Assembly (NCBI GenBank): GCA_002305635.1
Contig: DBPR01000029.1
Location: forward strand, 53,281-117,280
Origin: Anaerolineaceae bacterium UBA1415
Lineage (GTDB): Bacteria > Chloroflexota > Anaerolineae > Anaerolineales > Anaerolineaceae
Direction of reading: 5' to 3'
Length of the DNA: 64,000 nucleotides
Numbering within the stretch: position 1 is the stretch's first letter; the number at the start of each line of letters is the position of its first letter. This document shows positions 1 to 64,000 of this stretch, piece after piece. The translations under genes and the position numbers were made by a program. The notes under the pieces were generated by a model, which did no database searches, was not told the DNA's origin, and saw only the letters and a program-made list of their open reading frames with translations.

Positions 1-928
1 CAAGCCGTCCCAGGATCGAAGTAGGCTCGCCCTGTGAACCTGTTACCAGCAATACAACTTTACTCGCCGGCATGGAAAGGGCGACATCCAGCGAAACCAC
101 CTGACTCTCGTCATATTGCAGGTAGCCAAGCTCTCTGGCAATACGCGCGTTTTCCACCATGCTTAGACCAGTGAAACAAACCTTGCGGTTATAGCGGATG
201 GCAGTATCGAGCACCTGCTGCATGCGCGAGATCAGGCTGGCAAAGGTGGCAATAATGATCCGGCCTTTGGCTTGTTGGAACACATGATCAAACGCAGCAT
301 CAATAACCCGTTCAGAAGGCGTCCAGCCTTTGCGCTCAGCGTTGGTGGAATCAGCCAAAAGCGCCAGGACACCACGGCTGGCCAACTCTGCCAGTTTACC
401 GTAATCGGTTGGCTGGCCGTCGACCGGTGTGTGATCAAATTTGTAATCCCCGGTGTGCACGACCAGACCAGCCGGGGTTTCGATCCCAAGCCCGACGCCA
501 TCCGGCACGGAATGACAGACATGGAAAAAATCGACCTTGAAAGGCCCTATCTGAACAGTTTCACCGGCGTGAACATTGATCAGTTTGGCTTCTTTCGGGA
601 AATTGCGCCGACTGAGTTTGTTCTTGATCAACCCGTTGGTAAGCGGGGTCGCGTAAATTGGCGCGTTTACATGCTCCATTAGATGACCAATGGCGCCGGT
701 ATGGTCTTCGTGACCATGCGTGATGATGATGCCAACCACCTGATCTGCCCGTTGAACCACGTAATCAAAATCGGGGATGATGTAATCGATGCCAATCATG
801 TCGTTATCCGGGAACATCATGCCCGCATCGACGATTAGAATTTGGTTTTGATATTCATAGACGGTCATGTTTTTCCCGACTTCACCGAGACCGCCCAGAG
901 GGATTATTTTTAGTTTTTTATCTTTCAT
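1..928 (-). CDS. rnj: Ribonuclease J (metallo-beta-lactamase/beta-CASP RNase), N-terminal ~309 codons; C-terminus lies beyond the window start
   Basis: My own reverse-strand translation from ATG (complement of 926-928) reads MKDKKLKIIPLGGLGEVGKNMTVYEY... An HGHEDH zinc motif is encoded around 700-720. The frame appears open to position 1. It is missing from the ORF track because it runs off the edge. Confidence 0.85.
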   Translation of the reverse strand, partial: MKDKKLKIIPLGGLGEVGKNMTVYEYQNQILIVDAGMMFPDNDMIGIDYIIPDFDYVVQRADQVVGIIITHGHEDHTGAIGHLMEHVNAPIYATPLTNGLIKNKLSRRNFPKEAKLINVHAGETVQIGPFKVDFFHVCHSVPDGVGLGIETPAGLVVHTGDYKFDHTPVDGQPTDYGKLAELASRGVLALLADSTNAERKGWTPSERVIDAAFDHVFQQAKGRIIIATFASLISRMQQVLDTAIRYNRKVCFTGLSMVENARIARELGYLQYDESQVVSLDVALSMPASKVVLLVTGSQGEPTSILGRL

Positions 929-1071
929 TATTATTCCTAATTTATAAAGTAAACCCGGATTTAATTCCAGGCAATATTCAAAAACAATGGAAATGATCTC
1001 CTGAGAGAACTTTTTCCCGATAGAGTATAGCACAAAGCTTTTTCAGCTAAAAAGCTTGTGGAAAGTGGAAC

Positions 1072-1102
1072 AAAAAAGCTCGCAAAAATGCGAGCCTTTT
1101 TT
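1072..1102 (-). terminator. Intrinsic terminator candidate downstream of the CDP-alcohol phosphatidyltransferase gene
   Basis: Stem GCTCGCA (1078-1084), loop AAAA, stem TGCGAGC (1089-1095), flanked by A6 and T6 runs. It would work in either direction. Confidence 0.6.
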
Positions 1103-1118
1103 GTATTATTTTGCTGAT

Positions 1119-1949
1119 CTAAGCTTCCGGGTCTTTGTCGAGGTGTTGTTTTTCCAGGACGCGGGCAGCTTTCTTTTCTGCTTTCAGCCTTGCTTTTTCG
1201 GCTTTGCGGGCTTCTTTTTCACGGCGGCGGATCAGACGTTCTTCATCATGAGCTGCCAGGATGATGGCAGTGCTGGTGACCTGATAGATATAGTAAAGCA
1301 GGAACAGCACCGCCAGGATGGCAATGATGATGCTGCCGATGGTCATATCAATAACCTGACCCTCAATGGTCGGCTGCCAGATCGATCCGCCAATGCCGGT
1401 GAAAAACATTGTTGTGTTCAGAATGATCGCCATCAGGCGCACTTCCGTTGGGCCGATGCCAATGCTGGTCATCTCAAATGTGCCGGTTACATGGGTTTTG
1501 AGGTACACCTGGATCATCAGCAGGAGCCAGCAGGCAAGAGCGATCATACAGATATCAAAGCGGGCAATGCCAGAAAGCCCAATGCCGCCGAACAGAAGCA
1601 GTGAGGTGATGCCGTCGATCGCGTGGTCGGTGTAATAGCCGTAATTTGGACGTTCATGATGGCGGTAGCGGGCAAGCGTGCCATCAAGGCTGTCGCCAAA
1701 CCAATTAATGATAAAGCCAAGGCTGGCAACAAAAAGCCAGGGGTTGCCTTTGATCTCACCTCTGCCAACCATCACATAAGCAAAACCAGCCAGGATGGAC
1801 CCGAGCAGCCCCAAAACGGTGAGCATATCGGAATTCACCCAGGCAGGCATATTGCGGGCAAAGAATTGCAGGGCAGGCCTTTCGAGCGGGCCCAGTAAAA
1901 TATCGTTGGTGCGTTTGTCTTTTGAAGTATCGTTAATTGTGTTGTCCAT
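1119..1949 (-). CDS. CDP-alcohol phosphatidyltransferase family protein
   Basis: Signature DSLDGTLARYRHHERPNYGYYTDHAID (D-x2-DG-x2-AR...D-x3-D) and a multi-pass membrane profile. I chose the internal ATG at 1949 (MDNTIN...) because GAGG lies 5 nt upstream and the upstream gene stops at 1963. The track start is 1979. Confidence 0.85.
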   Translation of the reverse strand: MDNTINDTSKDKRTNDILLGPLERPALQFFARNMPAWVNSDMLTVLGLLGSILAGFAYVMVGRGEIKGNPWLFVASLGFIINWFGDSLDGTLARYRHHERPNYGYYTDHAIDGITSLLLFGGIGLSGIARFDICMIALACWLLLMIQVYLKTHVTGTFEMTSIGIGPTEVRLMAIILNTTMFFTGIGGSIWQPTIEGQVIDMTIGSIIIAILAVLFLLYYIYQVTSTAIILAAHDEERLIRRREKEARKAEKARLKAEKKAARVLEKQHLDKDPEA

Positions 1950-1962
1950 AAAACCTCGTTTA

Positions 1963-2883
1963 TTATAGTAAATGCTCAATGATGGGTTTGACCTCGGGCC
2001 AAACCGGATAAAACATAGCCCAGTTCTGGGCGTGCTCGCGAATCATGACCTCGGCCTCGCGCAGAACCTTGCCGACATTAATTAAATTCTCTTCAACCAG
2101 ATCAGGACGGGCCTCCATCTCAATTGGTTTGGAAGAATCGATCAGAAAATCACCATTTTCTTGTCTGACTCCACAGGCTACCCTGGCGACCGCTCCGGTT
2201 TCCAGACAAAGACGGGCGTAAAAACTGGGCAAAGCAGCTGGGCGGCCAAAGAATTCATGTTTATACTTGGCGTCTTCCTGGTTTTCAAGCGGCCGATCCA
2301 TGCCGGTAACCAGCGCCTTGCCTTCTTTGAGCGCTTGTTTGGCGCCCCGAAAGGCGCTGAAGGAAAGCGGGTGAATGTCCATTCCAACGGCTGCCCGCAG
2401 CTTGTTCTGGGCTTTATAGGCATTGTTGGGGTTGGGGTAAGCCAAAACATAAACAGGCACATTCAGCCAGCATAGCGTCATGCCAAACAAGTCAAAATTG
2501 CCGATATGCGGCCCCAGAACAAAGGTGGGCACCTTCCGGTCACGCATATCCCTGACTGCGTTTTGAGCTTCAGGCGTGAGATGGATCGATCTCTTCCCCT
2601 CTTCAGGGTGTTGATAGTAATAAAAATATTCAAAAAGCGAGGTCACCATGGAAGTCGTGACCTTGAGCGTTTGTTCCTGCAGTTGTTCCTGGTTCAGACT
2701 CTCACCAGTAACAACCCATTGATTGGCTTTGATATTTTTTATCTGGTTGCTTTTTTGTCTGGAAGCAAGTACCTTTCCGCCAAAACCTGCCATCTTTCGC
2801 AGCGTGGGAAGCGAAAACGTTCTCCCTCCCCACATACCTGCGCTGATTGCCGCGGAGTCCTGAAGAAATTCTTTGAGTGCCAT
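1963..2883 (-). CDS. Lipid acyltransferase of the LpxL/HtrB (PatA-like) lysophospholipid acyltransferase superfamily
   Basis: 306-aa ORF with an HIGNFD (H-x4-D) acyltransferase motif. It sits directly upstream of the CDP-alcohol phosphatidyltransferase gene. Confidence 0.7.
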   Translation of the reverse strand: MALKEFLQDSAAISAGMWGGRTFSLPTLRKMAGFGGKVLASRQKSNQIKNIKANQWVVTGESLNQEQLQEQTLKVTTSMVTSLFEYFYYYQHPEEGKRSIHLTPEAQNAVRDMRDRKVPTFVLGPHIGNFDLFGMTLCWLNVPVYVLAYPNPNNAYKAQNKLRAAVGMDIHPLSFSAFRGAKQALKEGKALVTGMDRPLENQEDAKYKHEFFGRPAALPSFYARLCLETGAVARVACGVRQENGDFLIDSSKPIEMEARPDLVEENLINVGKVLREAEVMIREHAQNWAMFYPVWPEVKPIIEHLL

Positions 2884-2964
2884 GGTTATTAAATTTTACT
2901 CTATGAATTTAATAACACATTAACAATAAAAGGGTTTGCTTTTCTCCATTTGTAATGACAATTG

Positions 2965-3804
2965 TCACTTGTTTCTGACAGCCTGTACTTTTTTCACCAA
3001 AGCGGATAGCAGATAAACGCCAGAAGCCAAAAGAATAATGACCGGGCCAGTTTGCAGGTTGGTCTGGTAAGAAATGACCAGGCCAAGAAAACAAAACAAA
3101 GCGCTTAAAAAGGTCGAAAGCGCCATGATGCCGCGCATATCCTTGAGGAAGATGCGGGCGATGGCGGCTGGGATCGTGAGTAGCGCGATGACGAGGATGA
3201 GCCCGACCATGCGCATTGAAACCACAACCGTCAGGCCGATCAGCACCAGCATGGTCAGATAGATCAGATTGACATGAGCGTTGCGAACGGTGCTGAAAGT
3301 TTCATCGTAAGAAATTGCCAGCAAATTGCGGTAACTGAGCACAACAAATGCCAGAACAAGCAGCGAAACGACTGCCATCAGCTTAAGATCACTGGCGGAG
3401 ACGGCTAAGATGCTGCCAAAAAGATAGCTCATCAGATTAGCCTTGTAGCCCGGCGTCATGGCAATGAAAATGATGCCAACTGCCATGCCGATCGACCACA
3501 TCACCCCAATTAAGGTGTCCGCACCGGTTTTGGACTTGCGATGAGCAACGCCCATCACCAGAGCCGAGAGCGAGCTGAAGAGCAAAGCGCCGAGCATCGG
3601 GTCTTGCCCAAAATAGTAAGCCAGACCAACCCCGCCGTAAGCCGCGTGGGCGATCCCGCCGCTAAGCGAAACGATGCGGTTGAGGACGACCAGGGTGCCA
3701 ATGATGCCGATCGCCAGGCTGATCCACAGGCTGGCCAAAAGCGCGTTCTGCATGAAACCGTAAGAAAAGATGGTTCTAATTTGTTCGATCATGCTCTTCT
3801 CCAT
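2965..3804 (-). CDS. znuB: Zinc/manganese ABC transporter permease
   Basis: 279-aa polytopic membrane ORF of the ZnuB/MntB type. It is the last gene of the zur-znuA-znuC-znuB string and overlaps the end of znuC. Confidence 0.85.
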   Translation of the reverse strand: MEKSMIEQIRTIFSYGFMQNALLASLWISLAIGIIGTLVVLNRIVSLSGGIAHAAYGGVGLAYYFGQDPMLGALLFSSLSALVMGVAHRKSKTGADTLIGVMWSIGMAVGIIFIAMTPGYKANLMSYLFGSILAVSASDLKLMAVVSLLVLAFVVLSYRNLLAISYDETFSTVRNAHVNLIYLTMLVLIGLTVVVSMRMVGLILVIALLTIPAAIARIFLKDMRGIMALSTFLSALFCFLGLVISYQTNLQTGPVIILLASGVYLLSALVKKVQAVRNK

Positions 3805-4564
3805 GCTGGTGGCTGGGCAAGACCCGATGCGGCAGGCCGTGCGCGATCAGATCGATCGGGCATTCGTAGGCTGAATGCAGCATGTCCTCGGTGATCTCCT
3901 TGCTGTGATGATAAAACAGCTGCCGGTTGACGCAGCCGATGGTTTTGACATAGGTGGAAATGGCGGTCAGGTCGTGTGAGATCAACAGGATCGCGATACG
4001 CTCATTCAGCTCAGCCAGAAGTTCGTAAAGCTGGGTGCTGGACTGGCTGTCAACCGATGAGGTTGGCTCATCCAGCAAAAGGATCTTCGGTTCGGTCGCC
4101 AGCGCGCGTGAGATATAGACACGCTGACGCTGCCCACCGGATAGTTCATTCATCGTCCGTTTGCGCAAATCGAGCATGTTGGTTTGTTCGAGCGCTTTTT
4201 CGATCGCTTCTTTATCGTGCGGGCTTAAAAAGGTGTTCGAAAACAAGCCTGGCTTCAGACGTCCCATCGCGACCACGTCCCAGACACTGATCGGGAAGTG
4301 CTTATCCTCCACCTGGAACTGGGGCACGTAGCCGACATGGCGGCGGCCTTCTTTGGGGCTGGCGCCCATGACGGTGATCTTGCCGCGGTCGGGCTGCAGC
4401 AAGCCGAGAATTACGCGGATCAGGGTGGTCTTGCCGCCGCCGTTAGGCCCGATCAGGCCAACATAATCGTCCTGATACATGTCAAAGTTGACATCCTCCA
4501 GGACGGTATCGGCTTCATAGCCAGCCCACAGATCAGAAATTGAGATGACTGCTTGCCTGAACAT
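3776..4564 (-). CDS. znuC: Zinc ABC transporter ATP-binding protein
   Basis: Walker A GPNGGGKTT, signature LSGGQRQR, Walker B LLLDEP. Confidence 0.85.
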   Translation of the reverse strand: MFRQAVISISDLWAGYEADTVLEDVNFDMYQDDYVGLIGPNGGGKTTLIRVILGLLQPDRGKITVMGASPKEGRRHVGYVPQFQVEDKHFPISVWDVVAMGRLKPGLFSNTFLSPHDKEAIEKALEQTNMLDLRKRTMNELSGGQRQRVYISRALATEPKILLLDEPTSSVDSQSSTQLYELLAELNERIAILLISHDLTAISTYVKTIGCVNRQLFYHHSKEITEDMLHSAYECPIDLIAHGLPHRVLPSHQHGEEHDRTN

Positions 4565-4570
4565 ATGATC

Positions 4571-5491
4571 CTAATTCAACGCCTTTTGGAGCGCCTGACC
4601 GATCCCGAGCAGGTTTGCTTCCCAGTCGTAGGCCAGGGGATCAAACTCGACGACCGTTTCGATGCCAGCCTGGTCGGCCAGCGCGTTTGCGCTGGCGATG
4701 TTGCTGCCCTGCTGGGCAAAGAGCGTATGGATGCCATATTCCTGCGAGGCGTTCAACAGGGCCGCCATTTGGGCTGGGGTCGGTTCCTGACCGTCAACTT
4801 CCACAGGCAGCATGATCAAGTTGTACTCATCGGCAAGATAACCGAGCGAGGGATGGACGATCAGGAATTGCTGCCGGGCTGGCTGGGCCAGCATAGTGCT
4901 CAATTGCTCCTCGATGCTGCTGATCTTCTGCAAACAGGCTTTGAGATTGCTCGCATAGACGGCGGCATTGTCGGCATCCGCAAGTTTGAGCGCCTCGGCT
5001 GCCTGGATGGCAAATTGCTTCATGCCGCTGGGGCTAAGCCAGACGTGTGGGTCAAGCCCATCATGGTGGTGCTCTTCGTGAGCATGATCTTCATGCTCTT
5101 CGTCTTCGGTCAGGCTTTCAGGCACATTGATGCGCTCGATGCCCTCAGAAACGTCCTTAACCAGCAGGTTTTTGTTGTTGGATTGAAAACGTGGGATCCA
5201 GACCTCTTCAAACTCAACCTGAATGGAAAGATAAAGATCAGCCTGGCTGACCGCTGTCATTTGCGCCGGGCTGGGCTCGTAGCTGTGTGGGTCGTCGCCG
5301 CTGACGGTCAGGCTTTGCACCTGAACCAGGTTGCCGCCAATTTGTTCCACCAGCCACTGCAGCGGAGGAATGCTGACGATGACTTTCAGACCCTGATCTT
5401 CATTGGGATCCGCGGTTTCGTTTTGCGGTTTTGTTACGCAGGCGCTCAGCATAAAAATAAGCACGAACAGGATTAAAAATACTTTCTTCAT
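4571..5491 (-). CDS. znuA: Metal (zinc) ABC transporter substrate-binding lipoprotein
   Basis: Lipoprotein signal MKKVFLILFVLIFMLSAC and a His/acidic loop EDEEHEDHAHEEHHHD typical of ZnuA. I chose the start at 5491 (MKKVF). The track start 5527 would overlap zur. Confidence 0.85.
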   Translation of the reverse strand: MKKVFLILFVLIFMLSACVTKPQNETADPNEDQGLKVIVSIPPLQWLVEQIGGNLVQVQSLTVSGDDPHSYEPSPAQMTAVSQADLYLSIQVEFEEVWIPRFQSNNKNLLVKDVSEGIERINVPESLTEDEEHEDHAHEEHHHDGLDPHVWLSPSGMKQFAIQAAEALKLADADNAAVYASNLKACLQKISSIEEQLSTMLAQPARQQFLIVHPSLGYLADEYNLIMLPVEVDGQEPTPAQMAALLNASQEYGIHTLFAQQGSNIASANALADQAGIETVVEFDPLAYDWEANLLGIGQALQKALN

Positions 5492-5502
5492 TTCGACACT
5501 CT

Positions 5503-5919
5503 TTATTTGGATTGGCAACCAGGACAAATGCCGTAAAGCTGGAGCAAATGATCACGTACCTGAAAAGCAGTTTCAGCTTCAACGCGCTGAATCAGTTCGT
5601 CAATATCGTCAGAACCGGAAAATTCAAGCGCCTGATGGCACTGCTGACAGACGATGTGATGATGATGCCCTGCGGAGCTGATGACATAGCCCGGGTTGCG
5701 CTCGGGATCATAAACAATGGCAACAAGTTCAAGCTGAGCGAGCAGGTCGAGCGTTCGGTAGACGCTGACCAGCCCCAGATCGCAGCCCTGCGCCAGCAAT
5801 TGGGCGTGGATCTGCTGCGGGGTCAGGGGCAGCCCCGCGCCTGAGAGCAATTCCATGATGCGCACGCGCGGCTGCGTAACGCGATATCCATTTATTGAAA
5901 GAATTTCCTGCCAGCTCAT
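5503..5919 (-). CDS. zur: Fur-family transcriptional regulator, probably Zur
   Basis: Winged-helix N-terminus, HHHH-x-C-x2-C and C-x2-C metal sites (HHHHIVCQQC, CPGC). It heads the znu operon. I chose the start at 5919 (MSWQEIL) with AAGGAA 4 nt upstream. Confidence 0.8.
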   Translation of the reverse strand: MSWQEILSINGYRVTQPRVRIMELLSGAGLPLTPQQIHAQLLAQGCDLGLVSVYRTLDLLAQLELVAIVYDPERNPGYVISSAGHHHHIVCQQCHQALEFSGSDDIDELIQRVEAETAFQVRDHLLQLYGICPGCQSK

Positions 5920-5926
5920 TGTTTCC

Positions 5927-5949
5927 TTATTGAAAAAGTTTATCAATAA
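5927..5949. promoter_or_regulatory. AT-rich 7-9-7 palindrome, candidate Zur/Fur box
   Basis: TTATTGA-aaaagttta-TCAATAA lies immediately upstream of the preferred zur start and overlaps its RBS. Confidence 0.4.
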
Positions 5950-6083
5950 GCGAGTATACATGGGAAGTGACGATTTGAAAAGGGGATGTAGAAGCGGTGT
6001 TGGATGTAGGAAGAAATTAAATCAAAGGGTTTCTTCTCTTGATGGTTCAATGTAGGGCGAGACAAAGTGCCCGCCAGGGTATT

Positions 6084-6114
6084 GAACATGGTTTCAGATT
6101 TTGAAACCATGTTC
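6084..6114. terminator. Perfect 13-bp stem hairpin downstream of the fucosidase gene (weak terminator candidate)
   Basis: GAACATGGTTTCA-gattt-TGAAACCATGTTC lies 17 nt past the stop of the minus-strand gene. No U-tract follows on the minus strand, so confidence is low. Confidence 0.35.
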
Positions 6115-6131
6115 GATCCGCCGTTGGTTTG

Positions 6132-7394
6132 TTACAACAAAGCCTCCACCTCAAAAGGCGAGCCTTCAAGATCAACTTCGATCACCCATGCGAGATCGTT
6201 ATCGGAGCAGAGAGTTTGGGGGAGACTGATCGCCCAATGCCCAAAGCCCTCCAGGTCTTTGCCAACCCGTAAAGGCAGTTCTTCTCCGCTCGCCAGCAAG
6301 CGCGCGGCAAGGGCAGGCGTGCGCATATGATAGAGCGAAAGCGTTTTACCGACCCAGCGCTCAGGGTTTAAAAGGTGGATATAGAGCTTGCCGGGTTTTT
6401 CCGTAAAATAGAGGCCGTCAAACTCAAAAACGTATTCCTGAGCGGGGCTGGTATCAAAAAGTGAAACCCCGTTCGCCTTCAGATGCTCGCCAAGCCGGTC
6501 AAGGATTCCTGCACTTGCTTCTGGAATGCTCCCATCCCCTCGCGGCCCGATATTAAGCAGAAGGTTGCCGCCCCGACTTACCGTTTTCATCAGTTTCTCC
6601 AAAACCAGGGCGGGCGAAGTCCAGTTCTGATCCGATGCCTTGTAGCCCCAGCTCGCGTTGAGCGTGACCGGAACTTCCCAGGGGGAAAGCAAGGCCTGAC
6701 GTGGGATGCGGTTGTCCGCCATGGTCAGATAATCGCCCAGGCCGTGCCCGATGCGTCCGTTGATGAGGCAATTCAGCTGCAGCTCCCGTACCAGGTTGAC
6801 CAGGCGCAGGCTTTGGGCGCGGCTCATTTCCATTGGCGTGTCAAACCAGAGCATGCCGATGGTGCCATAATTGCTGAGCAGTTCCCGAACCTGCGGCAGG
6901 CAGATTTGCTTGAAATAAGCCTCAAATGCTGCCGGATCGTTCGGGTGATAGGCGCGGTAACCGCCCGAGTGGTGCCAGTCCTGCGCCTGGGAGTAGTACA
7001 GGCAAAAGGTTAGCCCCTCCTGCTGGCAGGCCTGGGCCAGTTCGGCCACAAAATTACGCCCACAGGGGCTGGCGCTGACGTTGTTGAAGTCGCTGACCTT
7101 GGAATCAAAGAGCGCGAAGCCGTCGTGATGTTTGGCGGTGAAGCAGAGGTAGCGCATTCCCCATGCTTTGGCTTTACGAACGATCTCTTTTGCATCAAAA
7201 AACGTGGGATTAAATTGGCTGGCTAATTGGGCATAATCGTCGGGTGGTATTTCCAGATCGTTTTGGATCCATTCCGCCAATCCCGGGGTCTCCTGCCCTC
7301 GCCACTTGCCAGCCAGGAGCGAATAAAGCCCGAAATGAATGAACAAGCCATATTTGGCGTTTTTGAACCAGGTGAGTTTGTGCTCTTGTTCCAT
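6132..7394 (-). CDS. Alpha-L-fucosidase (GH29)
   Basis: 420-aa ORF with a KYGLFIHFGLYS N-terminal block and overall GH29-like layout. Confidence 0.8.
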   Translation of the reverse strand: MEQEHKLTWFKNAKYGLFIHFGLYSLLAGKWRGQETPGLAEWIQNDLEIPPDDYAQLASQFNPTFFDAKEIVRKAKAWGMRYLCFTAKHHDGFALFDSKVSDFNNVSASPCGRNFVAELAQACQQEGLTFCLYYSQAQDWHHSGGYRAYHPNDPAAFEAYFKQICLPQVRELLSNYGTIGMLWFDTPMEMSRAQSLRLVNLVRELQLNCLINGRIGHGLGDYLTMADNRIPRQALLSPWEVPVTLNASWGYKASDQNWTSPALVLEKLMKTVSRGGNLLLNIGPRGDGSIPEASAGILDRLGEHLKANGVSLFDTSPAQEYVFEFDGLYFTEKPGKLYIHLLNPERWVGKTLSLYHMRTPALAARLLASGEELPLRVGKDLEGFGHWAISLPQTLCSDNDLAWVIEVDLEGSPFEVEALL

Positions 7395-7412
7395 ATATTA
7401 ATCGTATCATAT

Positions 7413-7600
7413 TAAGCCTTCGCCCATTGGGAGAAGGTGCCCGAAGGGCGGACTGCTTGCGCTCTGGATACCAGAGTGAGGGGGTTGCCCGCAGGGCAAA
7501 CTGATTACTCTGAGTACAGGATGAAGGCCAAATATTGCCTTGTGGTTCTAAAGCCTTCTCCACGGGGAGAAGGGGAACCACGAAGTGGTGGATGAGGGGT
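7413..7600. repeat. Two copies of the AAGCCTTC-headed GC-rich REP-like element
   Basis: TAAGCCTTCGCCCATTGGGAGAAGGTGCCCGAAGGGCGG (7413-) and TAAAGCCTTCTCCACGGGGAGAAGGGG...GGATGAGGGGT (7549-7600). The same element recurs at 46514 and 46684. Confidence 0.55.
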
Positions 7601-7829
7601 TTTGCTTGGATAGACGTACAAATTCATACCAATACAAAAAAACACAGCAAAGATAACGGCGAAATAGACCTGATTTTTGCAAAAATAATGTTCAATATCG
7701 CCCTACATTTTTTATCACCGGGGACTTGTTGGCAATCTCCCAACATACCTGCTAAAAAACGTTGAAATATGGGCAGGCTTTGTTATAATCTCATGGCTTG
7801 TTAAACTACAGGCAGAAGGATGAAGAAAA

Positions 7830-8363
7830 ATGAATACTGTTCAATACAATACCGTTGTACAATTTGCTTATAACCTGACCGTTGACGGTGAGGAAGTTGA
7901 ATCTAATTTGCTGGAATATCTGCACGGGCATGGCAACATCATCCCCGGGCTTGAACACGAGCTGATGGATATGCAGGAGGGCGAGCAGAAAAAGGTCTTG
8001 GTCGCGGCTGCCGATGCTTACGGCGAGTTTGACCCCAATATGGTGGTGAAAGTCGATCGTGCCTCTTTTCCTGAGGATTTCGAGATCCAGTTGGGCGAGC
8101 CGATGAATTTGCGTGACCAGTCCGGACACATGTTCCAGGCCATCGCGGTCGCGCTGGATGAAGACTCGGTCGATCTCGATCTGAACCATCCCATGGCCGG
8201 GAAAAACCTCGAATTTGACGTCACCATCCTTTCGATCCGTCCCGCCACGGAAGAAGAGATCGCTCACGGTCACCTGCATTATCAGGGCGGCTGCTCGGGC
8301 TGTTCCTCTGACTCCGATTGCGGCGATGGCTGCGGTGACAGCTGCTGCGACGGATGTTGCTAA
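7830..8363 (+). CDS. slyD: FKBP-type peptidyl-prolyl isomerase SlyD with a Cys-rich C-terminal tail
   Basis: FKBP plus IF-domain pattern (YLHGHGNIIPGLEHELMDM, DLNHPMAGKNLEFDV). The tail is GGCSGCSSDSDCGDGCGDSCCDGCC. Confidence 0.85.
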   Translation: MNTVQYNTVVQFAYNLTVDGEEVESNLLEYLHGHGNIIPGLEHELMDMQEGEQKKVLVAAADAYGEFDPNMVVKVDRASFPEDFEIQLGEPMNLRDQSGHMFQAIAVALDEDSVDLDLNHPMAGKNLEFDVTILSIRPATEEEIAHGHLHYQGGCSGCSSDSDCGDGCGDSCCDGCC

Positions 8364-8376
8364 GACATTGACAATC

Positions 8377-8421
8377 AAAAAGCCCTCCCTTTGTTTTCAA
8401 AAGGAGGGCTTTTTCGTTTTT
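8377..8421. terminator. Bidirectional intrinsic terminator between slyD (+) and pepT (-)
   Basis: AGCCCTCC (8381-8388) pairs with GGAGGGCT (8403-8410). It is flanked by an A-run upstream and TTTTCGTTTTT downstream. Confidence 0.75.
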
Positions 8422-8430
8422 ATAAGAGAT

Positions 8431-9657
8431 TTACTTTTCCGTATTTAAACGGCAGATCTCAACAACCACCTTCGTTGCCAGTTTCAGCTCGTCCAACGAA
8501 AGATATTCAAAGCGGCCGTGGTAGTTGTAACCGCCAGTGAAAAGGTTCGGTGTAGGCAAGCCCATGAAGGAAAGCCGACTGCCGTCGGTGCCGCCGCGCA
8601 CGGGCACATCCACGGGTTCCACGCCCACCGCGCGATAAGCGGCATGTGCCAGCTCCACAATTTCAGGGTGGGGCTGGATCTTTTCGAGCATGTTGAAATA
8701 CTGGTCGCGGATCTCCAAAGCCAGGGTCTGGGCGCCGTAACGGTGATTGATGAAATCAGCCGCGAGCCTCATCTGCTCCTTTTTCTTCTCAAACTGCTCT
8801 CGGTCGTGATCGCGGATGATATATTCCATATGCGCCTCGTCCGCTTCCCCGGCCATTTGGGTCAGGTGAATGAAGCCCTCGCGTTTTTCGGTATGTTCGG
8901 GGCGGTCGAAAGTGGGCAGAAGGTTGTGGAAATCGATCCCGACCTGAAGGGCATTGATCAGTTTGTTCTTGGCAGCGCCCGGGTGAACGCTCTTGCCCTG
9001 GATCTTGATTTTGGCGCCAGCCGCGTTGAAGTTTTCATAGGAAAATTCGCCCACGTCGCCGCCATCAACGGTATAAGCAAAATCGGCCCCGAAACCGGCG
9101 ACGTCAAAATGGTCAACGCCAGCGCCAACTTCTTCGTCCGGGGTGAAACCGACGCGGATCTTGCCGTGGGGAATGTCGGGGTTCGCCAGCAGCGTTGCCA
9201 CAGCGCTCATGATGGCAGCAATGCCAGCCTTGTCGTCCGCTCCGAGCAGCGTGGTGCCGTCGGTCACCACCAGCGTCTGACCGATGTGATTTTTCAGGTC
9301 AGGGAACTCGCTGGGGGAGAGATGAATACCCTTTTCCTCGTTCAGCAAAATATCTTCGCCGTCATAGTTTTCAACCAAACAGGGCTTGACGTCCTTGCCC
9401 GAGGCAGCCGGGCTGGTGTCCATGTGAGCGATGAAACCGATGGTTGCAACGGGCTTATCAATATTAGCGGGCAAGATGGCTGTGACATAGCCGTATTGGT
9501 CCAGTTTCACCTCTTCCAGACCCAATTCGCGCAGTTCCTGCTCGAGCAGGCGCGCCAGATCAAGCTGTTTCAGCGTGCTGGGATAGGTTTCAGAGTTATA
9601 AGCGGATTGTGTGTCAATTTTTACATAACGTAAAAAGCGTTCAAGTACGTCGGTCAT
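8431..9657 (-). CDS. pepT: Peptidase T (tripeptide aminopeptidase, M20B)
   Basis: N-terminus LERFLRYVKIDTQS, HMDTSP, GADDKAGIAAIM. Confidence 0.9.
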   Translation of the reverse strand: MTDVLERFLRYVKIDTQSAYNSETYPSTLKQLDLARLLEQELRELGLEEVKLDQYGYVTAILPANIDKPVATIGFIAHMDTSPAASGKDVKPCLVENYDGEDILLNEEKGIHLSPSEFPDLKNHIGQTLVVTDGTTLLGADDKAGIAAIMSAVATLLANPDIPHGKIRVGFTPDEEVGAGVDHFDVAGFGADFAYTVDGGDVGEFSYENFNAAGAKIKIQGKSVHPGAAKNKLINALQVGIDFHNLLPTFDRPEHTEKREGFIHLTQMAGEADEAHMEYIIRDHDREQFEKKKEQMRLAADFINHRYGAQTLALEIRDQYFNMLEKIQPHPEIVELAHAAYRAVGVEPVDVPVRGGTDGSRLSFMGLPTPNLFTGGYNYHGRFEYLSLDELKLATKVVVEICRLNTEK

Positions 9658-9731
9658 GGTTCCTCCTGAGATTCTGCTTCCATTTTATCATTCCATTTCT
9701 GAAGTTCCACTTTTTGCGCTAAAATTAGCTT

Positions 9732-10637
9732 ATGGTAAAGAAAACTGGTCAGGCGAGGCTGATATTCATCCTTTTAGCCCTGGCGCTCGCGATTGTGTTT
9801 GCGTTTTTCCGATGCAGCAGCGTAAACCAGGAACGCGTTCTTCCAACACCCACGAAAGTGGAATTGGGCGACTACGCGGGCTACACCATCCTGAACCGTT
9901 ACCCCCACGACCCCACCTGTTACACCCAGGGCTTGCTGTATCACGAGGGCTTTCTTTATGAAAGCTGCGGCCTTTACGGAGAGAGCGATCTGCGCAAGGT
10001 TGACCTCGAAAGTGGAAAGGTCTTGCGGCAGATCGAGCTGGAAGATCAGTACTTTGCCGAGGGTCTGGCGCTCCTGGACGGTTTGCTCTATCAATTGACC
10101 TGGCAGGAGGGGCAGGCTTTTGTCTACGATCTGGAGACTTTTGAGCTGGTCCGCAAATTCCAATACAACACCGAAGGCTGGGGCTTGACCACCGACGGCG
10201 AAGCCTTGCTGATGACCGACGGAAGCAACAAGCTCTTTTGGCTCGACCCCGGTACTGGCTTTGTGGTTCGCGAAGACCACATCACCTGGCAGGGACAGCC
10301 GATTCAATACCTGAACGAGCTGGAGCTCATCCATGGCGAGCTTTACGCCAACATCTATCTGACCGATCGCATCGCGCGCATTGACCCGGCGACTGGTCAG
10401 GTGCTGACAATGCTTGATCTGAGCGGTTTATGCCCGGATGAAAATCTGAAATTACATGGTGAGGTGCTGAATGGCATCGCCTACGATGAGGAGAACGACC
10501 GACTATTCGTAACCGGCAAGCACTGGCCCTGGCTTTACGAGATCAGCTTGCGCCCGATCCCGGAACCGATCATCCCGACGCTTACGCTAACGCCGACAAG
10601 CCTTAGAGTTCCAATACCTGAGTTTCAAGGACCCTGA
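9732..10637 (+). CDS. Glutaminyl-peptide cyclotransferase (beta-propeller glutamine cyclotransferase family), secreted/anchored
   Basis: N-terminal hydrophobic anchor followed by YPHDPTCYTQGLLYHEGFLYESCGLYGES, typical of this family. Confidence 0.75.
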   Translation: MVKKTGQARLIFILLALALAIVFAFFRCSSVNQERVLPTPTKVELGDYAGYTILNRYPHDPTCYTQGLLYHEGFLYESCGLYGESDLRKVDLESGKVLRQIELEDQYFAEGLALLDGLLYQLTWQEGQAFVYDLETFELVRKFQYNTEGWGLTTDGEALLMTDGSNKLFWLDPGTGFVVREDHITWQGQPIQYLNELELIHGELYANIYLTDRIARIDPATGQVLTMLDLSGLCPDENLKLHGEVLNGIAYDEENDRLFVTGKHWPWLYEISLRPIPEPIIPTLTLTPTSLRVPIPEFQGP

Positions 10638-11625
10638 AACGGGCTTCCTTCAGTCCCGGCAGGCCTTCCAACAGATAAGAGGGTCCACTGCCCTCAACGC
10701 AAAAAGACGCGCTGACCGCGCCCGCGATCGCCGCCTGGACGACATCATATTCCTTGCGATAGTTGGCGATAAAACCGCCGTCAAAGGCATCCAGCATGCC
10801 GGTTGGGTCGCTGACGCGGCTGGCATAGGCAGGTACGATCCAGCGCTTTTGTCTGATGCGGGAATAGACCAAAACGCTGCCGTCTTTGGCGTGGATGAGG
10901 ATATATTCCGGCCCATGACCCGCCAAAATTCGGGCGATCTCCCACAGATCGGCGCTGTGCCCCTGGAAAAGGCGAAAAGCCTGTGCCTCAGTGCACATGA
11001 AGGCGGTCACATCGGCAATGAGCGCGCGCATTTCCTCCCAAAAGATCGGGTCCATATAGCAGCTGGTTGCGCGCATCGAGAGGGTCATGATCAGCCCCCC
11101 CTTGAGCAGCGAGGGCAGTATCTTGTGGGAAAGGAAATCGATCGGGCAGATATGCGCCGCGGAAGCCTCCAGAAAATGGGGCGGCAGGTCGGTCACGCGG
11201 ATGCTGTCCGCCCGATAGTCAGTTTTGCTGCAATAGATGGGGTAGGTGGGTTTGTAATTCAGCAATTCCGGCGGGAAGGGCAATTGCCTTTCCGCGAAAT
11301 GTGAGATCGGGTTTTCAAACAGTGCTTTTTGGGCTTCGGTATAGCTGATAAAAAAGCGATCGTCAATGGCTTCGCTGCTGCGGTAGATGCCCGCGGTATC
11401 GATCCCAAGCGATCGAAAATGATCCAACCATTCTTCGGGATATTCCTGATCCACCCGCGCAACCATTCCCGTCGAGGCTCCCCACTGCAAAGCAGCAAAA
11501 CCGGCGTAGCTCAGGTTGCCGCCGGGTTGATCGATGCTGGCGGGGGCATTGGCAGGGAGGATAAATTCCCGACGCAGACGGCCAAGCATCACGACGTCGG
11601 GAACGGGTTTCAACAGTTCGCTCAA
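10603..11625 (-). CDS. PfkB-family carbohydrate/nucleoside kinase
   Basis: 340-aa ORF with a ribokinase-like C-terminal DPTGMLDAFDGGF motif. The start is a TTG directly abutting the PPK2 stop, so the start is uncertain. Confidence 0.65.
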   Translation of the reverse strand: MSELLKPVPDVVMLGRLRREFILPANAPASIDQPGGNLSYAGFAALQWGASTGMVARVDQEYPEEWLDHFRSLGIDTAGIYRSSEAIDDRFFISYTEAQKALFENPISHFAERQLPFPPELLNYKPTYPIYCSKTDYRADSIRVTDLPPHFLEASAAHICPIDFLSHKILPSLLKGGLIMTLSMRATSCYMDPIFWEEMRALIADVTAFMCTEAQAFRLFQGHSADLWEIARILAGHGPEYILIHAKDGSVLVYSRIRQKRWIVPAYASRVSDPTGMLDAFDGGFIANYRKEYDVVQAAIAGAVSASFCVEGSGPSYLLEGLPGLKEARFRVLETQVLEL

Positions 11626-12483
11626 TTACTCTTCTTCCGGTTCCTTCTCTTCATAAGATTGAACCATTTCCAGGACGCGCTGATAATATTGCTCCAGATC
11701 AGCAGGTGGAGCGGGATATTGCATCTTCATGCCCACCAGGGTGTCGCGAACGATGGTAGCGATCAGCAGATTGCGATACCATTTTTTGTTGCTGGGAATG
11801 ACGTACCAGGGCGCCCACTCCGTGCTGGTCTTGTTGAGCAGGTCTTCATATGCCAGCATGTAATCGCCCCAGAGAGCGCGGTCATCAAGGTCGCCGGGGT
11901 TGAACTTCCAGTTTTTGCTGGGTTCTTCAAGGCGCGCCAAAAAGCGCCTGGCTTGTTCCTCAAGGTCGATGTTAAGGTAAAACTTGAGAACGACCGTGCC
12001 CTCATCGACCAAAAGCCGCTCAAATTCCCGGATGTGTTGGTAACGTTTTGACCAAACTTCTTCGGGCATCAGGTTGAGGACGCGCACCGCCAGCACGTCT
12101 TCGTAATGGGAGCGGTTGAAAATGACGATCTCGCCTTTACGCGGGGTTTGGCTGTGAATACGCCAGAGATAGTCGTGCGCGAGCTCCAGCCAGGTGGGCA
12201 CTTTGAAGGAAGCCACGCGCACACCCTGGGGGTTGACGCCCTCGAAGACAGCGCGGATCGTGCCGTCTTTGCCGCCAGTGTCCATAGCCTGCAGGACGAC
12301 CAAAAGGCGCTTTTTCCCTTCGGCGTAGAGCAATTCCTGCAATTCTTCGATCTCTTTGTTGAGCTCCTTCAGGGCGGCTTGCCCCGCTTTCTTTTTGCCC
12401 TCAAACTCACTCGAGTCGTTGGGGTCAAGATCGGAAATGCGGATGGGTTTGTCTGGTCTTACCAGGTATTTTTCAGTATTCAT
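11626..12483 (-). CDS. ppk2: Polyphosphate kinase 2 family protein
   Basis: LLVVLQAMDTGGKDGT (Walker A-like), HDYLWRIH, IVIFNRSHYEDVL. I chose the start at 12483 (MNTEKYL) with AAGGAGAG upstream. Confidence 0.85.
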   Translation of the reverse strand: MNTEKYLVRPDKPIRISDLDPNDSSEFEGKKKAGQAALKELNKEIEELQELLYAEGKKRLLVVLQAMDTGGKDGTIRAVFEGVNPQGVRVASFKVPTWLELAHDYLWRIHSQTPRKGEIVIFNRSHYEDVLAVRVLNLMPEEVWSKRYQHIREFERLLVDEGTVVLKFYLNIDLEEQARRFLARLEEPSKNWKFNPGDLDDRALWGDYMLAYEDLLNKTSTEWAPWYVIPSNKKWYRNLLIATIVRDTLVGMKMQYPAPPADLEQYYQRVLEMVQSYEEKEPEEE

Positions 12484-12595
12484 GTTCTCTCCTTCGCTTG
12501 TTGAGTTGATTATATTCGAGATAAAACCGTTCTGGTTTAAGCAAGGCGGCTTCATTAATTATAAAGAACGAATGACTTCAATCGTAAAAAAATTG

Positions 12596-13126
12596 TTACG
12601 GTTCCACAATAACATCAATATAAGCTGCCACCTGTCTGCCAACATTACCATTGTTTTCCATGACCTGGGTTTTAAACAAAACTCGGACTTCAGCTGGCAA
12701 TTGGATTTCTTCCAGGTCGGGAACGCCAGCCGGAACCAACATCACAGAATCGCCAAACTCATTTGCTTCAATTGTTCTATCAGAAATGGTTGAAGTCACG
12801 AGGTTCTTTAACTCTCTCCAACCCTGATTAGTTTCATCAAAATAAAAAAAGTAGATGTATTCCCCGTCTATGTATAAAGGAGTTTTATCGTTCGGAATCT
12901 CTACTATTACATCAACCAGGTAATTTTTCTTAAAAAGAGTATTGTCACCCTGCATTAAAGAGATTTTTATACTTTCATTCACATCATCTTTTTCAGATAG
13001 TTTTGCCAGTTCATAAAAACCACTATCTTTTTCTGAGAGAGTTTTACTACATGCTGTAAGCGAAAAACAAAGCAAAAGGATTGTTGCAAGGTTGATTTTA
13101 ATATGATTACAGAAATTATTTTTCAT
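12596..13126 (-). CDS. Hypothetical lipoprotein (AT-rich gene)
   Basis: Signal peptide with lipobox LTAC. I recognise no other motif. Confidence 0.5.
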   Translation of the reverse strand: MKNNFCNHIKINLATILLLCFSLTACSKTLSEKDSGFYELAKLSEKDDVNESIKISLMQGDNTLFKKNYLVDVIVEIPNDKTPLYIDGEYIYFFYFDETNQGWRELKNLVTSTISDRTIEANEFGDSVMLVPAGVPDLEEIQLPAEVRVLFKTQVMENNGNVGRQVAAYIDVIVEP

Positions 13127-13194
13127 TCTTCCACCTAAATATTAGAAATCCAAACACCATTATAAACCGCACTCTTCCATCATGCGCTTGAAGA

Positions 13195-13555
13195 AACAGC
13201 AATTCTCAGTATGGAATAATCAAGCACTTGGTATAGTCTCCTCAATGGCAGTACACAACCACAAACCGTGTTACTACACAGAGTAGAACATTTAGGGTAT
13301 GTGTTTAATAATCGGAGTTAAGGACTACAGATGTAGGGGCGGACTGCCATGTCCGCCCGATGGTGTGGAAAATTAAATTTCACAATTCCTTGATACTCCA
13401 GTAATATTTTATTTATTCCAGACGACGGGCGGGCGCAGCGGCCCGCCCCTACCACAAAATGTCCTTATAGGCCATTTCTGATCAAAAACTAAATAACATT
13501 CGCTTGAGAAAAGGAGAATCCAGATTGCAAAAAATTCATACTGAGAATTGTTGTT
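13195..13555. repeat. MITE-like non-coding element bounded by a 19-bp inverted repeat
   Basis: AACAGCAATTCTCAGTATG (13195-13213) against CATACTGAGAATTGTTGTT (13537-13555) matches 18/19 as reverse complements. The interior has two GC hairpins: GTAGGGGCGGAC..GTCCGCCC at ~13332, and GGGCGGGC..GCCCGCCCCTAC at ~13427. Confidence 0.5.
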
Positions 13556-13668
13556 AAAGAAACAACAATGTTTCTTTGATATTTTCTTTCGCTTAATATT
13601 TATCCGAAAAAGAGGAAAAATCTCCCCTAACCACTAAACCATTAGTATTTAACCAAAAGATATTTGGT

Positions 13669-14352
13669 CTAATTCCAGCTCGGAGGGGCGGGTTGGGGTT
13701 GGCGGGCGCGTTTCTTAAACAAAAAGCCCATTGCCAGGCCAAAGACAAATCCGCCAATGTGGGCAAAGTAGGCGGTACCGCCCTGGTCGGGCGCGCCGAG
13801 CGAACCAAGACCGCTAAATAACTGCAGGAGGAACCACATGCCCAGTACCACGATCGCCGGCATAAGCCGCAGCTGAGCGAAATACCCGATCGGGATGAAG
13901 GTGTAGACCCGGCTGTGCGGATACATGACCAGATACGCGCCTAACACAGCCGCGATCGCGCCGCTGGCGCCAACCATCGGAATGGTTGAGCTGGGATTGA
14001 TCAGGATTTGCAAAATTGCCGCTGCAAGGCCACCGGCGAGGTAAAAAAGTAAATAGCCGATATGCCCGAGGCGATCTTCGATGTTGTCGCCAAAGATCCA
14101 CAGATAGAGCATATTGCCCAAAAGGTGCATCCAGCCGCCGTGCATGAACATGCTGGTCAAAAAGCTGGAAATATCCCCAGGGCTGATGCCATCCCATAAT
14201 TTGGCCGGAATAAGGGCATATTGATAAAAAATCTGTTCAATTCTGCCAGCGTTAAGGAACATCCACAAAAAAACCAGCACATTAATTGCGATCAGCAGGT
14301 AGTTTACAATCGGGGTTCGGTGAGTTTTGATCTCGTCACGAATGGGAATCAT
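13669..14352 (-). CDS. Rhomboid-family intramembrane serine protease
   Basis: GASGAI (GxSG) and HIGGF catalytic motifs in a six-helix membrane protein. Confidence 0.85.
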   Translation of the reverse strand: MIPIRDEIKTHRTPIVNYLLIAINVLVFLWMFLNAGRIEQIFYQYALIPAKLWDGISPGDISSFLTSMFMHGGWMHLLGNMLYLWIFGDNIEDRLGHIGYLLFYLAGGLAAAILQILINPSSTIPMVGASGAIAAVLGAYLVMYPHSRVYTFIPIGYFAQLRLMPAIVVLGMWFLLQLFSGLGSLGAPDQGGTAYFAHIGGFVFGLAMGFLFKKRARQPQPAPPSWN

Positions 14353-14382
14353 GTTTCACTCCATTTCCAGGCGATAAGATTA

Positions 14383-15066
14383 TTACTGTGAATCCAATAA
14401 TACCCTTAATTTTGGATGATCGGCATAGAAACCGCGGCGTTCTTCGGGCAAAAGTGCCGCGATCCGCAGCATGATCTCGGTGGTCGCCAATTCGAGGATG
14501 TCTTTTTCGCTCTGACCTTCCGTTGGCTGAGGCAGATCGAAGGGTTTGCCAAAGATCACCTTCACCTGCATTTTCCTGAGCTTCAAAAAGCGTTTCGCCA
14601 TATCCGCTGAGCCCAGAACGGCAGCCGGGATAACCTGCGCCTTGGTTTTCAATGCCAGCAGGGTTGTCCCGGGCTTGCCTTGCATCAGTTTTCCGTCTTT
14701 TGAACGCGTGCCCTCAGGGGCAAGGCCAACGATCCCGCCTTTTTTCAAAAAAGCCGATGCCTGACGAAACGCCTTGAAGTCATAACCCTCACGGCTGATC
14801 CAAATCACGCCAAGTTTGTTCAGGAACCAGCCGAAGAATGGCGCTCGTTCATACTCGCGCGCCACCATGCCGACCACGTCCTTCCGATGGGTTGCCAGCA
14901 TTAAAAAAGGGGTATCGAGACGGCTGATGTGGCTGGTCGCCAGAACAAAACCGCCTTCTCTGGGCACGTTGTACTTCCCTTCGACTTCAAGATTTACCAG
15001 GCGATCGACCACCCAGCGCAAAAAGTTCATGACGCGCTCGCGGGAGACCAGAATGTCAGCTGCCAT
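14383..15066 (-). CDS. plsC: 1-acyl-sn-glycerol-3-phosphate acyltransferase family protein
   Basis: HISRLD (H-x4-D) and APEGTRS motifs. Confidence 0.8.
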   Translation of the reverse strand: MAADILVSRERVMNFLRWVVDRLVNLEVEGKYNVPREGGFVLATSHISRLDTPFLMLATHRKDVVGMVAREYERAPFFGWFLNKLGVIWISREGYDFKAFRQASAFLKKGGIVGLAPEGTRSKDGKLMQGKPGTTLLALKTKAQVIPAAVLGSADMAKRFLKLRKMQVKVIFGKPFDLPQPTEGQSEKDILELATTEIMLRIAALLPEERRGFYADHPKLRVLLDSQ

Positions 15067-16240
15067 AGACCACGCTTTGAACTGGTTTTTCCTCTTTGGA
15101 AATGTAGACTATCAGCGAAACAAAGCCAAGCGCGATGGTCAGGCTCAATGCAACCATTATCCCAATCGACAGGATGTTGTTTGGCTCATTTCCCTGAACC
15201 GCCGGTAAAATCTGCGTCGCGAAGACGTTAAAATTCCATAGGCCGTGCAGGAATATCGCGATCAAATAAGCGATCAACGCGCGATAAAACTTTTTGTCAC
15301 GCCAGGTTTTTGCAACCGCCCAGCCGATCAGGCCGCCGTTGAAGGTGTGCAACAGGCTCGCCCCAAGCCGACCAAAAATGAAGAAGACCCATTCGTTATC
15401 AGGGATCATGACAGCCTGCGAAGCGTACATAGCTCCTTCAAAAAGGGCAAAAGCCGCCCCGCTCATCAAACCGGCAACAAAACCCTCGCGGGAACTAACC
15501 TCCAGACCCAACAAGGGCCAGATCGCCAGCGTTTTAAACAATTCTTCCGTTAAGGGCGCGACGATCGCAAGGATCAGAAAAAGAGCAAAAATGACCGACG
15601 GCTCTTTAACCAATGCTTCTATTTGGCTCATATCCGTCAGGGTGGTCAGATCAATACTGGTCAGGACGACCATGACGATCAAAATCAGAACCAACAAGAC
15701 CTGTACGATCATGATGAAAGGCGTAGACATGCCAACTGTCCAGCTGATCATGGCGGCATCGCGACCGCCGTGCTTTCCCCAGAGTTCGCCGCTTGCCGCG
15801 CGCAGCATGGCGATGATCGGAATGGCAATCGCCAAAAACGCCAGCAAGGCAAAGAGCCAGTCTGGCATGGCAGCGGAATATTCCCATTTTTTGATGGCAA
15901 TAAGCAATAACGGGAACAAGAGAATGACAAAATACAGCCAGCGCGCTGAGTTGGCACGCGCTGGCCTGGATTTGCGACTTACTTTTTTGGCACTGTCGAT
16001 AAAGGTGAGCAATGCCATCAGGGCAAAAAAGATAAAGGTATAGGCCCAAAGGTAGACGGCCCGGTCTGACGTGCCCCCCAGGGCTGCCCTGAACTCTGCG
16101 TTCGGAAGGCCAACCAGCGTTCCCACAGACAGAGCGGCCAAAGTCAGGAACGTTAGCCCGTTCCAGATCAGATTGAGGTAATGCAACCAATCCGGGCTGG
16201 TTCGGGCTGCAAAGTTTTGTTCAAGATTATTGTCAATCAC
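15056..16240 (-). CDS. PrsW/CPBP-like intramembrane metalloprotease
   Basis: Polytopic protein with the EELFK, FALFEG, LHTFNG and FLHGLWN motif series. Confidence 0.6.
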   Translation of the reverse strand: MIDNNLEQNFAARTSPDWLHYLNLIWNGLTFLTLAALSVGTLVGLPNAEFRAALGGTSDRAVYLWAYTFIFFALMALLTFIDSAKKVSRKSRPARANSARWLYFVILLFPLLLIAIKKWEYSAAMPDWLFALLAFLAIAIPIIAMLRAASGELWGKHGGRDAAMISWTVGMSTPFIMIVQVLLVLILIVMVVLTSIDLTTLTDMSQIEALVKEPSVIFALFLILAIVAPLTEELFKTLAIWPLLGLEVSSREGFVAGLMSGAAFALFEGAMYASQAVMIPDNEWVFFIFGRLGASLLHTFNGGLIGWAVAKTWRDKKFYRALIAYLIAIFLHGLWNFNVFATQILPAVQGNEPNNILSIGIMVALSLTIALGFVSLIVYISKEEKPVQSVVYGS

Positions 16241-17541
16241 TATTTTTCGTTAATCACGATGCTGATGATTTCATCACCACGCGGCGCGTCAGGGTTGTTG
16301 TCGGCGTCCCGTTCGGTGATCTTCTCAAAAACATCAATACCATCAATCAGCTTGCCAAAAATGGTGTAACCGCCATTCAGGGAAGGATAAGGCACATAAG
16401 TGATGAAGAACTGGCTGCCGCTCGTCCCGGGCATGCTGCTTTTGGCAACACCAACCATATAAGCTTCATCGAAGGTCAGATCAGGGCTGATCTCTTCACG
16501 GTATTGGTAGCCAGCGCCAGACCAACCGGTTCCGGTGGGGTCGCCAGTCTGAGCCATGAAGGTGTGATAGACGCGGTGGAAGGTAACACCGTCATAAAAG
16601 CCCTTGCGTGCCAGGTAGACAAAGGAGTTGACTGCCAGAGGCGCGGCTTCGGGATACAGCTCGAGAACCATTTCGCCATCTTTGGTTTTAATGGTGGCAG
16701 TGTAGGTTTTGCTCTGATCAATGACCCACTCGGGGCATTCGCCGGTCATTTGCTCTTCAGCTTTCATGACTTCGATGATGTTGGAGAGGTAATTCCCACG
16801 CCAGTCGCCCAGCGGACGGCCGTTTGCCAGCACGGTCGGGGTGGAGCTGACGCCAGCGTCGAACATGGTCTGGGCACCCTGGGATATCTTGTCGATCACA
16901 GCCTGACTTTCCATATCCTTTACAAACTGATCGACATCCAGTCCCATCTCTTCTGCGTGTTTGGTCAGTTCCGCTTTCAGTTCCTCAGCGGTCATGGGGG
17001 CCAGAGTTTCCTGGTTCGAGAAGATGGCTTCGTACATTTCCCAGAACTTGCCCTGCATGCCAGCTGCTTCAGCTGCCTGCGCGGCCAGAGGCGCGGTCGG
17101 GTGCAAAGATTCCAGAGGCAATGCACGATAGACCAGGCGGACATCGTCCGGGTACTTTTCCATCACATCCTCAAAGGCCTGAAAAGCCATTCCGCAATAG
17201 GGGCAGAAGAAATCGGTATACTCGATCAAGGTGAGCATGGCGTCTTCGGGCCCTTTGGTGTAATCTTCATCGCTGACCTCAGGGAAGACCGACAGTTGTT
17301 GTTTTTGCTCTTCAGTCAATTCCGGGAAGAGGGACTCGACGATCGTGCAGGCCATACGCCCGTCTTCGCCCAGCAAAGGCAGATCTTCGGGTGGTGTGGT
17401 AGTCTCTCCGGTATCAGGAACAAGCGTTCCCACTTCACTATCGGTCGGTTCAACTGGTGGCGGTGTTGTCTCTTCGATCTGACAGGCACTGACCATCAGC
17501 ATCAGAACCAAGGCGATCAGTAGAAATTTTGCTTTTTTCAT
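16240..17541 (-). CDS. Lipoprotein fusing a DsbA-like thioredoxin domain to a cyclophilin-type peptidyl-prolyl isomerase
   Basis: Lipobox MVSAC, a CPYC active site (DFFCPYCGMAF), and C-terminal FYDGVTFHRVYHTFMAQTGDPTGTG...SQFFIT. Confidence 0.75.
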   Translation of the reverse strand: MKKAKFLLIALVLMLMVSACQIEETTPPPVEPTDSEVGTLVPDTGETTTPPEDLPLLGEDGRMACTIVESLFPELTEEQKQQLSVFPEVSDEDYTKGPEDAMLTLIEYTDFFCPYCGMAFQAFEDVMEKYPDDVRLVYRALPLESLHPTAPLAAQAAEAAGMQGKFWEMYEAIFSNQETLAPMTAEELKAELTKHAEEMGLDVDQFVKDMESQAVIDKISQGAQTMFDAGVSSTPTVLANGRPLGDWRGNYLSNIIEVMKAEEQMTGECPEWVIDQSKTYTATIKTKDGEMVLELYPEAAPLAVNSFVYLARKGFYDGVTFHRVYHTFMAQTGDPTGTGWSGAGYQYREEISPDLTFDEAYMVGVAKSSMPGTSGSQFFITYVPYPSLNGGYTIFGKLIDGIDVFEKITERDADNNPDAPRGDEIISIVINEK

Positions 17542-17593
17542 TATTCTATCCTTTCGATCAACAGGGCTTTCCGTCCCGTTGTTAACTACAATT

Positions 17594-18208
17594 TTAACCC
17601 ATCGCGTCGATTACGATTTGACGGATATTTTCCTGCACAAGCTCCGCGCTTTGGGAGGCATCCACGATGCGCCAGCGCTTCGGATCCTGCGCGGCGAGTT
17701 GATGATAACCCTCGCGCACCCGTTCGTGGAAGCTGATCTCATAGGCGTCCAGTCGATTCCACTCGTCCTTGGCTTTTTTGCGCTTCAAGCCCACCAGAAC
17801 GTCCACATCCAGCAGGATCGTAAGGTCGGGTTTTAGCCCGTTGGTCGCGAATTGAAGCATCATCCTGAGCTTTTCCAGGTCGAGCCCATGCCCGTAGCCC
17901 TGATACGCCAGGGTGGAGTCGCCATAACGGTCGCAAATAACGATCTTCCCATCAGCCAGACTGGGCAAGACCAGTTCTTCCACCAATTGGGCGCGGGCAG
18001 ACAGGAAGAGCAATATCTCGGTACGGGGGTGCAATTCCACATTATCCATGCGCACCAAAACCTCGCGGATCTGGTCGCCGATCTTCGTGCCCCCCGGTTC
18101 ACGAGTGCATATCACATCGTGACCTCGCGCACGCAAAAACTCCGCCAATAAGGGCAATTGGCTGCTTTTTCCACTTCCTTCAGGTCCTTCAAGCGTAATA
18201 AACATCAT
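17594..18208 (-). CDS. tmk: Thymidylate kinase
   Basis: FITLEGPEGSGKSS P-loop, REPGGT, DRY motif. Confidence 0.9.
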   Translation of the reverse strand: MMFITLEGPEGSGKSSQLPLLAEFLRARGHDVICTREPGGTKIGDQIREVLVRMDNVELHPRTEILLFLSARAQLVEELVLPSLADGKIVICDRYGDSTLAYQGYGHGLDLEKLRMMLQFATNGLKPDLTILLDVDVLVGLKRKKAKDEWNRLDAYEISFHERVREGYHQLAAQDPKRWRIVDASQSAELVQENIRQIVIDAMG

Positions 18209-19875
18209 TAATCCCGGTATATCCTTACGTAACGGTTTGGATCTTTCCCGAACGAGCGGGAGACCAAATGGGCTTCCTTTGCCATCTCATGCTGCTCCCG
18301 ACGGATCGGAGAGGGCATGGGAGCCAAATTAATAAACTTTTCTCCTGCCTGCACCATCCGAATGGCTTGCGCGGCGGACGCCAAAGCCTCTTCGGTCAGA
18401 CTAAGGCGGGCCGGGCTTTGCCTTTGCGCAAAAGAGTCGGCCAAAAATTGTTCGATCTGGCCGCTCGAATTGCTTTTGACCACAAAGATCGGAAGGCCGC
18501 GCTCTTCTGCTTCAACGATCGGCTGCAGTCGATCGCGATAATAACGGCGTTGGGTCAGCAAAATATCTGCTTCTGCCAAATCTTTGACCACATAAGCGGC
18601 AACGCCCATGCTTTTTATGGCCTGCAGCAAGCGATTTCGGGCAACGCCAAAGGCAAATATCTTCTTTTCGCCTTCCTGCCGCTCTGGCTGCTCTTCCGGC
18701 TCATCCTGCGGAGCCAGAAAATCTTCGTACCGTTCCGCGTGGCGCTGGGTTCTGCCCGGATAGGGTTGGTTTTGCTGATTTTGGTCAGCAGTCCCGTTGT
18801 TTCGTTGAAAAGGAATTTTATCCATGCCGTTCCCTCGGCGCATGGCTTGCGAAACCGTCGGCATGTTCGGTCGGGTTTGTTTCAAAATATGAACCTTGCC
18901 GTGCTCGTCCCGAAAACGCTCCTCTGGCAAGATCGGATATCCGCGCAAGATCGAATCGACCGATGCCCCCACATCGGGGTGCACATTGACCCGCGCACGA
19001 TCCTGAATTTCGACCAGGACGGTGAAAGTTGGTGGGGCTTTGCGCTCCAAAACTGTTTTTTGAGTGCCGCGTCGGCGTGCTTCGTCATCAGAAAGCGTAA
19101 CGGAGGAGATCCCGCCCACCAGATCCGAAAGGGTCGGGTTGACCAGCAGGTTGTCCAGCGCGTTGCCGTGTGCCGTGCCGATCAATTGCACGCCGCGCTC
19201 GGCGATCGTGCGGGCTGCCAAAGCTTCCAGCTCGCGCCCGATCTCGTCGATCACGATCACTTCGGGGTTGTGATTTTCGACCGCCTCGATCATGACCTCA
19301 TGCTGCAGCGAGGGTTTCGGCACCTGCATGCGCCGCGCCCGACCTACCGCCGGATGAGGCACATCGCCGTCGCCGCCAATTTCGTTGGAGGTGTCCACGA
19401 TCACGACCCGTTTTTTCTCTGATAAGATGCGGGCCGCCTCGCGCAGCATGGTCGTTTTCCCCACGCCGGGCTTGCCCAGGATCAAAATGCTCTGACCGGA
19501 ATCGATCAGGTCTTCGATAATGCTGATGGTGCCATAAACCGCCCTACCAACGCGGCAGGTCAGACCAACCACCTCACCGCGGCGGTTGCGAATGGCTGAG
19601 ATACGGTGCAGCGTGCGTTCCATACCGGCGCGATTGTCAGCGTCAAAGTCGCTGATGCGCCCCACCACATGGTCGATATCCTTTGGCTCCACCACGCGTT
19701 CAAGCAAGGCAACTTCGCCTTCGACAAACCGAGCCGTCGGCACACGGCCCAGGTCCAGAATCACTTCCAGTAAATCGTCAAAATGATCGGCGTTCCTGAC
19801 CGCTTCCGCGATTTCCTCCGGAAAAACGTTCAGCATGGCAGCCAGATCATCGGTAATGTATTTTGTTTGTGTCAT
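18208..19875 (-). CDS. AAA ATPase with C-terminal R3H-type nucleic-acid-binding region (ycf45/SpoIIIAA-like)
   Basis: GKPGVGKTT Walker A, VIVIDEIG Walker B, a long C-terminal extension. The stop overlaps the tmk start. Confidence 0.7.
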
Positions 19876-19992
19876 TCTTTCGTTCTTTTAATGCATGCGC
19901 CATTAAACGCGCAAAGTTAATTTGTCTGCAATCATTCTAACTTATTCCAGCAGTTTTTTCGCCCCTTTGAATAGTTTCTTACGGAATTTTTA

Positions 19993-21162
19993 TTAAATGC
20001 TGAGAATCTGGGTGGCAACTGCCGAGGCGGTGGCTGCCAGACTTTGCGTCATGGCGATCCTGGCGTTGGGGATCTGGTTCGCGCCTGCCTCGCCGCGCAG
20101 CTGTAAACAAGCTTCCACCACCTGAAAAACGCCCGAAGCGCCCAGTGGGAAACCGCGTGCCTTGTGCCCGCCCATGGTCGCCACCGGCAGCGTGCCCTGC
20201 AGAGTCAACGCGCCTTCACCAGCCAGCTTCCAGCCTTCCCCTCGGGGCGCGAAGCCAGCCGCTTCCAGCGAAAGGACAGCATGCAAGGTCGTATTGTCAG
20301 AATACTCAAAGAAATCCACCATCGCCAGCTCGATCCCAGCCTTTAGCAAAGCCTTTTGGGTCGAAACAGCCGCTGCTTCAAAGAACAGTGGATCGCGGCG
20401 GTCATGGATCGCCAGACGGTCGGTAATATAGGAAGAGCTCACCAGACGAACAGCGTTATGGCGCAGGTCTTTGGGTATCTGATCTCCCCGCACAAGAATC
20501 AGCGCGGCGGCTCCATCGGCATTGGGCGCCAGATCAAAGGTCGAGAATCCTCCCGGATCGCCGATCCCTTTCATATAGGTCTTCTCATCGATCGCCTTGC
20601 GGAACATGGCTCTCGGATTATTCACCCCGTTTGCATGCGCGATCATCGGGAAACCCGCCAAAGCTTCCCGCGGTACCTGGTTTTCAAAAAGATATCGCTG
20701 CAGCAAAAGCGATGCCTGCCCGGTCAGCGTTAGCCCTTCCGAGGCTTCAAAGTCAGAATCGATGCCGGTTGAGAGCAAACGGCTCTCGATCCCGGCGCCG
20801 ACGACATCGGTGGTCTTTTCCACCCCTACGACCGCCGCCACGTCAATCATTCCTGAGCGAATCGCGTTCCAGGCAGCATAAAGCGCCGCGCCACCGGAGG
20901 CTTCAGCCGTCTCTACCGTAAAACCTTCCGCCTTGCCAGCCAGCCCGGCATATTCATTGATCAAGGATGCCAGGTTTGCCTGCCTTGAGGCATTGGCTGC
21001 CAACATATTGCCAACAAAAACAGCTTCGGGTTCAAGTCCATTGGCATCAGCCATGGCATCCCGCAACGCGCTCGAACCTAATTGACGCAGCGAAAGATCC
21101 CAAAGCTCACCAAGTTCGGTTTGCGCAATGCCAATGATAAAAACGTCGTTGGTTCGTTTCAT
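19993..21162 (-). CDS. Thiolase-domain protein (archaeal-type acetoacetyl-CoA thiolase)
   Basis: 389-aa thiolase-fold ORF whose start abuts the stop of the HMG-CoA synthase gene. Confidence 0.75.
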   Translation of the reverse strand: MKRTNDVFIIGIAQTELGELWDLSLRQLGSSALRDAMADANGLEPEAVFVGNMLAANASRQANLASLINEYAGLAGKAEGFTVETAEASGGAALYAAWNAIRSGMIDVAAVVGVEKTTDVVGAGIESRLLSTGIDSDFEASEGLTLTGQASLLLQRYLFENQVPREALAGFPMIAHANGVNNPRAMFRKAIDEKTYMKGIGDPGGFSTFDLAPNADGAAALILVRGDQIPKDLRHNAVRLVSSSYITDRLAIHDRRDPLFFEAAAVSTQKALLKAGIELAMVDFFEYSDNTTLHAVLSLEAAGFAPRGEGWKLAGEGALTLQGTLPVATMGGHKARGFPLGASGVFQVVEACLQLRGEAGANQIPNARIAMTQSLAATASAVATQILSI

Positions 21163-22247
21163 CAGCGCATCCGAATCTCACCGCGATAGCGTAGATAGGT
21201 GGCGTAATCAATCTCGGTGCGTCGATTGATGTAATCCTGCGTCGAAAGCGCGTTGCCTCGGCGTTTTTTCAGCGCTTTTCGCACTTTTAGAATGAAGGAA
21301 TCGGAACCAGACCCGGAACCGTAGGAAGTCATCAGGATCAGGTCGCCTTCCTTCGCGATATCCAGAACAGCGGTCAGCCCGATCAGCGCGGCGCCTGAAT
21401 AGGTGTTGCCGATCACAGGCGCCAGCAAACCGGGCGCGATCTGCTCGTTCGTGAAGCCGAGGGATTTGGCGATCCGCTGCGGGAACTTGGCATTGGGCTG
21501 ATGGAAGACGGCATAGGCAAAATCACTGGCTTTCAGCCCGGTTTCAGCCATGATCGTGCTGGCAGAATTGCCAACATGTTCAAAATAGGCCGGTTCACCC
21601 GTGAAACGCTGCCCATGTTCGGGGTAAACCTGGTATTCCCGACGCCAGAAATCGGGCGTATCGGAAACAAAGCTGTAACTCGCTTCAATATTGACCAGCG
21701 CGGAGCGCTGCGGGCCAATAATATAAGCTGCGCCGCCACTCGCAGCGGTGAATTCCAGCGCGTCGCCGGGCTTGCCTTGCGCGGTATCCATGCCGATCGC
21801 CAGAGCATAGTCGCCCATGCCCGACCCGACCATCGCGATGGCTGCCACCATCGCCTCGGTGCCGGCCTTGCAGGCAAACTCCCAGTCGCCCGACTGAATG
21901 TCATTCGACGCGCCAATTGCTTCCGCCACCACGGTACCGCTTGGCTTGACCGCGTAGGGGTGTGATTCCGAACCAATCCAAACCGCCCGCAGCTCCTGGG
22001 CTGAAATTTCCGCCCGCTTCAAGGCGTTGCGCGCGGCTTCGATAGACATCGTGATCACATCTTCGTCCAAACCCGCCACCGCTTTTTCCTTGACCGGGAA
22101 GCCGCCTTCGCTGCCCCAGATGCGGGCGATCTCTTTGGCGGGCAAGCGGTAACGCGGCACATAGGCGCCGTAGCCGATGATGCCGACTTTGACCTTGGGC
22201 ACCAACAATTTGCTTTTTTCAGCTTGAGAAAGCACTTCTTTTTTCAT
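21162..22247 (-). CDS. Hydroxymethylglutaryl-CoA synthase, archaeal-type
   Basis: [15 protein letters not shown]-terminus and the ~350-aa size typical of the archaeal HMGCS clade. It lies between the HMGR and thiolase genes. Confidence 0.8.
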
Positions 22248-22248
22248 C

Positions 22249-23562
22249 TTATTTTCCGTTCCACTGCGCCAGAATCTCCTGCGCGCGTGTTAATTTTATG
22301 TTCTTTTCTTCCACTAACATTTTGGCCAGGCGATCAACCTGCTCGGGCTTCGCTCCGGCTGTCAGCGCGATCTGACGGGCGTGCAGGCTCATATGCCCGC
22401 GCTGGATGCCTTCGGTCGCCAACGCGCGCAGTGCTCCCAGGTTTTGTGCCAAACCGACCGCCGCGGCGATCCCGCCCAATTCGGCAACGGTCTTTACGCC
22501 CATCAATTTGAGGCTTGCCTGAGCGGTCGGGTGCAGTTTGGTTGCCCCACCCACAATGCCCAGCGCCATCGGCAGTTCGATGAAGCCCAAAAGATCGCCA
22601 TTCTCAGCCTTTGACCATTGCGTAAGGCTGCGGTATCGCCCAGAGCGCGCCGCGTAGGCGTGCGCCCCGGCTTCGACCGCGCGCCAGTCATTGGCGCAAG
22701 CCAGCACGACCGCGTCAATGCCGTTCATCACGCCCTTGTTGTGGGTCGCGGCACGATAGGGGTCGCAGTCCGCGAAAGCCCAGGCTTCGATGATGCCGTC
22801 GCGCACTTCTTCGCCAGAATAATCGCCAAAAGCCAGCTCCGCCAGGGCAAAACGAGCCCTTGCCCATGCCAGCCGTCGGTCGCTCAGGTTGGAGAGGATG
22901 CGCAAATGCACGCGACCGCCCGTTATTTCCTCGATCGGGCTTGCCAGATGCTCGAGCATGCTGTTGATCAGGTTCGCGCCCATCGCGTCCTGCACGTCCA
23001 CGATCAGGTGCACGACCAAAAACGCGCCGATAGGCGAATCCTCGATCACGCGGACTTCAAGATTGCGCGGACCGCCCCCGTATTTTGCCAGATTGGGGTG
23101 AAAAGCCGCAGCTTTCGCCAGGAGCGCCTCTTTTTCTTCCAAAACCTGCGCGGCGGCCTGGTGCGGATCAGCCAGATCCAGCACCTGCAGCTGCCCGATC
23201 ATCTCTTGCGAGCGCATACCAGCCTCAAAACCGCCGCTTGCTTTTGCGAGTTTTGCCATAAAGGAAGCGCTGGCGACAACGGAAGGCTCTTCGATCGCCA
23301 TCGGCACCAGAACCTCCCGCCCGTTGATGAAGAAGTTCTGGGCAATGCCCAGCGGCAGGCTGTACAGCCCGACCACGTTTTCGATCATGCCGTTGGCGCT
23401 CTCCAGGCTCAAGCCGCCATTGGGATTAAATCCCTTCAGATCTTCGGGTTTTAGACCAGTCCGTTCCTTCAGCGTCTCCAGCCGTTCGGGAATGCTTTGT
23501 TGATAAAACTTTTTATTCATGGTCAAATCCATTTTCATCCGACGATATTTATAGCAATCCAA
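22249..23562 (-). CDS. Hydroxymethylglutaryl-CoA reductase, class II
   Basis: EEPSVVA, DAMGAN, GTVGG-like IVGGATK blocks. The start is uncertain, with alternative in-frame ATGs at 23538, 23532 and 23520. Confidence 0.85.
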
Positions 23563-23677
23563 GGCTCTAAAAAACTATCAGATTAGCGTTTTATAAGAAA
23601 ATTCCCGATGTAAAAGCCTTTGTATTGAACATATTACTCACTTTCCTTATACTTCCAACAGCAAAAAAGAGGTAACC

Positions 23678-24643
23678 ATGACAGAATTTTCTGAAAACAT
23701 TTATGACGTTTTGATCATTGGCGGAGGTCCCGCTGGAGCAACCGCCGCCATTTACGCCGCGCGGGCAGGCCTGAAGGTGGGCATTCTTGACAAGGGTCTT
23801 ACGACCGGCGCACTGGGCACGACCAGCAAGATCGCCAACTACCCCGGCATCGAAGGTGAGATCGCAGGGGCAGAACTCCTGCAGATCATGCGCAAACAGG
23901 CGCAAGCCTTCGGCGCGGAATTCATCAACGATAAAGCCATCGGCACCGATCTGATCAGCGAACCCCGTTCCGTTTTTGGCAACTTTAATGTCTACAACGC
24001 CCGTTCGATCATCATCGCGACTGGCTCCATGGGTCGCAGCAACCTGATCAAGGGTGAAGCAGAATTGCTCGGACGAGGTGTTTCCTACTGCGCCGTTTGT
24101 GATGCCGCCTTCTTTAAAGGAAAGGATGTCGCTGTGATCGGGAAGAGCGATGAGGCGGTCGAAGAGGCTTCCTACCTGACGCGCTTTGCCAAAACCGTTC
24201 ATTTCTTTGCGCCAGGGACGGAAATTAACGTAAGCGAATCCGAATTGGCAGAGCTGAGCCGCAAGCCTAATGTCGTCATGCACCTGGGCAGCATGGTCAG
24301 GGAGATCTACGGAGAAAACAAGGTCGAGGGCTTGCGCTTTATCAGGCGCGAAAGCGGTTCAGTCGAAGAAAGCGTTGCGATCGAAGGCGCCTTTGTTTAT
24401 CTGCAGGGCGGAAAACCGATCACTGATTTCCTGCAGGGGCAGCTCGAGGTCTCAGAACTTGGTTGTTTGCAGGTTGACCGTGAAAACCAGACCAATATCC
24501 CCGGCGTTTACGCCATCGGCGACGTGATCTGTGTTCACGTTAAACAAGCCGTCATCGCTGCCGGCGACGGCGCCATTGCAGCCATCGCCGCCGAAAAATG
24601 GCTCAGGGGAAAATCGAAGGCAAGGGTTGATTGGGGAAAGTAA
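23678..24643 (+). CDS. trxB: Thioredoxin-disulfide reductase
   Basis: GGGPAG FAD motif and redox-active CAVC. Confidence 0.9.
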   Translation: MTEFSENIYDVLIIGGGPAGATAAIYAARAGLKVGILDKGLTTGALGTTSKIANYPGIEGEIAGAELLQIMRKQAQAFGAEFINDKAIGTDLISEPRSVFGNFNVYNARSIIIATGSMGRSNLIKGEAELLGRGVSYCAVCDAAFFKGKDVAVIGKSDEAVEEASYLTRFAKTVHFFAPGTEINVSESELAELSRKPNVVMHLGSMVREIYGENKVEGLRFIRRESGSVEESVAIEGAFVYLQGGKPITDFLQGQLEVSELGCLQVDRENQTNIPGVYAIGDVICVHVKQAVIAAGDGAIAAIAAEKWLRGKSKARVDWGK

Positions 24644-24723
24644 ACTCTGGAATCTATCGATGATCATCAAAAGGTCCTCGCGAATCATTTTGCCACAAAT
24701 CAAAAAATGGTTACAATTGGGCA

Positions 24724-25476
24724 ATGCCGAATCTGATTCCTGAAGACCTTGACAAAGCCGCCCAGCGCGGGGAGCCTTCGCACGTCTGGCGTGCCGGGCA
24801 GGAGCGCCGCTTTGCCATGCTCAAAAATGCCGCCGGGGAGCGCCTTAATGGGCTGGTGCTGGTGGACGGCAGCGGGGTGGGCACTTATCTCTCCCGCCTT
24901 GTCCCCGTTTCCGGAAAGGTTGTTGGCTTTGATATTGAACTGCCCCGCGTGCGGGATTGCCGCGTTTTCAGCCCAAACACTTACTGCGCGGCTGGCGAAC
25001 ATATCCCCCATCCCGAGAATACTTTTGATCTGGTCTTCAGTCACGAAGTGCTTGAGCACGTTCAGGACGACCACCTGGCGATTCAGGAGATGGTGCGCGT
25101 GCTCAAACCTGGCGGGCGCATCGTGCTCTTTTGCCCAAACCGCGGTTATCCCTTTGAGACCCACGGGCATTACTGGAAAGGGAAGTATCACTTCGGCAAC
25201 ACGCCGCTGATCAACTGGCTGCCCCGAAAATGGCGCGACAAGCTCGCCCCGCATGTTGAGGTCTATACTCGCAAAGACCTGGCGAAGTTATTTGAGGGCT
25301 TACCGGTGCGCTTCATCGAACAGCGCACGATCTTTGGAGCCTATGACAACATCATCGAGCGCCGTCCTGCTTTCGGCAAAGCCCTGCGCGCGTTTTTACA
25401 ATTCCTCGAAAAAACGCCCCTGCAGCGCCTCGGTCTCTCCCATTTTTGGGTAATTGAGAAGACCGCAAAAAAGTAG
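24724..25476 (+). CDS. Class I SAM-dependent methyltransferase
   Basis: VLVDGSGVG motif I and methyltransferase-11-like LKPGGRIVL. Confidence 0.7.
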   Translation: MPNLIPEDLDKAAQRGEPSHVWRAGQERRFAMLKNAAGERLNGLVLVDGSGVGTYLSRLVPVSGKVVGFDIELPRVRDCRVFSPNTYCAAGEHIPHPENTFDLVFSHEVLEHVQDDHLAIQEMVRVLKPGGRIVLFCPNRGYPFETHGHYWKGKYHFGNTPLINWLPRKWRDKLAPHVEVYTRKDLAKLFEGLPVRFIEQRTIFGAYDNIIERRPAFGKALRAFLQFLEKTPLQRLGLSHFWVIEKTAKK

Positions 25477-25605
25477 GCCGGATTCCTCGTTTGAATCCGG
25501 CATAAGAAAGCCGATCAAACAATGCTGGATCAAAACCCGGCATATTGAGCGCTTCAAACCTTCGCCGGATTGAACCACGCAATATCCAGACAATGTCCGG
25601 CCTAC
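25473..25605. repeat. GTAGG-headed inverted-repeat element filling a convergent intergenic gap
   Basis: GTAGGCCGGA (25473-) against TCCGGCCTAC (-25605). The inner hairpin is GCCGGATTC-ctcgttt-GAATCCGGC. The TAG stop of the upstream methyltransferase lies inside the GTAGG head. Confidence 0.5.
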
Positions 25606-25608
25606 ATC

Positions 25609-26964
25609 TTAATTAAGCAAAATCCTCACCTGATTGCCGTTTAATCGCACCGTCAAAACACCATCTTCAACCACAAAAAGCTCATTATCCGCCAGGGCAT
25701 CGCAAAGGTGCCAACCATCCATTTCTGGCAGATTCATCTTTAGCTCGACCGCTTCCTTGCTGCTGTTTGCGATGACCACTGCGCGATTTTCAGCGCAAAT
25801 TCGCAAAAACGCAAGCTGACTTGGAGCAACATGCAGCGTTCGATAGTCCCCATACAGCAATGCGGGGCTATTCCGGCGAATGGCTGCCAGCTTCCCGATC
25901 CAGCCCCTCAGGTCAAAGCCATGTTCCTGATCTTGCAAGGCTGGCAAATCGAAAGCCGGGCGCAGATTCCAGTCATCCGACTGCTTATATGCCTCAAAGC
26001 CGAACTCACTGCCATAATAGACCGAAGGCAAGCCCGGAAAACTAAACATGAGCGCATAGAGCGGGTAGAGGTGCTGCTTGTCCCGCAGCTGGCTGGCGAT
26101 GCGCGTCACATCGTGATTATCAACAAAGTTATACATCGTTGGCAAATGCGCGTACATGCCGCCCTGAGCAAACTGCCGGTTGAGGCTGTGAGCAAGCTCA
26201 AAAAAGTTGTTGTCATTCAAAGAGGAATAGCTGCTTTTGTAAAGCTCGTAATTTGTGGTGGCGTGCAGCATTTTGTCATTCGCCCAGGCGCGATGGTCGC
26301 CGTGGATCACCTCACCCATCAGCCAAAGACCCGGGTGGTTTTGGTCAACAAAGTCCCGTAAGTGAATCATAAACTCCGGGCTAAGCGCGTCGGCCGCGTC
26401 CAACCGGATGCCGTCGATCCCAAATTCTTCCACCCACATGCTGATCGCGCCAAAAAGATGCCCGCGCACATCAGGATTGGCAAGGTTGAGCTTGACCAGG
26501 TCAAAATGTCCGTTCCAGGCCAGGTAGGAAAAAGGATCACCAAAGGGGCTGTCTTGCTCAAAATTGACCCCGGCGAACCAATCTTTATAAGGCGATTGAT
26601 GCAAATTTTGCTGCAGGTCCCGAAAAGCCCAGAAATGCCTGCCGACATGGTTGAAGACGCCATCCAAAACCAGCTTCATCCCGCGGGCGTGCAGGCTCTG
26701 ACTCAATTTCGCCAGATCCTGCCGCCTTCCCAGACGGCGGTCAAGGTGATAATAGTCAGCGGTGTCATAGCCGTGTGAGCCTGACTCAAAAACAGGCCCA
26801 AGGTAAATCGCGGTTGCCCCCAGGTTTTGAATATGATCCAGCCAGTTCTCAATGCGCAAGATGCGCGCCTGAGGCTCGCTGTAAAAATCATTCATCTTGG
26901 GCGCGTCGCAGGCGCCCAAAGGGTAAATGTGGTAAAAAATGTCGTTTTGATTAATCTTCATCAT
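25609..26964 (-). CDS. GH13 alpha-amylase-family glycoside hydrolase
   Basis: GIDGIRLDAADAL, GEVIHGD and FVDNHD catalytic-region blocks. Confidence 0.85.
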   Translation of the reverse strand: MMKINQNDIFYHIYPLGACDAPKMNDFYSEPQARILRIENWLDHIQNLGATAIYLGPVFESGSHGYDTADYYHLDRRLGRRQDLAKLSQSLHARGMKLVLDGVFNHVGRHFWAFRDLQQNLHQSPYKDWFAGVNFEQDSPFGDPFSYLAWNGHFDLVKLNLANPDVRGHLFGAISMWVEEFGIDGIRLDAADALSPEFMIHLRDFVDQNHPGLWLMGEVIHGDHRAWANDKMLHATTNYELYKSSYSSLNDNNFFELAHSLNRQFAQGGMYAHLPTMYNFVDNHDVTRIASQLRDKQHLYPLYALMFSFPGLPSVYYGSEFGFEAYKQSDDWNLRPAFDLPALQDQEHGFDLRGWIGKLAAIRRNSPALLYGDYRTLHVAPSQLAFLRICAENRAVVIANSSKEAVELKMNLPEMDGWHLCDALADNELFVVEDGVLTVRLNGNQVRILLN

Positions 26965-27011
26965 TCAATCCTCCTCTATACCCGCAGGTATAGTCTGATA
27001 AGCAAAAAAAA

Positions 27012-27578
27012 TTACGAGAAGATCCCGTACATAAATTGCTGCCGCGCGCGGTATAGTATCTCGTCTTCGAGATAGCTGTTGTCTTCAAATGCCTGATGGA
27101 TATAGGCATGGATCATGCCGTGCAGGGTGATCGTGTTCGCGTTGGCATGCCCGCGCAGGTTGCCGTGGTCCGCCTCAGCCTTGCTGAACAGGCTGTGGAC
27201 AGGCCCGTATTGTGCCTTCACCCAGGGTCGGATGATCTCAAAAGTCTCGGAGCGGGTCGGCGCGTTGCGCATCGCGTATTGCAATTTGTAAAAGAGCGGA
27301 TTACTCTCCGCGAAACGGAAATACGCCCGTATCACCTGCTCGAGATTAAGCGTCAGGTCACGCCGATAGTCACAGGCGTCGTTGAGCCTCGCGATAAAGG
27401 TCGTGAAGTTCTCTTTTAATAGTGCCTCCATCAACCCGCGCTTGCTTCTGAAATAATGGTAGAGCGTCGGCTTGGTGATCCCGGAAGCGTCACAAATATC
27501 CTGGATCACCGCCGCCTCATAGCCATAGGAGGCAAAATGCAGCAGCGCGTTTTCAAGGATCACGGCACGGTTATTCAT
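27012..27578 (-). CDS. TetR-family transcriptional regulator
   Basis: N-terminal HTH (FASYGYEAAVIQDICDASGITKPTLYHYF). I chose the start at 27578 (MNNRAVIL) so that the 16-bp palindrome stays outside the CDS. Confidence 0.8.
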   Translation of the reverse strand: MNNRAVILENALLHFASYGYEAAVIQDICDASGITKPTLYHYFRSKRGLMEALLKENFTTFIARLNDACDYRRDLTLNLEQVIRAYFRFAESNPLFYKLQYAMRNAPTRSETFEIIRPWVKAQYGPVHSLFSKAEADHGNLRGHANANTITLHGMIHAYIHQAFEDNSYLEDEILYRARQQFMYGIFS

Positions 27579-27587
27579 GCGAGTCAG

Positions 27588-27603
27588 TATACCAATTGGT
27601 ATA
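27588..27603. promoter_or_regulatory. Perfect 16-bp palindrome, candidate TetR operator overlapping an extended -10
   Basis: TATACCAATTGGTATA sits in the divergent TetR/ABC region. TGGTATAAT (27597-27605) reads as an extended -10 toward the ABC genes. Confidence 0.55.
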
Positions 27604-27702
27604 ATAGATGTCAAGTTGGACGTCCCCCTACTCCTAACGTTAGTCTTTAACCTGTCTTTGTGAAAAGTTCATGAAAGGTATAATTAACCTGAAAGGAAGA
27701 GA

Positions 27703-28647
27703 ATGATCAAGACACAAAAAATCAGCAAAACCTTCAGGATCGGGAAGAAAGGGCAGACGGAGCTGCAGGCGGTTCAGAACCTGACTCTCGAAGTTGACAA
27801 AGGCGAGGTTTTTGGCTTTCTTGGCCCCAACGGCGCCGGCAAGACGACAACGGTGCGCATGCTGACCGCCCTGATCCGACCCAGCACAGGGCAAGCACAA
27901 ATTGCCGGCTACGAATTAGGCAAACAAGACACCGAGATCCGCCGCAATGTTGGCATCCTGACCGAATCGCCCGGCATGTACGAACGCTTGTCCGCCGAAA
28001 AGAACCTGACCATCTTTGCCAACCTTTACGACGTCCCGGATGTCGCTCAGGCGGTCAACAAATATCTCAGCATGCTCGGGCTATGGGAGCGGCGTTACGA
28101 CGCGGTCGGCAGCTTTTCGAAGGGCATGCGCCAAAAACTGGCAGTCGCGCGGGCGCTCATCCACGAGCCGCAGATCCTCTTCCTCGACGAACCGACCACC
28201 GGGCTTGACCCCGAAGCCGCCAAAACGGTACGCAATTTTATCGAAGAACTCAAAACGCAGGGGCGCACAATCTTCATGACCACGCACAATCTCGACGAAG
28301 CGGAAAGGCTCTGCGACCGCGTTGGCATCTTCAGGCAACAATTGCTCACGCTCGACACTCCCGCCAACCTGCGAAAACAGCTTTTTGGTCGCAAAGTCGT
28401 CTTCCACTTACGGGAGGTCAACCCCATCTGGGTAGAGGAAGTGAGCAAGTTGGACGGGATCAGCCATGTCGAGATCGTTGAAAACAAACTGGTCGTCTCG
28501 ATGCAGGATCCCGAGCAGAGCAACCCGATCATCATCCAATATCTGGTTGGTGTTGGCGCCCAGATCCTTTTTGTTGGCGAACTGCGCCATTCTCTCGAGC
28601 AGATCTACCTCGAAATGGTCAAGACCAGTCAGGGAGGCAGCTTATGA
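27703..28647 (+). CDS. ABC transporter ATP-binding protein (ABC-2 type exporter)
   Basis: GPNGAGKTT, SKGMRQKL, LFLDEPT. Confidence 0.85.
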   Translation: MIKTQKISKTFRIGKKGQTELQAVQNLTLEVDKGEVFGFLGPNGAGKTTTVRMLTALIRPSTGQAQIAGYELGKQDTEIRRNVGILTESPGMYERLSAEKNLTIFANLYDVPDVAQAVNKYLSMLGLWERRYDAVGSFSKGMRQKLAVARALIHEPQILFLDEPTTGLDPEAAKTVRNFIEELKTQGRTIFMTTHNLDEAERLCDRVGIFRQQLLTLDTPANLRKQLFGRKVVFHLREVNPIWVEEVSKLDGISHVEIVENKLVVSMQDPEQSNPIIIQYLVGVGAQILFVGELRHSLEQIYLEMVKTSQGGSL

Positions 28648-29441
28648 GACACATCCGCACGATCATAGACAAAGAATGGGCTGAGGTCTTCAAAAACCGC
28701 ATGGTGATCATGACCATGGCGTTGCTGCCCCTGCTTTTTACCGCCATACCGCTGCTGATGCTGGCTTTCACGGGGAATGGCAGCCAGAGTGTCGACCTGC
28801 CTGCCCAAAGCAGCGGCCTACCCGCTGGCTTCCTGGCCGCCTGCGAGGACATGAACGCCAACGAGTGCATGCAGGTTTATTTGCTCAATCAGTCCATGCT
28901 AATGTTCATGATGATGCCGCTGATGATCCCGACCACGATCGCTGCCTATAGCATTGTCGGTGAAAAAACAACCCGCAGCCTGGAACCGCTGCTTGCCACC
29001 CCGATCACGACGCTTGAATTGCTGGCAGGCAAGAGTCTGGCGGCTTTCATCCCAGGGGTTTTGATCACCTATGGAGCTTACGCCGTTTTCCTGATCGGCA
29101 CACATTTCCTGAAGATCAGCGCGGCTGTGCGAGCTTACCTGCTCAGCCCGGTCTGGTTTTTAGGCATTCTTTTGCTGGGTCCCTTGCTGGCCGTCATTGG
29201 AACCATGTTCGCGATCTTCATTTCCTCACGGGTCAGCGACCCACGCGTCGCCGAACAACTCTCTGGTCTGGTCATCCTGCCCCTGATGTTGGTGCTGGGA
29301 ATCGTGCTGGCAGGGTTGCTGGTGATCAATCTCTGGTTTATGCTAATCTCAATTCTCGTTTGTGCCCTTGTTGCCTACGCGCTTCTGCACCTTGGAACGA
29401 TCGTCTTTGACCGTGAGAACATCCTCACAAAATGGAAGTAA
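28644..29441 (+). CDS. ABC-2 family transporter permease
   Basis: Six-helix membrane ORF. Its start overlaps the ATPase stop by 4 nt. Confidence 0.7.
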   Translation: MRHIRTIIDKEWAEVFKNRMVIMTMALLPLLFTAIPLLMLAFTGNGSQSVDLPAQSSGLPAGFLAACEDMNANECMQVYLLNQSMLMFMMMPLMIPTTIAAYSIVGEKTTRSLEPLLATPITTLELLAGKSLAAFIPGVLITYGAYAVFLIGTHFLKISAAVRAYLLSPVWFLGILLLGPLLAVIGTMFAIFISSRVSDPRVAEQLSGLVILPLMLVLGIVLAGLLVINLWFMLISILVCALVAYALLHLGTIVFDRENILTKWK

Positions 29442-29443
29442 AC

Positions 29444-30178
29444 ATGCGCAATAAAACTTTTTTTGTTTTCCTGATTTTCTTCTTCTTTTTTGGTTTCTTC
29501 AGTAGTGCGGTTTTCGCTCAGGCAGAGGAAGCCCAATGGCAACTGCGCTTGAGCCGCGACTGGGGTTATGGCATGGGCAGTGATATTCAGGGACAATTGA
29601 CGCTCTCGCTGCAGGGAAACCTTGGCCAGGTTGACCGGGTAACTTATTATTTTAATGATGTCCAGGTTTCTGAGCAAACTGAAGCACCCTTTAAGTATTC
29701 GTTCAACACCGATCAATTTCCTGTCGGGATCAACACAATGCGTGCCGACGTACTCACCCGGGACGGCAAGCTGCATACCACTCTGCCGCTCAGCTACAAT
29801 TTTCTAAGCTCCAAAGAGGCCAACAAAAACACAGCATTGTTGGTCGGTGGGATTATCGGCGTTACGCTGCTGATCACGGCGCTGAGCTTCCTCATCGCGT
29901 CGCGCGGTCAGGGCAAAAACAGAAAATCCGGCGGCATGTTTGGCCTGGCGGTTTGCAAAGAATGCGGGCAAACTTTTCCGCGCTCGCTTTTTGGCATGAA
30001 CATCGTCGTCGGCAAATACGAACGCTGCCCCCACTGCGGCAAGTGGCAGGTTACCGTGCCTGCCTCCCAATCGGAGATCGCGCAGGCATATCGGGCCAGC
30101 CAACCCGAGCCAATGCCCAAAACCGACAGCTCTGACAAAAAAGATGAGCTGGAGGAAAGCCGTTTTATCGATCTGTAG
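29444..30178 (+). CDS. Hypothetical single-pass membrane protein with a cytoplasmic zinc ribbon
   Basis: Signal-like N-terminus, one TM helix, then CKECG...CPHCG (two CxxC pairs). I chose the start at 29444 (MRNKTFF) just after the permease stop. Confidence 0.5.
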   Translation: MRNKTFFVFLIFFFFFGFFSSAVFAQAEEAQWQLRLSRDWGYGMGSDIQGQLTLSLQGNLGQVDRVTYYFNDVQVSEQTEAPFKYSFNTDQFPVGINTMRADVLTRDGKLHTTLPLSYNFLSSKEANKNTALLVGGIIGVTLLITALSFLIASRGQGKNRKSGGMFGLAVCKECGQTFPRSLFGMNIVVGKYERCPHCGKWQVTVPASQSEIAQAYRASQPEPMPKTDSSDKKDELEESRFIDL

Positions 30179-30260
30179 AGGCAATAAGCCTTTACCATAA
30201 TAAGAATTTTGAGACCTGGCGTGGTATCATGCCATTAATCATATTAATAAAGGAGTTAAG

Positions 30261-30791
30261 ATGTCTCTCAAAGGTAAAAAAGTAGCCTTCCTTGTTGCTG
30301 AAGGCGTTGAAGATCTCGAGTTTTATGCCGTTGCGATGCGCCTTGAAGAAGAAGGCATTGAAGTTTTGACCGCAGCCATGAACCTTGATCCGATCAGAGG
30401 AAAAAACGGCCTTGTCATTAAGCCCGACACTTTGATAGAAGATCTGAAAGCTGATGACTTGTTCGGTTTGGTCTTGCCCGGCGGCTGGGCGCCAGACAAA
30501 TTGCGCCGCTACAAAGAAGTCACCGATCTGACAGCCGAAATGGACAAGCAAGGCAAAACGATCGGCATCATCTGCCACGGCGGTCTGCTGGCGATCTCCG
30601 CAAAGATCGTCAAAGGCAAAAAGACGGTCGGTTCACTTGGCATCAAGGACGACTTGCTCAACGCGGGCGCTGAGTGGGTTGACGAAGCCGCCTTCGCCGA
30701 TGGCAACCAGGTCTGGGGTCGCGTGGTTGCTGACATCCCCGCCTTCAATCGCGAGCTGGTCAAGGCACTAAAAGCAGCCAGCCAGGCCTGA
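30261..30791 (+). CDS. DJ-1/PfpI family protein
   Basis: GIICHGGLLA nucleophile-elbow Cys and ~175 aa length. Confidence 0.8.
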   Translation: MSLKGKKVAFLVAEGVEDLEFYAVAMRLEEEGIEVLTAAMNLDPIRGKNGLVIKPDTLIEDLKADDLFGLVLPGGWAPDKLRRYKEVTDLTAEMDKQGKTIGIICHGGLLAISAKIVKGKKTVGSLGIKDDLLNAGAEWVDEAAFADGNQVWGRVVADIPAFNRELVKALKAASQA

Positions 30792-30847
30792 TGGTGGTAC
30801 AATCTCATTAGAATAATAAATTAGCAATGATCGTTGCAGGAGGTTGA

Positions 30848-31735
30848 ATGACACAGGAAAAAAATGGTTTTGGAGTAAAAAAGGGTCTCGCAGAGATGCT
30901 TAAAGGCGGCGTGATCATGGACGTTGTCACCGCGGATCAGGCAAAAATTGCCGAAGATGCGGGTGCCGTGGCTGTTATGGCGCTTGAACGCGTTCCCGCT
31001 GACATCCGCGCTATGGGCGGCATCGCGCGCATGAGCGACCCTGAACTTGTTTTGAAAATTATGGAAGCGGTAAGTATTCCCGTCATGGCGAAATGCCGTA
31101 TTGGTCATTTTGTTGAAGCTCAGATTCTTGAGTCACTTGGTGTGGACTACATTGACGAATCCGAAGTGCTGACCCCTGCCGATGAAGCTTATCACATTAA
31201 CAAACACGCCTTTAAAGTCCCCTTTGTTTGCGGCTGCAAGAACCTTGGCGAAGCCCTGCGCCGTATTGGCGAAGGCGCTGCCATGATGCGCACCAAAGGC
31301 GAACCCGGCACCGGAGATGTGGTCGAAGCCGTTCGTCACGCGCGCACGGTCTACAGCCAGATCCGTCACCTGCAAAGCCTGCCGTTGGAAGAAGTTATGA
31401 CTTTCGCCAAAGACAATCAGGCTCCCTACGAGCTTTGTTTGCAGGTGCGCGAGCTTGGGAATCTGCCGGTGGTCAATTTTGCTGCTGGCGGCATTGCCAC
31501 CCCAGCCGATGCCGCGCTGATGATGCAGCTTGGCGTGGATGGTATTTTTGTTGGCTCTGGCATTTTCAAATCCGGCGACCCAGTCAAACGGGCTGAAGCC
31601 ATCGTCAAAGCCACAACACACTACAACGAACCCGGCATTTTGGCTGAAGTCAGCCGCAATCTGGGCGAGGCAATGGTCGGTCGTTCGGCAACCCAATTGC
31701 CCGAAAACGAAAAAATGTCCGACCGCGGTTGGTAA
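30848..31735 (+). CDS. pdxS: Pyridoxal 5'-phosphate synthase lyase subunit
   Basis: [14 protein letters not shown]...[10 protein letters not shown]...[11 protein letters not shown], the canonical PdxS sequence. Confidence 0.95.
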
Positions 31736-31752
31736 ACCTTAAAAAGACCATA

Positions 31753-32337
31753 ATGAAATTTGGCGTTTTGGCCCTGCAGGGCGACTTTCGTGAACATCGC
31801 ATCAGCCTCGAGAAACTCGGGGCTGATGTTACAGAAGTGCGGCTGCCAGCACATCTTGATGGGTTGTCTGGCCTGATCATCCCTGGTGGCGAATCGACCG
31901 CCATCGGAAAATTAATGGTTGCCTACAAGCTGCTCGAGCCGATCCGCCAATTTGGCAAAACCCACGCCATCTGGGGCACCTGCGCTGGCGCGATTTTGCT
32001 GGCAAAGAACGTGGGAAAAGATCAGCCTCTGCTTGGTCTGATGGACATCACCATCCAACGCAACGCCTTTGGCAGGCAGATCGACTCGTTTGAAATTGAT
32101 CTTCCCGTTCCATTTTTGACCCCACCGCAACCGGATTATCAACTCACCTTCATTCGCGGGCCGATCATCACCGAGGTTCATGGAAACGCGCGACCGCTGC
32201 TCAGCCTTCCGGATGGGCGCATCATCGCTGCCCAACAAGGCAAACTGCTGGCAACCTCTTTTCACCCCGAATTGACCGAAGACCTTCGTTTTCACCAGTA
32301 TTTTATGGAGTTAGCCCAATCAGGATACGCAGACTAA
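31753..32337 (+). CDS. pdxT: Pyridoxal 5'-phosphate synthase glutaminase subunit
   Basis: MKFGVLALQGDF, GTCAG (catalytic Cys), FHPE. I chose the start at 31753. Confidence 0.9.
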   Translation: MKFGVLALQGDFREHRISLEKLGADVTEVRLPAHLDGLSGLIIPGGESTAIGKLMVAYKLLEPIRQFGKTHAIWGTCAGAILLAKNVGKDQPLLGLMDITIQRNAFGRQIDSFEIDLPVPFLTPPQPDYQLTFIRGPIITEVHGNARPLLSLPDGRIIAAQQGKLLATSFHPELTEDLRFHQYFMELAQSGYAD

Positions 32338-32378
32338 GCCCTTTTGACCTCTATAAGATCAGTCGTCAAAGCCTTTAT

Positions 32379-33254
32379 GTGCAAGGTCTGGATACCAGTC
32401 GGCTTCTAACCCGTGGGGAACCTTTCAACTTTCGCAACCTGATGCGGCGGGTTTCCCCAACCGTTGATCTGGCCGCCGTGATCTGGGACGAAATTAAGCG
32501 TGAAACAACTTTCGGCCAAATTGAGAAAAACGAATATTCCGATTATGCTCAACTGAGCTATCTTGGCGGGTTTGACCAACCCGAAAGCAGGGTCATCGCT
32601 GGCATTCTCGAAGAGCTGGCTGTCACTGCCGGGGAATGGAGCGCCTTTGGTATTTTGGCGGAATTGCCTGAGGATTCGCCCCTTTTTGAGGGATTTCGAA
32701 TGGCAGGCTTCAGCATCTGGTCGCGCCAACAGATCTACCTGTTCGATATCGCTAAAACAGCCTGTAAGAACGCCTCCTGGCAGCCTTTTTCCGCCCAGGA
32801 TATGATCAAAATTAGACAATTTCACAAGAAATTAGTGCCGTTATTCATACAACCCATGGTTCCGGTGGATCGCAGAGCCGAAAATGGTCTGGTCGCTTTT
32901 TCTGAAAAAGGGGAGCTATTGGCTTTTGCCGAACTATACCAGGGGCCCAAGGGAATTTGGACACAGCCTTATATCAGCGCCGAGGCAGATATCCCGGGCT
33001 TGCTGAGCCAGCTCTGCGCGGCAATTCCCAATCCTAACCGCCTCCCCATCTATCTGTGCACCCGATCCTACCAACCCCTGATCGCAGACGCGGCAAATAA
33101 ACTTGGGCTAACGCACACCGGAGCCCAAAACCTGATGGTCAAACATCTCGTTCTTCGGAATAAAGTGGAGCAAAGCAGCTTGCAGAAGATCTTCGAAAGC
33201 GGTTCGATCGAAGGCTCCCTTCCCGTTTCAAACATGAAGAGTAAACCACGTTGA
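32379..33254 (+). CDS. Hypothetical protein
   Basis: 291-aa ORF with coding-like composition and no motif I recognise. It has a GTG start, and the frame stays open upstream into the pdxT end, so the start is uncertain. Confidence 0.4.
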   Translation: MQGLDTSRLLTRGEPFNFRNLMRRVSPTVDLAAVIWDEIKRETTFGQIEKNEYSDYAQLSYLGGFDQPESRVIAGILEELAVTAGEWSAFGILAELPEDSPLFEGFRMAGFSIWSRQQIYLFDIAKTACKNASWQPFSAQDMIKIRQFHKKLVPLFIQPMVPVDRRAENGLVAFSEKGELLAFAELYQGPKGIWTQPYISAEADIPGLLSQLCAAIPNPNRLPIYLCTRSYQPLIADAANKLGLTHTGAQNLMVKHLVLRNKVEQSSLQKIFESGSIEGSLPVSNMKSKPR

Positions 33255-33255
33255 T

Positions 33256-33852
33256 ATGTCCGCGAATAAATCCCTGAAACTTTTTAATCATATCGCACCA
33301 TTTTACGCACTTGCCTATCGATGGCAGCGAAAGCATCACCACGAGATCTACGCGAATCTTCCTCACTGCGATCTTTCACGATACTCGTCCATCCTTGACT
33401 TTGGTTGTGGTAATGGAGCAATGGCAGCTGTATTCACCGAACTCGGTTTGAAAACGATCGGAGTAGACCAATCTCTGGGCATGCTTCGGGTTGCCAAAAA
33501 GCAAAAAGAAAACCAGGCTGTAACTTTTATTCAGGTCGGAAATGACAACCGCCTTCCCTTCGCTTCTAAAAGCTTTGACATTGTCCTTGCAGCTTATGTT
33601 GCCCACGGAATCCAACCCGAACAGCGACTCAAGCTTTATGCCGAAATGAAACGACTAAGCCGTTATTTGGTGATTTTGCACGAATATAATCAAAACCGCT
33701 CTTTGTTGACCAGTATTGTTGAATGTGCTGAAGGCGGAGATTATTTCAACTTCATCAGAATTGTGCAAGATGAATTAAAAGGATTTTTTGGCAATCTTCA
33801 GGTTATCGAGCTTGGCGGCCGGGCAAGTTGTTACATCTGCACCGTTTCGTGA
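33256..33852 (+). CDS. Class I SAM-dependent methyltransferase
   Basis: ILDFGCGNG motif I. Confidence 0.7.
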   Translation: MSANKSLKLFNHIAPFYALAYRWQRKHHHEIYANLPHCDLSRYSSILDFGCGNGAMAAVFTELGLKTIGVDQSLGMLRVAKKQKENQAVTFIQVGNDNRLPFASKSFDIVLAAYVAHGIQPEQRLKLYAEMKRLSRYLVILHEYNQNRSLLTSIVECAEGGDYFNFIRIVQDELKGFFGNLQVIELGGRASCYICTVS

Positions 33853-34089
33853 TCTTGTCTTATATTAATATAAATCCTAAATATAATCCCAGGCGCAAAA
33901 CCATCGCTCTTATAATGTGTTTTACAAGGAAATCTCGTCATTGTTGACTGAGCTAATTTAGAAAATGCTTGGATTGTTTTTCAGGGCATTAAAATGGGAA
34001 GATATGGTTTTAAGAAACTGCCAGATGAGGTTTTAGATGCCTTATTTTTTCACGGTGGGTGAGGCATCCTCATTCTTATGTCTGTCCGC

Positions 34090-35610
34090 ACCTGACTTGC
34101 ACGTTTTAGTGCCCTGAAGAGAGCTTTTTGAGCATATTTTGAACGTTTTCAGGAATCTCTGGTTCGATCAACACCAGTTCATTCCTGATTTTCACTTCTG
34201 CTGACCTAAGTGGGCGGATGGTTTTGATGAATTGTTTTATGCTCACACCAGTCTGCCTCTCGATATTCCTGCTAATCGCCAAAGCAGCAAACACAATTGT
34301 GAGGTGGGCTTCAATCGCGTTTCTTTTTTGATGATAAATGGGTCGGGCTTTGAGGTCTGACTTCATCATCCGAAAGCTGGTTTCCACTTGAAAAAGCTGA
34401 TGATAACAAGCAATCACCTCTTCATCCGGGATGTCCAGATTAGTCACATAGCCTTTGATTCCCACCAATGCTCTCGCCTTCTCAATTAGCTCCAGGTTCA
34501 GATATTTTTATCTGACCATCAATGGATATTTCTGCCTTAGCAATCTGTTTCTCGATGTTACGCGTGTCCAGTGCCGCCCGTTTCTCGCGATATTGATAGA
34601 CGATGCGATAGTTTTTCTCTTCTGACACCACGATCTGCTGGTCCTGCAGGGCTTTGGACCTGCTAAACTCAGCTATCTCATAGGGCACTTTGTTCAGACG
34701 AGAGCCCACAATGTAGGTGTAGCCAGCTTTGGTGAGTTCATCAAAGTTGCTGGTACTGAGCATAGCTGCATCTGCCACCACTGTGACTTTCTTCAAGTTG
34801 TGCTCCGCCTGAAATGCCTGAATAACCGATAGTATGGTTTATTCCCTTCAAAGCTTTGTAAGCCCAAAGGAAAGCCGTTTTTATCCACCAGAAGCCCAAT
34901 TATGATTTGAGGTTCCAATCGGCGTTCTTTACTCAATCCTGGTTTGCGATACTCATCTTCCTTCTGCACTTCAAAGTACAGACTGGTGACATCGTATAAC
35001 ACCAAACTCAAGCTCTCGCCGTGTATGTGATCAAAACAGGCTTGAGTGATGACTTTTCGATAGTCTTGCCCTGAAGCCCGATCAAGTGTTCGGTACAGCT
35101 TCCCTCTATTCCATTTTTCTGCGCCTAAGTCTTCCAAAATTCGCAAACTGTCTATCTTTGAGGTCGGTTCCACAATTCTTGCAATACATAATGACTCAAA
35201 GACCTCGTCATCTATGCTTGAAAATCCCAACCGGTCATACTGCTTTTTTAGTAAGTTCCACAACAGGGCTGAAAAAGTCCGTTTGACAGTCATTTGTGTG
35301 GGACTGGGATCGTCTGTGAATAATGCTAATTGCTTACCTTGGATTTGTTTGTGCGCAACAGATAAAAGCATTTCCAGTTCTGTTTTGCTATGTGCACTGC
35401 CAATATGCTTCAGGCGTATGATCTTGCCTTGCTGTTTGGTGACGATTTGTACTGCAGTAGCACCGCTGGCTGTTTTCACTTTACGAATGTAGGTCATTTC
35501 CTTGATTCCAACCCATCTGTCCCGTCCATTTAGTGCCCTGAAATCACCAATTTTTCATCTTTTTACTCGATGAATTGTTGGATTATCACTAAAAGCGTGC
35601 AAGTCAGGTA
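34090..35610 (-). mobile_element. IS1634/IS4-superfamily insertion sequence, decayed
   Basis: 14-bp terminal inverted repeats ACCTGACTTGCACG (34091-34104) and CGTGCAAGTCAGGT (35596-35609) bracket the three transposase fragments. I saw no clear target-site duplication. Confidence 0.7.
34106..35497 (-). pseudogene. IS1634-family DDE transposase split into three frames
   Basis: ORFs 34793-35497 (MTYIRKVKTASGATAVQIV...), 34482-34796 and 34106-34468 (...YHQLFQVETSFRMMKSDL...) are consecutive pieces of one transposase, interrupted by two frame changes. Confidence 0.75.
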
Positions 35611-35903
35611 CCAGGCTTCAGGATAATCGAAAAAACGCGATATGTTAGAAAAAATTTCATAAGTTTCGGATACATTAATATTTGTTGTTTTTTCAAGCAT
35701 ACTTCTTGCTCTATGATCTGTATAAACTGGGGAATGATGTTCTGGGTAGCGACCTGATCTTCATTAATTATTCTGGGGTGGAGATCTGGTGTTTACGGAT
35801 GAAGACTTCGACCAGTCCCAGAACTATTAAAATCACTCTGGAATAGAATCAACCATGTTTAATTACTAAAATTGTACAATAATTTTTTGGTTTCACTTAT
35901 TAA

Positions 35904-36707
35904 TTACGGTCGTGGGTTAAACAAGGTAACAACAAACATTGTCCTTATGGCCGTGTCTTTCTCTTCCGGAGTGGCTGTATTTTGTATAAACCTAATCAGG
36001 GAATTATAATGAAATTCATCCAAAGTATCCGATAATAAGGCATCCATCGAGTCGTTGGGTAACACTTTCCTTACTTCATCTCCCCATAAAAATGAAACAT
36101 TCAATACTCTCTCGTCGGTTGGTGTCTCATAATTTGTATAAAAATACGAATCTTCCGGTGGATAGGTAAAAGATAAAGGGACTAACTCACCGTTTCTTTT
36201 ATCCATATAGACAAAAGTCTTGGTCAATATTTCTTCGTTTTGGAATATAAATTTATAGGAACTAATCACCGGCCACTCAGAAGATATAAACATTAATCTT
36301 CCTAGGTTATAACTTATGCTTGTATGTTCATCACTGATAGTCGGTCCGGTATAAGTTTTTAACTTCTCGTAAACTTGTTTTAAATATTCATCCTGAAAAA
36401 GGGTAAAAATTTCCGGGTCGTCGATGGGAGAGGGAGCCAGGACTACAGTGTCAAATTCCTCTTTGGTTTGGGGATCCTGGAAAATGTCTCCTTGAATTAA
36501 AGATTCTGTAGTGGGAATCAGAGTTTCAGTGGCAGTGGAGGTGGCTTGAACTACAGTTGAGGTGACTGACTCCTGGGTTGGGAGATCGGTCAAGGTTGCA
36601 ACCTCACTGAGGTCGGATTGGGAATTTATCGGCGTACAAGCCACAGTTACCCAGATAATAATTAGGACTGTAATCAAGTTTCTAACTACACAAGATTTTA
36701 AACTCAT
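35904..36707 (-). CDS. Hypothetical secreted/lipoprotein (AT-rich orphan)
   Basis: N-terminal hydrophobic segment with VACT, a Thr/Ser-rich linker, and no recognisable domain. Confidence 0.5.
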   Translation of the reverse strand: MSLKSCVVRNLITVLIIIWVTVACTPINSQSDLSEVATLTDLPTQESVTSTVVQATSTATETLIPTTESLIQGDIFQDPQTKEEFDTVVLAPSPIDDPEIFTLFQDEYLKQVYEKLKTYTGPTISDEHTSISYNLGRLMFISSEWPVISSYKFIFQNEEILTKTFVYMDKRNGELVPLSFTYPPEDSYFYTNYETPTDERVLNVSFLWGDEVRKVLPNDSMDALLSDTLDEFHYNSLIRFIQNTATPEEKDTAIRTMFVVTLFNPRP

Positions 36708-36963
36708 TTATCCTCTAAACTCTCTAATTCACGCCGTTCTGTATATGTGAATTATATTATTAAATGTGCATAAGAGAATTTACATGTTTATGATAAAACA
36801 ATAGAAAAACACCCTTTAGTCAAATGACTTTCTTCTTAATATGCAAAAAATAGGAGGAGTTAATTGCAACAATAAGGAAATAATTGAGGTTTTCAATTCC
36901 CACTTCAATTGGAACATCCTTAAATTTGCCGCAAAAGTTGACCTCAGGGCTGCCAGCTAAGGA

Positions 36964-37022
36964 GTAGGTCGAAACGAAGTACCCGTAAAGGTATTGAACC
37001 CTTCTTTTGGGTTCAATTCGAC
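36964..37022. repeat. GTAGGTCGA-headed hairpin element
   Basis: GTAGGTCGAAAC...GTATTGAACCC-ttctttt-GGGTTCAATTCGAC. Confidence 0.45.
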
Positions 37023-37177
37023 GTCAATGAATGGATCAATTCGCGCTGATTACTTCCAAGGATGTTTCATGAAAATCAAAGGAGATATGGGGGTCATCGG
37101 ACGCTCTGCGATCCGACCTGCAATGATACCAACGACTGATACGACTGTTATGATCACAGTTATGATCGCTGAAAAAG

Positions 37178-37206
37178 TTGACCTCCAGGCCACCAGCGTC
37201 TATAAT
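37178..37206 (+). promoter_or_regulatory. Near-consensus sigma-70-type promoter
   Basis: TTGACC (37178-37183), a 17-nt spacer, then TATAAT (37201-37206), ~125 nt upstream of the SWIM ORF. Confidence 0.55.
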
Positions 37207-37332
37207 ATAGACACTATGCAGGAGTTAGCCTGATACGCATGAACCGAAACTTTTCGGAATACTACAGATCAAAACACGCTGCCATTTTTCGACGCGTGTT
37301 TTTGTTTAATAACAGGAAAAGGAGCCAAAAAC

Positions 37333-37581
37333 ATGGATAGTGGATTCATCGGTAAGATCGAAAAAGCCAAACGCTATGCTGAAGAGCGTGACCGCATCCA
37401 GCTCACCAGCTTTGAAGCCAGTTTTGATGGGGAGAACAACACTCACACGGTAACTTATCGGGATGGTCAGTGGCAGTGCACCTGTAATTACTTTCAGGCC
37501 AAAGGCATTTGCGCCCATACCATGGGGATGGAAATGATCCTCGAAGGCATGGTCCAGCCTCTCGAAGACGCAACGATCTAA
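37333..37581 (+). CDS. Small SWIM zinc-finger protein
   Basis: CTCNYFQAKGICAH fits C-x-C-xn-C-x-H. The RBS AGGAAAAGGAG lies upstream. Confidence 0.6.
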   Translation: MDSGFIGKIEKAKRYAEERDRIQLTSFEASFDGENNTHTVTYRDGQWQCTCNYFQAKGICAHTMGMEMILEGMVQPLEDATI

Positions 37582-37687
37582 GCCATAAATCGTTCGGACA
37601 ATTCTTTTAATTTTTAAATAAACGCCGTTGGAGTTTCCCAGGCTCACTGTTTCTGGGCTTTTCTTCAGCCAGGATGAAACAGCGCTT

Positions 37688-37742
37688 GTTTAAGGGTAAA
37701 ATCAGGCCAGGAATTAGCTAAAAAATGACCGCAACCCTCGCC
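37688..37742 (+). repeat. Duplicated copy of the promoter-proximal/5' end of the downstream GT-C gene (12-codon remnant)
   Basis: GTTTAAGGGTAAAATCAGGCCAGGAATT..AAAAATGACCGCAACC..CGCC closely matches 38207-38262. The ATG at 37725 opens only MTATLAYLSFLY before a stop. Confidence 0.6.
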
Positions 37743-37913
37743 TACCTGAGTTTCTTATACTAGCGCCCTATTGCGCTGCCCGTTTTAATGCAGAGGATTT
37801 CTCTTTTTTTCTTTGATGGAAAACCCGTTTTTGGAAAACGTAGAAAACTCAGAAAGTATCAACTGTAGCATCAGAACCTTGCAATGAAATCGAAGGCTTT
37901 GACATGCATAGAC

Positions 37914-37966
37914 AGCGGACGGGGTCAATACCCTGCTTCGCGGGCACAGGTCCCCGTCCGTACAGG
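37914..37966. repeat. 53-nt GC hairpin element, left copy
   Basis: AGCGGACGGGG-27 nt-CCCCGTCCGTACAGG. It is the reverse complement of 39928-39980 at about 50 of 53 positions by eye. Confidence 0.6.
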
Positions 37967-38206
37967 TAGCTTACCTATAAACAGCTTGGTCTATACGGCA
38001 ACTTAATATCGTCAAGTACCAAATGTAAGGATGGGGCTTGTCCCCATCCGTAATTAAGCCAATCAGAACCTTGTAACAAAGATGTAAGTATTTGAAATAC
38101 ATATACAGCAGACCGGGACAGATGCTCGATTTTTTCTGTTTTAGTGGTCTAAATTTATCTATTTTCCTTAATGAAAACGCAGTTTTTTCAAAAGTGAGAA
38201 AATCAG

Positions 38207-38262
38207 GTTTTAAGGGTAAAATCAGGCCAGGAATTGTTTAAAAATGACTGCAACCTCCGCCC
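38207..38262 (+). repeat. Second copy of the 5' duplication, attached to the intact gene
   Basis: See 37688-37742. Confidence 0.6.
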
Positions 38263-39779
38263 ATGAAGATCGGAAACACATTTTCCTTTCGCTCTTATTG
38301 AGCCTGCTTGTAAAGATCCCGATCTCGCCTTTTTTCTATCCCTTTCCAGACCGTGATTCCGGCGTTTTTGCCTATATTGGGCGGCGCATCCTCAACGGCG
38401 ATCTGCCCTACCGTGATGTCTGGGATCATAAACCGCCGCTCATCTTCTACCTGAACGCTCTCGGTCTCAAAATCGCGCCCGATTCTTTATGGGGCATCTG
38501 GCTGCTTTCCGTTCTCCTTCTGGCGGTGGCGATTTTTTGCGGATTCAAACTGCTCTCAAAGCTTTTCAACAGCGAGATCGCGCTCGTTTCCACCGCGATC
38601 GCCATGGGCGGTATCCCGGTTTTGCTCGGGCTTGGCAACCTGACCACCGAGTACACCCTCCCACTGCAGTTCCTGTCCTTATTCCTGGTCTGGAAATTCT
38701 GGGATGAGGATGCGAAAGCCTCCTGGAAATACCTGTTGATTGGCGCATTGGGTGGGCTGGCTTTCCTTACCAAACAATCCGGCATTGGCATTTGGCTCTC
38801 CATCGGCCTTGTTTTGCTCGTTCAATCCTTTATTAAAGGCAAAAACCGCCTCTCGATCCTGAGATTGCTCTGGTTCGTGTCTGGCATTGCCATCGTGGTT
38901 GGGCTGGTCGCGCTTTATTTTTATCGCAACGGCGCTTTCGCGGCCTTTTGGGACCAGGCTTTTCTTTACAATTTTGTCTATGTAGGCAAAAACGAGCTTG
39001 GCTTGATCACCCGCTTTGTAAACCTGTTCACGATGCGGGAAATTGAGCCGATCGCCGTTTTCCACATGGGCATGATCGGCGCGATCCTGGCATTGGCAGG
39101 GTTTGTTTTGCGGAAAAGCGATCAGGCAAATAATAAGCAAAAAGATTTCTTTCTGCTCCTTCTGATCGACCTCTTACTCGAAGTCCTGCTGACGCAATTG
39201 CCAGACTTCACCTATGCCCATTATTATTTGACCCTTTTGCCTGCCCTCACGATCTTTGCAGGCTTAAGCCTTTCCGTTTTGTTGTCAGGACTGAAAAAAG
39301 CACCTCTACCTTTTTCACCCAAGGCTAAAAATCTCTTTTTGGCATTCTTGATCTTTTTTGCCAGCATTCCCTTGCTGACGGAATGGTATTACAGCCTGAA
39401 GGAACCGGATCAAAACTTCAACAAAGCGCTGGTCGAATTTATCCTGCAGGAAACCGAGCCGGATCAGACGGTGTTGATCTGGGGTGCGGAAACCGCCATC
39501 AACTTTTACACGGATCGAAGCAGCCCCAGCCGGTATGTCTATCAATACCCTCTGGTGCAGGAAAATTACGTAACCGAAGAAATGATCCTCGACTTCCTTA
39601 GCGAAATCGAGCGGAACAAACCCGAGCTGATCATCGACAGCGCCCGGGCGGATATGCCCTTTCTGCGTTTTCCCATTGAATCTGAGCGCATTAATGAACA
39701 GATCAACAAAATTTACTCCCAATACAAAGAGGCGGCGATCATTAACGGCTGGTGGGTCATTCAATTGGTGGAACCCTAA
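38244..39779 (+). CDS. GT-C fold glycosyltransferase (ArnT/PMT, GT39/GT83-like) membrane protein
   Basis: 511 aa with ~12 TM segments, an acidic first loop (PFPDRDSGVFAYIG) and a soluble C-terminal domain. It is a paralog of 56379-57908. Confidence 0.65.
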   Translation: MTATSAHEDRKHIFLSLLLSLLVKIPISPFFYPFPDRDSGVFAYIGRRILNGDLPYRDVWDHKPPLIFYLNALGLKIAPDSLWGIWLLSVLLLAVAIFCGFKLLSKLFNSEIALVSTAIAMGGIPVLLGLGNLTTEYTLPLQFLSLFLVWKFWDEDAKASWKYLLIGALGGLAFLTKQSGIGIWLSIGLVLLVQSFIKGKNRLSILRLLWFVSGIAIVVGLVALYFYRNGAFAAFWDQAFLYNFVYVGKNELGLITRFVNLFTMREIEPIAVFHMGMIGAILALAGFVLRKSDQANNKQKDFFLLLLIDLLLEVLLTQLPDFTYAHYYLTLLPALTIFAGLSLSVLLSGLKKAPLPFSPKAKNLFLAFLIFFASIPLLTEWYYSLKEPDQNFNKALVEFILQETEPDQTVLIWGAETAINFYTDRSSPSRYVYQYPLVQENYVTEEMILDFLSEIERNKPELIIDSARADMPFLRFPIESERINEQINKIYSQYKEAAIINGWWVIQLVEP

Positions 39780-39843
39780 CACCCGGATCAGCTTTGATTA
39801 TCATTAAAAATTTCTCAGGAACCAGGGTAAACAAAAAAAAACC

Positions 39844-40488
39844 GGCAATTATCAGTATGAACTTTGTGTAGCTCGGATTCACACCTTTCCCCAATCGAAT
39901 ATTAATTAATTTTTGATAGGAAATCGACCTGTACGGACGGGGACCCGTGCCCGCGCAGCAGGGTATAGACCCCGTCCGCTACTTCTGTACATTAAATGAC
40001 CAGATAATTGATTCTAAATTTCCAGCTTTAGCGACATTGGCTCTTAGGGCAATTGCATCTAAATCGCCTGAGCAATTGGTGATAAAAGGGCCTTTTCATT
40101 AACGCAGATAAAGCTTAGTGGTGGGGTCGCATTATTTTTGGAATAACTTCATTTACTGCCTGTGGATGTTAAAGTCTTAGACTTTCATAAGTTCTTATAA
40201 AGGCATCCTCACGGATGGGGACAATATACTGACTGGCACAGATCTCCATCCCATGTTGTGTTTGGCATGCAAACGATTTGAATTAGGACAAGCTTTTTAC
40301 CGCTAAATCCATTGTACGGATGGGGCTTTTCCCCATCCGCTGCCTGTGCTAAATAAATACCTGGGCTTCTCATTAGCGGTTTTTAGTTTTTTTTTACCAT
40401 TGTCCTCTTTGGACTATCTTTTATTAGATGCAATTGCCCTGCATCGGTTCCTAACCCAGGACTTATTTTTCCATACTGAGAATTGCTG
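39844..40488. repeat. Composite MITE-like non-coding region with the same terminal motif as 13195-13555, plus a nested inverted repeat
   Basis: Left end GGCAATTATCAGTATGA (39844-39860), right end CCATACTGAGAATTGCTG (40471-40488). A nested 16-bp IR is AGGGCAATTGCATCTA (40046-40061) against TAGATGCAATTGCCCT (40425-40440). GC hairpins lie at 39928, ~40209 and ~40313. Confidence 0.45.
39928..39980. repeat. 53-nt GC hairpin element, right (inverted) copy
   Basis: CCTGTACGGACGGGG-...-CCCCGTCCGCT, the reverse complement of 37914-37966. Confidence 0.6.
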
Positions 40489-40560
40489 GACATATAAAAT
40501 TCATTAATAAAGATGTCCCGCAACGGGGTATAATCAAAAAAGAGGATAATACACGAAACG

Positions 40561-41061
40561 ATGCCTATTTTAAAGCCGCATGCCTTTGAATTTTTCAGCC
40601 ACAGTCCTGAGCAGACCTTGCGCGTAGGCGTTCGCCTGGGCTCTTTGCTTCAGACTGGCGATGTCGTTTGCCTCGAAGGCGACCTCGGCTCGGGCAAAAC
40701 CACCCTGGTTCGGGGCATCACCCAGGGCTGGGGTTCGGCTGATCGCGTCAGCAGCCCCACCTACGTCATCGTGAATCAATACCGCCACCCCAATGGCAGC
40801 ATCCTCTACCACAGCGACGCCTATCGCCTCTCGCCCGTTGAACCGCTTGACGACGCCATGCTCGAGCTGGACACTGTCCTCTCGAACGGCGTTTTGGTCA
40901 TGGAATGGGCCGAACGCATGAAAGCCAGCCTGCCCGAAGAAAACCTCTGGATCGAACTCGACTGGATCAACCCGGAACAGCGCCACTTCATTTTCACGCC
41001 AAATGGCAGGCGCTACGAGCAGCTTCTCAAAAAATTACAGAAAGCCTTGTTTGGAGCCTGA
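40561..41061 (+). CDS. tsaE: tRNA threonylcarbamoyladenosine biosynthesis ATPase
   Basis: GDLGSGKTT P-loop, SPTYVIVNQY, HSDAYRL. Confidence 0.85.
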   Translation: MPILKPHAFEFFSHSPEQTLRVGVRLGSLLQTGDVVCLEGDLGSGKTTLVRGITQGWGSADRVSSPTYVIVNQYRHPNGSILYHSDAYRLSPVEPLDDAMLELDTVLSNGVLVMEWAERMKASLPEENLWIELDWINPEQRHFIFTPNGRRYEQLLKKLQKALFGA

Positions 41062-41062
41062 T

Positions 41063-41731
41063 ATGTTAGTTGCAATTGATACTTCCACGCAATGGGTCGG
41101 CATCGCCCTTTATGATGGCTCCCGGATATTGGCTGAACATGTTTGGCGCAGTAAGAATTATCATACCGTCGAACTCGTGCCCGCCATCGCCGACATACTT
41201 GCCAAATGCCAGGTCAGCCCAAAAACCCTGACCGGCATCGGCGTTGCCATGGGCCCCGGCTCTTTCACCGGATTGCGCATCGGTCTCAGCGCCGCCAAGG
41301 GGCTTGCCCTTGCGCGCAATCTTCCAATTGCCGGCGTGCCTTCGCTTGAAATTTTGGTCGCCTCTCAACCCGGTCTGCGCCGCCCGATGATCGCCCTGCT
41401 GCAGGTTGGGCGCGGTCGCTACGCCTGGGCGCGCTTCCGCTACAAAAACCCACGCTGGGGTCAGATCACCGAAACCCAGGTTGACGATATCAAAACCATC
41501 GCCAAAACCATCACCTCCCCGGTTTATGTTGTGGGTGAGATGGGCCCTGAGGAACGCCAGATAATGGGGCGCAAGTGGAAAACCGCCCAACTGGCGCCGG
41601 CTTCGTTCTGTCTGCGCCGTCCTTCCGTTCTGGCGGAGCTCGCCTGGGACAAATTACAGCAAGGTCATGCCGACGATAACGCCAGCCTCTCCCCCATCTA
41701 CGTGCACACCTTGAGCAACGTACCCGATTAA
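41063..41731 (+). CDS. tsaB: tRNA t6A biosynthesis protein TsaB
   Basis: MLVAIDTS...GPGSFTGLRIG. I chose the start at 41063, right after the tsaE stop. Confidence 0.85.
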   Translation: MLVAIDTSTQWVGIALYDGSRILAEHVWRSKNYHTVELVPAIADILAKCQVSPKTLTGIGVAMGPGSFTGLRIGLSAAKGLALARNLPIAGVPSLEILVASQPGLRRPMIALLQVGRGRYAWARFRYKNPRWGQITETQVDDIKTIAKTITSPVYVVGEMGPEERQIMGRKWKTAQLAPASFCLRRPSVLAELAWDKLQQGHADDNASLSPIYVHTLSNVPD

Positions 41732-41742
41732 AGAACAAAACT

Positions 41743-42237
41743 ATGTCGGCCAACCTCACCATTCGGCCCATGACCACCGAAGATCTCGCAGCGGTCAGCC
41801 AGATCGACGCTGCCTGTTTCGAGGAGCCCTGGCCCAAAAACTCTTTCGCCTTTGAATTGACCACCGACTACAGCATTTGCATGGTCGCGGCCACTCCTGA
41901 GGTGGGGGTCGTGGCTGCCGTCGTTGTCTGGCTGATCGTCGATGAAGCCCATATTGCCACCATCGCCGTCCATCCCGAGGCGCAGGGGCAGGGCATCGGG
42001 GCTTGTTTGCTCGCGCATGCCTTGCTCGCCGCGCACCAACGCGGAGCCCAGACCTCAATGCTCGAAGTGCGGGTCAGCAACCTCGCGGCAATTTCGCTTT
42101 ATCATCGCTTTGGCTATCTTCAGGTTGGCATCCGAAAAAATTATTACCAAAACAACAATGAAGATGCCCTCCTTCTTGACCTGGATCAAATTGACCCAAA
42201 CGAATTGAGGAACTTTTTAGCCTTAAATAACGTCTAA
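41743..42237 (+). CDS. rimI: Ribosomal-protein-alanine N-acetyltransferase (GNAT)
   Basis: GNAT motif A QGQGIGACLL and its position after tsaB. Confidence 0.8.
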   Translation: MSANLTIRPMTTEDLAAVSQIDAACFEEPWPKNSFAFELTTDYSICMVAATPEVGVVAAVVVWLIVDEAHIATIAVHPEAQGQGIGACLLAHALLAAHQRGAQTSMLEVRVSNLAAISLYHRFGYLQVGIRKNYYQNNNEDALLLDLDQIDPNELRNFLALNNV

Positions 42238-42276
42238 TAGGATAATGATGCGGTAAAATCAAAACCGAGAGTTTTT

Positions 42277-43020
42277 ATGACAGCTGAAAATAGATTACAG
42301 GAAATTCGCAAAGAAATAGAAGTTTGTCACGCCTGTCCGCTGGCAAAAGGCAGGGAAAGATCCGTCCCCGGAGAAGGCCCCGCGCGGGTTGATATCCTTT
42401 TTATCGGCGAGGCGCCTGGCTTTCACGAAAACAGACAAGGCAAGCCCTTTGTTGGCCAGGCCGGCCAGTTTCTGGATGAGCTCCTCAAAGCTGCCGGGCT
42501 TGAACGCAGCCAGGTCTTCATCACCAATGTCGTCAAATGCCGCCCGCCCAACAACCGCGACCCCTTGCCCGAAGAGCTTCAGGCTTGCCAGGTTTATCTC
42601 GACGAGCAGATCGCCCTTCTGCAGCCCAAAGTGATTGTCACGCTCGGGCGCATCTCAATGGGAAAATTCATCGAAATGGGGCGCATCAGCTCCATTCACG
42701 GTAAAACGCACAACGTCAATGGCCAAAAGGTCGTTACGATGTATCATCCGGCTGCCGCTTTGCATCAACCTGCCTTGCGCCAGACCTTGATCGAAGACTT
42801 CGCACGCCTGAAAAAATTTATCAGCGCGGATGCGCAAGCTGAAAAACCCGATCCGACGCCAAAACCAGTCACAAAGACTGATCAGAACCTCAGTCCAAAG
42901 CCCATTAACGAGCTTGAACCTCAACCCAAACCGCAGGCAACACCCCCAGTGGAACTTGTCAAAGCCGAACCGGCTCAACGTGAAACTCCAAAACCCCCGG
43001 AACAGCTTAGCCTTTTCTAA
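42277..43020 (+). CDS. Family 4 uracil-DNA glycosylase with a Pro/Lys-rich C-terminal tail ending QLSLF
   Basis: CHACPL Fe-S cysteines, GEGPARVDILFIGEAPG, HPAA. The tail of ~60 aa ends in EQLSLF. Confidence 0.85.
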   Translation: MTAENRLQEIRKEIEVCHACPLAKGRERSVPGEGPARVDILFIGEAPGFHENRQGKPFVGQAGQFLDELLKAAGLERSQVFITNVVKCRPPNNRDPLPEELQACQVYLDEQIALLQPKVIVTLGRISMGKFIEMGRISSIHGKTHNVNGQKVVTMYHPAAALHQPALRQTLIEDFARLKKFISADAQAEKPDPTPKPVTKTDQNLSPKPINELEPQPKPQATPPVELVKAEPAQRETPKPPEQLSLF

Positions 43021-43041
43021 GCCCGAATTGAGGAAATTACA

Positions 43042-44355
43042 ATGGTTAAAGATGAATTGATTCAAGAAATTCAACGAAAACACGCCAATATTGCCGTGAT
43101 CGGCCTGGGTTATGTGGGGCTGCCCCTGGCGATCACCTTTGCCAATGCTGGTTTTAATGTCACCGGAATTGATCCCAACGAAGAAAAAGTTGAAATGATC
43201 AACCGCAGTGAATCTTATATTTCAGATATCACCAACGCCCAATTGCGAAAACATATCGACGCGGGCCGCCTGCGTGCCACCTCGGACTATGCCGTCCTCA
43301 ATGATATTGACGCAGTCTCAATTTGCGTTCCCACGCCCCTGCGCAAAACGGGCGATCCCGATATGTCCTTTATCGCTATGGCCAGTGAAGATATAGCCCC
43401 TTACCTGCATCGCAGCATGGTCATCGTGCTCGAATCCAGCACCTACCCCGGCACCACGCGCGAATTTGTGCTCCCGAAACTGACAGCTCACACCGATCTC
43501 CAGGTCGGCGAAGACTTCTTCCTCGCTTTCTCTCCCGAGCGCGTTGACCCAGGCAGAAAAGATTACACCACCTACAACACCCCCAAGGTCCTGGGCGGCA
43601 TCACCCCTGACTGCACCGAAGTTGCCCGCGCCTGGTACGAGCAGGCTCTGGAAACAGTCGTCACCGTTTCCACCGCCGAAGTGGCAGAAATGGCAAAACT
43701 GCTTGAAAACACCTTTCGCATGATCAACATCTCCATGGTCAATGAGCTTGCCCAGATGTGCGACCGCCTGAATGTTGACGTTTGGGAAGTTATCGACGCG
43801 GCTGCCACCAAACCCTTTGGCTTCATGAAATTTACCCCTGGCCCTGGCCTGGGCGGGCACTGTATCCCGATCGATCCGCTCTACCTGTCCTGGAAGATGA
43901 AAACGCTCAATTACACCGCCCGCTTCATCGAGCTCGCCTCCGAGATCAACACCAGCATGCCCCGCTACGTTGTCTCCCGCATTCAGGACGCGCTCAATCG
44001 CTACAAAAAGCCTCTCAACGGCAGCAAAGTCCTCATCCTCGGCGTGGCTTACAAACCCAATATTAATGATATGCGCGAATCGCCCGCGCTGGACATCATC
44101 CACCTCCTGCAGGAAAAAGGCGCCATCGTCACTTATCACGATCCCTACGTGCCCGAAATTGATCACGAGAACATCCACATGAGCTCTGAAAAAGACCTGC
44201 ATGCCAGCCTGGAAGATGCTGACCTGGTGGCGATCATCACCGACCATCAGAAATACGACTACAACATGATCGGCGAGAAATCCAGTCTGATTTTTGATGC
44301 CAGAAACGCGATGAAAGACGTGCCAAAAAGCAGCCTGAAAGTGATCAAACTATAA
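43042..44355 (+). CDS. Nucleotide-sugar (UDP-N-acetyl-hexosamine/UDP-glucose family) dehydrogenase
   Basis: IGLGYVGLPLA Rossmann motif and GGHCIPIDP catalytic Cys block. Confidence 0.85.
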   Translation: MVKDELIQEIQRKHANIAVIGLGYVGLPLAITFANAGFNVTGIDPNEEKVEMINRSESYISDITNAQLRKHIDAGRLRATSDYAVLNDIDAVSICVPTPLRKTGDPDMSFIAMASEDIAPYLHRSMVIVLESSTYPGTTREFVLPKLTAHTDLQVGEDFFLAFSPERVDPGRKDYTTYNTPKVLGGITPDCTEVARAWYEQALETVVTVSTAEVAEMAKLLENTFRMINISMVNELAQMCDRLNVDVWEVIDAAATKPFGFMKFTPGPGLGGHCIPIDPLYLSWKMKTLNYTARFIELASEINTSMPRYVVSRIQDALNRYKKPLNGSKVLILGVAYKPNINDMRESPALDIIHLLQEKGAIVTYHDPYVPEIDHENIHMSSEKDLHASLEDADLVAIITDHQKYDYNMIGEKSSLIFDARNAMKDVPKSSLKVIKL

Positions 44356-45332
44356 TGGCCAGCTACATCGTCACTGGCGCGGCTGGTTTTATCGGCTCGC
44401 AGGTCGCGCTGGCACTGCTAAATCAGGGCCATACCGTTTTGGGGGTCGATAACCTCTCGCATGCTTACGACGTGCGCATGAAGCAGCACCGCCTCGAAGC
44501 CCTGACCTCCCGGGAAAGTTTCAAACTCTTGCAGGCAGATATCGCCGAAAAAGCCACAATCGATCAGCTATTTGCCCAAAACCTCAAGCCCGCAGCGGTC
44601 ATCAACCTGGCTGCCATCGCGGGCGTGCGCGCCAGTACCACCGACCCCTGGTCTTACCTAAACACCAACACCCTCGGCACGCTCAACATGCTCGAATACG
44701 CGCGCCATCAGAACGTGCCCAAATTCATCCTTGCGTCCACATCCAGCCTCTACGGCGAAGATGGCTCCCCGCCGCACAGCGAACTCGCGCCAACCGATCA
44801 TCCTCTCGCGCCTTACGCGGCCAGCAAAAAAGGCGCCGAGGCTTTTGCCTATTCCTATCACCATCTCTACAAGATCGACGTCAGCGTGCTGCGCTATTTC
44901 ACCGTCTATGGCCCTGCCGGGCGCCCTGATATGTCCATGTTCCGTTTTTGCCAGTGGATCAGCGAGGGCAGACCCGTCACCATCACCGGCGACGGCTCCC
45001 AGTCTCGCGGCTTTACTTATGTCGATGACATTGCCAGCGGAACCCTCCTGGCGCTCAAAAAAGTTGGCTACGAGGTCTTCAATCTGGGCGGGCACGAGGT
45101 CATCAGCATCAACGATCTGGTCAGCATGCTCGAAGTAATGCTCGGCAAACCCGCCCTGCGCCAATACGTGCCCGCTCATCCGGCTGATGTCTATTCCAAC
45201 GTTGCCGATGTCACCAAAGCCCGCCAAATGCTCGGCTGGCAACCCCAGATCGGGCTGGAAGAAGGCGTGCGCAGGCTTGTGGATTGGTACCAATCTAACC
45301 GCAGCTGGGCAAAAGATATCATTACCGATTAG
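44355..45332 (+). CDS. NAD-dependent sugar-nucleotide epimerase/dehydratase (SDR)
   Basis: TGAAGFIGS and the YAASKKGAE (YxxxK) catalytic motif. The start overlaps the upstream stop. Confidence 0.85.
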   Translation: MASYIVTGAAGFIGSQVALALLNQGHTVLGVDNLSHAYDVRMKQHRLEALTSRESFKLLQADIAEKATIDQLFAQNLKPAAVINLAAIAGVRASTTDPWSYLNTNTLGTLNMLEYARHQNVPKFILASTSSLYGEDGSPPHSELAPTDHPLAPYAASKKGAEAFAYSYHHLYKIDVSVLRYFTVYGPAGRPDMSMFRFCQWISEGRPVTITGDGSQSRGFTYVDDIASGTLLALKKVGYEVFNLGGHEVISINDLVSMLEVMLGKPALRQYVPAHPADVYSNVADVTKARQMLGWQPQIGLEEGVRRLVDWYQSNRSWAKDIITD

Positions 45333-45350
45333 GTAAAGATAAATACAATT

Positions 45351-45558
45351 TGCGTAGGTCGAGATTGAAAAATGCCCTCAGGGGCATTTTTCAATCCGAC
45401 GTTCACTTTTACCGGTGAACATAAAAAGGATTAATTTAAGTATTGATCTTCGTTTCATCTATATAGACATAGGGAGAAAAAACGGTAATGCATTGTACCT
45501 GGATGTCGGATTGAAGGTGTGCGGAAAAAACCGCACACCTTCAATCTCAACCTACGCA
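45351..45558. repeat. 208-bp element bounded by two inverted GTAGGTCGAGATTGAA-hairpin units
   Basis: Left unit: TGCGTAGGTCGAGATTGAA-AAATGCCCtcaGGGGCATTT-TTCAATCCGAC (45351-45400). Right unit: GTCGGATTGAA-GGTGTGCGGaaaaaaCCGCACACC-TTCAATCTCAACCTACGCA (45505-45558). The outer 19 nt are reverse complements with one mismatch. Confidence 0.6.
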
Positions 45559-45729
45559 AAAAGCTTGAACTGGGTTAAATAAATTATGGGGCTGGGTTTT
45601 GCACACAGGGTGGGCAAACCGCCAGATTGGTAATAAGTCGCAATTGAATATCGCCCGTGAAAGAGAGATTTTCAGTTCAACATCCAACATTTCCTCATAT
45701 CCACCACCCATTTCCCCTTTTTATATATA

Positions 45730-45743
45730 TGACCAATCGGTCA
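45730..45743. promoter_or_regulatory. TGACC-N4-GGTCA palindrome, site 1
   Basis: TGACCaatcGGTCA. Confidence 0.45.
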
Positions 45744-45823
45744 CGTTGTTAATTTGTCTCAGGTCCATAAGATTGGACTGATCAAGACTGGGTTCCCATG
45801 ACTTTGACGAGCCGCATCCTACA

Positions 45824-45837
45824 TGACCAGACGGTCA
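45824..45837. promoter_or_regulatory. TGACC-N4-GGTCA palindrome, site 2
   Basis: TGACCagacGGTCA. Confidence 0.45.
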
Positions 45838-45901
45838 CACAGGAATGTCCTTACACACATAAAAACATTTGTTTGTAAACAGACCTCCTGCTCGTCATGT
45901 A

Positions 45902-45915
45902 TGACCGAGCGGTCA
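45902..45915. promoter_or_regulatory. TGACC-N4-GGTCA palindrome, site 3 (arms extend to TATGACC/GGTCATA)
   Basis: TATGACCgagcGGTCATA, 74 nt upstream of the DsrE-like ATG. Confidence 0.5.
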
Positions 45916-45988
45916 TATGCGCAAAACCTTCAAAAATACCTTCCATCACAATGCGTTACACTTAAACCACTAAAACCAAGGAGCTATC

Positions 45989-46327
45989 ATGAACAAAATC
46001 CTCTTTTACGCCATGACCGGAGAAAAAATGTGTTTCCAACACATCCTCCTCAACGCGCTCGACCTTGCTGCTGCGGGCGCCGAAGTCCAGATCATCTTTG
46101 AGGGCGCCTCAGTCAAACTCCCTCCCGTCCTGGCTCAGGAATCCAACAAACACTACCTCAAAGCCCTCGAAACCGGCCTCATCGCCGGGGTCTGCCTGGC
46201 TTGTTCCCATGCCATGGGTGTCTACGACGCCAACATCGCCCTTGGCTTGCCCATGCTCAACGACATGACCGGTCACGCCGGCATCCGCGCCTATGTTGAG
46301 CAAGGCTGGCAGGTCGTCAGTATCTAA
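45989..46327 (+). CDS. DsrE/DsrF-like small protein (tentative)
   Basis: 112 aa with an alternating beta-alpha pattern, a conserved-looking Cys (GVCLACSHAMG) and the RBS AAGGAG. The family call is by resemblance only. Confidence 0.5.
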   Translation: MNKILFYAMTGEKMCFQHILLNALDLAAAGAEVQIIFEGASVKLPPVLAQESNKHYLKALETGLIAGVCLACSHAMGVYDANIALGLPMLNDMTGHAGIRAYVEQGWQVVSI

Positions 46328-46380
46328 ACCAACCGCCACCACCCTCTTCGCGCGTAAGTTGGATAGGACGGCCGTGGTAT

Positions 46381-46492
46381 AAACCCTTCTCACCCGCCCG
46401 TGGTACTTTCCCAGTATGGAAGGTCGGGTTGCGCTGCCTGCCCTTGGCTTATTTGCCAAGGGTCAACCCGACAAAATCTTAAGCCTTCTCAC
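46381..46492. repeat. Cluster of REP-like units
   Basis: AAACCCTTCTCACCCGCCCGTGGTACTTTCCCAG, then the AGGTCGGGTTG...CAACCCGAC long hairpin (46422-46472) with inner CCCTTGGC-ttattt-GCCAAGGG, then TAAGCCTTCTCACCTGCCCGG. Confidence 0.55.
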
Positions 46493-46840
46493 CTGCCCGG
46501 TAGGGTCGGTTTTTAAGCCTTCGCCCATGGGGAGAAGGTGCCCGCAGGGTGGATGAGGGGTAATCGAGAACCTGCCCGAAGGCCGGGTACTACCTAAAGC
46601 CTTCCCACCTGCCCGTGGTGCTTTCCCAGGGGGCGGGAGAAGGCCTGCCCTCTTTTAGAGAGGGTGCTCGGCAGGTCGGTCTTTAAGCCTTCGCCCATGG
46701 GGAGAAGGTGCCCGCAGGGCGGATGAGGGGTAATCGAGAACCTGCCCGAAGGCCGGGTACTACTAAAAGCCTTCCCACCTGCCCGTGGTGCTTTCCCAGG
46801 GGACTGGGAGAAGGCCTGCCCTCTTTGTAGAGAGGGTGCC
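46493..46840. repeat. Tandem direct repeat, two copies of ~170 bp
   Basis: TAAGCCTTCGCCCATGGGGAGAAGGTGCCCGCAGGG starts at 46514 and again at 46684. AAAGCCTTCCCACCTGCCCGTGGTGCTTTCCCAGG occurs at 46596 and 46766. Only a few substitutions and one 1-nt indel separate the copies. Confidence 0.8.
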
Positions 46841-47053
46841 CGAAGGCCGGACTGTTTACCCGATGTTACTAGGGTGAGGGGTGTTTCTTGCGCCCTGGAT
46901 TTCCAGGATGAAGGGAAACGAAACCATGTAAGATCAACCTTACACTCGCTTGTCAACCATGGCATTCTGCCCCTGACCCCACCCAATTTTTCATAAAAAC
47001 ATCCCCCATCCAAGAGTATAATTACCCACAACGCAATCCCCGTCAGGAGGACC

Positions 47054-50000
47054 ATGACCGCGCCGGAAATCATTCACAACCTCGTCACCAGCTTTCGCGA
47101 CCTGCGCGAACAATACACCTCTGTCCACTACAAAGAAACCCAACTGCGCAACGAATTTCTCAACCCCTTCTTCATCGCCCTCGGTTGGGATGTCTACAAC
47201 GAGCGCAACGTCGCCCTCCAATACCGCGACGTCATCCACGAAGACTCCCTCGAGATCGAAGGCAAAACCCGCGCGCCTGACTACGCCTTTTGCGTCGGCA
47301 GCTCCCGAAAATTCTTCGTCGAGGCAAAAAAGCCTTCTGCCCGCGTCAAAACCAACGGCGAAGCCGCCTATCAACTCCGCCGCTACGCCTGGAACACCAA
47401 ACTTCCCCTCTCCATCCTGACCGATTTCGAGCATTTCGCCGTCTACGACTGCCGCACTCGTCCCGACCCCAAAGACAGTGCCGCCGTCGGGCGCGTCAAG
47501 CTCTATAATTTTGAAGAATACCTCAGCCATTGGGACGAGATCGCCAGCATCTTCTCCCGGGAAGCGGTCTGGAAAGGGAAATTAGACGATTTCGCCGACG
47601 GCACCAAAGGCAAACGCTCCACCACCGAGGTGGACGCTGAATTCCTCAAGGATATCGAAGCCTGGCGCGATCTGCTGGCGCGCAATATCGCCCTGCGCAA
47701 CTTCCGTTCCAGCGAAGAGCTCGCCAACCTACCCCGTGCCGAACGCCAGCTCAACTATGCCGTACAGGCGACCATCGACCGCATCCTCTTTTTGCGCATC
47801 TGCGAAGACCGCGAAATTGAGCCGCCCGATCAGCTCCTTCAAAATGCGCAGCAGCCTGATGTCTACGCCAACCTGCTCACCCTCTTTAAGCACGCCGATC
47901 AGAAATATAATTCCGGGCTCTTCCATTTTTCGGAAGAAAAAAGCCAGACCAGCGCGCCCGATACCTTTACCCCCACCTTGCAGATTGACGATAAGGTACT
48001 GCGTCAGATCATCGAAAGCCTTTATGGCCCCAGCTCCTATATCTTCAAAGAGATCCCGGTCGAGATCCTTGGGCAAATATACGAGCAATTCCTGGGCAAG
48101 GTCATCCGCCTGACGCCCAAAGGCATCGCCAAGGTCGAAGAAAAGCCCGAAGTCCGCAAAGCCGGCGGCGTCTACTACACCCCCAGCTACATCGTCGATT
48201 ACATCGTCCACAACACCCTCAGCCCTCTCCTTAATCCAAACCAGCCTTCCCAAGATGGTAAAAAAGTGGGCTTCGAAAACCAACCACCATCTAGGACGAG
48301 AGCTGTGGAAGCGCCAAACTCTACCCCTTCCAGGGAAAGGGAATTAAAGGGGTTGGGTCTTGAAAAACATCCTTCGAAAACTACGCTGAAGAGTGGGTCT
48401 TTCGATCTGTCATCGCGAGACCCGCAGGGTCGTGGCGATCTGCCTTTCCAATCTTCTTCAGATCAACAAAAAGTACAGGAACCAATGGGCTCAAACGACC
48501 AAACCTTGACCAGGTCGAAGCCTGCGGAATCGTCCAGCCAAACCCCCTCCAGGGAGGGGGGCAGGGGGGTGGGTCTTGAAAACAAACCGACCACACAAAC
48601 CATCTCCAGCGAAGCGACGGAAGCCGTAGGTCGGGTTGCGCTTGTCAACCCGACATCCACATCCCTAACCCCCGACCAGGCCCTCAAACTCCGTGTCGTC
48701 GATCCCGCCTGCGGCTCCGGCTCCTTCCTCCTGGGTGCCTACCAATACCTCCTCGACTGGCACCTCAACTACTACCTCACCCACGACCCCGAAAGCCACA
48801 TCCGCGGCAAAAACCCACCCATCGTCGCCACCGAAGGCGGTGAATATCGCCTCACCACCGAAGAAAAGAAGCGCATCCTCACCGCCAGCATCTACGGCGT
48901 CGATATCGACGCCCAGGCGGTCGAGGTCACCAAGCTCTCCCTCCTGCTCAAACTGCTCGAGGGCGAAACCGGTCAGCTCACCCTTGGTTTCGACCGCGTC
49001 CTGCCCGACCTCGGCAACAACATCCGCTGCGGCAACTCCCTCATCGGCTGGGACTATTTTGCCAGCCAGCTTTTGCCCGACGAAGAAGAGATCATCCGCG
49101 TCAACCCCTTCGACTGGCAGCGCTCCTTCCCCGAAGTCTTCGCCCAGGGCGGCTTCGACGCCGTCATCGGCAACCCGCCCTACGTCCGCCAGGAAGATCT
49201 CGGCGCCGACAAACGCTATTACCAGAGCCTCTACGAGGTCTACACAGGCACTGCCGACCTCTACAGCTATTTCATCGAGCGCGGCATCAAACTGCTGGCA
49301 CCCAACGGCAATTTTAGCTACATCGTCGCCAACAAGTGGATGCGCGCCAATTACGGTCGTCCCCTGCGTGAATGGCTCAAAAAGCAGTGTATCGATGAGA
49401 TCACTGACTTTGGCGACCTGCGTGTTTTCACCAGCGCCACCACCTACCCATGCATCCTGCGCGTCAGCAACCGCGAACCGCACAACCGACCCTGGGTGAC
49501 CACCGTCAAAACGCTTGACTTCCCCTCACTGCAGGAATACGTTGATCAAAACGGCTCAGTTGCCGACCAAACCCGCTTTGAGGATGGCGGTTGGTCGCTG
49601 GCAGGCATCGAGACCCAAAGACTGATGGAAAAGATCCGCCAAAACTCCATCCCACTGGGTGAATATGTTAAGGGCAAAATTTATCGGGGAGCAGTTACTG
49701 GTCTAAATGAAGTCTTCATCATTGACCAGTCCACCCGAGATCATCTCATTGCTGAAGATCCTAAAAGCGCTGAACTGATCAAGTCGTGTTTGTTGGGGAA
49801 AGACATTAAACGCTACGGCATTGATTACCAAAATCTTTACATGATATTCACCAGACGCGGCACCAATATTAAAGATTATCCTGCGATTCACGACTACTTA
49901 CTCAAATTTAAGGATAAATTAATGCCACGACCAAAAAAATGGGCTGGCAAAGATTGGAAAGGGCGGAAACCTGGTCCCTACCAATGGTTTGAAATTCAAG

Positions 50001-50446
50001 ATTCAATTGCCTATTACGAAGAATTTGAAAAGCCAAAAATTATTTGGGGTAATCTGGCACAGAAACCTAAATTTACCATGGATACAGATGGATACTATAT
50101 CAATGCTCCAGGGGTTATTATTCCAGTCGAAGATTACTATCTTCTGGGAATAATGAATTCTTCATTGTTTTACACATTTATTAGTGAAGTGGCAGCTGGT
50201 AGACGAGGAGGATTCTTCGAGTACAAACCCATCTATGTTTCCCAAATGCCGATTCATATCATAGATTGGGATAATATTGCTGAAGTTGAGATGGTAAACC
50301 AACTTCGTCAACTGGTAATTAGAAGGCTTGAATTAGGAAAACGCAATGCTCAAACCCCAGGGCAAGTAATGATGTTAGAAAACGAAATTGAAATTATCGA
50401 GACACATATAGACTCTGTCGTTATGACACTTTACAATCTCAAATAA
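47054..50446 (+). CDS. Type IIG restriction-modification fusion: PD-(D/E)xK nuclease, gamma-class N6-adenine methyltransferase and TaqI_C/Eco57I-like recognition region
   Basis: APDYAF...FFVEAKKP (D...ExK), YYTPSYIVDYIV, DPACGSGSFLL (motif I), GNPPYV (motif IV), YRGAVTGLNEVFII and a C-terminal ...IDSVVMTLYNL. The RBS CAGGAGG lies 4 nt upstream of the ATG. Confidence 0.85.
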   Translation: MTAPEIIHNLVTSFRDLREQYTSVHYKETQLRNEFLNPFFIALGWDVYNERNVALQYRDVIHEDSLEIEGKTRAPDYAFCVGSSRKFFVEAKKPSARVKTNGEAAYQLRRYAWNTKLPLSILTDFEHFAVYDCRTRPDPKDSAAVGRVKLYNFEEYLSHWDEIASIFSREAVWKGKLDDFADGTKGKRSTTEVDAEFLKDIEAWRDLLARNIALRNFRSSEELANLPRAERQLNYAVQATIDRILFLRICEDREIEPPDQLLQNAQQPDVYANLLTLFKHADQKYNSGLFHFSEEKSQTSAPDTFTPTLQIDDKVLRQIIESLYGPSSYIFKEIPVEILGQIYEQFLGKVIRLTPKGIAKVEEKPEVRKAGGVYYTPSYIVDYIVHNTLSPLLNPNQPSQDGKKVGFENQPPSRTRAVEAPNSTPSRERELKGLGLEKHPSKTTLKSGSFDLSSRDPQGRGDLPFQSSSDQQKVQEPMGSNDQTLTRSKPAESSSQTPSREGGRGVGLENKPTTQTISSEATEAVGRVALVNPTSTSLTPDQALKLRVVDPACGSGSFLLGAYQYLLDWHLNYYLTHDPESHIRGKNPPIVATEGGEYRLTTEEKKRILTASIYGVDIDAQAVEVTKLSLLLKLLEGETGQLTLGFDRVLPDLGNNIRCGNSLIGWDYFASQLLPDEEEIIRVNPFDWQRSFPEVFAQGGFDAVIGNPPYVRQEDLGADKRYYQSLYEVYTGTADLYSYFIERGIKLLAPNGNFSYIVANKWMRANYGRPLREWLKKQCIDEITDFGDLRVFTSATTYPCILRVSNREPHNRPWVTTVKTLDFPSLQEYVDQNGSVADQTRFEDGGWSLAGIETQRLMEKIRQNSIPLGEYVKGKIYRGAVTGLNEVFIIDQSTRDHLIAEDPKSAELIKSCLLGKDIKRYGIDYQNLYMIFTRRGTNIKDYPAIHDYLLKFKDKLMPRPKKWAGKDWKGRKPGPYQWFEIQDSIAYYEEFEKPKIIWGNLAQKPKFTMDTDGYYINAPGVIIPVEDYYLLGIMNSSLFYTFISEVAAGRRGGFFEYKPIYVSQMPIHIIDWDNIAEVEMVNQLRQLVIRRLELGKRNAQTPGQVMMLENEIEIIETHIDSVVMTLYNLK
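48240..48660 (+). repeat. In-frame block of intergenic-type repeat elements inside the RM gene
   Basis: GTAGGTCGGGTTGcgcttgtCAACCCGAC at 48626-48654. Two ~45-nt units lie at 48324-48369 and 48543-48586, each ending GGGTCTTGAAAA. More TGGGYCTT-type copies lie at ~48265 and ~48393. The block translates as a low-complexity S/T/P/G/Q-rich stretch. Confidence 0.7.
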
Positions 50447-50464
50447 GACATACTTAGGAGTACG

Positions 50465-53400
50465 ATGGTTCAAATTGGAAAAATCGATTTCCCAGAAACG
50501 TTATTAAAAAGCCTCGAGAATAATGAACTCGTCGTTTTTGCTGGTGCAGGTGTTTCAATGGGACCTCCTTCAAATCTACCGAATTTTAATGGATTGGCTC
50601 AGGATATAGGTAAGAGTGTAGGTCATGAATTTAATGAAAAGAAAGAAGCTGCAGACTTGTTTTTGGGAAGGCTTGAAGATCAGGGAATAGATGTAAAAGA
50701 ATTTGCAAAGAAAGAATTAAATAAAGCGATGAGCTTTAACCCATTACATTCAGCCATTATTTCCCTTTATGATAAGTCACAAAATCTAAGGATTGTCACG
50801 ACAAATTTTGATGATCTTTTCGAACAAGCATTTCTTTCAAAACCTGAAAAAAAAGTAAACACATATTGTTCTCCAGTATTGCCTTTAGGGCATGATTTTG
50901 AAGGTCTTGTGCATCTCCATGGTAGTGTAACAAATACTAAGAGCATGATTCTAACCGATCGAGATTTCGGTAAGGCTTATCTAACAGATGGTTGGGCATT
51001 GCGATTCTTGATACCCTTATTTCAAAAATTTTCAGTTTTATTCATTGGCTATAGCTATAACGATGTTGTTATGAAGTATCTGGCACGAGCGTTACCTCCT
51101 GAATTGACAGAAAAAAGATATATCTTAAGTACTGAAAAAAGAGACGACCATTGGCGGCGATTAAGGCTGACCCCAATTTACTATTCAGGAAGAAACAAAC
51201 ATTCTGCACTAATCTCTTCATTATCAGAGATGGCGGATAGGCAGAATAGAACTTTACTAGATTGGAAATCTAGAATTACTGATTTATGCTCAAAGGGTTT
51301 GCCGAAAGAAAAAGCAAAACTTGATGAACTTGAACAGATATTTCTAGATACTAATAGGACAAAGTTGTTTATTCAGATAGCCAGAGGATTTAGTTGGGTT
51401 CCTTGGTTAATTGAAAAAAAATTTCTTGATCCATTCACTAAACCGAATCTTGATGGATGGGCTAGATGGTTTGCTTCAATATTCATTGAGAACCAGGAAA
51501 AAATAATCTCTTTATTTATTAATAGACAGCATATGGATAGACTGTTTTGGTCATCATTAATTTATGAGGTTAATGACCTTGATTTAGAAAAATGTCGACA
51601 GATTGATTTTTCAAGGATGATTTCTTTTTTGCTCAGAACAAAGCCGATTCCCTCGAATTTGTCCCTTTATTACATAATCGCACAAAAATGCTATGAATTT
51701 GGTGATTTTGAATCATTGTTAGATGTTTTTGAAACATATGTCAGTGAATACGAAGTCTTAATCACAAAATCACTTTGGAGGGAAAGTGATACATTTGAAG
51801 TGGTAGCTGATGAACACGGAAATGAAGTGGTATATATGTTTTATCAATTTATTGAGCCTAATTTATCTTTTGCACCAGAGAGATTGTTGAATCTAGCAAT
51901 GCGAACCTTGAGAAAAATGAACAGGCTCGAAATGATATGGTCTGATTCAATTTCACAACTCAACTCTTCAAGTATGAGATTTCACAGTCTCCTCAAAGAT
52001 GTTGATAGAAATGAATATGGCACAGATTTCATACAAGTTGCTATCATTTCTGCGAGAAAAGCTCTTCTAGAAATAATGTCAAGAGATTCCGTTTTATGGC
52101 GGTTTTATACTGGTCAAGCTATACGAGACAAATGTAATCTAATTGCAAGGATTGGTTTAGATGCTTTAATTAACTCAGACTTAGTCGATAGTTCTTATAT
52201 TATTTCCGAGTTTCTTAAGATTCAACATCCTTTAGCTTGGGATATGCGACCAGAAGTATACGAATTACTTTTCACAAATTTTAAAAGTAGTAATGATGAA
52301 TTAAAAGTTTTGGTTTTAGAAAAAATAAATAAATCGATTAATGAAATGGAATGGAATTCTGATTTTAAAACAAAGCAATTAGTTAGCTGGTGTAATTTCT
52401 TCTATGAATTAGATCCCAACAACAAAATTCTAAGGATGAAAAAAGATTTGCTACAAGCAAAGTATCCTGAGGTTAAACCAAAAATAATTGGAAAAAGAAT
52501 AATTGAAGTAAGTGGAATTAAAGACCCAGACCCTTCATTTTGGTCACCAGATGAATTGATAAATATGACGACAGATGCAGAATTCGAAAAGATTCTAAAT
52601 AAAATAAAAACATTCCAGTTGTCGACAGACATTGGCTCCTCCTATATTGCCATACAACGAGCAGTTGAGAAGGATCAGGGTTGGGCGTTTTTATTTGCTG
52701 ATTATCTCGTCAAAATAGAATGTTTTAGTAATACTGTTTGGAGCCGTATATTTTTGGGGCTTCAAAAAGTTCACTTGAACGAACAAGAGAAAGAATTCAT
52801 AATAAATCTCAGTAAAATCAAGGAGATCATTCATTCTTTTCAATATTATTATTTAGAATTGCTAGAAAATCAACTAAATACTTCAGAAGACCTGTTCAAC
52901 AATACTGATATTAATGAAGTAATTACTCTCGTTGAAAAAATGTTATCTTCAAAAAATCTTGAAGTCATGGTTAGTGAAAAGTCCAGTATTCTAATGAAAT
53001 CTTGTAACAGTAATATTGGAATGATTTCATTAATTCTCATCAAATGTGTTGATATTCTGAATAAAAGAAATATCTGCAGAGGGTGCCTTGATAAAGGTTT
53101 GGAGATAATATCCGAATTAGCTAATTCATCAGAATTTGGGGATTTTGCGAGACCAATGATCTTCACCCAATTTACCTTTTTTATGACTTCTTTTCAAAAT
53201 TTTGCCATCCGAGAACTTGTCCCATTCCTGACAAACAGAAAAAATGATTATTATATTCAAGCTTGGAATGGTTTCCTAAATGGGGATAATAATCCAGCAA
53301 GCTACATCGAACATTTTAAACCCATAATGATTAAAGCTGCTCAAAGAGTTGAGCACTTGGAAGAAAGCGACCGACAATTATTCTTACAACTGTGTGCTCA

Positions 53401-53905
53401 TGTTGCAGTAAATGAGAGAAATCCAATAACCTCAATTGTTTTTCCTGTTTTTAAAGTGGTACCGTCAAAATACTTGCACTATTTTTCTAGAACCATTGGG
53501 CAAGTAATAAATACCGCAGATTCTGATTTAATCGATTCTTTATGGAATAATTTTCTTTCTGACTTTCTCGAAAAGAGAATCAATAATGCCCCTGTGGAAA
53601 CTACAGACAAAGAAACCAAAGAGATCTCAAAGTGGCTTATTAAATTAGGGAAATACTATCCTGAAGCGGTAGATTGTTTCATAAAATTCAAACCTGCAGA
53701 TTTGAGTAAATCCAACCTAATTTATAGATTAGAAAATTCTGAAATAACTGATTTATACCCATTGGCGACAAAAAAACTATTGTCATACTTAAATAAGTGT
53801 AAAATTGATTCTTGGAATAAGCAATACATACAAAAAGTTGTGGAACGTCTGAAAGTCCATCTGGATAAAACCGATATAGAAATGTTAGAAATTGAAATGA
53901 CATAA
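50465..53905 (+). CDS. SIR2-family (SIR2_2-like) NAD-utilising domain fused to a ~900-aa uncharacterised helical region; DSR-like defence candidate
   Basis: VVFAGAGVSMGPPSNLP, VTTNFDDLFE, LVHLHGS and LFIGYSYNDVVM in the first ~230 aa. I recognise no motif in the rest. The RBS TAGGAG precedes the start, which is 18 nt after the RM stop. The gene is strongly AT-rich. Confidence 0.8.
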   Translation: MVQIGKIDFPETLLKSLENNELVVFAGAGVSMGPPSNLPNFNGLAQDIGKSVGHEFNEKKEAADLFLGRLEDQGIDVKEFAKKELNKAMSFNPLHSAIISLYDKSQNLRIVTTNFDDLFEQAFLSKPEKKVNTYCSPVLPLGHDFEGLVHLHGSVTNTKSMILTDRDFGKAYLTDGWALRFLIPLFQKFSVLFIGYSYNDVVMKYLARALPPELTEKRYILSTEKRDDHWRRLRLTPIYYSGRNKHSALISSLSEMADRQNRTLLDWKSRITDLCSKGLPKEKAKLDELEQIFLDTNRTKLFIQIARGFSWVPWLIEKKFLDPFTKPNLDGWARWFASIFIENQEKIISLFINRQHMDRLFWSSLIYEVNDLDLEKCRQIDFSRMISFLLRTKPIPSNLSLYYIIAQKCYEFGDFESLLDVFETYVSEYEVLITKSLWRESDTFEVVADEHGNEVVYMFYQFIEPNLSFAPERLLNLAMRTLRKMNRLEMIWSDSISQLNSSSMRFHSLLKDVDRNEYGTDFIQVAIISARKALLEIMSRDSVLWRFYTGQAIRDKCNLIARIGLDALINSDLVDSSYIISEFLKIQHPLAWDMRPEVYELLFTNFKSSNDELKVLVLEKINKSINEMEWNSDFKTKQLVSWCNFFYELDPNNKILRMKKDLLQAKYPEVKPKIIGKRIIEVSGIKDPDPSFWSPDELINMTTDAEFEKILNKIKTFQLSTDIGSSYIAIQRAVEKDQGWAFLFADYLVKIECFSNTVWSRIFLGLQKVHLNEQEKEFIINLSKIKEIIHSFQYYYLELLENQLNTSEDLFNNTDINEVITLVEKMLSSKNLEVMVSEKSSILMKSCNSNIGMISLILIKCVDILNKRNICRGCLDKGLEIISELANSSEFGDFARPMIFTQFTFFMTSFQNFAIRELVPFLTNRKNDYYIQAWNGFLNGDNNPASYIEHFKPIMIKAAQRVEHLEESDRQLFLQLCAHVAVNERNPITSIVFPVFKVVPSKYLHYFSRTIGQVINTADSDLIDSLWNNFLSDFLEKRINNAPVETTDKETKEISKWLIKLGKYYPEAVDCFIKFKPADLSKSNLIYRLENSEITDLYPLATKKLLSYLNKCKIDSWNKQYIQKVVERLKVHLDKTDIEMLEIEMT

Positions 53906-54026
53906 CTCATCGAGTAGGTAAGGTTCCGCTCCCGTTCTTCGTTCTTATGCTGAGTGCTATGTAAAAAAACAAAACCTAGATGTTATACCACAAGCAGGTT
54001 GTGCGATCAGGGGTACGCAATTTTGA

Positions 54027-54050
54027 CCGCACAACCGCACAACCGCACAA
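54027..54050. repeat. Three tandem CCGCACAA octamers
   Basis: CCGCACAA is repeated three times. The last copy plus CCT is the reverse complement of AGGTTGTGCG at 53996-54005. Confidence 0.6.
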
Positions 54051-54146
54051 CCTCACCCTTGCACAATCCAAGGGCAGGCAACCTCAGCTTTTACCCTCAT
54101 ACCTATACAAAATACAGGGTAAAAGGGTAAAACCTCATCGCCTCCG

Positions 54147-54155
54147 TGCTATAAT
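54147..54155 (+). promoter_or_regulatory. Extended -10 promoter candidate for the ChlI-like gene
   Basis: TGCTATAAT lies 24 nt upstream of the ATG, with AAGGAAG as RBS. Confidence 0.4.
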
Positions 54156-54178
54156 TTGCCTTTGCAAAGGAAGCGACT

Positions 54179-55309
54179 ATGAATCATAAAGTAATTTTTC
54201 CCTTCACCGCCATTGTTGGGCAGGAGCGCATGATGCGCGCCCTCATCCTCAACGCGGTTGACCCGCGCATCGGCGGCGTCCTCATCCGCGGCGAACGCGG
54301 CACTGCCAAATCCACCGCCGCCCGCGCCCTGGCAGCCCTCCTGCCCGCCATCGAGGTCGTCACAGACTGCCGTTTCAACTGCGACCCCGCCAAACCGACC
54401 ACCTGGTGTACCGAATGTCAGGAGCGTTTTGTCGGCGGCGAAGACCCTTTGCCCCACGAAAGCAAAACCACCCCCTTCGTCAACCTGCCCGTTTCCGCCA
54501 CCGAAGACCGTGTCGTCGGCACCCTCGATATCGAACGCGCCATCCAGAAAGGCGAGCGCCATTTTGAGCCCGGCGTGCTGGCAAGCGCCAACCGCGGCTT
54601 GCTCTACATCGACGAGGTCAACCTGCTCGACGATCACGTCGTCGATATCCTGCTCGACTCCGCCGCTATGGGCACCAACGTCGTCGAACGCGAAGGCATC
54701 TCCTTCAGCCACCCCGCCCGCTTCATCCTCGTTGGCACGATGAACCCCGAAGAGGGCGACCTGCGCCCGCAGCTGCTCGACCGATTCGCCTTTTCCGTTG
54801 AAATTCACGGCATCCTGGATAAAGCCCAGCGCGTCGAGATCATGCGCCGCAACATCGCCTTTGAAAGCGACCCCGAAGCCTTCCGCCAGGCATTTTTGCC
54901 CCAGGAGCTTGAGCTTTCCGACAGAATCGCCGCCGCCCAAAAACTGGTCGAAGACGTTTCCTACACCCAGCGCGACCTGCTGATCATCGCCGAGCTGACC
55001 TCCTCGATGGATGTCGATGGGCACCGCTCCGACCTGGTCATCCTCAAAGCCGCCCGCGCCCAGGCAGCCTTTGAGGGGCGCGACCGCATCACCCCGCACG
55101 ATATCGCCATGGCTGCCGAACTGGCGCTGCCCCACCGCGTCAAGGCTGGTCCCTTCCGCAAGAGCGAGAATGGCATCGAGCACCTCAACGCCAAACTGGC
55201 AGACCTGAAGATGCAGACCACGCTCTCTCCTTCTGAGGACGACCGCGACCAGGAAGTTGAGCAAAACCAGGACGACGATAAAAAAAAAGTGACCCCGTCC
55301 CTGACTTAG
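54179..55309 (+). CDS. ChlI/BchI-family AAA+ ATPase (chelatase I-subunit-like)
   Basis: FPFTAIVGQERMMRALILNAVDPRIGGVLIRGERGTAKST and LLYIDEVNLLDDH (Walker B). It has a Cys-rich insert CRFNCDP...CTEC and an acidic C-terminal end. Confidence 0.85.
   Translation: MNHKVIFPFTAIVGQERMMRALILNAVDPRIGGVLIRGERGTAKSTAARALAALLPAIEVVTDCRFNCDPAKPTTWCTECQERFVGGEDPLPHESKTTPFVNLPVSATEDRVVGTLDIERAIQKGERHFEPGVLASANRGLLYIDEVNLLDDHVVDILLDSAAMGTNVVEREGISFSHPARFILVGTMNPEEGDLRPQLLDRFAFSVEIHGILDKAQRVEIMRRNIAFESDPEAFRQAFLPQELELSDRIAAAQKLVEDVSYTQRDLLIIAELTSSMDVDGHRSDLVILKAARAQAAFEGRDRITPHDIAMAAELALPHRVKAGPFRKSENGIEHLNAKLADLKMQTTLSPSEDDRDQEVEQNQDDDKKKVTPSLT
55280..55288 (+). other. A9 homopolymer linking the ChlI-like frame to the VWA frame
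   Basis: GAT AAA AAA AAA GTG in the ATPase frame. The -1 frame has TAA at 55279-55281, then stays open from 55282 straight into the VWA ORF. Confidence 0.9.
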
Positions 55310-55347
55310 ACAACAAAGACAACGACTTTGATCCTGAGATCCCGATC

Positions 55348-56310
55348 GTGGGCGAGTCGCAGCAGGACGTATTCGTCCAGCTCAACCCGAACTGGTGGGA
55401 CGGCGGCAAGGTGGTCAAGCCAGGCGAGACCTTTGAGCCGCGCCAGCTCGACACCCCGCTCGACGAAATGGTCCGCAAACAGGGCGGCAGACGTTCCCAG
55501 ACGATGTCCAGGACCAAACGCGGGCGCTACATCATGGCGCGCCCAGCCCCGCGCGACCGCAGCGACGTGGCTTTTGACGCCACACTGCGCGCCGCCGCGC
55601 CCTATCAGCGCCGCCGCAAAGCCCTGCGCGAGGAGCGCAAGGTCGCTTTTGCCATCCGTCCCGACGATTTTCAGAAAAAAGTGCGCGTGCGCAAGACCGC
55701 CAACCTGATCCTCTTTTTGGTTGATGGCTCCTGGTCGATGGCGGTCGCCGAGCGCATGCAGGCGACCAAGGCGGCGATCCTGTCGCTGCTGACCGACGCC
55801 TACCAGCGTCGCGATCGGGTCGGCCTGGTCGTCTTCCAGAAAGACCGCGCCACCCTGGTCCTGGCGCCGACCAATTCGGTCCTGCTGGCGCAGCGCGCGC
55901 TGGCGAGCATCCCGGTCGGCGGCAAGACGCCTCTCTCGGCTGGGCTGGAAATGGCATGGGAGGTCATCGCGCGTGAGAAGATCCTGCACCCGGATGTGCA
56001 GCCCCTGCTGATCGTCTTGACCGACGGCGCCGGCAACGTACCCCTCGTGCCCGGCAGACCTGTGGCGGAGGAGATCAAAGAGCTGGCGGGCATGTTCGCC
56101 AACGAGAAGATCCACAGCGTTGTGATCAACATGGAGCAGAAGGTCTTCGACAGTGGTCTGGCGCAGGGTCTGGCGGAAGATATGGGCGCGGTTTGTTATA
56201 CCGTTGATGATCTGAGGGGCGACACGCTTTACAAGACTGTCCAGAAAGAGATCCTCGCCCCCTCCGTCCCAACCTACCGCGAATTGGGCTACAGCTCGGC
56301 CGGGTTGTAG
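55348..56310 (+). CDS. von Willebrand factor A domain protein (ChlD C-terminal-like)
   Basis: MIDAS motif LVDGSWSM, ...VLTDGAGN. The GTG start has no obvious SD, and the frame is open 22 codons further upstream to 55282. Confidence 0.8.
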   Translation: MGESQQDVFVQLNPNWWDGGKVVKPGETFEPRQLDTPLDEMVRKQGGRRSQTMSRTKRGRYIMARPAPRDRSDVAFDATLRAAAPYQRRRKALREERKVAFAIRPDDFQKKVRVRKTANLILFLVDGSWSMAVAERMQATKAAILSLLTDAYQRRDRVGLVVFQKDRATLVLAPTNSVLLAQRALASIPVGGKTPLSAGLEMAWEVIAREKILHPDVQPLLIVLTDGAGNVPLVPGRPVAEEIKELAGMFANEKIHSVVINMEQKVFDSGLAQGLAEDMGAVCYTVDDLRGDTLYKTVQKEILAPSVPTYRELGYSSAGL

Positions 56311-56378
56311 TTTGATCTCAGACCTTCTCCCACCAAGGGTGATAAAATCAAGCCAAACTACCTTGTGGGAAAAGACTG

Positions 56379-57908
56379 ATGACAAGATCTGACAGCAAAA
56401 ACAGTCCCTGGTTTGCCATTCTGGCGCTTCTTTTCAGCCTGATCGTAAAACTTCCGATCGCGCCAAATTTTTATCCATATCCTGGGCGGGATTCAGGGGT
56501 TTTTGCCTATATTGGCTGGCGCATCCTCGAGGGCGAGCTGCCCTATGTCAATGTATGGGATCACAAGCCGCCCCTCGTTTTCTATATCAACGCGCTTGGT
56601 CTGAAAATGACCAACCTCTCCTTCTGGGGTGTCTGGATCATAGGAGTGATCTCGCTGGCCATCGCGGCATATTTCAGCCTGAAGCTGCTCTCAAGACTTT
56701 ACAAACCAAGCATTGCTGTCGCTGTTACCGTGGTTTGGTTGGCGTGTCTGCCGATCCTCTACGGGATCGGCAATTTGACCACCGAATACACCCTCCCACT
56801 TCAGTTTGCCAGCCTGTACGCTGCCTATCTGTGGCTGAGTGATGTTAAGAGACCCTTTTGGAAGTTCTTCCTGATCGGGGTTCTGGGCGGGATGGGGTTC
56901 ATGACCAAACAATCGAGCATTGGCGTTTGGGTCGCGATCGGCATGGCACTGGTGGCGCTGTTCTTCCATAAACCCGCGCGCAAAGACACTACGAAAAAAA
57001 TCCTTGGCATGGTCGCCGGGGTTTTCTTTTTCTGCGCATTGGTGGTTCTTTATTTTTACCTTGAAGATGGACTTAAGGCGTTTTTGAATCAGGCTTTCGC
57101 TTATAACTTTAAATATATCAGCCGTAGTAACGTGAGTGTTGTGCGACGGCTTATGAATCTGATCGACATGCGGGAAATGAAAACCATAACCGTATTTCAT
57201 CTTGGCGTAGTAGGAGGGTTTGCAGCATTGGCGCGCGTGTTCGGCAATAAAAAGGGAAAGGCTTTTGCGCCTGAGACCTTGTTCTATGGCCTGGTTGTGT
57301 TCGATCTTGTCCTGGAAGTGCTGTTAACGCACCTGCCCGATAACACCTATAAACACTATTACATGACCATGCTGCCATCTTTATCGATATTAACTGGCTT
57401 CCTGGCGTCAAGTTTGATCGATTCTCTGAACCATGATCTTGCAGGCAACAGAAAATGGTTGGAAAAGGCGTTTCTGTGCATGATGGCAGCTTTTGCCTGT
57501 ATTCCATTGTTATGGAAATGGTATGACAGTTTGCATGGTGTTACTCCAACCGTTAATGAAGGTGTGATCGAATTTGTTCAGTCCGAAACTGAACCGGAGG
57601 ATACGGTCTTGATCTGGGGTGCAGAAACGATGATAAATTATTACACCCAACGTGAGGCGCCAACCCGATACGTTTATCAGTATCCATTAATTCATGGCGA
57701 TTACGTAAACAAAGAGATGATCCTTGAGTTTCTAAATGACATTCAGGGAAAAGAACCCAAGTTTATTATCGACTCCAACAGACATGATATGCCCTTTATG
57801 ACCTTCCCGTTCAGCAATGAAGATATTGAGGAAGGGATCAACTGGATCACTGAAGAATATGAGCTGGTTGAGGATATCGAGGGTTGGATCGTTTATCAGA
57901 AGAAGTAG
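56379..57908 (+). CDS. GT-C fold glycosyltransferase (ArnT/PMT-like), paralog of 38244-39779
   Basis: Shares DSGVFAYIG, VWDHKPPL, GNLTTEYTLPLQF, TVLIWGAET and RYVYQYPL blocks with the other copy. Confidence 0.65.
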   Translation: MTRSDSKNSPWFAILALLFSLIVKLPIAPNFYPYPGRDSGVFAYIGWRILEGELPYVNVWDHKPPLVFYINALGLKMTNLSFWGVWIIGVISLAIAAYFSLKLLSRLYKPSIAVAVTVVWLACLPILYGIGNLTTEYTLPLQFASLYAAYLWLSDVKRPFWKFFLIGVLGGMGFMTKQSSIGVWVAIGMALVALFFHKPARKDTTKKILGMVAGVFFFCALVVLYFYLEDGLKAFLNQAFAYNFKYISRSNVSVVRRLMNLIDMREMKTITVFHLGVVGGFAALARVFGNKKGKAFAPETLFYGLVVFDLVLEVLLTHLPDNTYKHYYMTMLPSLSILTGFLASSLIDSLNHDLAGNRKWLEKAFLCMMAAFACIPLLWKWYDSLHGVTPTVNEGVIEFVQSETEPEDTVLIWGAETMINYYTQREAPTRYVYQYPLIHGDYVNKEMILEFLNDIQGKEPKFIIDSNRHDMPFMTFPFSNEDIEEGINWITEEYELVEDIEGWIVYQKK

Positions 57909-57989
57909 CCCGTTCCAACACCATCTCGAAGCTTGGTCTTAATTGAAAAACAGCCCGTATTAGCGAGCTGTTTTGACAGTAACAAACGT

Positions 57990-59183
57990 TTACAGAATTT
58001 TATTTCCCTTTCCGAGCATCTTGCCAACACGATCGAAGGCGTCGAGCGCCTGTTCGAGGTGATCCTGGCTGTGAGCGGCCGAGATCATGACGCGAATGCG
58101 GGCCTTGCCCCTGGGAACGGTCGGGAAGCCGAGCGCTCCGGCGAAGATGCCTTCATCCATGAGCTTGCGGCTGAATTCGCGCGCCAGTTGGACATCGCCA
58201 AGCATGACCGGAGTGATGGGGGTTTGGGTCGCGCCGGTATCAAAACCAAGCTTGCGCATTTCTTCCTGGAAGAAACGGGCGTTTGCCCATAATCGGTCAA
58301 CCAGTTCGGTGGATTCTTCGAGCAGATCGACCGAGGCCAGGCAAGCAGCCACATCCGGGACGGTGACGGCTGAGCTGAAGAGGAAGGGTCGCCCGCGTTG
58401 GCGCAGCCATTCGATGATCTTTGCGTTGCCGGCAACCACGCCGCCGACCACGCCAAAAGCCTTGCTGAAAGTGCCAACTTCGACGTCAACCTGACCGTGA
58501 AGCTTGAAGTGGTCAACGATACCGCGACCGCCCTCGCCCAAAACGCCTTCGCCGTGAGCGTCATCGACCATGGTCATGACGTTGTATTTTTTAGAAACCT
58601 CGACCAATTTGTCGAGCGGGGCATAATCGCCATCCATCGAGAAAACGCCGTCCGTGATCATGAGGCCGCGGCGATAAGTTCCCTGAGCTTCTTTGACCAC
58701 GCGCTCGAAATCAGCCACATCGGCATGGGCGAATCGATGAATTTTCGCGCCGGAGAGGCGTGAGCCATCGATAATGGAAGCGTGGTTGAGTTCGTCCGAG
58801 AAAATCGCATCTTCCTTGCCAACCAAAGCCGGGATCGTCGCGCCGTTGGCGGTGAAACCGGATTGGAAGGTGATGGCGGCTTCCACCCGTTTGAAAGCGG
58901 CCATGCGCTTTTCGAGCTCGACATGCAGGCTAAGCGTCCCGGCGATGGAGCGCACCGCGGCGGGGCCCACGCCGTATTTTTGCATTGCTTCGGTGGCGGC
59001 TTTGACAATATGGGGGTGGTTGGCAAGCCCCAGATAATTGTTGGAGCAGAAGTTGAGCACTTGTTTGCCGTTGATGATCACCGATGGCCCCTGAGGAGAG
59101 TCCATCATGGGAATGGTGTTGTAAAAACCAGTGTCTTTGAGGTTTTGGAGTTCTTCGTCAATCCAGGCTAATTTGTGTGTCAT
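57990..59183 (-). CDS. kbl: Glycine C-acetyltransferase (2-amino-3-ketobutyrate CoA ligase)
   Basis: [14 protein letters not shown] and a PLP-lysine block TFSKAFG. The 397-aa length fits the family. Confidence 0.8.
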
Positions 59184-59313
59184 AGTTCTCCTTTTTCTTA
59201 ATTGGTCCTGACTATCTGATTATACTCGTCTGAGCCACAAAATATTGAAACAGATGATATATTTAAACATTCCTGGCCCAAACCAGAGTTGGATTGACAG
59301 ATTTGGAGAGACC

Positions 59314-60048
59314 ATGCTTGTAATCAGAGCGAAAAACTACGAAGAATTAAGTCGGAAGGCGGCAAAATATATCGCCAATCAGGTGGAGCTAAAGCCAAAC
59401 AGTGTTTTGGGACTCGCGACCGGTTCCACCCCTGTAGGGACTTATAAGGAATTAATTCGTTATTGCCAGGAAGAAGGCCTGAGTTTCAGGAAAATTCGTA
59501 CGGTCAATCTGGATGAATACTACGGCTTGCGCCCGGATCACGAGCAGAGCTACCGGCATTTTATGGACCACAATTTGTTTGACCATATCGACATTCTCAA
59601 GGAGAACACGCATGTACCGGACGGCCTGACCCAGGATCCATGCGCGTTTGGGGAAGCCTATGACGAAATGATCTCCGTTTTAGGTGGCATCGATCTGCAG
59701 TTGTTGGGGATCGGCAGCAATGGCCATATTGCCTTTAATGAACCGAACCAGCACTTTGTCGCCCCGACGCATCTGGTAAAACTCAGCGAGAACACGCTTG
59801 AAGACAACGCGCGCTTTTTTGACTCGATCGATGAGGTGCCTCCTCAGGCTATTACGATGGGGATGCGTTCGATCATGCGGGCAAGGCGAATATTGATCCT
59901 GGCGAGCGGTGTCAACAAAGCCGAAGCGGTCAAGGGGATGCTGGAAGGCGAAATTGACCCGATGCTGCCAGCTTCGATCCTGCAATTGCACCCCGATGTC
60001 GTCCTGATCGCCGACAATGAGGCGCTTTCTCTCTGTGCTCTGGAATAG
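59314..60048 (+). CDS. nagB: Glucosamine-6-phosphate deaminase
   Basis: LGLATGSTP, NLDEY, LLGIGSNGHIAFNEP. I chose the start at 59314 (MLVIRAK) with GGAGAG upstream. Confidence 0.85.
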   Translation: MLVIRAKNYEELSRKAAKYIANQVELKPNSVLGLATGSTPVGTYKELIRYCQEEGLSFRKIRTVNLDEYYGLRPDHEQSYRHFMDHNLFDHIDILKENTHVPDGLTQDPCAFGEAYDEMISVLGGIDLQLLGIGSNGHIAFNEPNQHFVAPTHLVKLSENTLEDNARFFDSIDEVPPQAITMGMRSIMRARRILILASGVNKAEAVKGMLEGEIDPMLPASILQLHPDVVLIADNEALSLCALE

Positions 60049-60063
60049 ATCTTCTTACAAGAT

Positions 60064-60912
60064 CTAAAGGTCGCGGGCGCTGCAAAAAGCCAGCGCTTTC
60101 GGGCCGGTATGAATACCGATGACCGGTCCGGTGCTGCTCACTATCAATTCCACCGGTTTGGCAATTTTAAGGATCTTTTCTTTTAACTCCATGGCATGTT
60201 CATGCGCGTTGGCATGCATGATCGCCAGGCGGTGATTCTGAAGATCGGGTACAAGCTTCAGGAAGGTTGAAACCAAACCTTCTTTGAGTGAATTATAAGT
60301 CCGGCGCAAGCTAATCGGCTCGATCTTGCCTTGTTGGGTGGTGATGGCAACCAGCGGTTTGACCGGAAAAGCATTATTCAGGAGTCGGAAGAGGTGAGCA
60401 AGACGCCCTCCACGGGTTGCCCAGACAAAACTATCCAAACCGGCTAAAAAGACCGCTGACTTGCGAACCTCGTCAATTTTTCGCAGGACTTCATCAATGG
60501 ACTTTCCCAGCGCGGCCAGGCGGGCGCCTGCCAAAAGCTGCCAACCGGCTGTCATGCTTATGCTGCAGGAGTTGACAACATGAATGGGGATGTCGAAATC
60601 TCGGGCGGCCTGTTGGGCGGTCGAGTTGATGGCGCTAAAGGCGGCGCTGACGGTCATGCAGACGATCTGGGTGGCGCCATCTCGTATGGCCTGATCGAAC
60701 GCCATGCCGAATTCGGCAATACTTGGTGTGGAAGAAGTTGGAATGACCGGGTCGGATTGTATTCGCCGGAAAAATTCTTCGGGCTGTATGTCGACGCGGT
60801 CGGCGTATTGTTGGTCTCCCCAGATAACGTGAGTGGGAACGGAGCGAATATCAAACTCCTGCATCAGTTCAGCAGGGATATCCGCGCTGCTATCGGTAAT
60901 AAATTTGATCAT
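60064..60912 (-). CDS. DegV-family fatty-acid-binding protein
   Basis: MIKFITDSSADIP N-terminus typical of DegV. I chose the start at 60912. Confidence 0.8.
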   Translation of the reverse strand: MIKFITDSSADIPAELMQEFDIRSVPTHVIWGDQQYADRVDIQPEEFFRRIQSDPVIPTSSTPSIAEFGMAFDQAIRDGATQIVCMTVSAAFSAINSTAQQAARDFDIPIHVVNSCSISMTAGWQLLAGARLAALGKSIDEVLRKIDEVRKSAVFLAGLDSFVWATRGGRLAHLFRLLNNAFPVKPLVAITTQQGKIEPISLRRTYNSLKEGLVSTFLKLVPDLQNHRLAIMHANAHEHAMELKEKILKIAKPVELIVSSTGPVIGIHTGPKALAFCSARDL

Positions 60913-61085
60913 GAGTGTCATCCTTCCAAATGTAAAAACACCTTGCAACCAAGAAGTTTCGATTCTATAGATGGCTGTCAAAAAAATGTGACCTTTGTCA
61001 TACTGTCAAATTGGCTTTTGGATATTTGCCCAAAAGAAGCTTTTGCATGGTACCCAGATGATATAATTTTCTCAGAGTCTGCTCC

Positions 61086-62273
61086 ATGAACGAGACAAAG
61101 CGAATCCAAACCCTTTTCAAACTGTACTTTTTCCTGATCTTTGGCGCGCTTGGGACGCTTGTCAACTATGCCCCTCTCTATTTCAAACAGATCAACTTCT
61201 CCGGGACGCAGATCAGCACCATCCTTGTTTTGGGCTCGGTCATGCTGATCCTGATCGCCCCAAAATACGGTCTGATTTTCGACACTGCCAAAAACAAACG
61301 CAATGTTCTGCTGGTTTCGATCCTTGTGATGGCTGCCTCGCTGGGGACGATCGGATATTTCAAAGCGTTCATACCCATTCTGATCCTGTGGGTCATCTAC
61401 CGGATTGTCAACGGGCCGCTCTATTCCATTTCAGAAAACCTTTCCTATGGGGTAATAACGACCCAAAACAACAGTTTTGGCGGAATTCGACTCTGGGGCT
61501 CAATAGGATTCGCAGTCGCGGCGTGGATCGGCGGGTGGACCTACCAACTTTATGGCTTGCAGGCCAACAATCTGCTCTTTTTTACTCTGATGGGTCTAAG
61601 CGCCCTGGTCTTGCTGCGGATGCCCGCGAGCGTCTTTGAGATCGAAAAAGATGCAGGGACGCGCGATCTTTCCCTGCGCGAAGTGTTCAAACTGATCGTG
61701 GACAACCGCTTTTTGCTGCTGATGGCGCTCGCGCTGGCCCTTTCTGATCCGGTGCAGGATGGCGTGCGTTCTTTTGAAAATATTTATCTCGAAAACCTTG
61801 GCGTTCAGGCGGGAATGATCGGGTTGGCGAACATGCTCAGCGCCCTGACAGAAGTGCCTTTCATGAGCTATGCCGATCGGGTCATCCATAAATTCGGCAT
61901 TCGGCGGATCATCCTCTTCGTCTTTGTTTTTGATATTCTCAGGCGTCTATCAGTTTGGTTCTTCCCGTCTGCAGGGATGGTCTTTACTACCAGCGTAATG
62001 AATTCGATCAGTTTTACTTTTCGCCTGGTTTGTTCGATCACTCTGGTCAATCTTTGTCTGCCCAAACAGGTCACCAGCGCGGCAAATGCATTTGTTGGCG
62101 TGACGCTATTCAGCCTGGGCTATGTCATCAGCAACGCGCTTGGCGGGCTGATCTATGATAGCTGGGGCAACCGACCCATCTATCTGATGGGCGCGGCTTT
62201 TAGCTTGCTCTCCCTGATGCTCGCCTTGAGCGCGGGTGAGCTGCAATTGGCGGAAAAAAAACAGGCAAATTGA
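61086..62273 (+). CDS. MFS transporter
   Basis: 12-TM profile, 395 aa. Confidence 0.7.
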   Translation: MNETKRIQTLFKLYFFLIFGALGTLVNYAPLYFKQINFSGTQISTILVLGSVMLILIAPKYGLIFDTAKNKRNVLLVSILVMAASLGTIGYFKAFIPILILWVIYRIVNGPLYSISENLSYGVITTQNNSFGGIRLWGSIGFAVAAWIGGWTYQLYGLQANNLLFFTLMGLSALVLLRMPASVFEIEKDAGTRDLSLREVFKLIVDNRFLLLMALALALSDPVQDGVRSFENIYLENLGVQAGMIGLANMLSALTEVPFMSYADRVIHKFGIRRIILFVFVFDILRRLSVWFFPSAGMVFTTSVMNSISFTFRLVCSITLVNLCLPKQVTSAANAFVGVTLFSLGYVISNALGGLIYDSWGNRPIYLMGAAFSLLSLMLALSAGELQLAEKKQAN

Positions 62274-62376
62274 AAATGGCTGTCGCTCATGGCATTTGTG
62301 TTGTGTCAAATAATGGTAAAAAACGCACGATGTAGGTATAATTAACTGAATTAATTGGCCATTAACGGAGGATTCA

Positions 62377-63513
62377 ATGAAAGCAACCGTTCAGCAACAA
62401 CAACTCGCCCATGGTGTTAGCACCGTTTCCCGCGCAGTAACTTCCCGCAGCTCTTTGGCTGTGCTCTCTAACATCCTGATCAAGACCGATAACGGGCGTT
62501 TGCGCCTTTCGGCAACCAATCTTGAGTTGGGGATCAGCGCCTGGATCGGCGCAAAAGTTGAAGAAGAAGGCGCGATCACGGTGCCTTCCAGAACTTTTGT
62601 GGACCTTGTCAGCAATTTGCCCAACGAAGAAGTGACCCTGATCGTGGACGAACGCACGCAAAGCCTGAACGTGAAATGCGGCACCTTGAATACCGATATT
62701 AAAGGCATCAGCGCCGAAGAGTTCCCGCCCATGCCGTCTCCTGATCTTGAGGACGCGATTACCCTGAATGTTGAAAACTTCAAAGAGCAAATCCAACAGG
62801 TTGCTTTCGCGGCCTCAACTGACGACGCCCGACCGAACCTGACAGGCGTTCAAATGATGTTTGAGGGTAATAAGCTGGAAATGGCTGCCACGGATGGGTA
62901 TCGGATCTCCATTGCCAAAACTGAAATGGCTCAGAAGGTGCCTCAGGACTTTAAGGCTTTGGTGCCAGCCCGCGCGCTATCGGAATTGAGCAGGATTGCC
63001 GTTGATAATAACGATGCCCTGATGATGGCTTTCCCCTCCGGCCGCGGTCAGGTGATCTTCCATACCAGGGACGCCGAATTGGTGTCCCAGCTGATCGAAG
63101 GCACCTTCCCCAATTATGCTGCTATCATTCCTCCTTCCTTTAAAACGCGTACGGTGCTTTCAACCGCTCAGCTGCTGAAGGCCTGCAAACAAACTGAAAT
63201 TATTGCCCGTGAAGGCAGTTATATCGCCAGGTTTGACATTCAGCCAGAAGCCGAGGGCGACCGAGGCTCCATGCTGGAGATCTCAGCCCATTCGGAGCAG
63301 ACCGGTTCTTCCGAGGTTGTGGTGGACGCTTCCATAGATGGTGTGCCTTTGTTGATCTCTTTCAACATCAAACTTTTCCGTGAGGCTCTGGAAGTGATCA
63401 AGAGCCCGAATGTGATTTTTGAGACCAACGCGGCTCATACCCTGGGCATGCTGCACGGCGTTGGAGATGAGAAGTTTGTCCACATCATCATGCCGATCAA
63501 TACAGCAAGATAG
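62377..63513 (+). CDS. dnaN: DNA polymerase III beta sliding clamp
   Basis: MKATVQQQQLAHGVSTVSRAV...LSNILIKT...LRLSATNLELGI. The 378-aa length fits the family. Confidence 0.9.
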   Translation: MKATVQQQQLAHGVSTVSRAVTSRSSLAVLSNILIKTDNGRLRLSATNLELGISAWIGAKVEEEGAITVPSRTFVDLVSNLPNEEVTLIVDERTQSLNVKCGTLNTDIKGISAEEFPPMPSPDLEDAITLNVENFKEQIQQVAFAASTDDARPNLTGVQMMFEGNKLEMAATDGYRISIAKTEMAQKVPQDFKALVPARALSELSRIAVDNNDALMMAFPSGRGQVIFHTRDAELVSQLIEGTFPNYAAIIPPSFKTRTVLSTAQLLKACKQTEIIAREGSYIARFDIQPEAEGDRGSMLEISAHSEQTGSSEVVVDASIDGVPLLISFNIKLFREALEVIKSPNVIFETNAAHTLGMLHGVGDEKFVHIIMPINTAR

Positions 63514-63533
63514 GCTAAATTAAGTTAATGAAA

Positions 63534-63565
63534 ACACACCCCGCAAAACGGGGTGTGTTTGTTTT
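63534..63565 (+). terminator. Intrinsic terminator after dnaN
   Basis: ACACACCCC-gcaaaac-GGGGTGTGT followed by TTGTTTT. Confidence 0.8.
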
Positions 63566-63616
63566 ATCAGCAGCCTGATCGTTTGCTTCCTGCGATAGGC
63601 TATGCTAAAGAAAGCC

Positions 63617-64000
63617 TTATGAATAACGCTGGATCAGTTGCACGAATGTGTTGATCACGGACTGGAGGAACTGGAGCGTATCCTGATTGGTGATCTTGCC
63701 GTCTTCGCCGAGCAGTTTGTTGAAACCTGCGATGTAGGCTTCGGGCTGCCCTACCAGGGGCATGTTCAGGAATGATAAAACCTGGCGCAGGTGATTACTG
63801 GCCAAAGCCCCGGAAAGGTTGCCGGGAGATTGGCTGACGACCAAGGCGGGTTTACCGTTCCAGACTGACTGTCCGTAAGGGCGGGAGCCGATATCCAGCG
63901 CGTTTTTCAAGGCCGCGGGGAAGGAGCGGTTGTGCTCGGGGGTAACAAACAAGACAGCATCGGCAGAGCGAATCTGATCCCGAAAAGCGGTGTACTGGTC
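63617..64000 (-). CDS. NAD(P)H-dependent FMN reductase family protein, C-terminal part (N-terminus beyond the window end)
   Basis: The frame is open to position 64000. It reads ...DQYTAFRDQIRSADAVLFVTPEHNRSFPAALKNALD..., a flavodoxin-like NADPH-FMN reductase signature. Confidence 0.7.
   Translation of the reverse strand, partial: DQYTAFRDQIRSADAVLFVTPEHNRSFPAALKNALDIGSRPYGQSVWNGKPALVVSQSPGNLSGALASNHLRQVLSFLNMPLVGQPEAYIAGFNKLLGEDGKITNQDTLQFLQSVINTFVQLIQRYS

Follow-up and report, generated by a model that had tools for sequence, protein, structure and literature searches.

The window analysed here, a 64-kb stretch of Anaerolineaceae DNA, carries a gene for a giant protein that resembles sirtuins in its first part, and the locus raises the question of what this protein does, what its long C-terminal region is and whether it acts alone or together with the restriction-modification gene directly upstream. 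The original prediction had placed a giant SIR2 protein at 50465-53905, and an intact frame of 1146 aa occupies exactly these coordinates, running from ATG to TAA over 1146 codons with no interruption in the list of open reading frames or the translation. In DNA of 33% G+C, a frame of 1146 codons rules out a chance origin. The gene, its ribosome-binding site and the upstream gene are:

50465 to 53905, forward strand: Dsr1-like defence sirtuin gene, complete with stop codon (open reading frame list, translation, full-length homologues, and the syntenic orthologue P0002 on contig L001)
50456 to 50460, forward strand: Shine-Dalgarno-like AGGAG, 4 nt 5' of the sirtuin ATG, read from the sequence
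47054 to 50446, forward strand: type IIG restriction-modification gene, 1130 aa, with HSDR_N nuclease, Eco57I/N6 methyltransferase and TaqI_C specificity domain (Pfam, PADLOC; subfamily like PADLOC PDLC03604)

The type IIG stop codon and the sirtuin ATG are spaced 18 nt apart on the same strand, and co-transcription of the two genes is therefore likely. A weak sigma-70-like match at 50409-50437 is a consensus match only, and promoter and terminator scans returned matches no more numerous than in shuffled sequence. The orthologue P0002, of equal length and in syntenic position on L001, is 72% identical to the sirtuin; between the two, the presumed sensor has diverged far more than the SIR2 head, being 66% identical to that of P0002, its only close relative.

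The N-terminal part of the protein is the one most readily assigned:

50465 to 51250, forward strand: SIR2_2 (sirtuin-like NADase) domain, aa 1-~262 (Pfam SIR2_2, 4.9e-21; motifs GAGVS, TTN114FD116 and HLH152G)

SIR2_2 is the sole Pfam domain recognised in the sirtuin, at aa 110-222. All four motifs named in the original prediction are found in the translation (GAGVS at 27-31, TTNFD at 112-116, HLHG at 150-153 and GYSYND at 195-200), and Pfam agrees with its reading by eye in detecting no nuclease, TIR, SLOG or P-loop (Walker ATPase) domain. The catalytic Asn and His, whose variation it had named as evidence against itself, proved fixed, N114, D116 and H152 being invariant in 45/45 sequences of the family alignment and the Asn and His positions aligning with the TTN and HG motifs of ThsA, KomC and E. 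coli Dsr1 (EcDsr1). The best family matches of the sirtuin are the Dsr1 models of NCBIfam and PADLOC (E 1.3e-63 and 7.5e-54), which match aa 8-277, and BLASTP aligns aa 8-253 with EcDsr1 at 34% identity. In the AF2 model the head has an alpha/beta fold, matched in Foldseek by SIR2-domain structures (KomC and DSR2 SIR2 fragments) with target-normalised TM of 0.55-0.64. PDB sequence searches with the single sequence and with a profile match only the SIR2 domain; recoverin and Gtr1 matches at aa 579-680 were weak (E at least 0.01) and were dismissed as chance.

Weak matches to CobB-type deacylase models (E 1.8e-4 to 0.047, 13-21 bits) would fit a housekeeping CobB-type NAD-dependent deacylase with a regulatory extension, but these scores lie far under the model cutoffs of 221-320 bits and the domain is of the SIR2_2 type. 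Close relatives lack the gene at the same site and carry other defence systems instead, and its composition is foreign, with GC3 of ~0.27 vs ~0.8 in the flanking genes. The frame is intact in two lineages, dN/dS between the sirtuin and P0002 is 0.29 overall, and none of the 51 family-invariant residues has been lost, all of which speaks against the related idea of a decaying gene without current function. Whether as a housekeeping enzyme or as a relic, this explanation is extremely improbable.

Among solved structures, the sequences nearest to the head are the SIR2 domains of ThsA (type I Thoeris) and KomC (Kongming), as might be expected if the sirtuin were a small-molecule-activated effector of the ThsA-like or KomC-like kind instead of one that binds a phage protein. 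ThsA and KomC, however, either carry a SLOG domain or lack a sensor altogether, and they need partner genes and nucleotide signals that are absent here: the sirtuin has no SLOG/STALD or other nucleotide-sensor domain, and no TIR (ThsB) or KomA/B-type neighbour occurs in the window or in 80 related loci. The likeness is confined to the SIR2 domain, whereas the ~880-aa solenoid that follows is homologous to the Dsr1 sensor, and activation by a small molecule thus appears very unlikely. Assignment to Thoeris ThsA was rejected, as the PADLOC match covers only the SIR2 part (aa 7-207) and neither SLOG nor a TIR neighbour accompanies it. SIR2-HerA, SPARSA (SIR2-APAZ/pAgo) and Avs5 (SIR2-STAND) were set aside because the sirtuin has no P-loop/NTPase domain and, for the first two, because its neighbours are the type IIG gene and a Mg-chelatase-like AAA + VWA pair, not HerA or pAgo.

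The greater part of the protein lies beyond the head:

51251 to 53902, forward strand: all-helical solenoid, aa ~263-1146, presumed sensor, homologous to the C-terminal region of Dsr1 and the DUF4020 family (AF2, hhalign, phmmer)
52817 to 53788, forward strand: aa 785-1108, match to the C-terminal lobe of bona fide Dsr1 (Dsr1 HMM)

This region had been described as repetitive, helical and rich in Leu, Ile, Lys, Asn and Glu. Its L/I/S/K/E/N-rich composition and a prediction that is almost wholly helical (AF2 mean pLDDT 85.9) bear out the latter two points, but self-BLASTP of the sirtuin found no internal repeat at sequence level, and any repetition in the solenoid is structural only, as helical hairpins. 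The description of the region as uncharacterised did not hold, since it belongs to a large SIR2_2+DUF4020 family and is homologous to the Dsr1 sensor. An HMM built from 4 PGAP-named Dsr1 proteins matches sirtuin aa 785-1108 at its positions 913-1225 with 18.5 bits (best of 200 shuffles, 3.9), and BLASTP against EcDsr1 gives a collinear alignment of 843-1037 to 956-1152. Pfam, NCBIfam and PADLOC find nothing on aa 263-1146 besides the Dsr1 models, and thus none of the well-known housekeeping domains that the original prediction had named as evidence against itself. The Pfam DUF4020 model (PF13212) itself has no match at E<=0.1 on the sirtuin or P0002. The C-terminus is nonetheless homologous to DUF4020 by alignment, at a distance below that model's reach, because the DUF4020 of homologues (aa ~1003-1138) aligns with sirtuin aa ~1000-1130, largely inside the 785-1108 stretch, where W1027, R1038, E1050 and W1057 are conserved. 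A phmmer search with the C-terminal region alone reached 590 representative clusters, all of the same architecture or fragments thereof, and showed no other effector domain fused to this sensor; shorter matches (860-1000 aa) with DUF4020 alone or a truncated SIR2_2 look like N-terminally cut fragments and were discounted.

A search with the whole sirtuin gave 1897 matches and aligned it end to end with >1,800 SIR2_2+DUF4020 proteins of ~1170-1185 aa. Among the best 120 of these 1897, the majority are SIR2_2+DUF4020 proteins 1155-1227 aa long; apart from the two closest, the other 118 align over 96-100% of the query with 25-28% identity. The sirtuin thus falls in the same length class as this family (PF13289 + PF13212; 'DUF4020 domain-containing protein'). 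The 45-sequence alignment contains 20+ family-invariant C-terminal positions, with Trp, Arg and Glu retained in the sirtuin. The sirtuin shares 45% identity with other family members across the SIR2 domain and ~19% in the sensor, where the other members have a median of 38.5% among themselves; judged by sequence, the sirtuin and P0002 are outliers within the family. A full-text literature search for 'DUF4020' found no paper and no tested member of the SIR2_2+DUF4020 branch.

The relation of this family to Dsr1 is borne out by profile comparison of the kind that the original prediction had called for. The family profile A1 matches a PGAP-named E. coli Dsr1 over 1066 columns with a probability of 100% (hhalign, E 1e-53), A1 columns 35-1161 aligning to EcDsr1 6-1225 at ~19% identity, and in the homologue P0113 positions 415-1249 of the Dsr1 model match aa 338-1156. 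The NCBIfam equivalog for Dsr1 (NF041818) scores the sirtuin at 215.3 bits, in the range of other SIR2_2+DUF4020 proteins (205-290 bits) and far below its cutoff of 1400 bits, which makes the sirtuin a distant relative and not Dsr1 proper. Like E. coli Dsr1 (WP_029488749 / WP_053264524), it combines a SIR2_2 head bearing TTNFD, H-x-HG and GYS-ND with homology that runs collinearly along all of the helical C-terminal part, and it is encoded by a single gene in a defence island. It differs in being ~120 aa shorter (1146 aa vs 1263 aa), in its overall identity of ~19% in the profile alignment, in its Anaerolineaceae (Chloroflexota) host and in a gene G+C content of 33%. These comparisons support the sirtuin as a full-length homologue of Dsr1 and a divergent member of the Dsr1 superfamily, in the SIR2_2 + DUF4020 branch.

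Structure prediction, the other check that had been proposed, leads to DSR2 of Bacillus subtilis. Searched with the AF2 model against a PDB target set that is without Dsr1 or Avs7 structures, Foldseek returns DSR2 as its top 20 matches, in full-length alignments with E about 1e-7; DSR2 cryo-EM structures (PDB 8wy8, 8wyb and 8k9a among others) are the best full-length structural match of the sirtuin (E 1.5e-7). Against DSR2 the global TM-score reaches only ~0.2, and the AF2 pTM is 0.49; the domain arrangement of the model is consequently not established. The two proteins share a design in which a SIR2 NADase head leads into a long alpha-solenoid, which in DSR2 binds a phage protein, DSR2 sensing the tail tube protein as a tetramer. 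The sequence homology, in contrast, is confined to SIR2, with a PDB profile match at aa 10-125 only. Identity with DSR2 was rejected, given no match to NF041819 (Dsr2), no sequence homology in the middle and C-terminal parts and a resemblance at the level of the fold only. The layout of defence-associated sirtuins that had been proposed for this protein is nevertheless upheld by the A1-EcDsr1 alignment, the Dsr1-HMM match, the DSR2 matches in Foldseek, the conserved Asn and His positions and the defence site in which the gene lies.

That site is delimited by comparison with related contigs:

49190 to 53961, forward strand: variable cassette, comprising an alternative C-terminal ~420 aa of the type IIG enzyme and the sirtuin gene (homology breaks, composition)
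53962 to 54178, no strand: conserved right flank, intergenic (alignment A2, tandem repeat, blastn)

In blastn, homology with contigs L089 and L090 ends at 49189/49184 and restarts at 53962, such that the 3' part of the type IIG gene lies inside the cassette. The left junction falls 6 nt past the codons for the type IIG NPPY motif (aa 707-710, nt 49172-49183), and identity of the type IIG protein among related contigs drops from 96-100% to 16-57% beyond aa ~700. From about 49650 the cassette is low in G+C, with GC3 of 0.2-0.45 vs 0.7-0.85 in the flanks. Related Anaerolineaceae contigs carry at the same site either PDC-M46A/B or a CBASS cyclase+E2+4TM set plus PDC-S50, every alternative cargo being paired with its own type IIG C-terminus, while the Mg-chelatase-like AAA + VWA pair is conserved next to the site whatever the cargo. 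The sirtuin gene occupies a defence hotspot, on a low-GC cassette that is exchanged horizontally and starts inside the type IIG gene. No tRNA gene marks an integration site within the 64-kb window. A search of the literature for defence hotspots linked to type IIG enzymes, limited in extent and no proof of novelty, found nothing specific.

The close association with the type IIG gene could mean that the two form a two-gene system, for example one in which the NADase fires when restriction fails or the methyltransferase is inhibited. The 18-nt gap on one strand with its Shine-Dalgarno sequence would suit such a partnership, as would the fact that the specificity end of the enzyme and the sirtuin share a single cassette. 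Compared with L001, moreover, the window has a nearly identical type IIG C-terminus and SIR2 N-terminus but a different sensor. A type IIG enzyme is present within 8 kb in 15/80 family loci, in most cases as the adjoining upstream gene in the same orientation, and these enzymes belong to several different subfamilies; the remaining 65/80, however, have no such neighbour. No gene is conserved beside the family, all-against-all clustering of flanking ORFs revealing no real neighbour common to >6 of the 80 loci; the clusters that recur were discarded, being spurious ORFs that overlap the sirtuin gene where the genome is GC-rich. In the literature, one gene suffices for E. coli Dsr1 to work, and in the present site unrelated cargos (PDC-M46, CBASS) follow the type IIG gene, which a hotspot explains better. 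A functional partnership is improbable, and by the clustering of its flanks the sirtuin counts as a single-gene system without an obligatory partner.

The sirtuin is probably an anti-phage sensor-effector that acts on its own as a single protein and belongs to the Dsr1 superfamily (SIR2_2 + DUF4020 branch). Its NADase activity, autoinhibition, trigger and outcome for the cell we infer from the characterised relatives. DSR1 depletes NAD+ on infection (10.1101/2021.12.14.472415), and in the literature NAD+ depletion and phage protection concern B. subtilis-expressed DSR1 and EcDsr1 only. EcDsr1 has been screened for toxicity on co-expression with barcoded phage gene libraries. According to a 2026 preprint, the sensor of E. 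coli Dsr1 is of the Avs7-type TPR kind and is triggered by the phage major capsid protein, an activation reported for EcDsr1 only (PMC12803255); by the same account the bilobed Avs7 sensor clamps HK97-fold major capsid protein, and the Dsr1 C-terminal region is homologous to it (PMC12803255). The relation of the sirtuin to Avs7, a STAND NTPase family protein, is transitive via Dsr1 and rests on the same preprint (PMC12803255), the STAND NTPase domain of Avs7 being absent from the sirtuin. By analogy, the ~880-residue helical region would keep the SIR2 NADase inactive in the uninfected cell and, on infection, would bind a phage-made protein, which would alter the conformation or oligomeric state. 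The SIR2 domain so switched on (Asn114/His152) would hydrolyse NAD+, and its depletion would stop phage replication. As the sensor is ~19% identical to both the family and EcDsr1, ligand specificity is not transferable and may differ from that of EcDsr1. What had been an unknown giant sirtuin is hereby placed as a Dsr1-superfamily immune sensor, extending this superfamily to uncultured Anaerolineaceae and providing a useful case for the drift of sensor specificity beside a fixed NADase head.

A tentative reading of the locus, which we consider possible though doubtful, is that the type IIG gene serves as a landing pad, where a single homologous recombination swaps the specificity end together with the cargo, and that the sensor carried here is a retargeted one, which would probably recognise some phage protein different from the capsid protein sensed by EcDsr1. 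The left junction would lie right after the NPPY methyltransferase motif and the right one in the repeat-bearing intergenic region, and the cargos would be Dsr1-like, PDC-M46 or CBASS+PDC-S50. Dsr1-like genes would then spread as cassettes tied to a type IIG target-recognition domain, which would explain why ~1 in 5 family loci adjoin a type IIG gene. The locus is in any case a clear instance in nature of a single site at which three defence cargos alternate while the restriction recognition end changes too; if general, such an arrangement would link the diversification of restriction specificity with the turnover of abortive-infection modules. The right flank, which sits upstream of the Mg-chelatase-like AAA gene, holds ACCGCACA repeats and a GC-rich palindromic unit (CCCTTGCA..TGCAAGGGCAGGCAACCTCA), the copy number of the latter differing between contigs.

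The gene at the centre of this analysis, described in the original prediction as encoding a giant SIR2 protein, is an uninterrupted reading frame whose start codon lies 18 nt beyond the stop of its upstream neighbour, and all four motifs quoted for it are found in its product (GAGVS at aa 27-31, TTNFD at 112-116, HLHG at 150-153 and GYSYND at 195-200).

50465-53905, + strand: sirtuin gene, 1146 codons, uninterrupted
50456-60, + strand: AGGAG ahead of the sirtuin start, read from the sequence

As had been proposed, the recognisable part is the sirtuin head: Pfam identifies SIR2_2 alone (aa 110-222, E 4.9e-21), with no second domain at E<=0.1. Outside this domain the protein is rich in L/I/S/K/E/N, and self-BLAST finds no sequence-level repeats. 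The gene has a G+C content of 33% and a GC3 of ~0.27, the flanking genes having a GC3 of 0.66-0.83; the housekeeping proteins of the window fall in clusters named after Anaerolineaceae/Chloroflexota MAGs.

A search of 5.8 billion proteins returned 1897 matches to the sirtuin protein. Leaving aside its own cluster and the 72%-identical P0002, encoded on the related contig L001, the matches listed are 1155-1227 aa long and align over 96-100% of the query at 25-28% identity, most of the listed homologues combining SIR2_2 with DUF4020 (PF13212) and some being labelled 'DUF4020 domain-containing protein'. In an alignment of 45 family members, 51 columns are invariant and distributed along the full length, including N114, D116 and H152 in the head, so that the Asn and His at the catalytic positions are conserved, and many Trp, Arg and Glu positions in the tail (W311, W314, W335, W362, R562, E597, W740, W759, W934, W1027, R1038, E1050 and W1057). 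The top curated-family matches are Dsr1 models (NCBIfam NF041818, E 1.3e-63; PADLOC Dsr1, E 7.5e-54). The protein thus belongs to the large SIR2_2+DUF4020/Dsr1 superfamily, but because its score of 215 bits lies well under the 1400-bit equivalog cutoff of NF041818 it is not classed as Dsr1 proper, being instead a new, strongly divergent member.

The likeness to Dsr1 extends beyond the sirtuin head, since aa 338-1156 of the family homologue P0113 match Dsr1 model positions 415-1249. For direct comparison, four PGAP-named Dsr1 proteins from E. coli, Nitrosococcus, Pantoea and Ralstonia plasmids were used. A profile search bore out the proposed relationship, hhalign aligning the 45-sequence family with E. 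coli Dsr1 (EcDsr1) over 1066 columns (35-1161 against 6-1225; probability 100%, E 1e-53). BLASTP of the sirtuin protein against EcDsr1 gives 34% identity at aa 8-253 and a second, weak but collinear match of 843-1037 to 956-1152, and positions 913-1225 of an HMM of the four Dsr1 proteins match aa 785-1108 at 18.5 bits, the highest score among 200 shuffles of the C-terminal region being 3.9 bits. Pfam DUF4020 is likewise not found in EcDsr1. Given these matches, the tail is a strongly diverged Dsr1-type C-terminal region. It is therefore less uncharacterised than had been thought, the prototype of the superfamily having a reported trigger (PMC12803255).

The divergence is concentrated in the tail. 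Identity to the 43 other alignment members is 45% in the SIR2 domain and only ~19% in the tail, and those members show median identities of 56% and 38.5%, respectively, among themselves. Queried with the tail alone, a set of 1.84 billion representatives contains 590 clusters matched by phmmer at E<=1e-3, the single close one being that of P0002 (66%) and the next-best reaching 23% identity; all matches listed share the SIR2-tail architecture or are fragments, and none of them carries an alternative effector domain. A one-genome-per-species scan yielded at least 567 relatives, none of them close, in Chloroflexota, Pseudomonadota, Latescibacterota, Acidobacteriota, Cyanobacteria, Bacillota and other phyla.

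An AlphaFold2 model built from the 45-sequence alignment (mean pLDDT 85.9, pTM 0.49) predicts an alpha/beta domain to ~aa 260, followed by ~50 helices and one beta-hairpin (431-448), so that of the 'repetitive helical' remainder the helical character stands and the sequence repeats do not. In a Foldseek search of a PDB set without Dsr1 or Avs7 structures, places 1-20 are cryo-EM structures of B. subtilis DSR2 (E 1.5e-7 to 8e-6, ~1100-1270 aligned columns), followed by the SIR2 domains of ThsA and KomC and then by karyopherin/importin-beta solenoids and Avs4. These matches support the predicted general design, a SIR2 head with an alpha-solenoid. A specific relationship to DSR2 is unsupported, the global TM-scores being only ~0.2, as expected for long and flexible solenoids and a model with this pTM; at the sequence level, DSR2 matches the protein only at aa 10-125. 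The protein has no SLOG domain and partner genes are absent, which makes it unlikely to be a ThsA/KomC-like effector under the control of a signalling molecule.

For the reading as a Dsr1-type sensor-effector, a mechanism can be sketched from characterised relatives. DSR1, still termed 'poorly characterized' in a 2026 paper, protects against phi29 when expressed in B. subtilis, with a transient NAD+ drop and without culture collapse (10.1101/2021.12.14.472415). According to a 2026 preprint (PMC12803255), the Dsr1 tail is a homologue of Avs7's bilobed TPR sensor, in which the two lobes are clamped by capsid-protein binding, relieving autoinhibition; the preprint also reports that EcDsr1 toxicity is triggered uniquely by the phage ZL19 major capsid protein and that defence is lost when the effector domains are disrupted. 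From the homology with Dsr1, which is shown here together with the conserved residues at the catalytic positions and the defence-hotspot setting, we infer NADase activity, autoinhibition, trigger and outcome: the helical tail would bind a phage protein, releasing the SIR2 NADase (N114/H152), whereupon NAD+ would fall and phage replication be blocked. That the trigger here is a major capsid protein seems rather doubtful, given that the sensor shares ~19% identity with characterised relatives. On the E. coli plasmid pMTY18781-2 (3909-12831), bona fide EcDsr1 likewise lies within a defence island, flanked on one side by a phosphorothioate-dependent restriction endonuclease and on the other by type I R-M S and M subunits, with an integrase adjoining.

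The upstream neighbour is an intact type IIG restriction-modification gene (1130 aa; HSDR_N, Eco57I/N6_Mtase and TaqI_C; top PADLOC match REase_MTase_IIG, 3.8e-202) and the downstream neighbour is a Mg-chelatase-like AAA + VWA gene pair. Contig L001 (324 kb) is syntenic with the window and carries the sirtuin orthologue, 72% identical, at 10001-13441. The two differ in a mosaic fashion: there is no nucleotide difference in the part encoding the type IIG C-terminus (aa 905-1130), and sirtuin aa 1-100 are 99% identical, whereas aa 300-1146 show just 55-78% identity (dS 0.6-1.2, dN/dS 0.13-0.48, against dN/dS 0.02-0.17 in adjoining housekeeping genes). The effector head is thus being kept or homogenised and the sensor is replaced or fast-evolving, with purifying selection overall. 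The mosaic suggests a recombination breakpoint inside the gene or swapping of sensor alleles.

More interesting than the sirtuin assignment is a by-product of the analysis, namely that the locus has a cassette structure, as emerged when the site was compared through other contigs with the same Mg-chelatase-like gene. DNA homology is lost from 49189 (49184 against L090), 6 nt past the NPPY codons of the type IIG gene, and regained at 53962. A palindromic, GC-rich repeat, whose copy number varies, follows this right junction.

49172-49183, + strand: NPPY motif of the type IIG protein (aa 707-710)
L089:5138 and L089:9657: counterparts of the left and right junctions
L090:277 and L090:5235: counterparts of the left and right junctions

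Three alternative low-GC cassettes occupy the site: the Dsr1-like gene; two genes matching PDC-M46A (1.9e-89) and PDC-M46B (2e-146), which follow the type IIG gene, in L089 and L095-L099; and a CBASS cyclase (7.8e-81), E2, 4TM effector and PDC-S50 (9.1e-95) in L090 and L094. Until aa ~700 the type IIG proteins share 96-100% identity, and thereafter 16-57%, so every cargo brings its own C-terminal (specificity) end of ~420 aa. On this sequence comparison, the site is a defence hotspot whose left boundary lies within the type IIG gene. The homology to Dsr1 and this context uphold the proposal that the protein is a defence-associated sirtuin whose C-terminal part is a helical sensor. The pattern of presence and absence, the foreign composition, the intact ORFs and the retained invariant residues all run counter to a housekeeping deacylase or decaying gene.

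The sirtuin is possibly an obligate partner of the type IIG enzyme, although unrelated cargos occupy the same site behind it and 65 of the 80 family loci lack such a neighbour. At the other 15 a large type IIG enzyme lies within 8 kb, mostly directly upstream on the same strand and from several different subfamilies; no other recurrent neighbour was found across the 80 loci. In one Dehalococcoidia genome (OZ220464.1) a block of SNF2 helicase, type IIG and SIR2-DUF4020 genes occurs twice (99.7% identical along at least 11.9 kb, up to a point ~320 nt beyond the sirtuin gene), and one Arenicellales genome has two copies of the sirtuin gene alone at 95% identity. Such copies are evidence that these modules move or duplicate, and the pattern fits a mobile single-gene defence module, often adjoining type IIG genes.

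Several further features were observed around the hotspot. In the type IIG gene, a low-complexity S/T/P/G/Q-rich insert (48240-48690, aa ~395-545; GC3 dip to ~0.42) separates the nuclease/helical part from the methyltransferase domain and differs in length by allele (proteins of 1130, 1087, 1070 and 1134 aa); L095 has the gene in two pieces (445 + 757 aa products), and L098 has only a 640-aa methyltransferase-domain ORF. Directly upstream of the type IIG start lies a GC-rich short-repeat array (46379-46850), part of which is a 170-nt tandem duplication (46504-46839, 95% match), and 46334-46995 stands where L001 has ~5.5 kb of ferredoxin/oxidoreductase genes. On the right-hand side of the cassette, the intergenic stretch 54026-54140 contains ACCGCACA x3.9 together with a GC-rich palindromic unit (CCCTTGCA..TGCAAGGGCAGGCAACCTCA), of which the window has one copy and other contigs have 2-3 (L089:9700-9900; L090:5300-5400); given this variable copy number at a recombination boundary, the unit may be a REP-like element or a terminator. 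Elsewhere, a second low-GC (0.41-0.42) island at 34-38 kb contains a DDE_Tnp_1 transposase (34106-35497, - strand) split into at least two ORFs (34106-34468 and 34482-34796), adjoining ORFs without Pfam matches. Two PMT_2 glycosyltransferase paralogues (38244-39779 and 56379-57908) share ~68% nucleotide identity, as estimated via the L001 orthologue of the second copy, which is absent from between the VWA and aminotransferase genes in L089 and L090, a further presence/absence polymorphism near the hotspot.

Follow-up and report, generated by a model that had tools for sequence, protein, structure and literature searches.

Does the segment from position 54179 to position 56310 hold two genes, one broken gene, or a single gene that gives rise to two proteins? 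In the 64,000-nt window (the whole stretch of DNA analyzed here), an ORF for a ChlI-like AAA+ ATPase ends shortly after a run of nine A's (A9), and a second ORF with a VWA domain lies in the -1 frame. An initial, sequence-only reading proposed either a programmed shift at the run, by which one locus would produce both I-like and D-like subunits, or a broken chlD-like gene. Our comparison with related sequences points to the former: with a probability of roughly 0.9, the segment constitutes one chlD-type gene that is frameshifted (fs-chlD) and makes two proteins.

The two ORFs and their conceptual fusion

The features of the locus are collected in Table 1. The short product starts at ATG 54179 and has the C-terminus ...DDDKKKVTPSLT, its stop codon TAG 55307-55309 lying six codons beyond the A-run. 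This ORF matches the Pfam families Mg_chelatase and AAA_lid_2 and covers positions 1-350 of NCBIfam TIGR02442. Against TIGR02030 it scores 413.2 bits, below the equivalog cut-off of 466.95, and its residues 3-333 match the solved ChlI structure 8osf (Synechocystis-type) with E = 6e-106. The Lys and Ser of Walker A (GERGTAKS) and the DE of Walker B (LLYIDE) are all in place, and the motif set expected of a catalytically competent AAA+ ATPase appears complete. Walker A has Ala, not Gly, ahead of the Lys, a form kept in 88 of 96 loci. The extended -10 element upstream is put forward only as a candidate, since a consensus promoter scan found no full -35/-10 pair upstream of the gene.

Table 1. Features of the chlD-type locus in window coordinates
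Feature	Position	Strand	Basis or remark
Candidate extended -10 promoter element TGCTATAAT	54147..54155	+	Tentative; read from sequence
Shine-Dalgarno-like AAGGAAG, 5 nt ahead of ATG	54167..54173	+	Read from sequence
Zero-frame ORF, ChlI-type AAA+ ATPase, 376 aa, 41.7 kDa	54179..55309	+	ORF, profiles, motifs
TAA shutting the -1 frame directly 5' of the slip site	55279..55281	+	Sequence
A9 recoding site (putative)	55280..55288	+	AAA AAA AAA in the ATPase frame; run kept in the ORF overlap of relatives
Acidic, proline-containing linker SDPVPDLDNKDNDFDPEIPI	55288..55347	+	Translated only upon slippage by -1 or when the transcript has A10
GTG called as VWA ORF start by ORF callers	55348..55350	+	Internal Val codon of the conserved VGE motif
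WWDGG region and VWA/integrin-I domain, MIDAS DGSWS...T...D	55351..56310	+	Stop at 56308-56310

At the junction, the run is uninterrupted, with T55279 on its 5' side and G55289 on its 3' side, and the ATPase frame across it reads GAT AAA AAA AAA GTG ACC CCG TCC CTG ACT TAG. An in-phase heptamer, A_AAA_AAA, lies within the run at 55282-55288. T55279 occupies the wobble position in the codon preceding the run; a T stands at this place in all 35 loci whose run begins at codon position 1, where it belongs to six different codons. From 55282 the -1 frame reads KKSDPVPDLDNKDNDFDPEIPIVGESQQ... and meets no stop until 56308-56310, so that the two ORFs overlap from 55282 to 55306. The A9 at the end of the ATPase ORF, the TAA just ahead of it and the -1 frame that continues from there without a stop, across an acidic linker and into the VWA ORF, had all been described correctly from the letters alone, as had the absence of a Shine-Dalgarno (SD) sequence before the GTG, whose upstream sequence (CCTGAGATCCCGATC) holds no purine-rich, SD-like element.

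The downstream part matches Pfam VWA_2 and VWA, covers positions 384-641 of TIGR02442, and matches the BchD integrin-I domain 2x31 with E = 2e-17. In the alignment of relatives, its MIDAS motif is intact and the WWDGG region conserved. A conceptual -1 fusion with the junction peptide ...DDDKKKSDPVPDLDNK / ...QNQDDDKKKSDPVPDLDNK comprises 710 aa and 78.8 kDa, against the ~715 aa estimated beforehand. The fusion aligns with TIGR02442 in a single stretch over positions 1-641 of 641 (772.8 bits, E = 2.7e-232), 6.6 bits short of the curated cut-off of 779.45, and scores 439.7 bits against TIGR02031, below its equivalog cut-off of 499.55. By profile comparison, the two ORFs are halves of one chlD-type gene, with the chelatase D architecture (AAA+/acidic linker/VWA) proposed earlier.

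Conservation of the A-run and of the frame relation

Of the 100 distinct junctions compared from Anaerolineales, 94 combine an A7-A10 run inside the overlap of the two ORFs with the -1 relation (A9 in 67, A10 in 16, A7 in 10 and A8 in one). The remaining six show a +1 relation (four) or are fused (two), and three of these six are nanopore MAGs. Within the genus, a run of at least nine A's stands at the junction in all 24 sampled genomes; the relation is -1 in 23 of them and +1 in the remaining one, whose run is A11. In 75 of 76 loci the overlap of the ORFs contains the run. A9 with the -1 relation occurs as well in Leptolinea sp. HRD-7, an isolate with a complete genome, and another cultured relative, Anaerolinea thermophila UNI-1, has the same site. 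In 54 of the 94 loci, 0-1 codons separate the run from the zero-frame stop. Conservation of the -1-frame peptide begins right at the run: across the genus, the KK[ST]D start of the linker, its acidic and proline-containing character and a ...P[IV]VGE.QQ motif are all kept.

Both halves are under strong purifying selection: synonymous change among the genus members compared is saturated (pS 0.58-0.75), yet dN/dS is 0.04-0.19 (0.07-0.19 for the ATPase half and 0.04-0.13 for the VWA half). The three synonymous AAA/AAG positions of the run show no change among genus members. Taken by itself, an A9 run is nothing unusual in the window (three occurrences vs. 3.9 expected); the junction run is the only one of the window that lies within a long ORF. 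Elsewhere in the genome A9 is avoided: none of 31 Lys-Lys-Lys triplets in the 465 long ORFs is spelled A9, with AAA making up 61% of Lys codons. Of the 148 long homopolymers that the 1.65-Mb assembly contains, the junction A9 alone links two long ORFs of different frames.

That many organisms encode ChlI and ChlD separately, and that ORF callers give a 320-aa ORF from GTG 55348, would suit two ordinary adjacent genes, with the VWA half translated from the GTG through re-initiation or translational coupling and an A-run that does no more than encode Lys-Lys-Lys. We consider this arrangement very unlikely. Among 34 loci with the VGE motif, the codon at the GTG position is GTT in 13, GTC in 11, GTA in six and GTG in four; with 30 of 34 relatives lacking GTG, the alignment indicates an internal Val of VGE rather than a conserved start, and the missing SD agrees with this. 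The position of the run within the overlap, its persistence despite saturated synonymous change and genome-wide avoidance of A9, and the -1-frame peptide kept from the run onward also fit separate genes poorly, and a lone VWA protein would be without the AAA+ domain carried by TIGR02442/ChlD proteins. Nevertheless, some internal initiation beside frameshifting was found in certain constructs by Antonov et al. 2013 (PMC3711429), and some VWA-only product (35.5 kDa, starting ...VGESQQ) may be made from the GTG in this genome.

An assembly error, with A10 (a fused chlD) as the true sequence, or a broken gene, with the locus a decaying pseudogene, deserves consideration for a MAG that is 80.7% complete and in 31 contigs, all the more as homopolymers are error-prone and a few relatives have A10 or A11 in other frame relations, two of them fused. 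We find this explanation scarcely credible, with A9 and the -1 relation recurring in dozens of independent assemblies, whether from Illumina or from long reads, as well as in an isolate's complete genome, with low dN/dS across both halves, with the zero-frame stop so often placed 0-1 codons after the run, and with no other homopolymer-linked frameshift in this assembly. The broken-gene alternative is thus rejected by the conserved relation between run and frame and by purifying selection. The sequence-only reading had asked for a comparison of orthologous loci, and had named, as the outcome that would count against recoding, genes that are clearly apart, have good RBSs and show no homopolymer at the junction; the orthologues do not look like this. 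Its suggestion of programmed recoding, yielding I-like and D-like subunits, is clearly favored because the run and the -1 relation are conserved, the two halves are under purifying selection and the GTG is unconserved.

In the recoding model that we prefer, standard decoding would proceed to TAG 55307 and give the 376-aa ChlI-like AAA+ ATPase as 'small subunit', and in a fraction of expression events a -1 shift would take place at A9, by tandem Lys-tRNA slippage on A_AAA_AAA, by addition of one A by RNA polymerase (A10 mRNA), or through a combination of the two. With its 710 aa, the product of the shift would contain the same ATPase followed by the acidic linker and the VWA/MIDAS part, as a 'medium, ChlD-type subunit', and by analogy with ChlI/ChlD the short and long products would form a mixed AAA+ motor. 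We infer that slippage occurs in this organism, as well as its efficiency, the machine that slips and the complex that is formed. In annotation, a single recoded gene with two products should replace the two ORFs; neither a ChlI gene next to a VWA gene lacking a start nor a pseudogene would be the right entry.

Ribosome or RNA polymerase

Kuznetsov et al. 2022 (PMC9227772) already raised the question of which machine slips at such poly-A sites, the ribosome or the RNA polymerase. At the present locus, it is quite possible, if somewhat short of probable, that mainly RNA polymerase slips on a 9-bp rA:dT hybrid and that the resulting A9, A10 and other mRNAs are then decoded normally. Consistent with this, 85 of the 94 -1 junctions have 9-10 A's, longer than the seven of the ribosomal heptamer, and in E. 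coli longer runs gave more shifted product, with poly-A cassettes of homologous 'magnesium chelatase' fs-genes yielding 63% for A11, 40% for A9 and 10% for A7 (PMC3711429). Relatives with A10 or A11 in a +1 or in-frame relation would still give both products if a ladder of lengths is made, and these 6 of 100 junctions are at odds with purely ribosomal -1 slippage unless they are assembly errors. The A9 runs occupy all three codon phases (30, 30 and 7), which would suit the polymerase; however, phase usage does not discriminate because every A9 holds an in-phase heptamer. Weighing on the ribosomal side, an in-phase heptamer is present in all 10 A7 loci and in the A8 locus, and one relative (L110) has an in-phase C_CCA_AAA heptamer in place of the A-run. 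This strict phasing in A7-only lineages and L110 bears the mark of the ribosome, and speaks for a ribosome able to bring about the shift in this family.

A stimulatory RNA structure usually, though not obligatorily, accompanies the fs-chlD slippery site (PMC9227772). At this locus, no such downstream structure was found: the fold computed for this locus is not significant (z = -0.44), and neither is that of any of 30 relatives folded against shuffles (z from -2.0 to +1.3). RNAalifold predicted 0 pairs on 23 genus sequences, and an Rfam search of 55100-55500 gave no match. A promoter/terminator scan found nothing above shuffle expectation, including no terminator between the two frames. The lack of a conserved downstream structure is compatible with polymerase slippage; together with the invariant T before phase-0 runs, it is a small addition to a known type of recoding.

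A related arrangement is found in dnaX (tau/gamma; see the review by Atkins et al. 2016, PMC5009743), where two AAA+ subunits of one complex likewise come from one gene with a poly-A site and share the ATPase. In E. coli, A_AAA_AAG directs a -1 ribosomal frameshift that depends on an SD-like element ahead of the site and a hairpin after it; in Thermus thermophilus, an A9 run gives transcriptional slippage. Unlike dnaX, in which the shift truncates the protein and the zero frame encodes the long form, the chlD-type shift here would extend it. The SD-like element and hairpin of E. coli dnaX are not evident at this locus, and the two families are unrelated beyond the AAA+ fold. The purine-rich stretch upstream of the run was judged uninformative as an SD-like stimulator because it encodes Asp and Glu.

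The fs-chlD family and the possible role of the pair

The locus is a case of the fs-chlD recoding published between 2013 and 2022, which covers both the gene family and the bacterial group (Antonov 2013, PMC3711429; Kuznetsov, Milenkin & Antonov 2022, PMC9227772; also Antonov 2020, Mol Biol Evol 37:2268, as cited in PMC9227772). Because the mechanism is already documented, little new comes from this locus alone. Fs-chlD has been described in Anaerolineaceae, with Anaerolinea, Longilinea, Levilinea, Ornatilinea and Brevefilum listed, and Brevefilum fermentans was assigned to 'stage 1', that is, fs-chlD without the large subunit and without a chlorophyll or B12 pathway (PMC9227772). The A_AAA_AAR motif has been reported to be under purifying selection (PMC5009743). 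Like these genes, our locus combines predicted ChlI-like AAA+ and VWA halves, joined by a linker and lying in overlapping frames with a -1 relation, with a poly-A/A_AAA_AAR site in the linker within the overlap; site and frame relation are conserved in orthologues under purifying selection, small and medium subunits would come from one gene, the clade is that of the listed genera, and the 'stage 1' genotype is that of B. fermentans. It differs in its host, which belongs to another, uncultured Anaerolineaceae genus, in the downstream structure, which is neither detected nor conserved here, and in the additional absence of porphobilinogen synthase.

In the 25 genomes of the genus (this genome and 24 congeners; completeness 67% to 97%), neither PF02514 (CobN/ChlH) nor PF00490 (ALAD, porphobilinogen synthase) was found (0 of 25 each), PF02570 (CbiC) was found in one, and none in the genus has a separate (second) chlI. 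The fusion resembles the TIGR02442 putative cobaltochelatase (a fused ChlI/ChlD-type protein with CobN as partner) in its full-length alignment, but the gene here is frameshifted instead of fused. A cobaltochelatase role is unsupported because CobN/ChlH was not found in this genome or its 24 congeners; corrin genes are also scarce, and the score lies just under the TIGR02442 cut-off. Compared with ChlI/BchI and ChlD/BchD (8osf, 6l8d, 1g8p and 2x31), the ATPase, the integrin-I domain and an intact MIDAS are shared, whereas one gene would serve for both subunits. Membership of the Mg-chelatase ChlI/ChlD equivalogs is not supported either, with the TIGR02030 and TIGR02031 cut-offs missed and ChlH not found.

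Kuznetsov et al. 2022 (PMC9227772) also asked what role a ChlI/ChlD motor plays in anaerobes that lack the large subunit; a whole genus of them, as seen here, also lacks tetrapyrrole synthesis. As a speculation that we consider rather unlikely, the products may constitute a self-contained, non-tetrapyrrole AAA+/VWA machine for remodelling or metal insertion, whose subunit ratio would be set by structure-independent slippage at A9, largely by the polymerase, with the preceding T as part of the signal. It is worth noting that the recoded pair has been retained under strong purifying selection in 25 genomes that lack porphobilinogen synthase, CobN/ChlH and a second chlI.

Besides these pathway genes, the surroundings of the locus were considered. 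A defense-system role was rejected, as the whole order carries the pair as a core gene, whatever island neighbors it; in G016, the closest of the relatives examined, the neighboring island is not beside the gene, and the same holds for two other genomes (G018 and G007). No conserved gene neighborhood was detected, with no cluster of flanking ORFs spanning more than 26 of 76 loci, and synteny around the gene is poor even inside the genus. The identifiable flanking genes are housekeeping ones, encoding ribosomal protein S1 and an M42 peptidase.

A chlD-type gene divided between two frames

The upstream part of the locus contains the Pfam domains Mg_chelatase and AAA_lid_2 and matches solved ChlI structures (E = 6e-106), and the downstream part contains a VWA domain, whose MIDAS motif is intact, and matches the BchD integrin-I domain. 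The NCBIfam model TIGR02442 ('putative cobaltochelatase', 641 positions) was found to be split, with positions 1-350 in the first ORF and 384-641 in the second, and the conceptual fusion matches positions 1-641 in a single stretch (772.8 bits, the curated cut-off lying 6.6 bits above this score). Since the halves and the fusion jointly cover this model, 54179-56310 is, judging from sequence, a single chlD-type gene encoded in two frames. The cobaltochelatase assignment itself was not adopted, as the score is slightly below the cut-off and CobN is missing, and neither was the Mg-chelatase equivalog. The Walker A motif reads GERGTAKS, in which Ala replaces the usual Gly before Lys; 88 of the 96 Anaerolineales orthologues have the same motif and the other eight have GERGTGKS.

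The re-read coordinates agree with the sequence-only reading, which had described the A9 run, a TAA in the -1 frame and an open frame leading into the VWA domain. The ATPase ORF ends in ...GAC GAC GAT AAA AAA AAA GTG ACC CCG TCC CTG ACT TAG. Recoding at the A9 run is considered highly probable (about 0.9): a -1 slip or one additional A in the mRNA would yield a 710-aa protein (78.8 kDa as the conceptual shifted product) beside the 41.7-kDa zero-frame product. A scan of the locus found no terminator between the ATPase and VWA frames. The candidate extended -10 element upstream of the gene, which was overlooked by a consensus promoter scan, has no recognisable -35 partner.

Features of the chlD-type locus and its 3' neighbour (window coordinates)
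Feature	Position	Strand	Remarks
Candidate extended -10 element TGCTATAAT	54147-54155	+	perfect; 23 nt upstream of ATG
Shine-Dalgarno AAGGAAG of chlD-type gene	54167-54173	+	read from sequence
ATPase ORF, 376 aa	ATG 54179 to 55309	+	zero frame
Walker A motif	54290-54313		ATPase residues 38-45
TAA of -1 frame	55279-55281	+	read from sequence
A9 run, uninterrupted	55280-55288	+	flanks T55279, G55289; read from sequence
Open -1 frame	55282-56310	+	reads KKSDPVPDLDNKDNDFDPEIPIVGESQQ..., runs into VWA domain
GT-C/PMT_2 glycosyltransferase gene	56379-57908		just 3' of chlD

Conservation of the junction in Anaerolineales

To collect orthologous loci, the conceptual fusion was searched against 40 genomes of relatives and each junction was analyzed. 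The two halves lie in different frames in all 24 same-genus genomes, and likewise in six genomes that represent other families within the order; the relation is -1 in 29 of these 30 genomes, and the overlap of each contains an A-run of at least 9. The single exception, genome G005, has A11 with a +1 relation. All 24 congeners match the query, with a readable junction in 23. Another 80 loci, all from Anaerolineales, came from an independent second search of 185,579 species genomes; one of them lies in Leptolinea sp. HRD-7, an isolate whose genome is complete. Among 100 distinct junctions, the -1 relation occurs with A9 in 67, A10 in 16, A7 in 10 and A8 in one; four junctions with A10 or A11 have a +1 relation, and two with A10 or A11 are in-frame fusions. 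The comparison of orthologous loci proposed in the sequence-only reading thus gave an A7-A10 run with a -1 relation in 94 of 100 junctions. Variants in run length or adjacent indels alter the frame relation at loci L036/L012, L061, L071, L087, L050 and L091, and may be either assembly errors or true variation tolerated by slippage; nanopore MAGs account for three of the six junctions with a relation other than -1. An additional locus, L110 (CAVVEQ010000006.1, ~2440-2475), lacks the A-run and has an in-phase C_CCA_AAA heptamer instead (ACC CCC CCA AAA GTG TAA), with the stop one codon past the heptamer and the -1 relation kept.

Synonymous sites are saturated between genus members (pS 0.58-0.75), only 61% of Lys codons in the window's genome are AAA, and the 31 Lys-Lys-Lys triplets counted across 465 long ORFs include no A9, which argues that the run has been kept against both drift and general avoidance. 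Among 148 long homopolymers of this 1.65-Mb MAG, the A9 run is the sole one linking two long ORFs in different frames, and the assembly is not full of homopolymer errors. A miscall or a broken chlD-like gene, the latter having been the alternative in the sequence-only reading, is ruled out by the conserved run and -1 relation, by dN/dS of 0.04-0.19 between genus members in both halves and by the uniqueness of the junction in the MAG; the comparative data uphold recoding, its main reading.

A T (T55279 in the window) occupies the wobble position just before the run in 35/35 distinct loci whose A-run begins at the first position of a codon; the codon carrying it varies (GAT, TCT, GGT, GCT, AGT, ACT; five amino acids), and synonymous sites elsewhere are saturated. 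Phase-2 A9 loci likewise have T (GTA, 7/7). The wobble T is a nucleotide-level constraint, for which we know of no mechanism.

Ribosome, RNA polymerase or a separate start

The -1 shift may be made by the ribosome on an in-frame A_AAA_AAA heptamer. All ten A7 loci, which represent only two or three independent lineages, are in phase for this heptamer, as are the A8 locus and the heptamer of L110, and the zero-frame stop lies 0-1 codons past the run in 54 of 94 loci. Given recoding, transcriptional slippage by RNA polymerase is a tentative candidate for the major route, with a somewhat less than even chance. Runs of at least 9, beyond the heptamer's need, are found in 85 of the 94 -1 junctions, and A9 runs occur in all three phases. 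Downstream RNA structure is neither present nor conserved: the window fold has z = -0.44, relatives' folds range from -2.0 to +1.3, and RNAalifold on the genus sequences gave 0 pairs. The rare A10/A11 variants with other relations would yield both products through a transcript ladder, but miscalls may explain three of these six, which come from nanopore MAGs.

Independent initiation of the VWA part at GTG 55348 would be at best a minor, genome-specific extra. This GTG, which is not a conserved start, is the Val codon within a conserved motif (...P[IV]VGE.QQ); the 34 loci bearing the motif have GTT (13), GTC (11), GTA (6) or GTG (4) at that codon. The upstream sequence contains no Shine-Dalgarno, in agreement with the sequence-only reading, and the run is also where the -1-frame peptide starts to be conserved (KK[ST]D, then an acidic Pro-containing stretch).

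Relation to the published family and genomic context

Antonov et al. 2013 grouped 'magnesium chelatase' genes with a -1 frameshift at poly-A from Pseudomonas, Burkholderia, Delftia, Herpetosiphon, Methanocaldococcus and Methanococcus into one cluster, and E. coli reporters gave 63% shifted product for A11, 40% for A9 and 10% for A7 (PMC3711429). Purifying selection on A_AAA_AAR in these genes was noted by Atkins et al. 2016 in a review (PMC5009743). The proposal that one gene yields both small and medium subunits is attributed to Antonov 2020, as cited in PMC9227772. Kuznetsov et al. 2022 reported frameshifted chlD (fs-chlD) in Anaerolinea, Ornatilinea, Longilinea and Levilinea, and assigned Brevefilum fermentans, with fs-chlD but without the large subunit or a chlorophyll or B12 pathway, to 'stage 1' (PMC9227772). 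The window gene has the defining features of this family but lacks its 'usual' downstream RNA structure. It is, on sequence evidence, a new member of a published recoding family already reported in the same clade.

Gene content was counted in the window's genome and 24 congeners (67-97% complete). CobN/ChlH (PF02514) and porphobilinogen synthase (PF00490) were found in 0/25 genomes, CbiC in 1/25, and a second chlI in none. From these genome-wide checks, the genus is placed in the same 'stage 1' class as B. fermentans, with fs-chlD and no large subunit; it apparently makes no tetrapyrroles, and would retain a putative ChlI/ChlD motor without their synthesis.

No neighbours are conserved across the order, and flanking genes give no functional clue. 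In the window, an AT-rich defence island lies upstream of the chlD-type gene. In G016, the closest relative examined (locus L114), everything upstream of chlD is different and the glycosyltransferase gene is missing at this position; downstream genes are retained from the aminotransferase gene onward.
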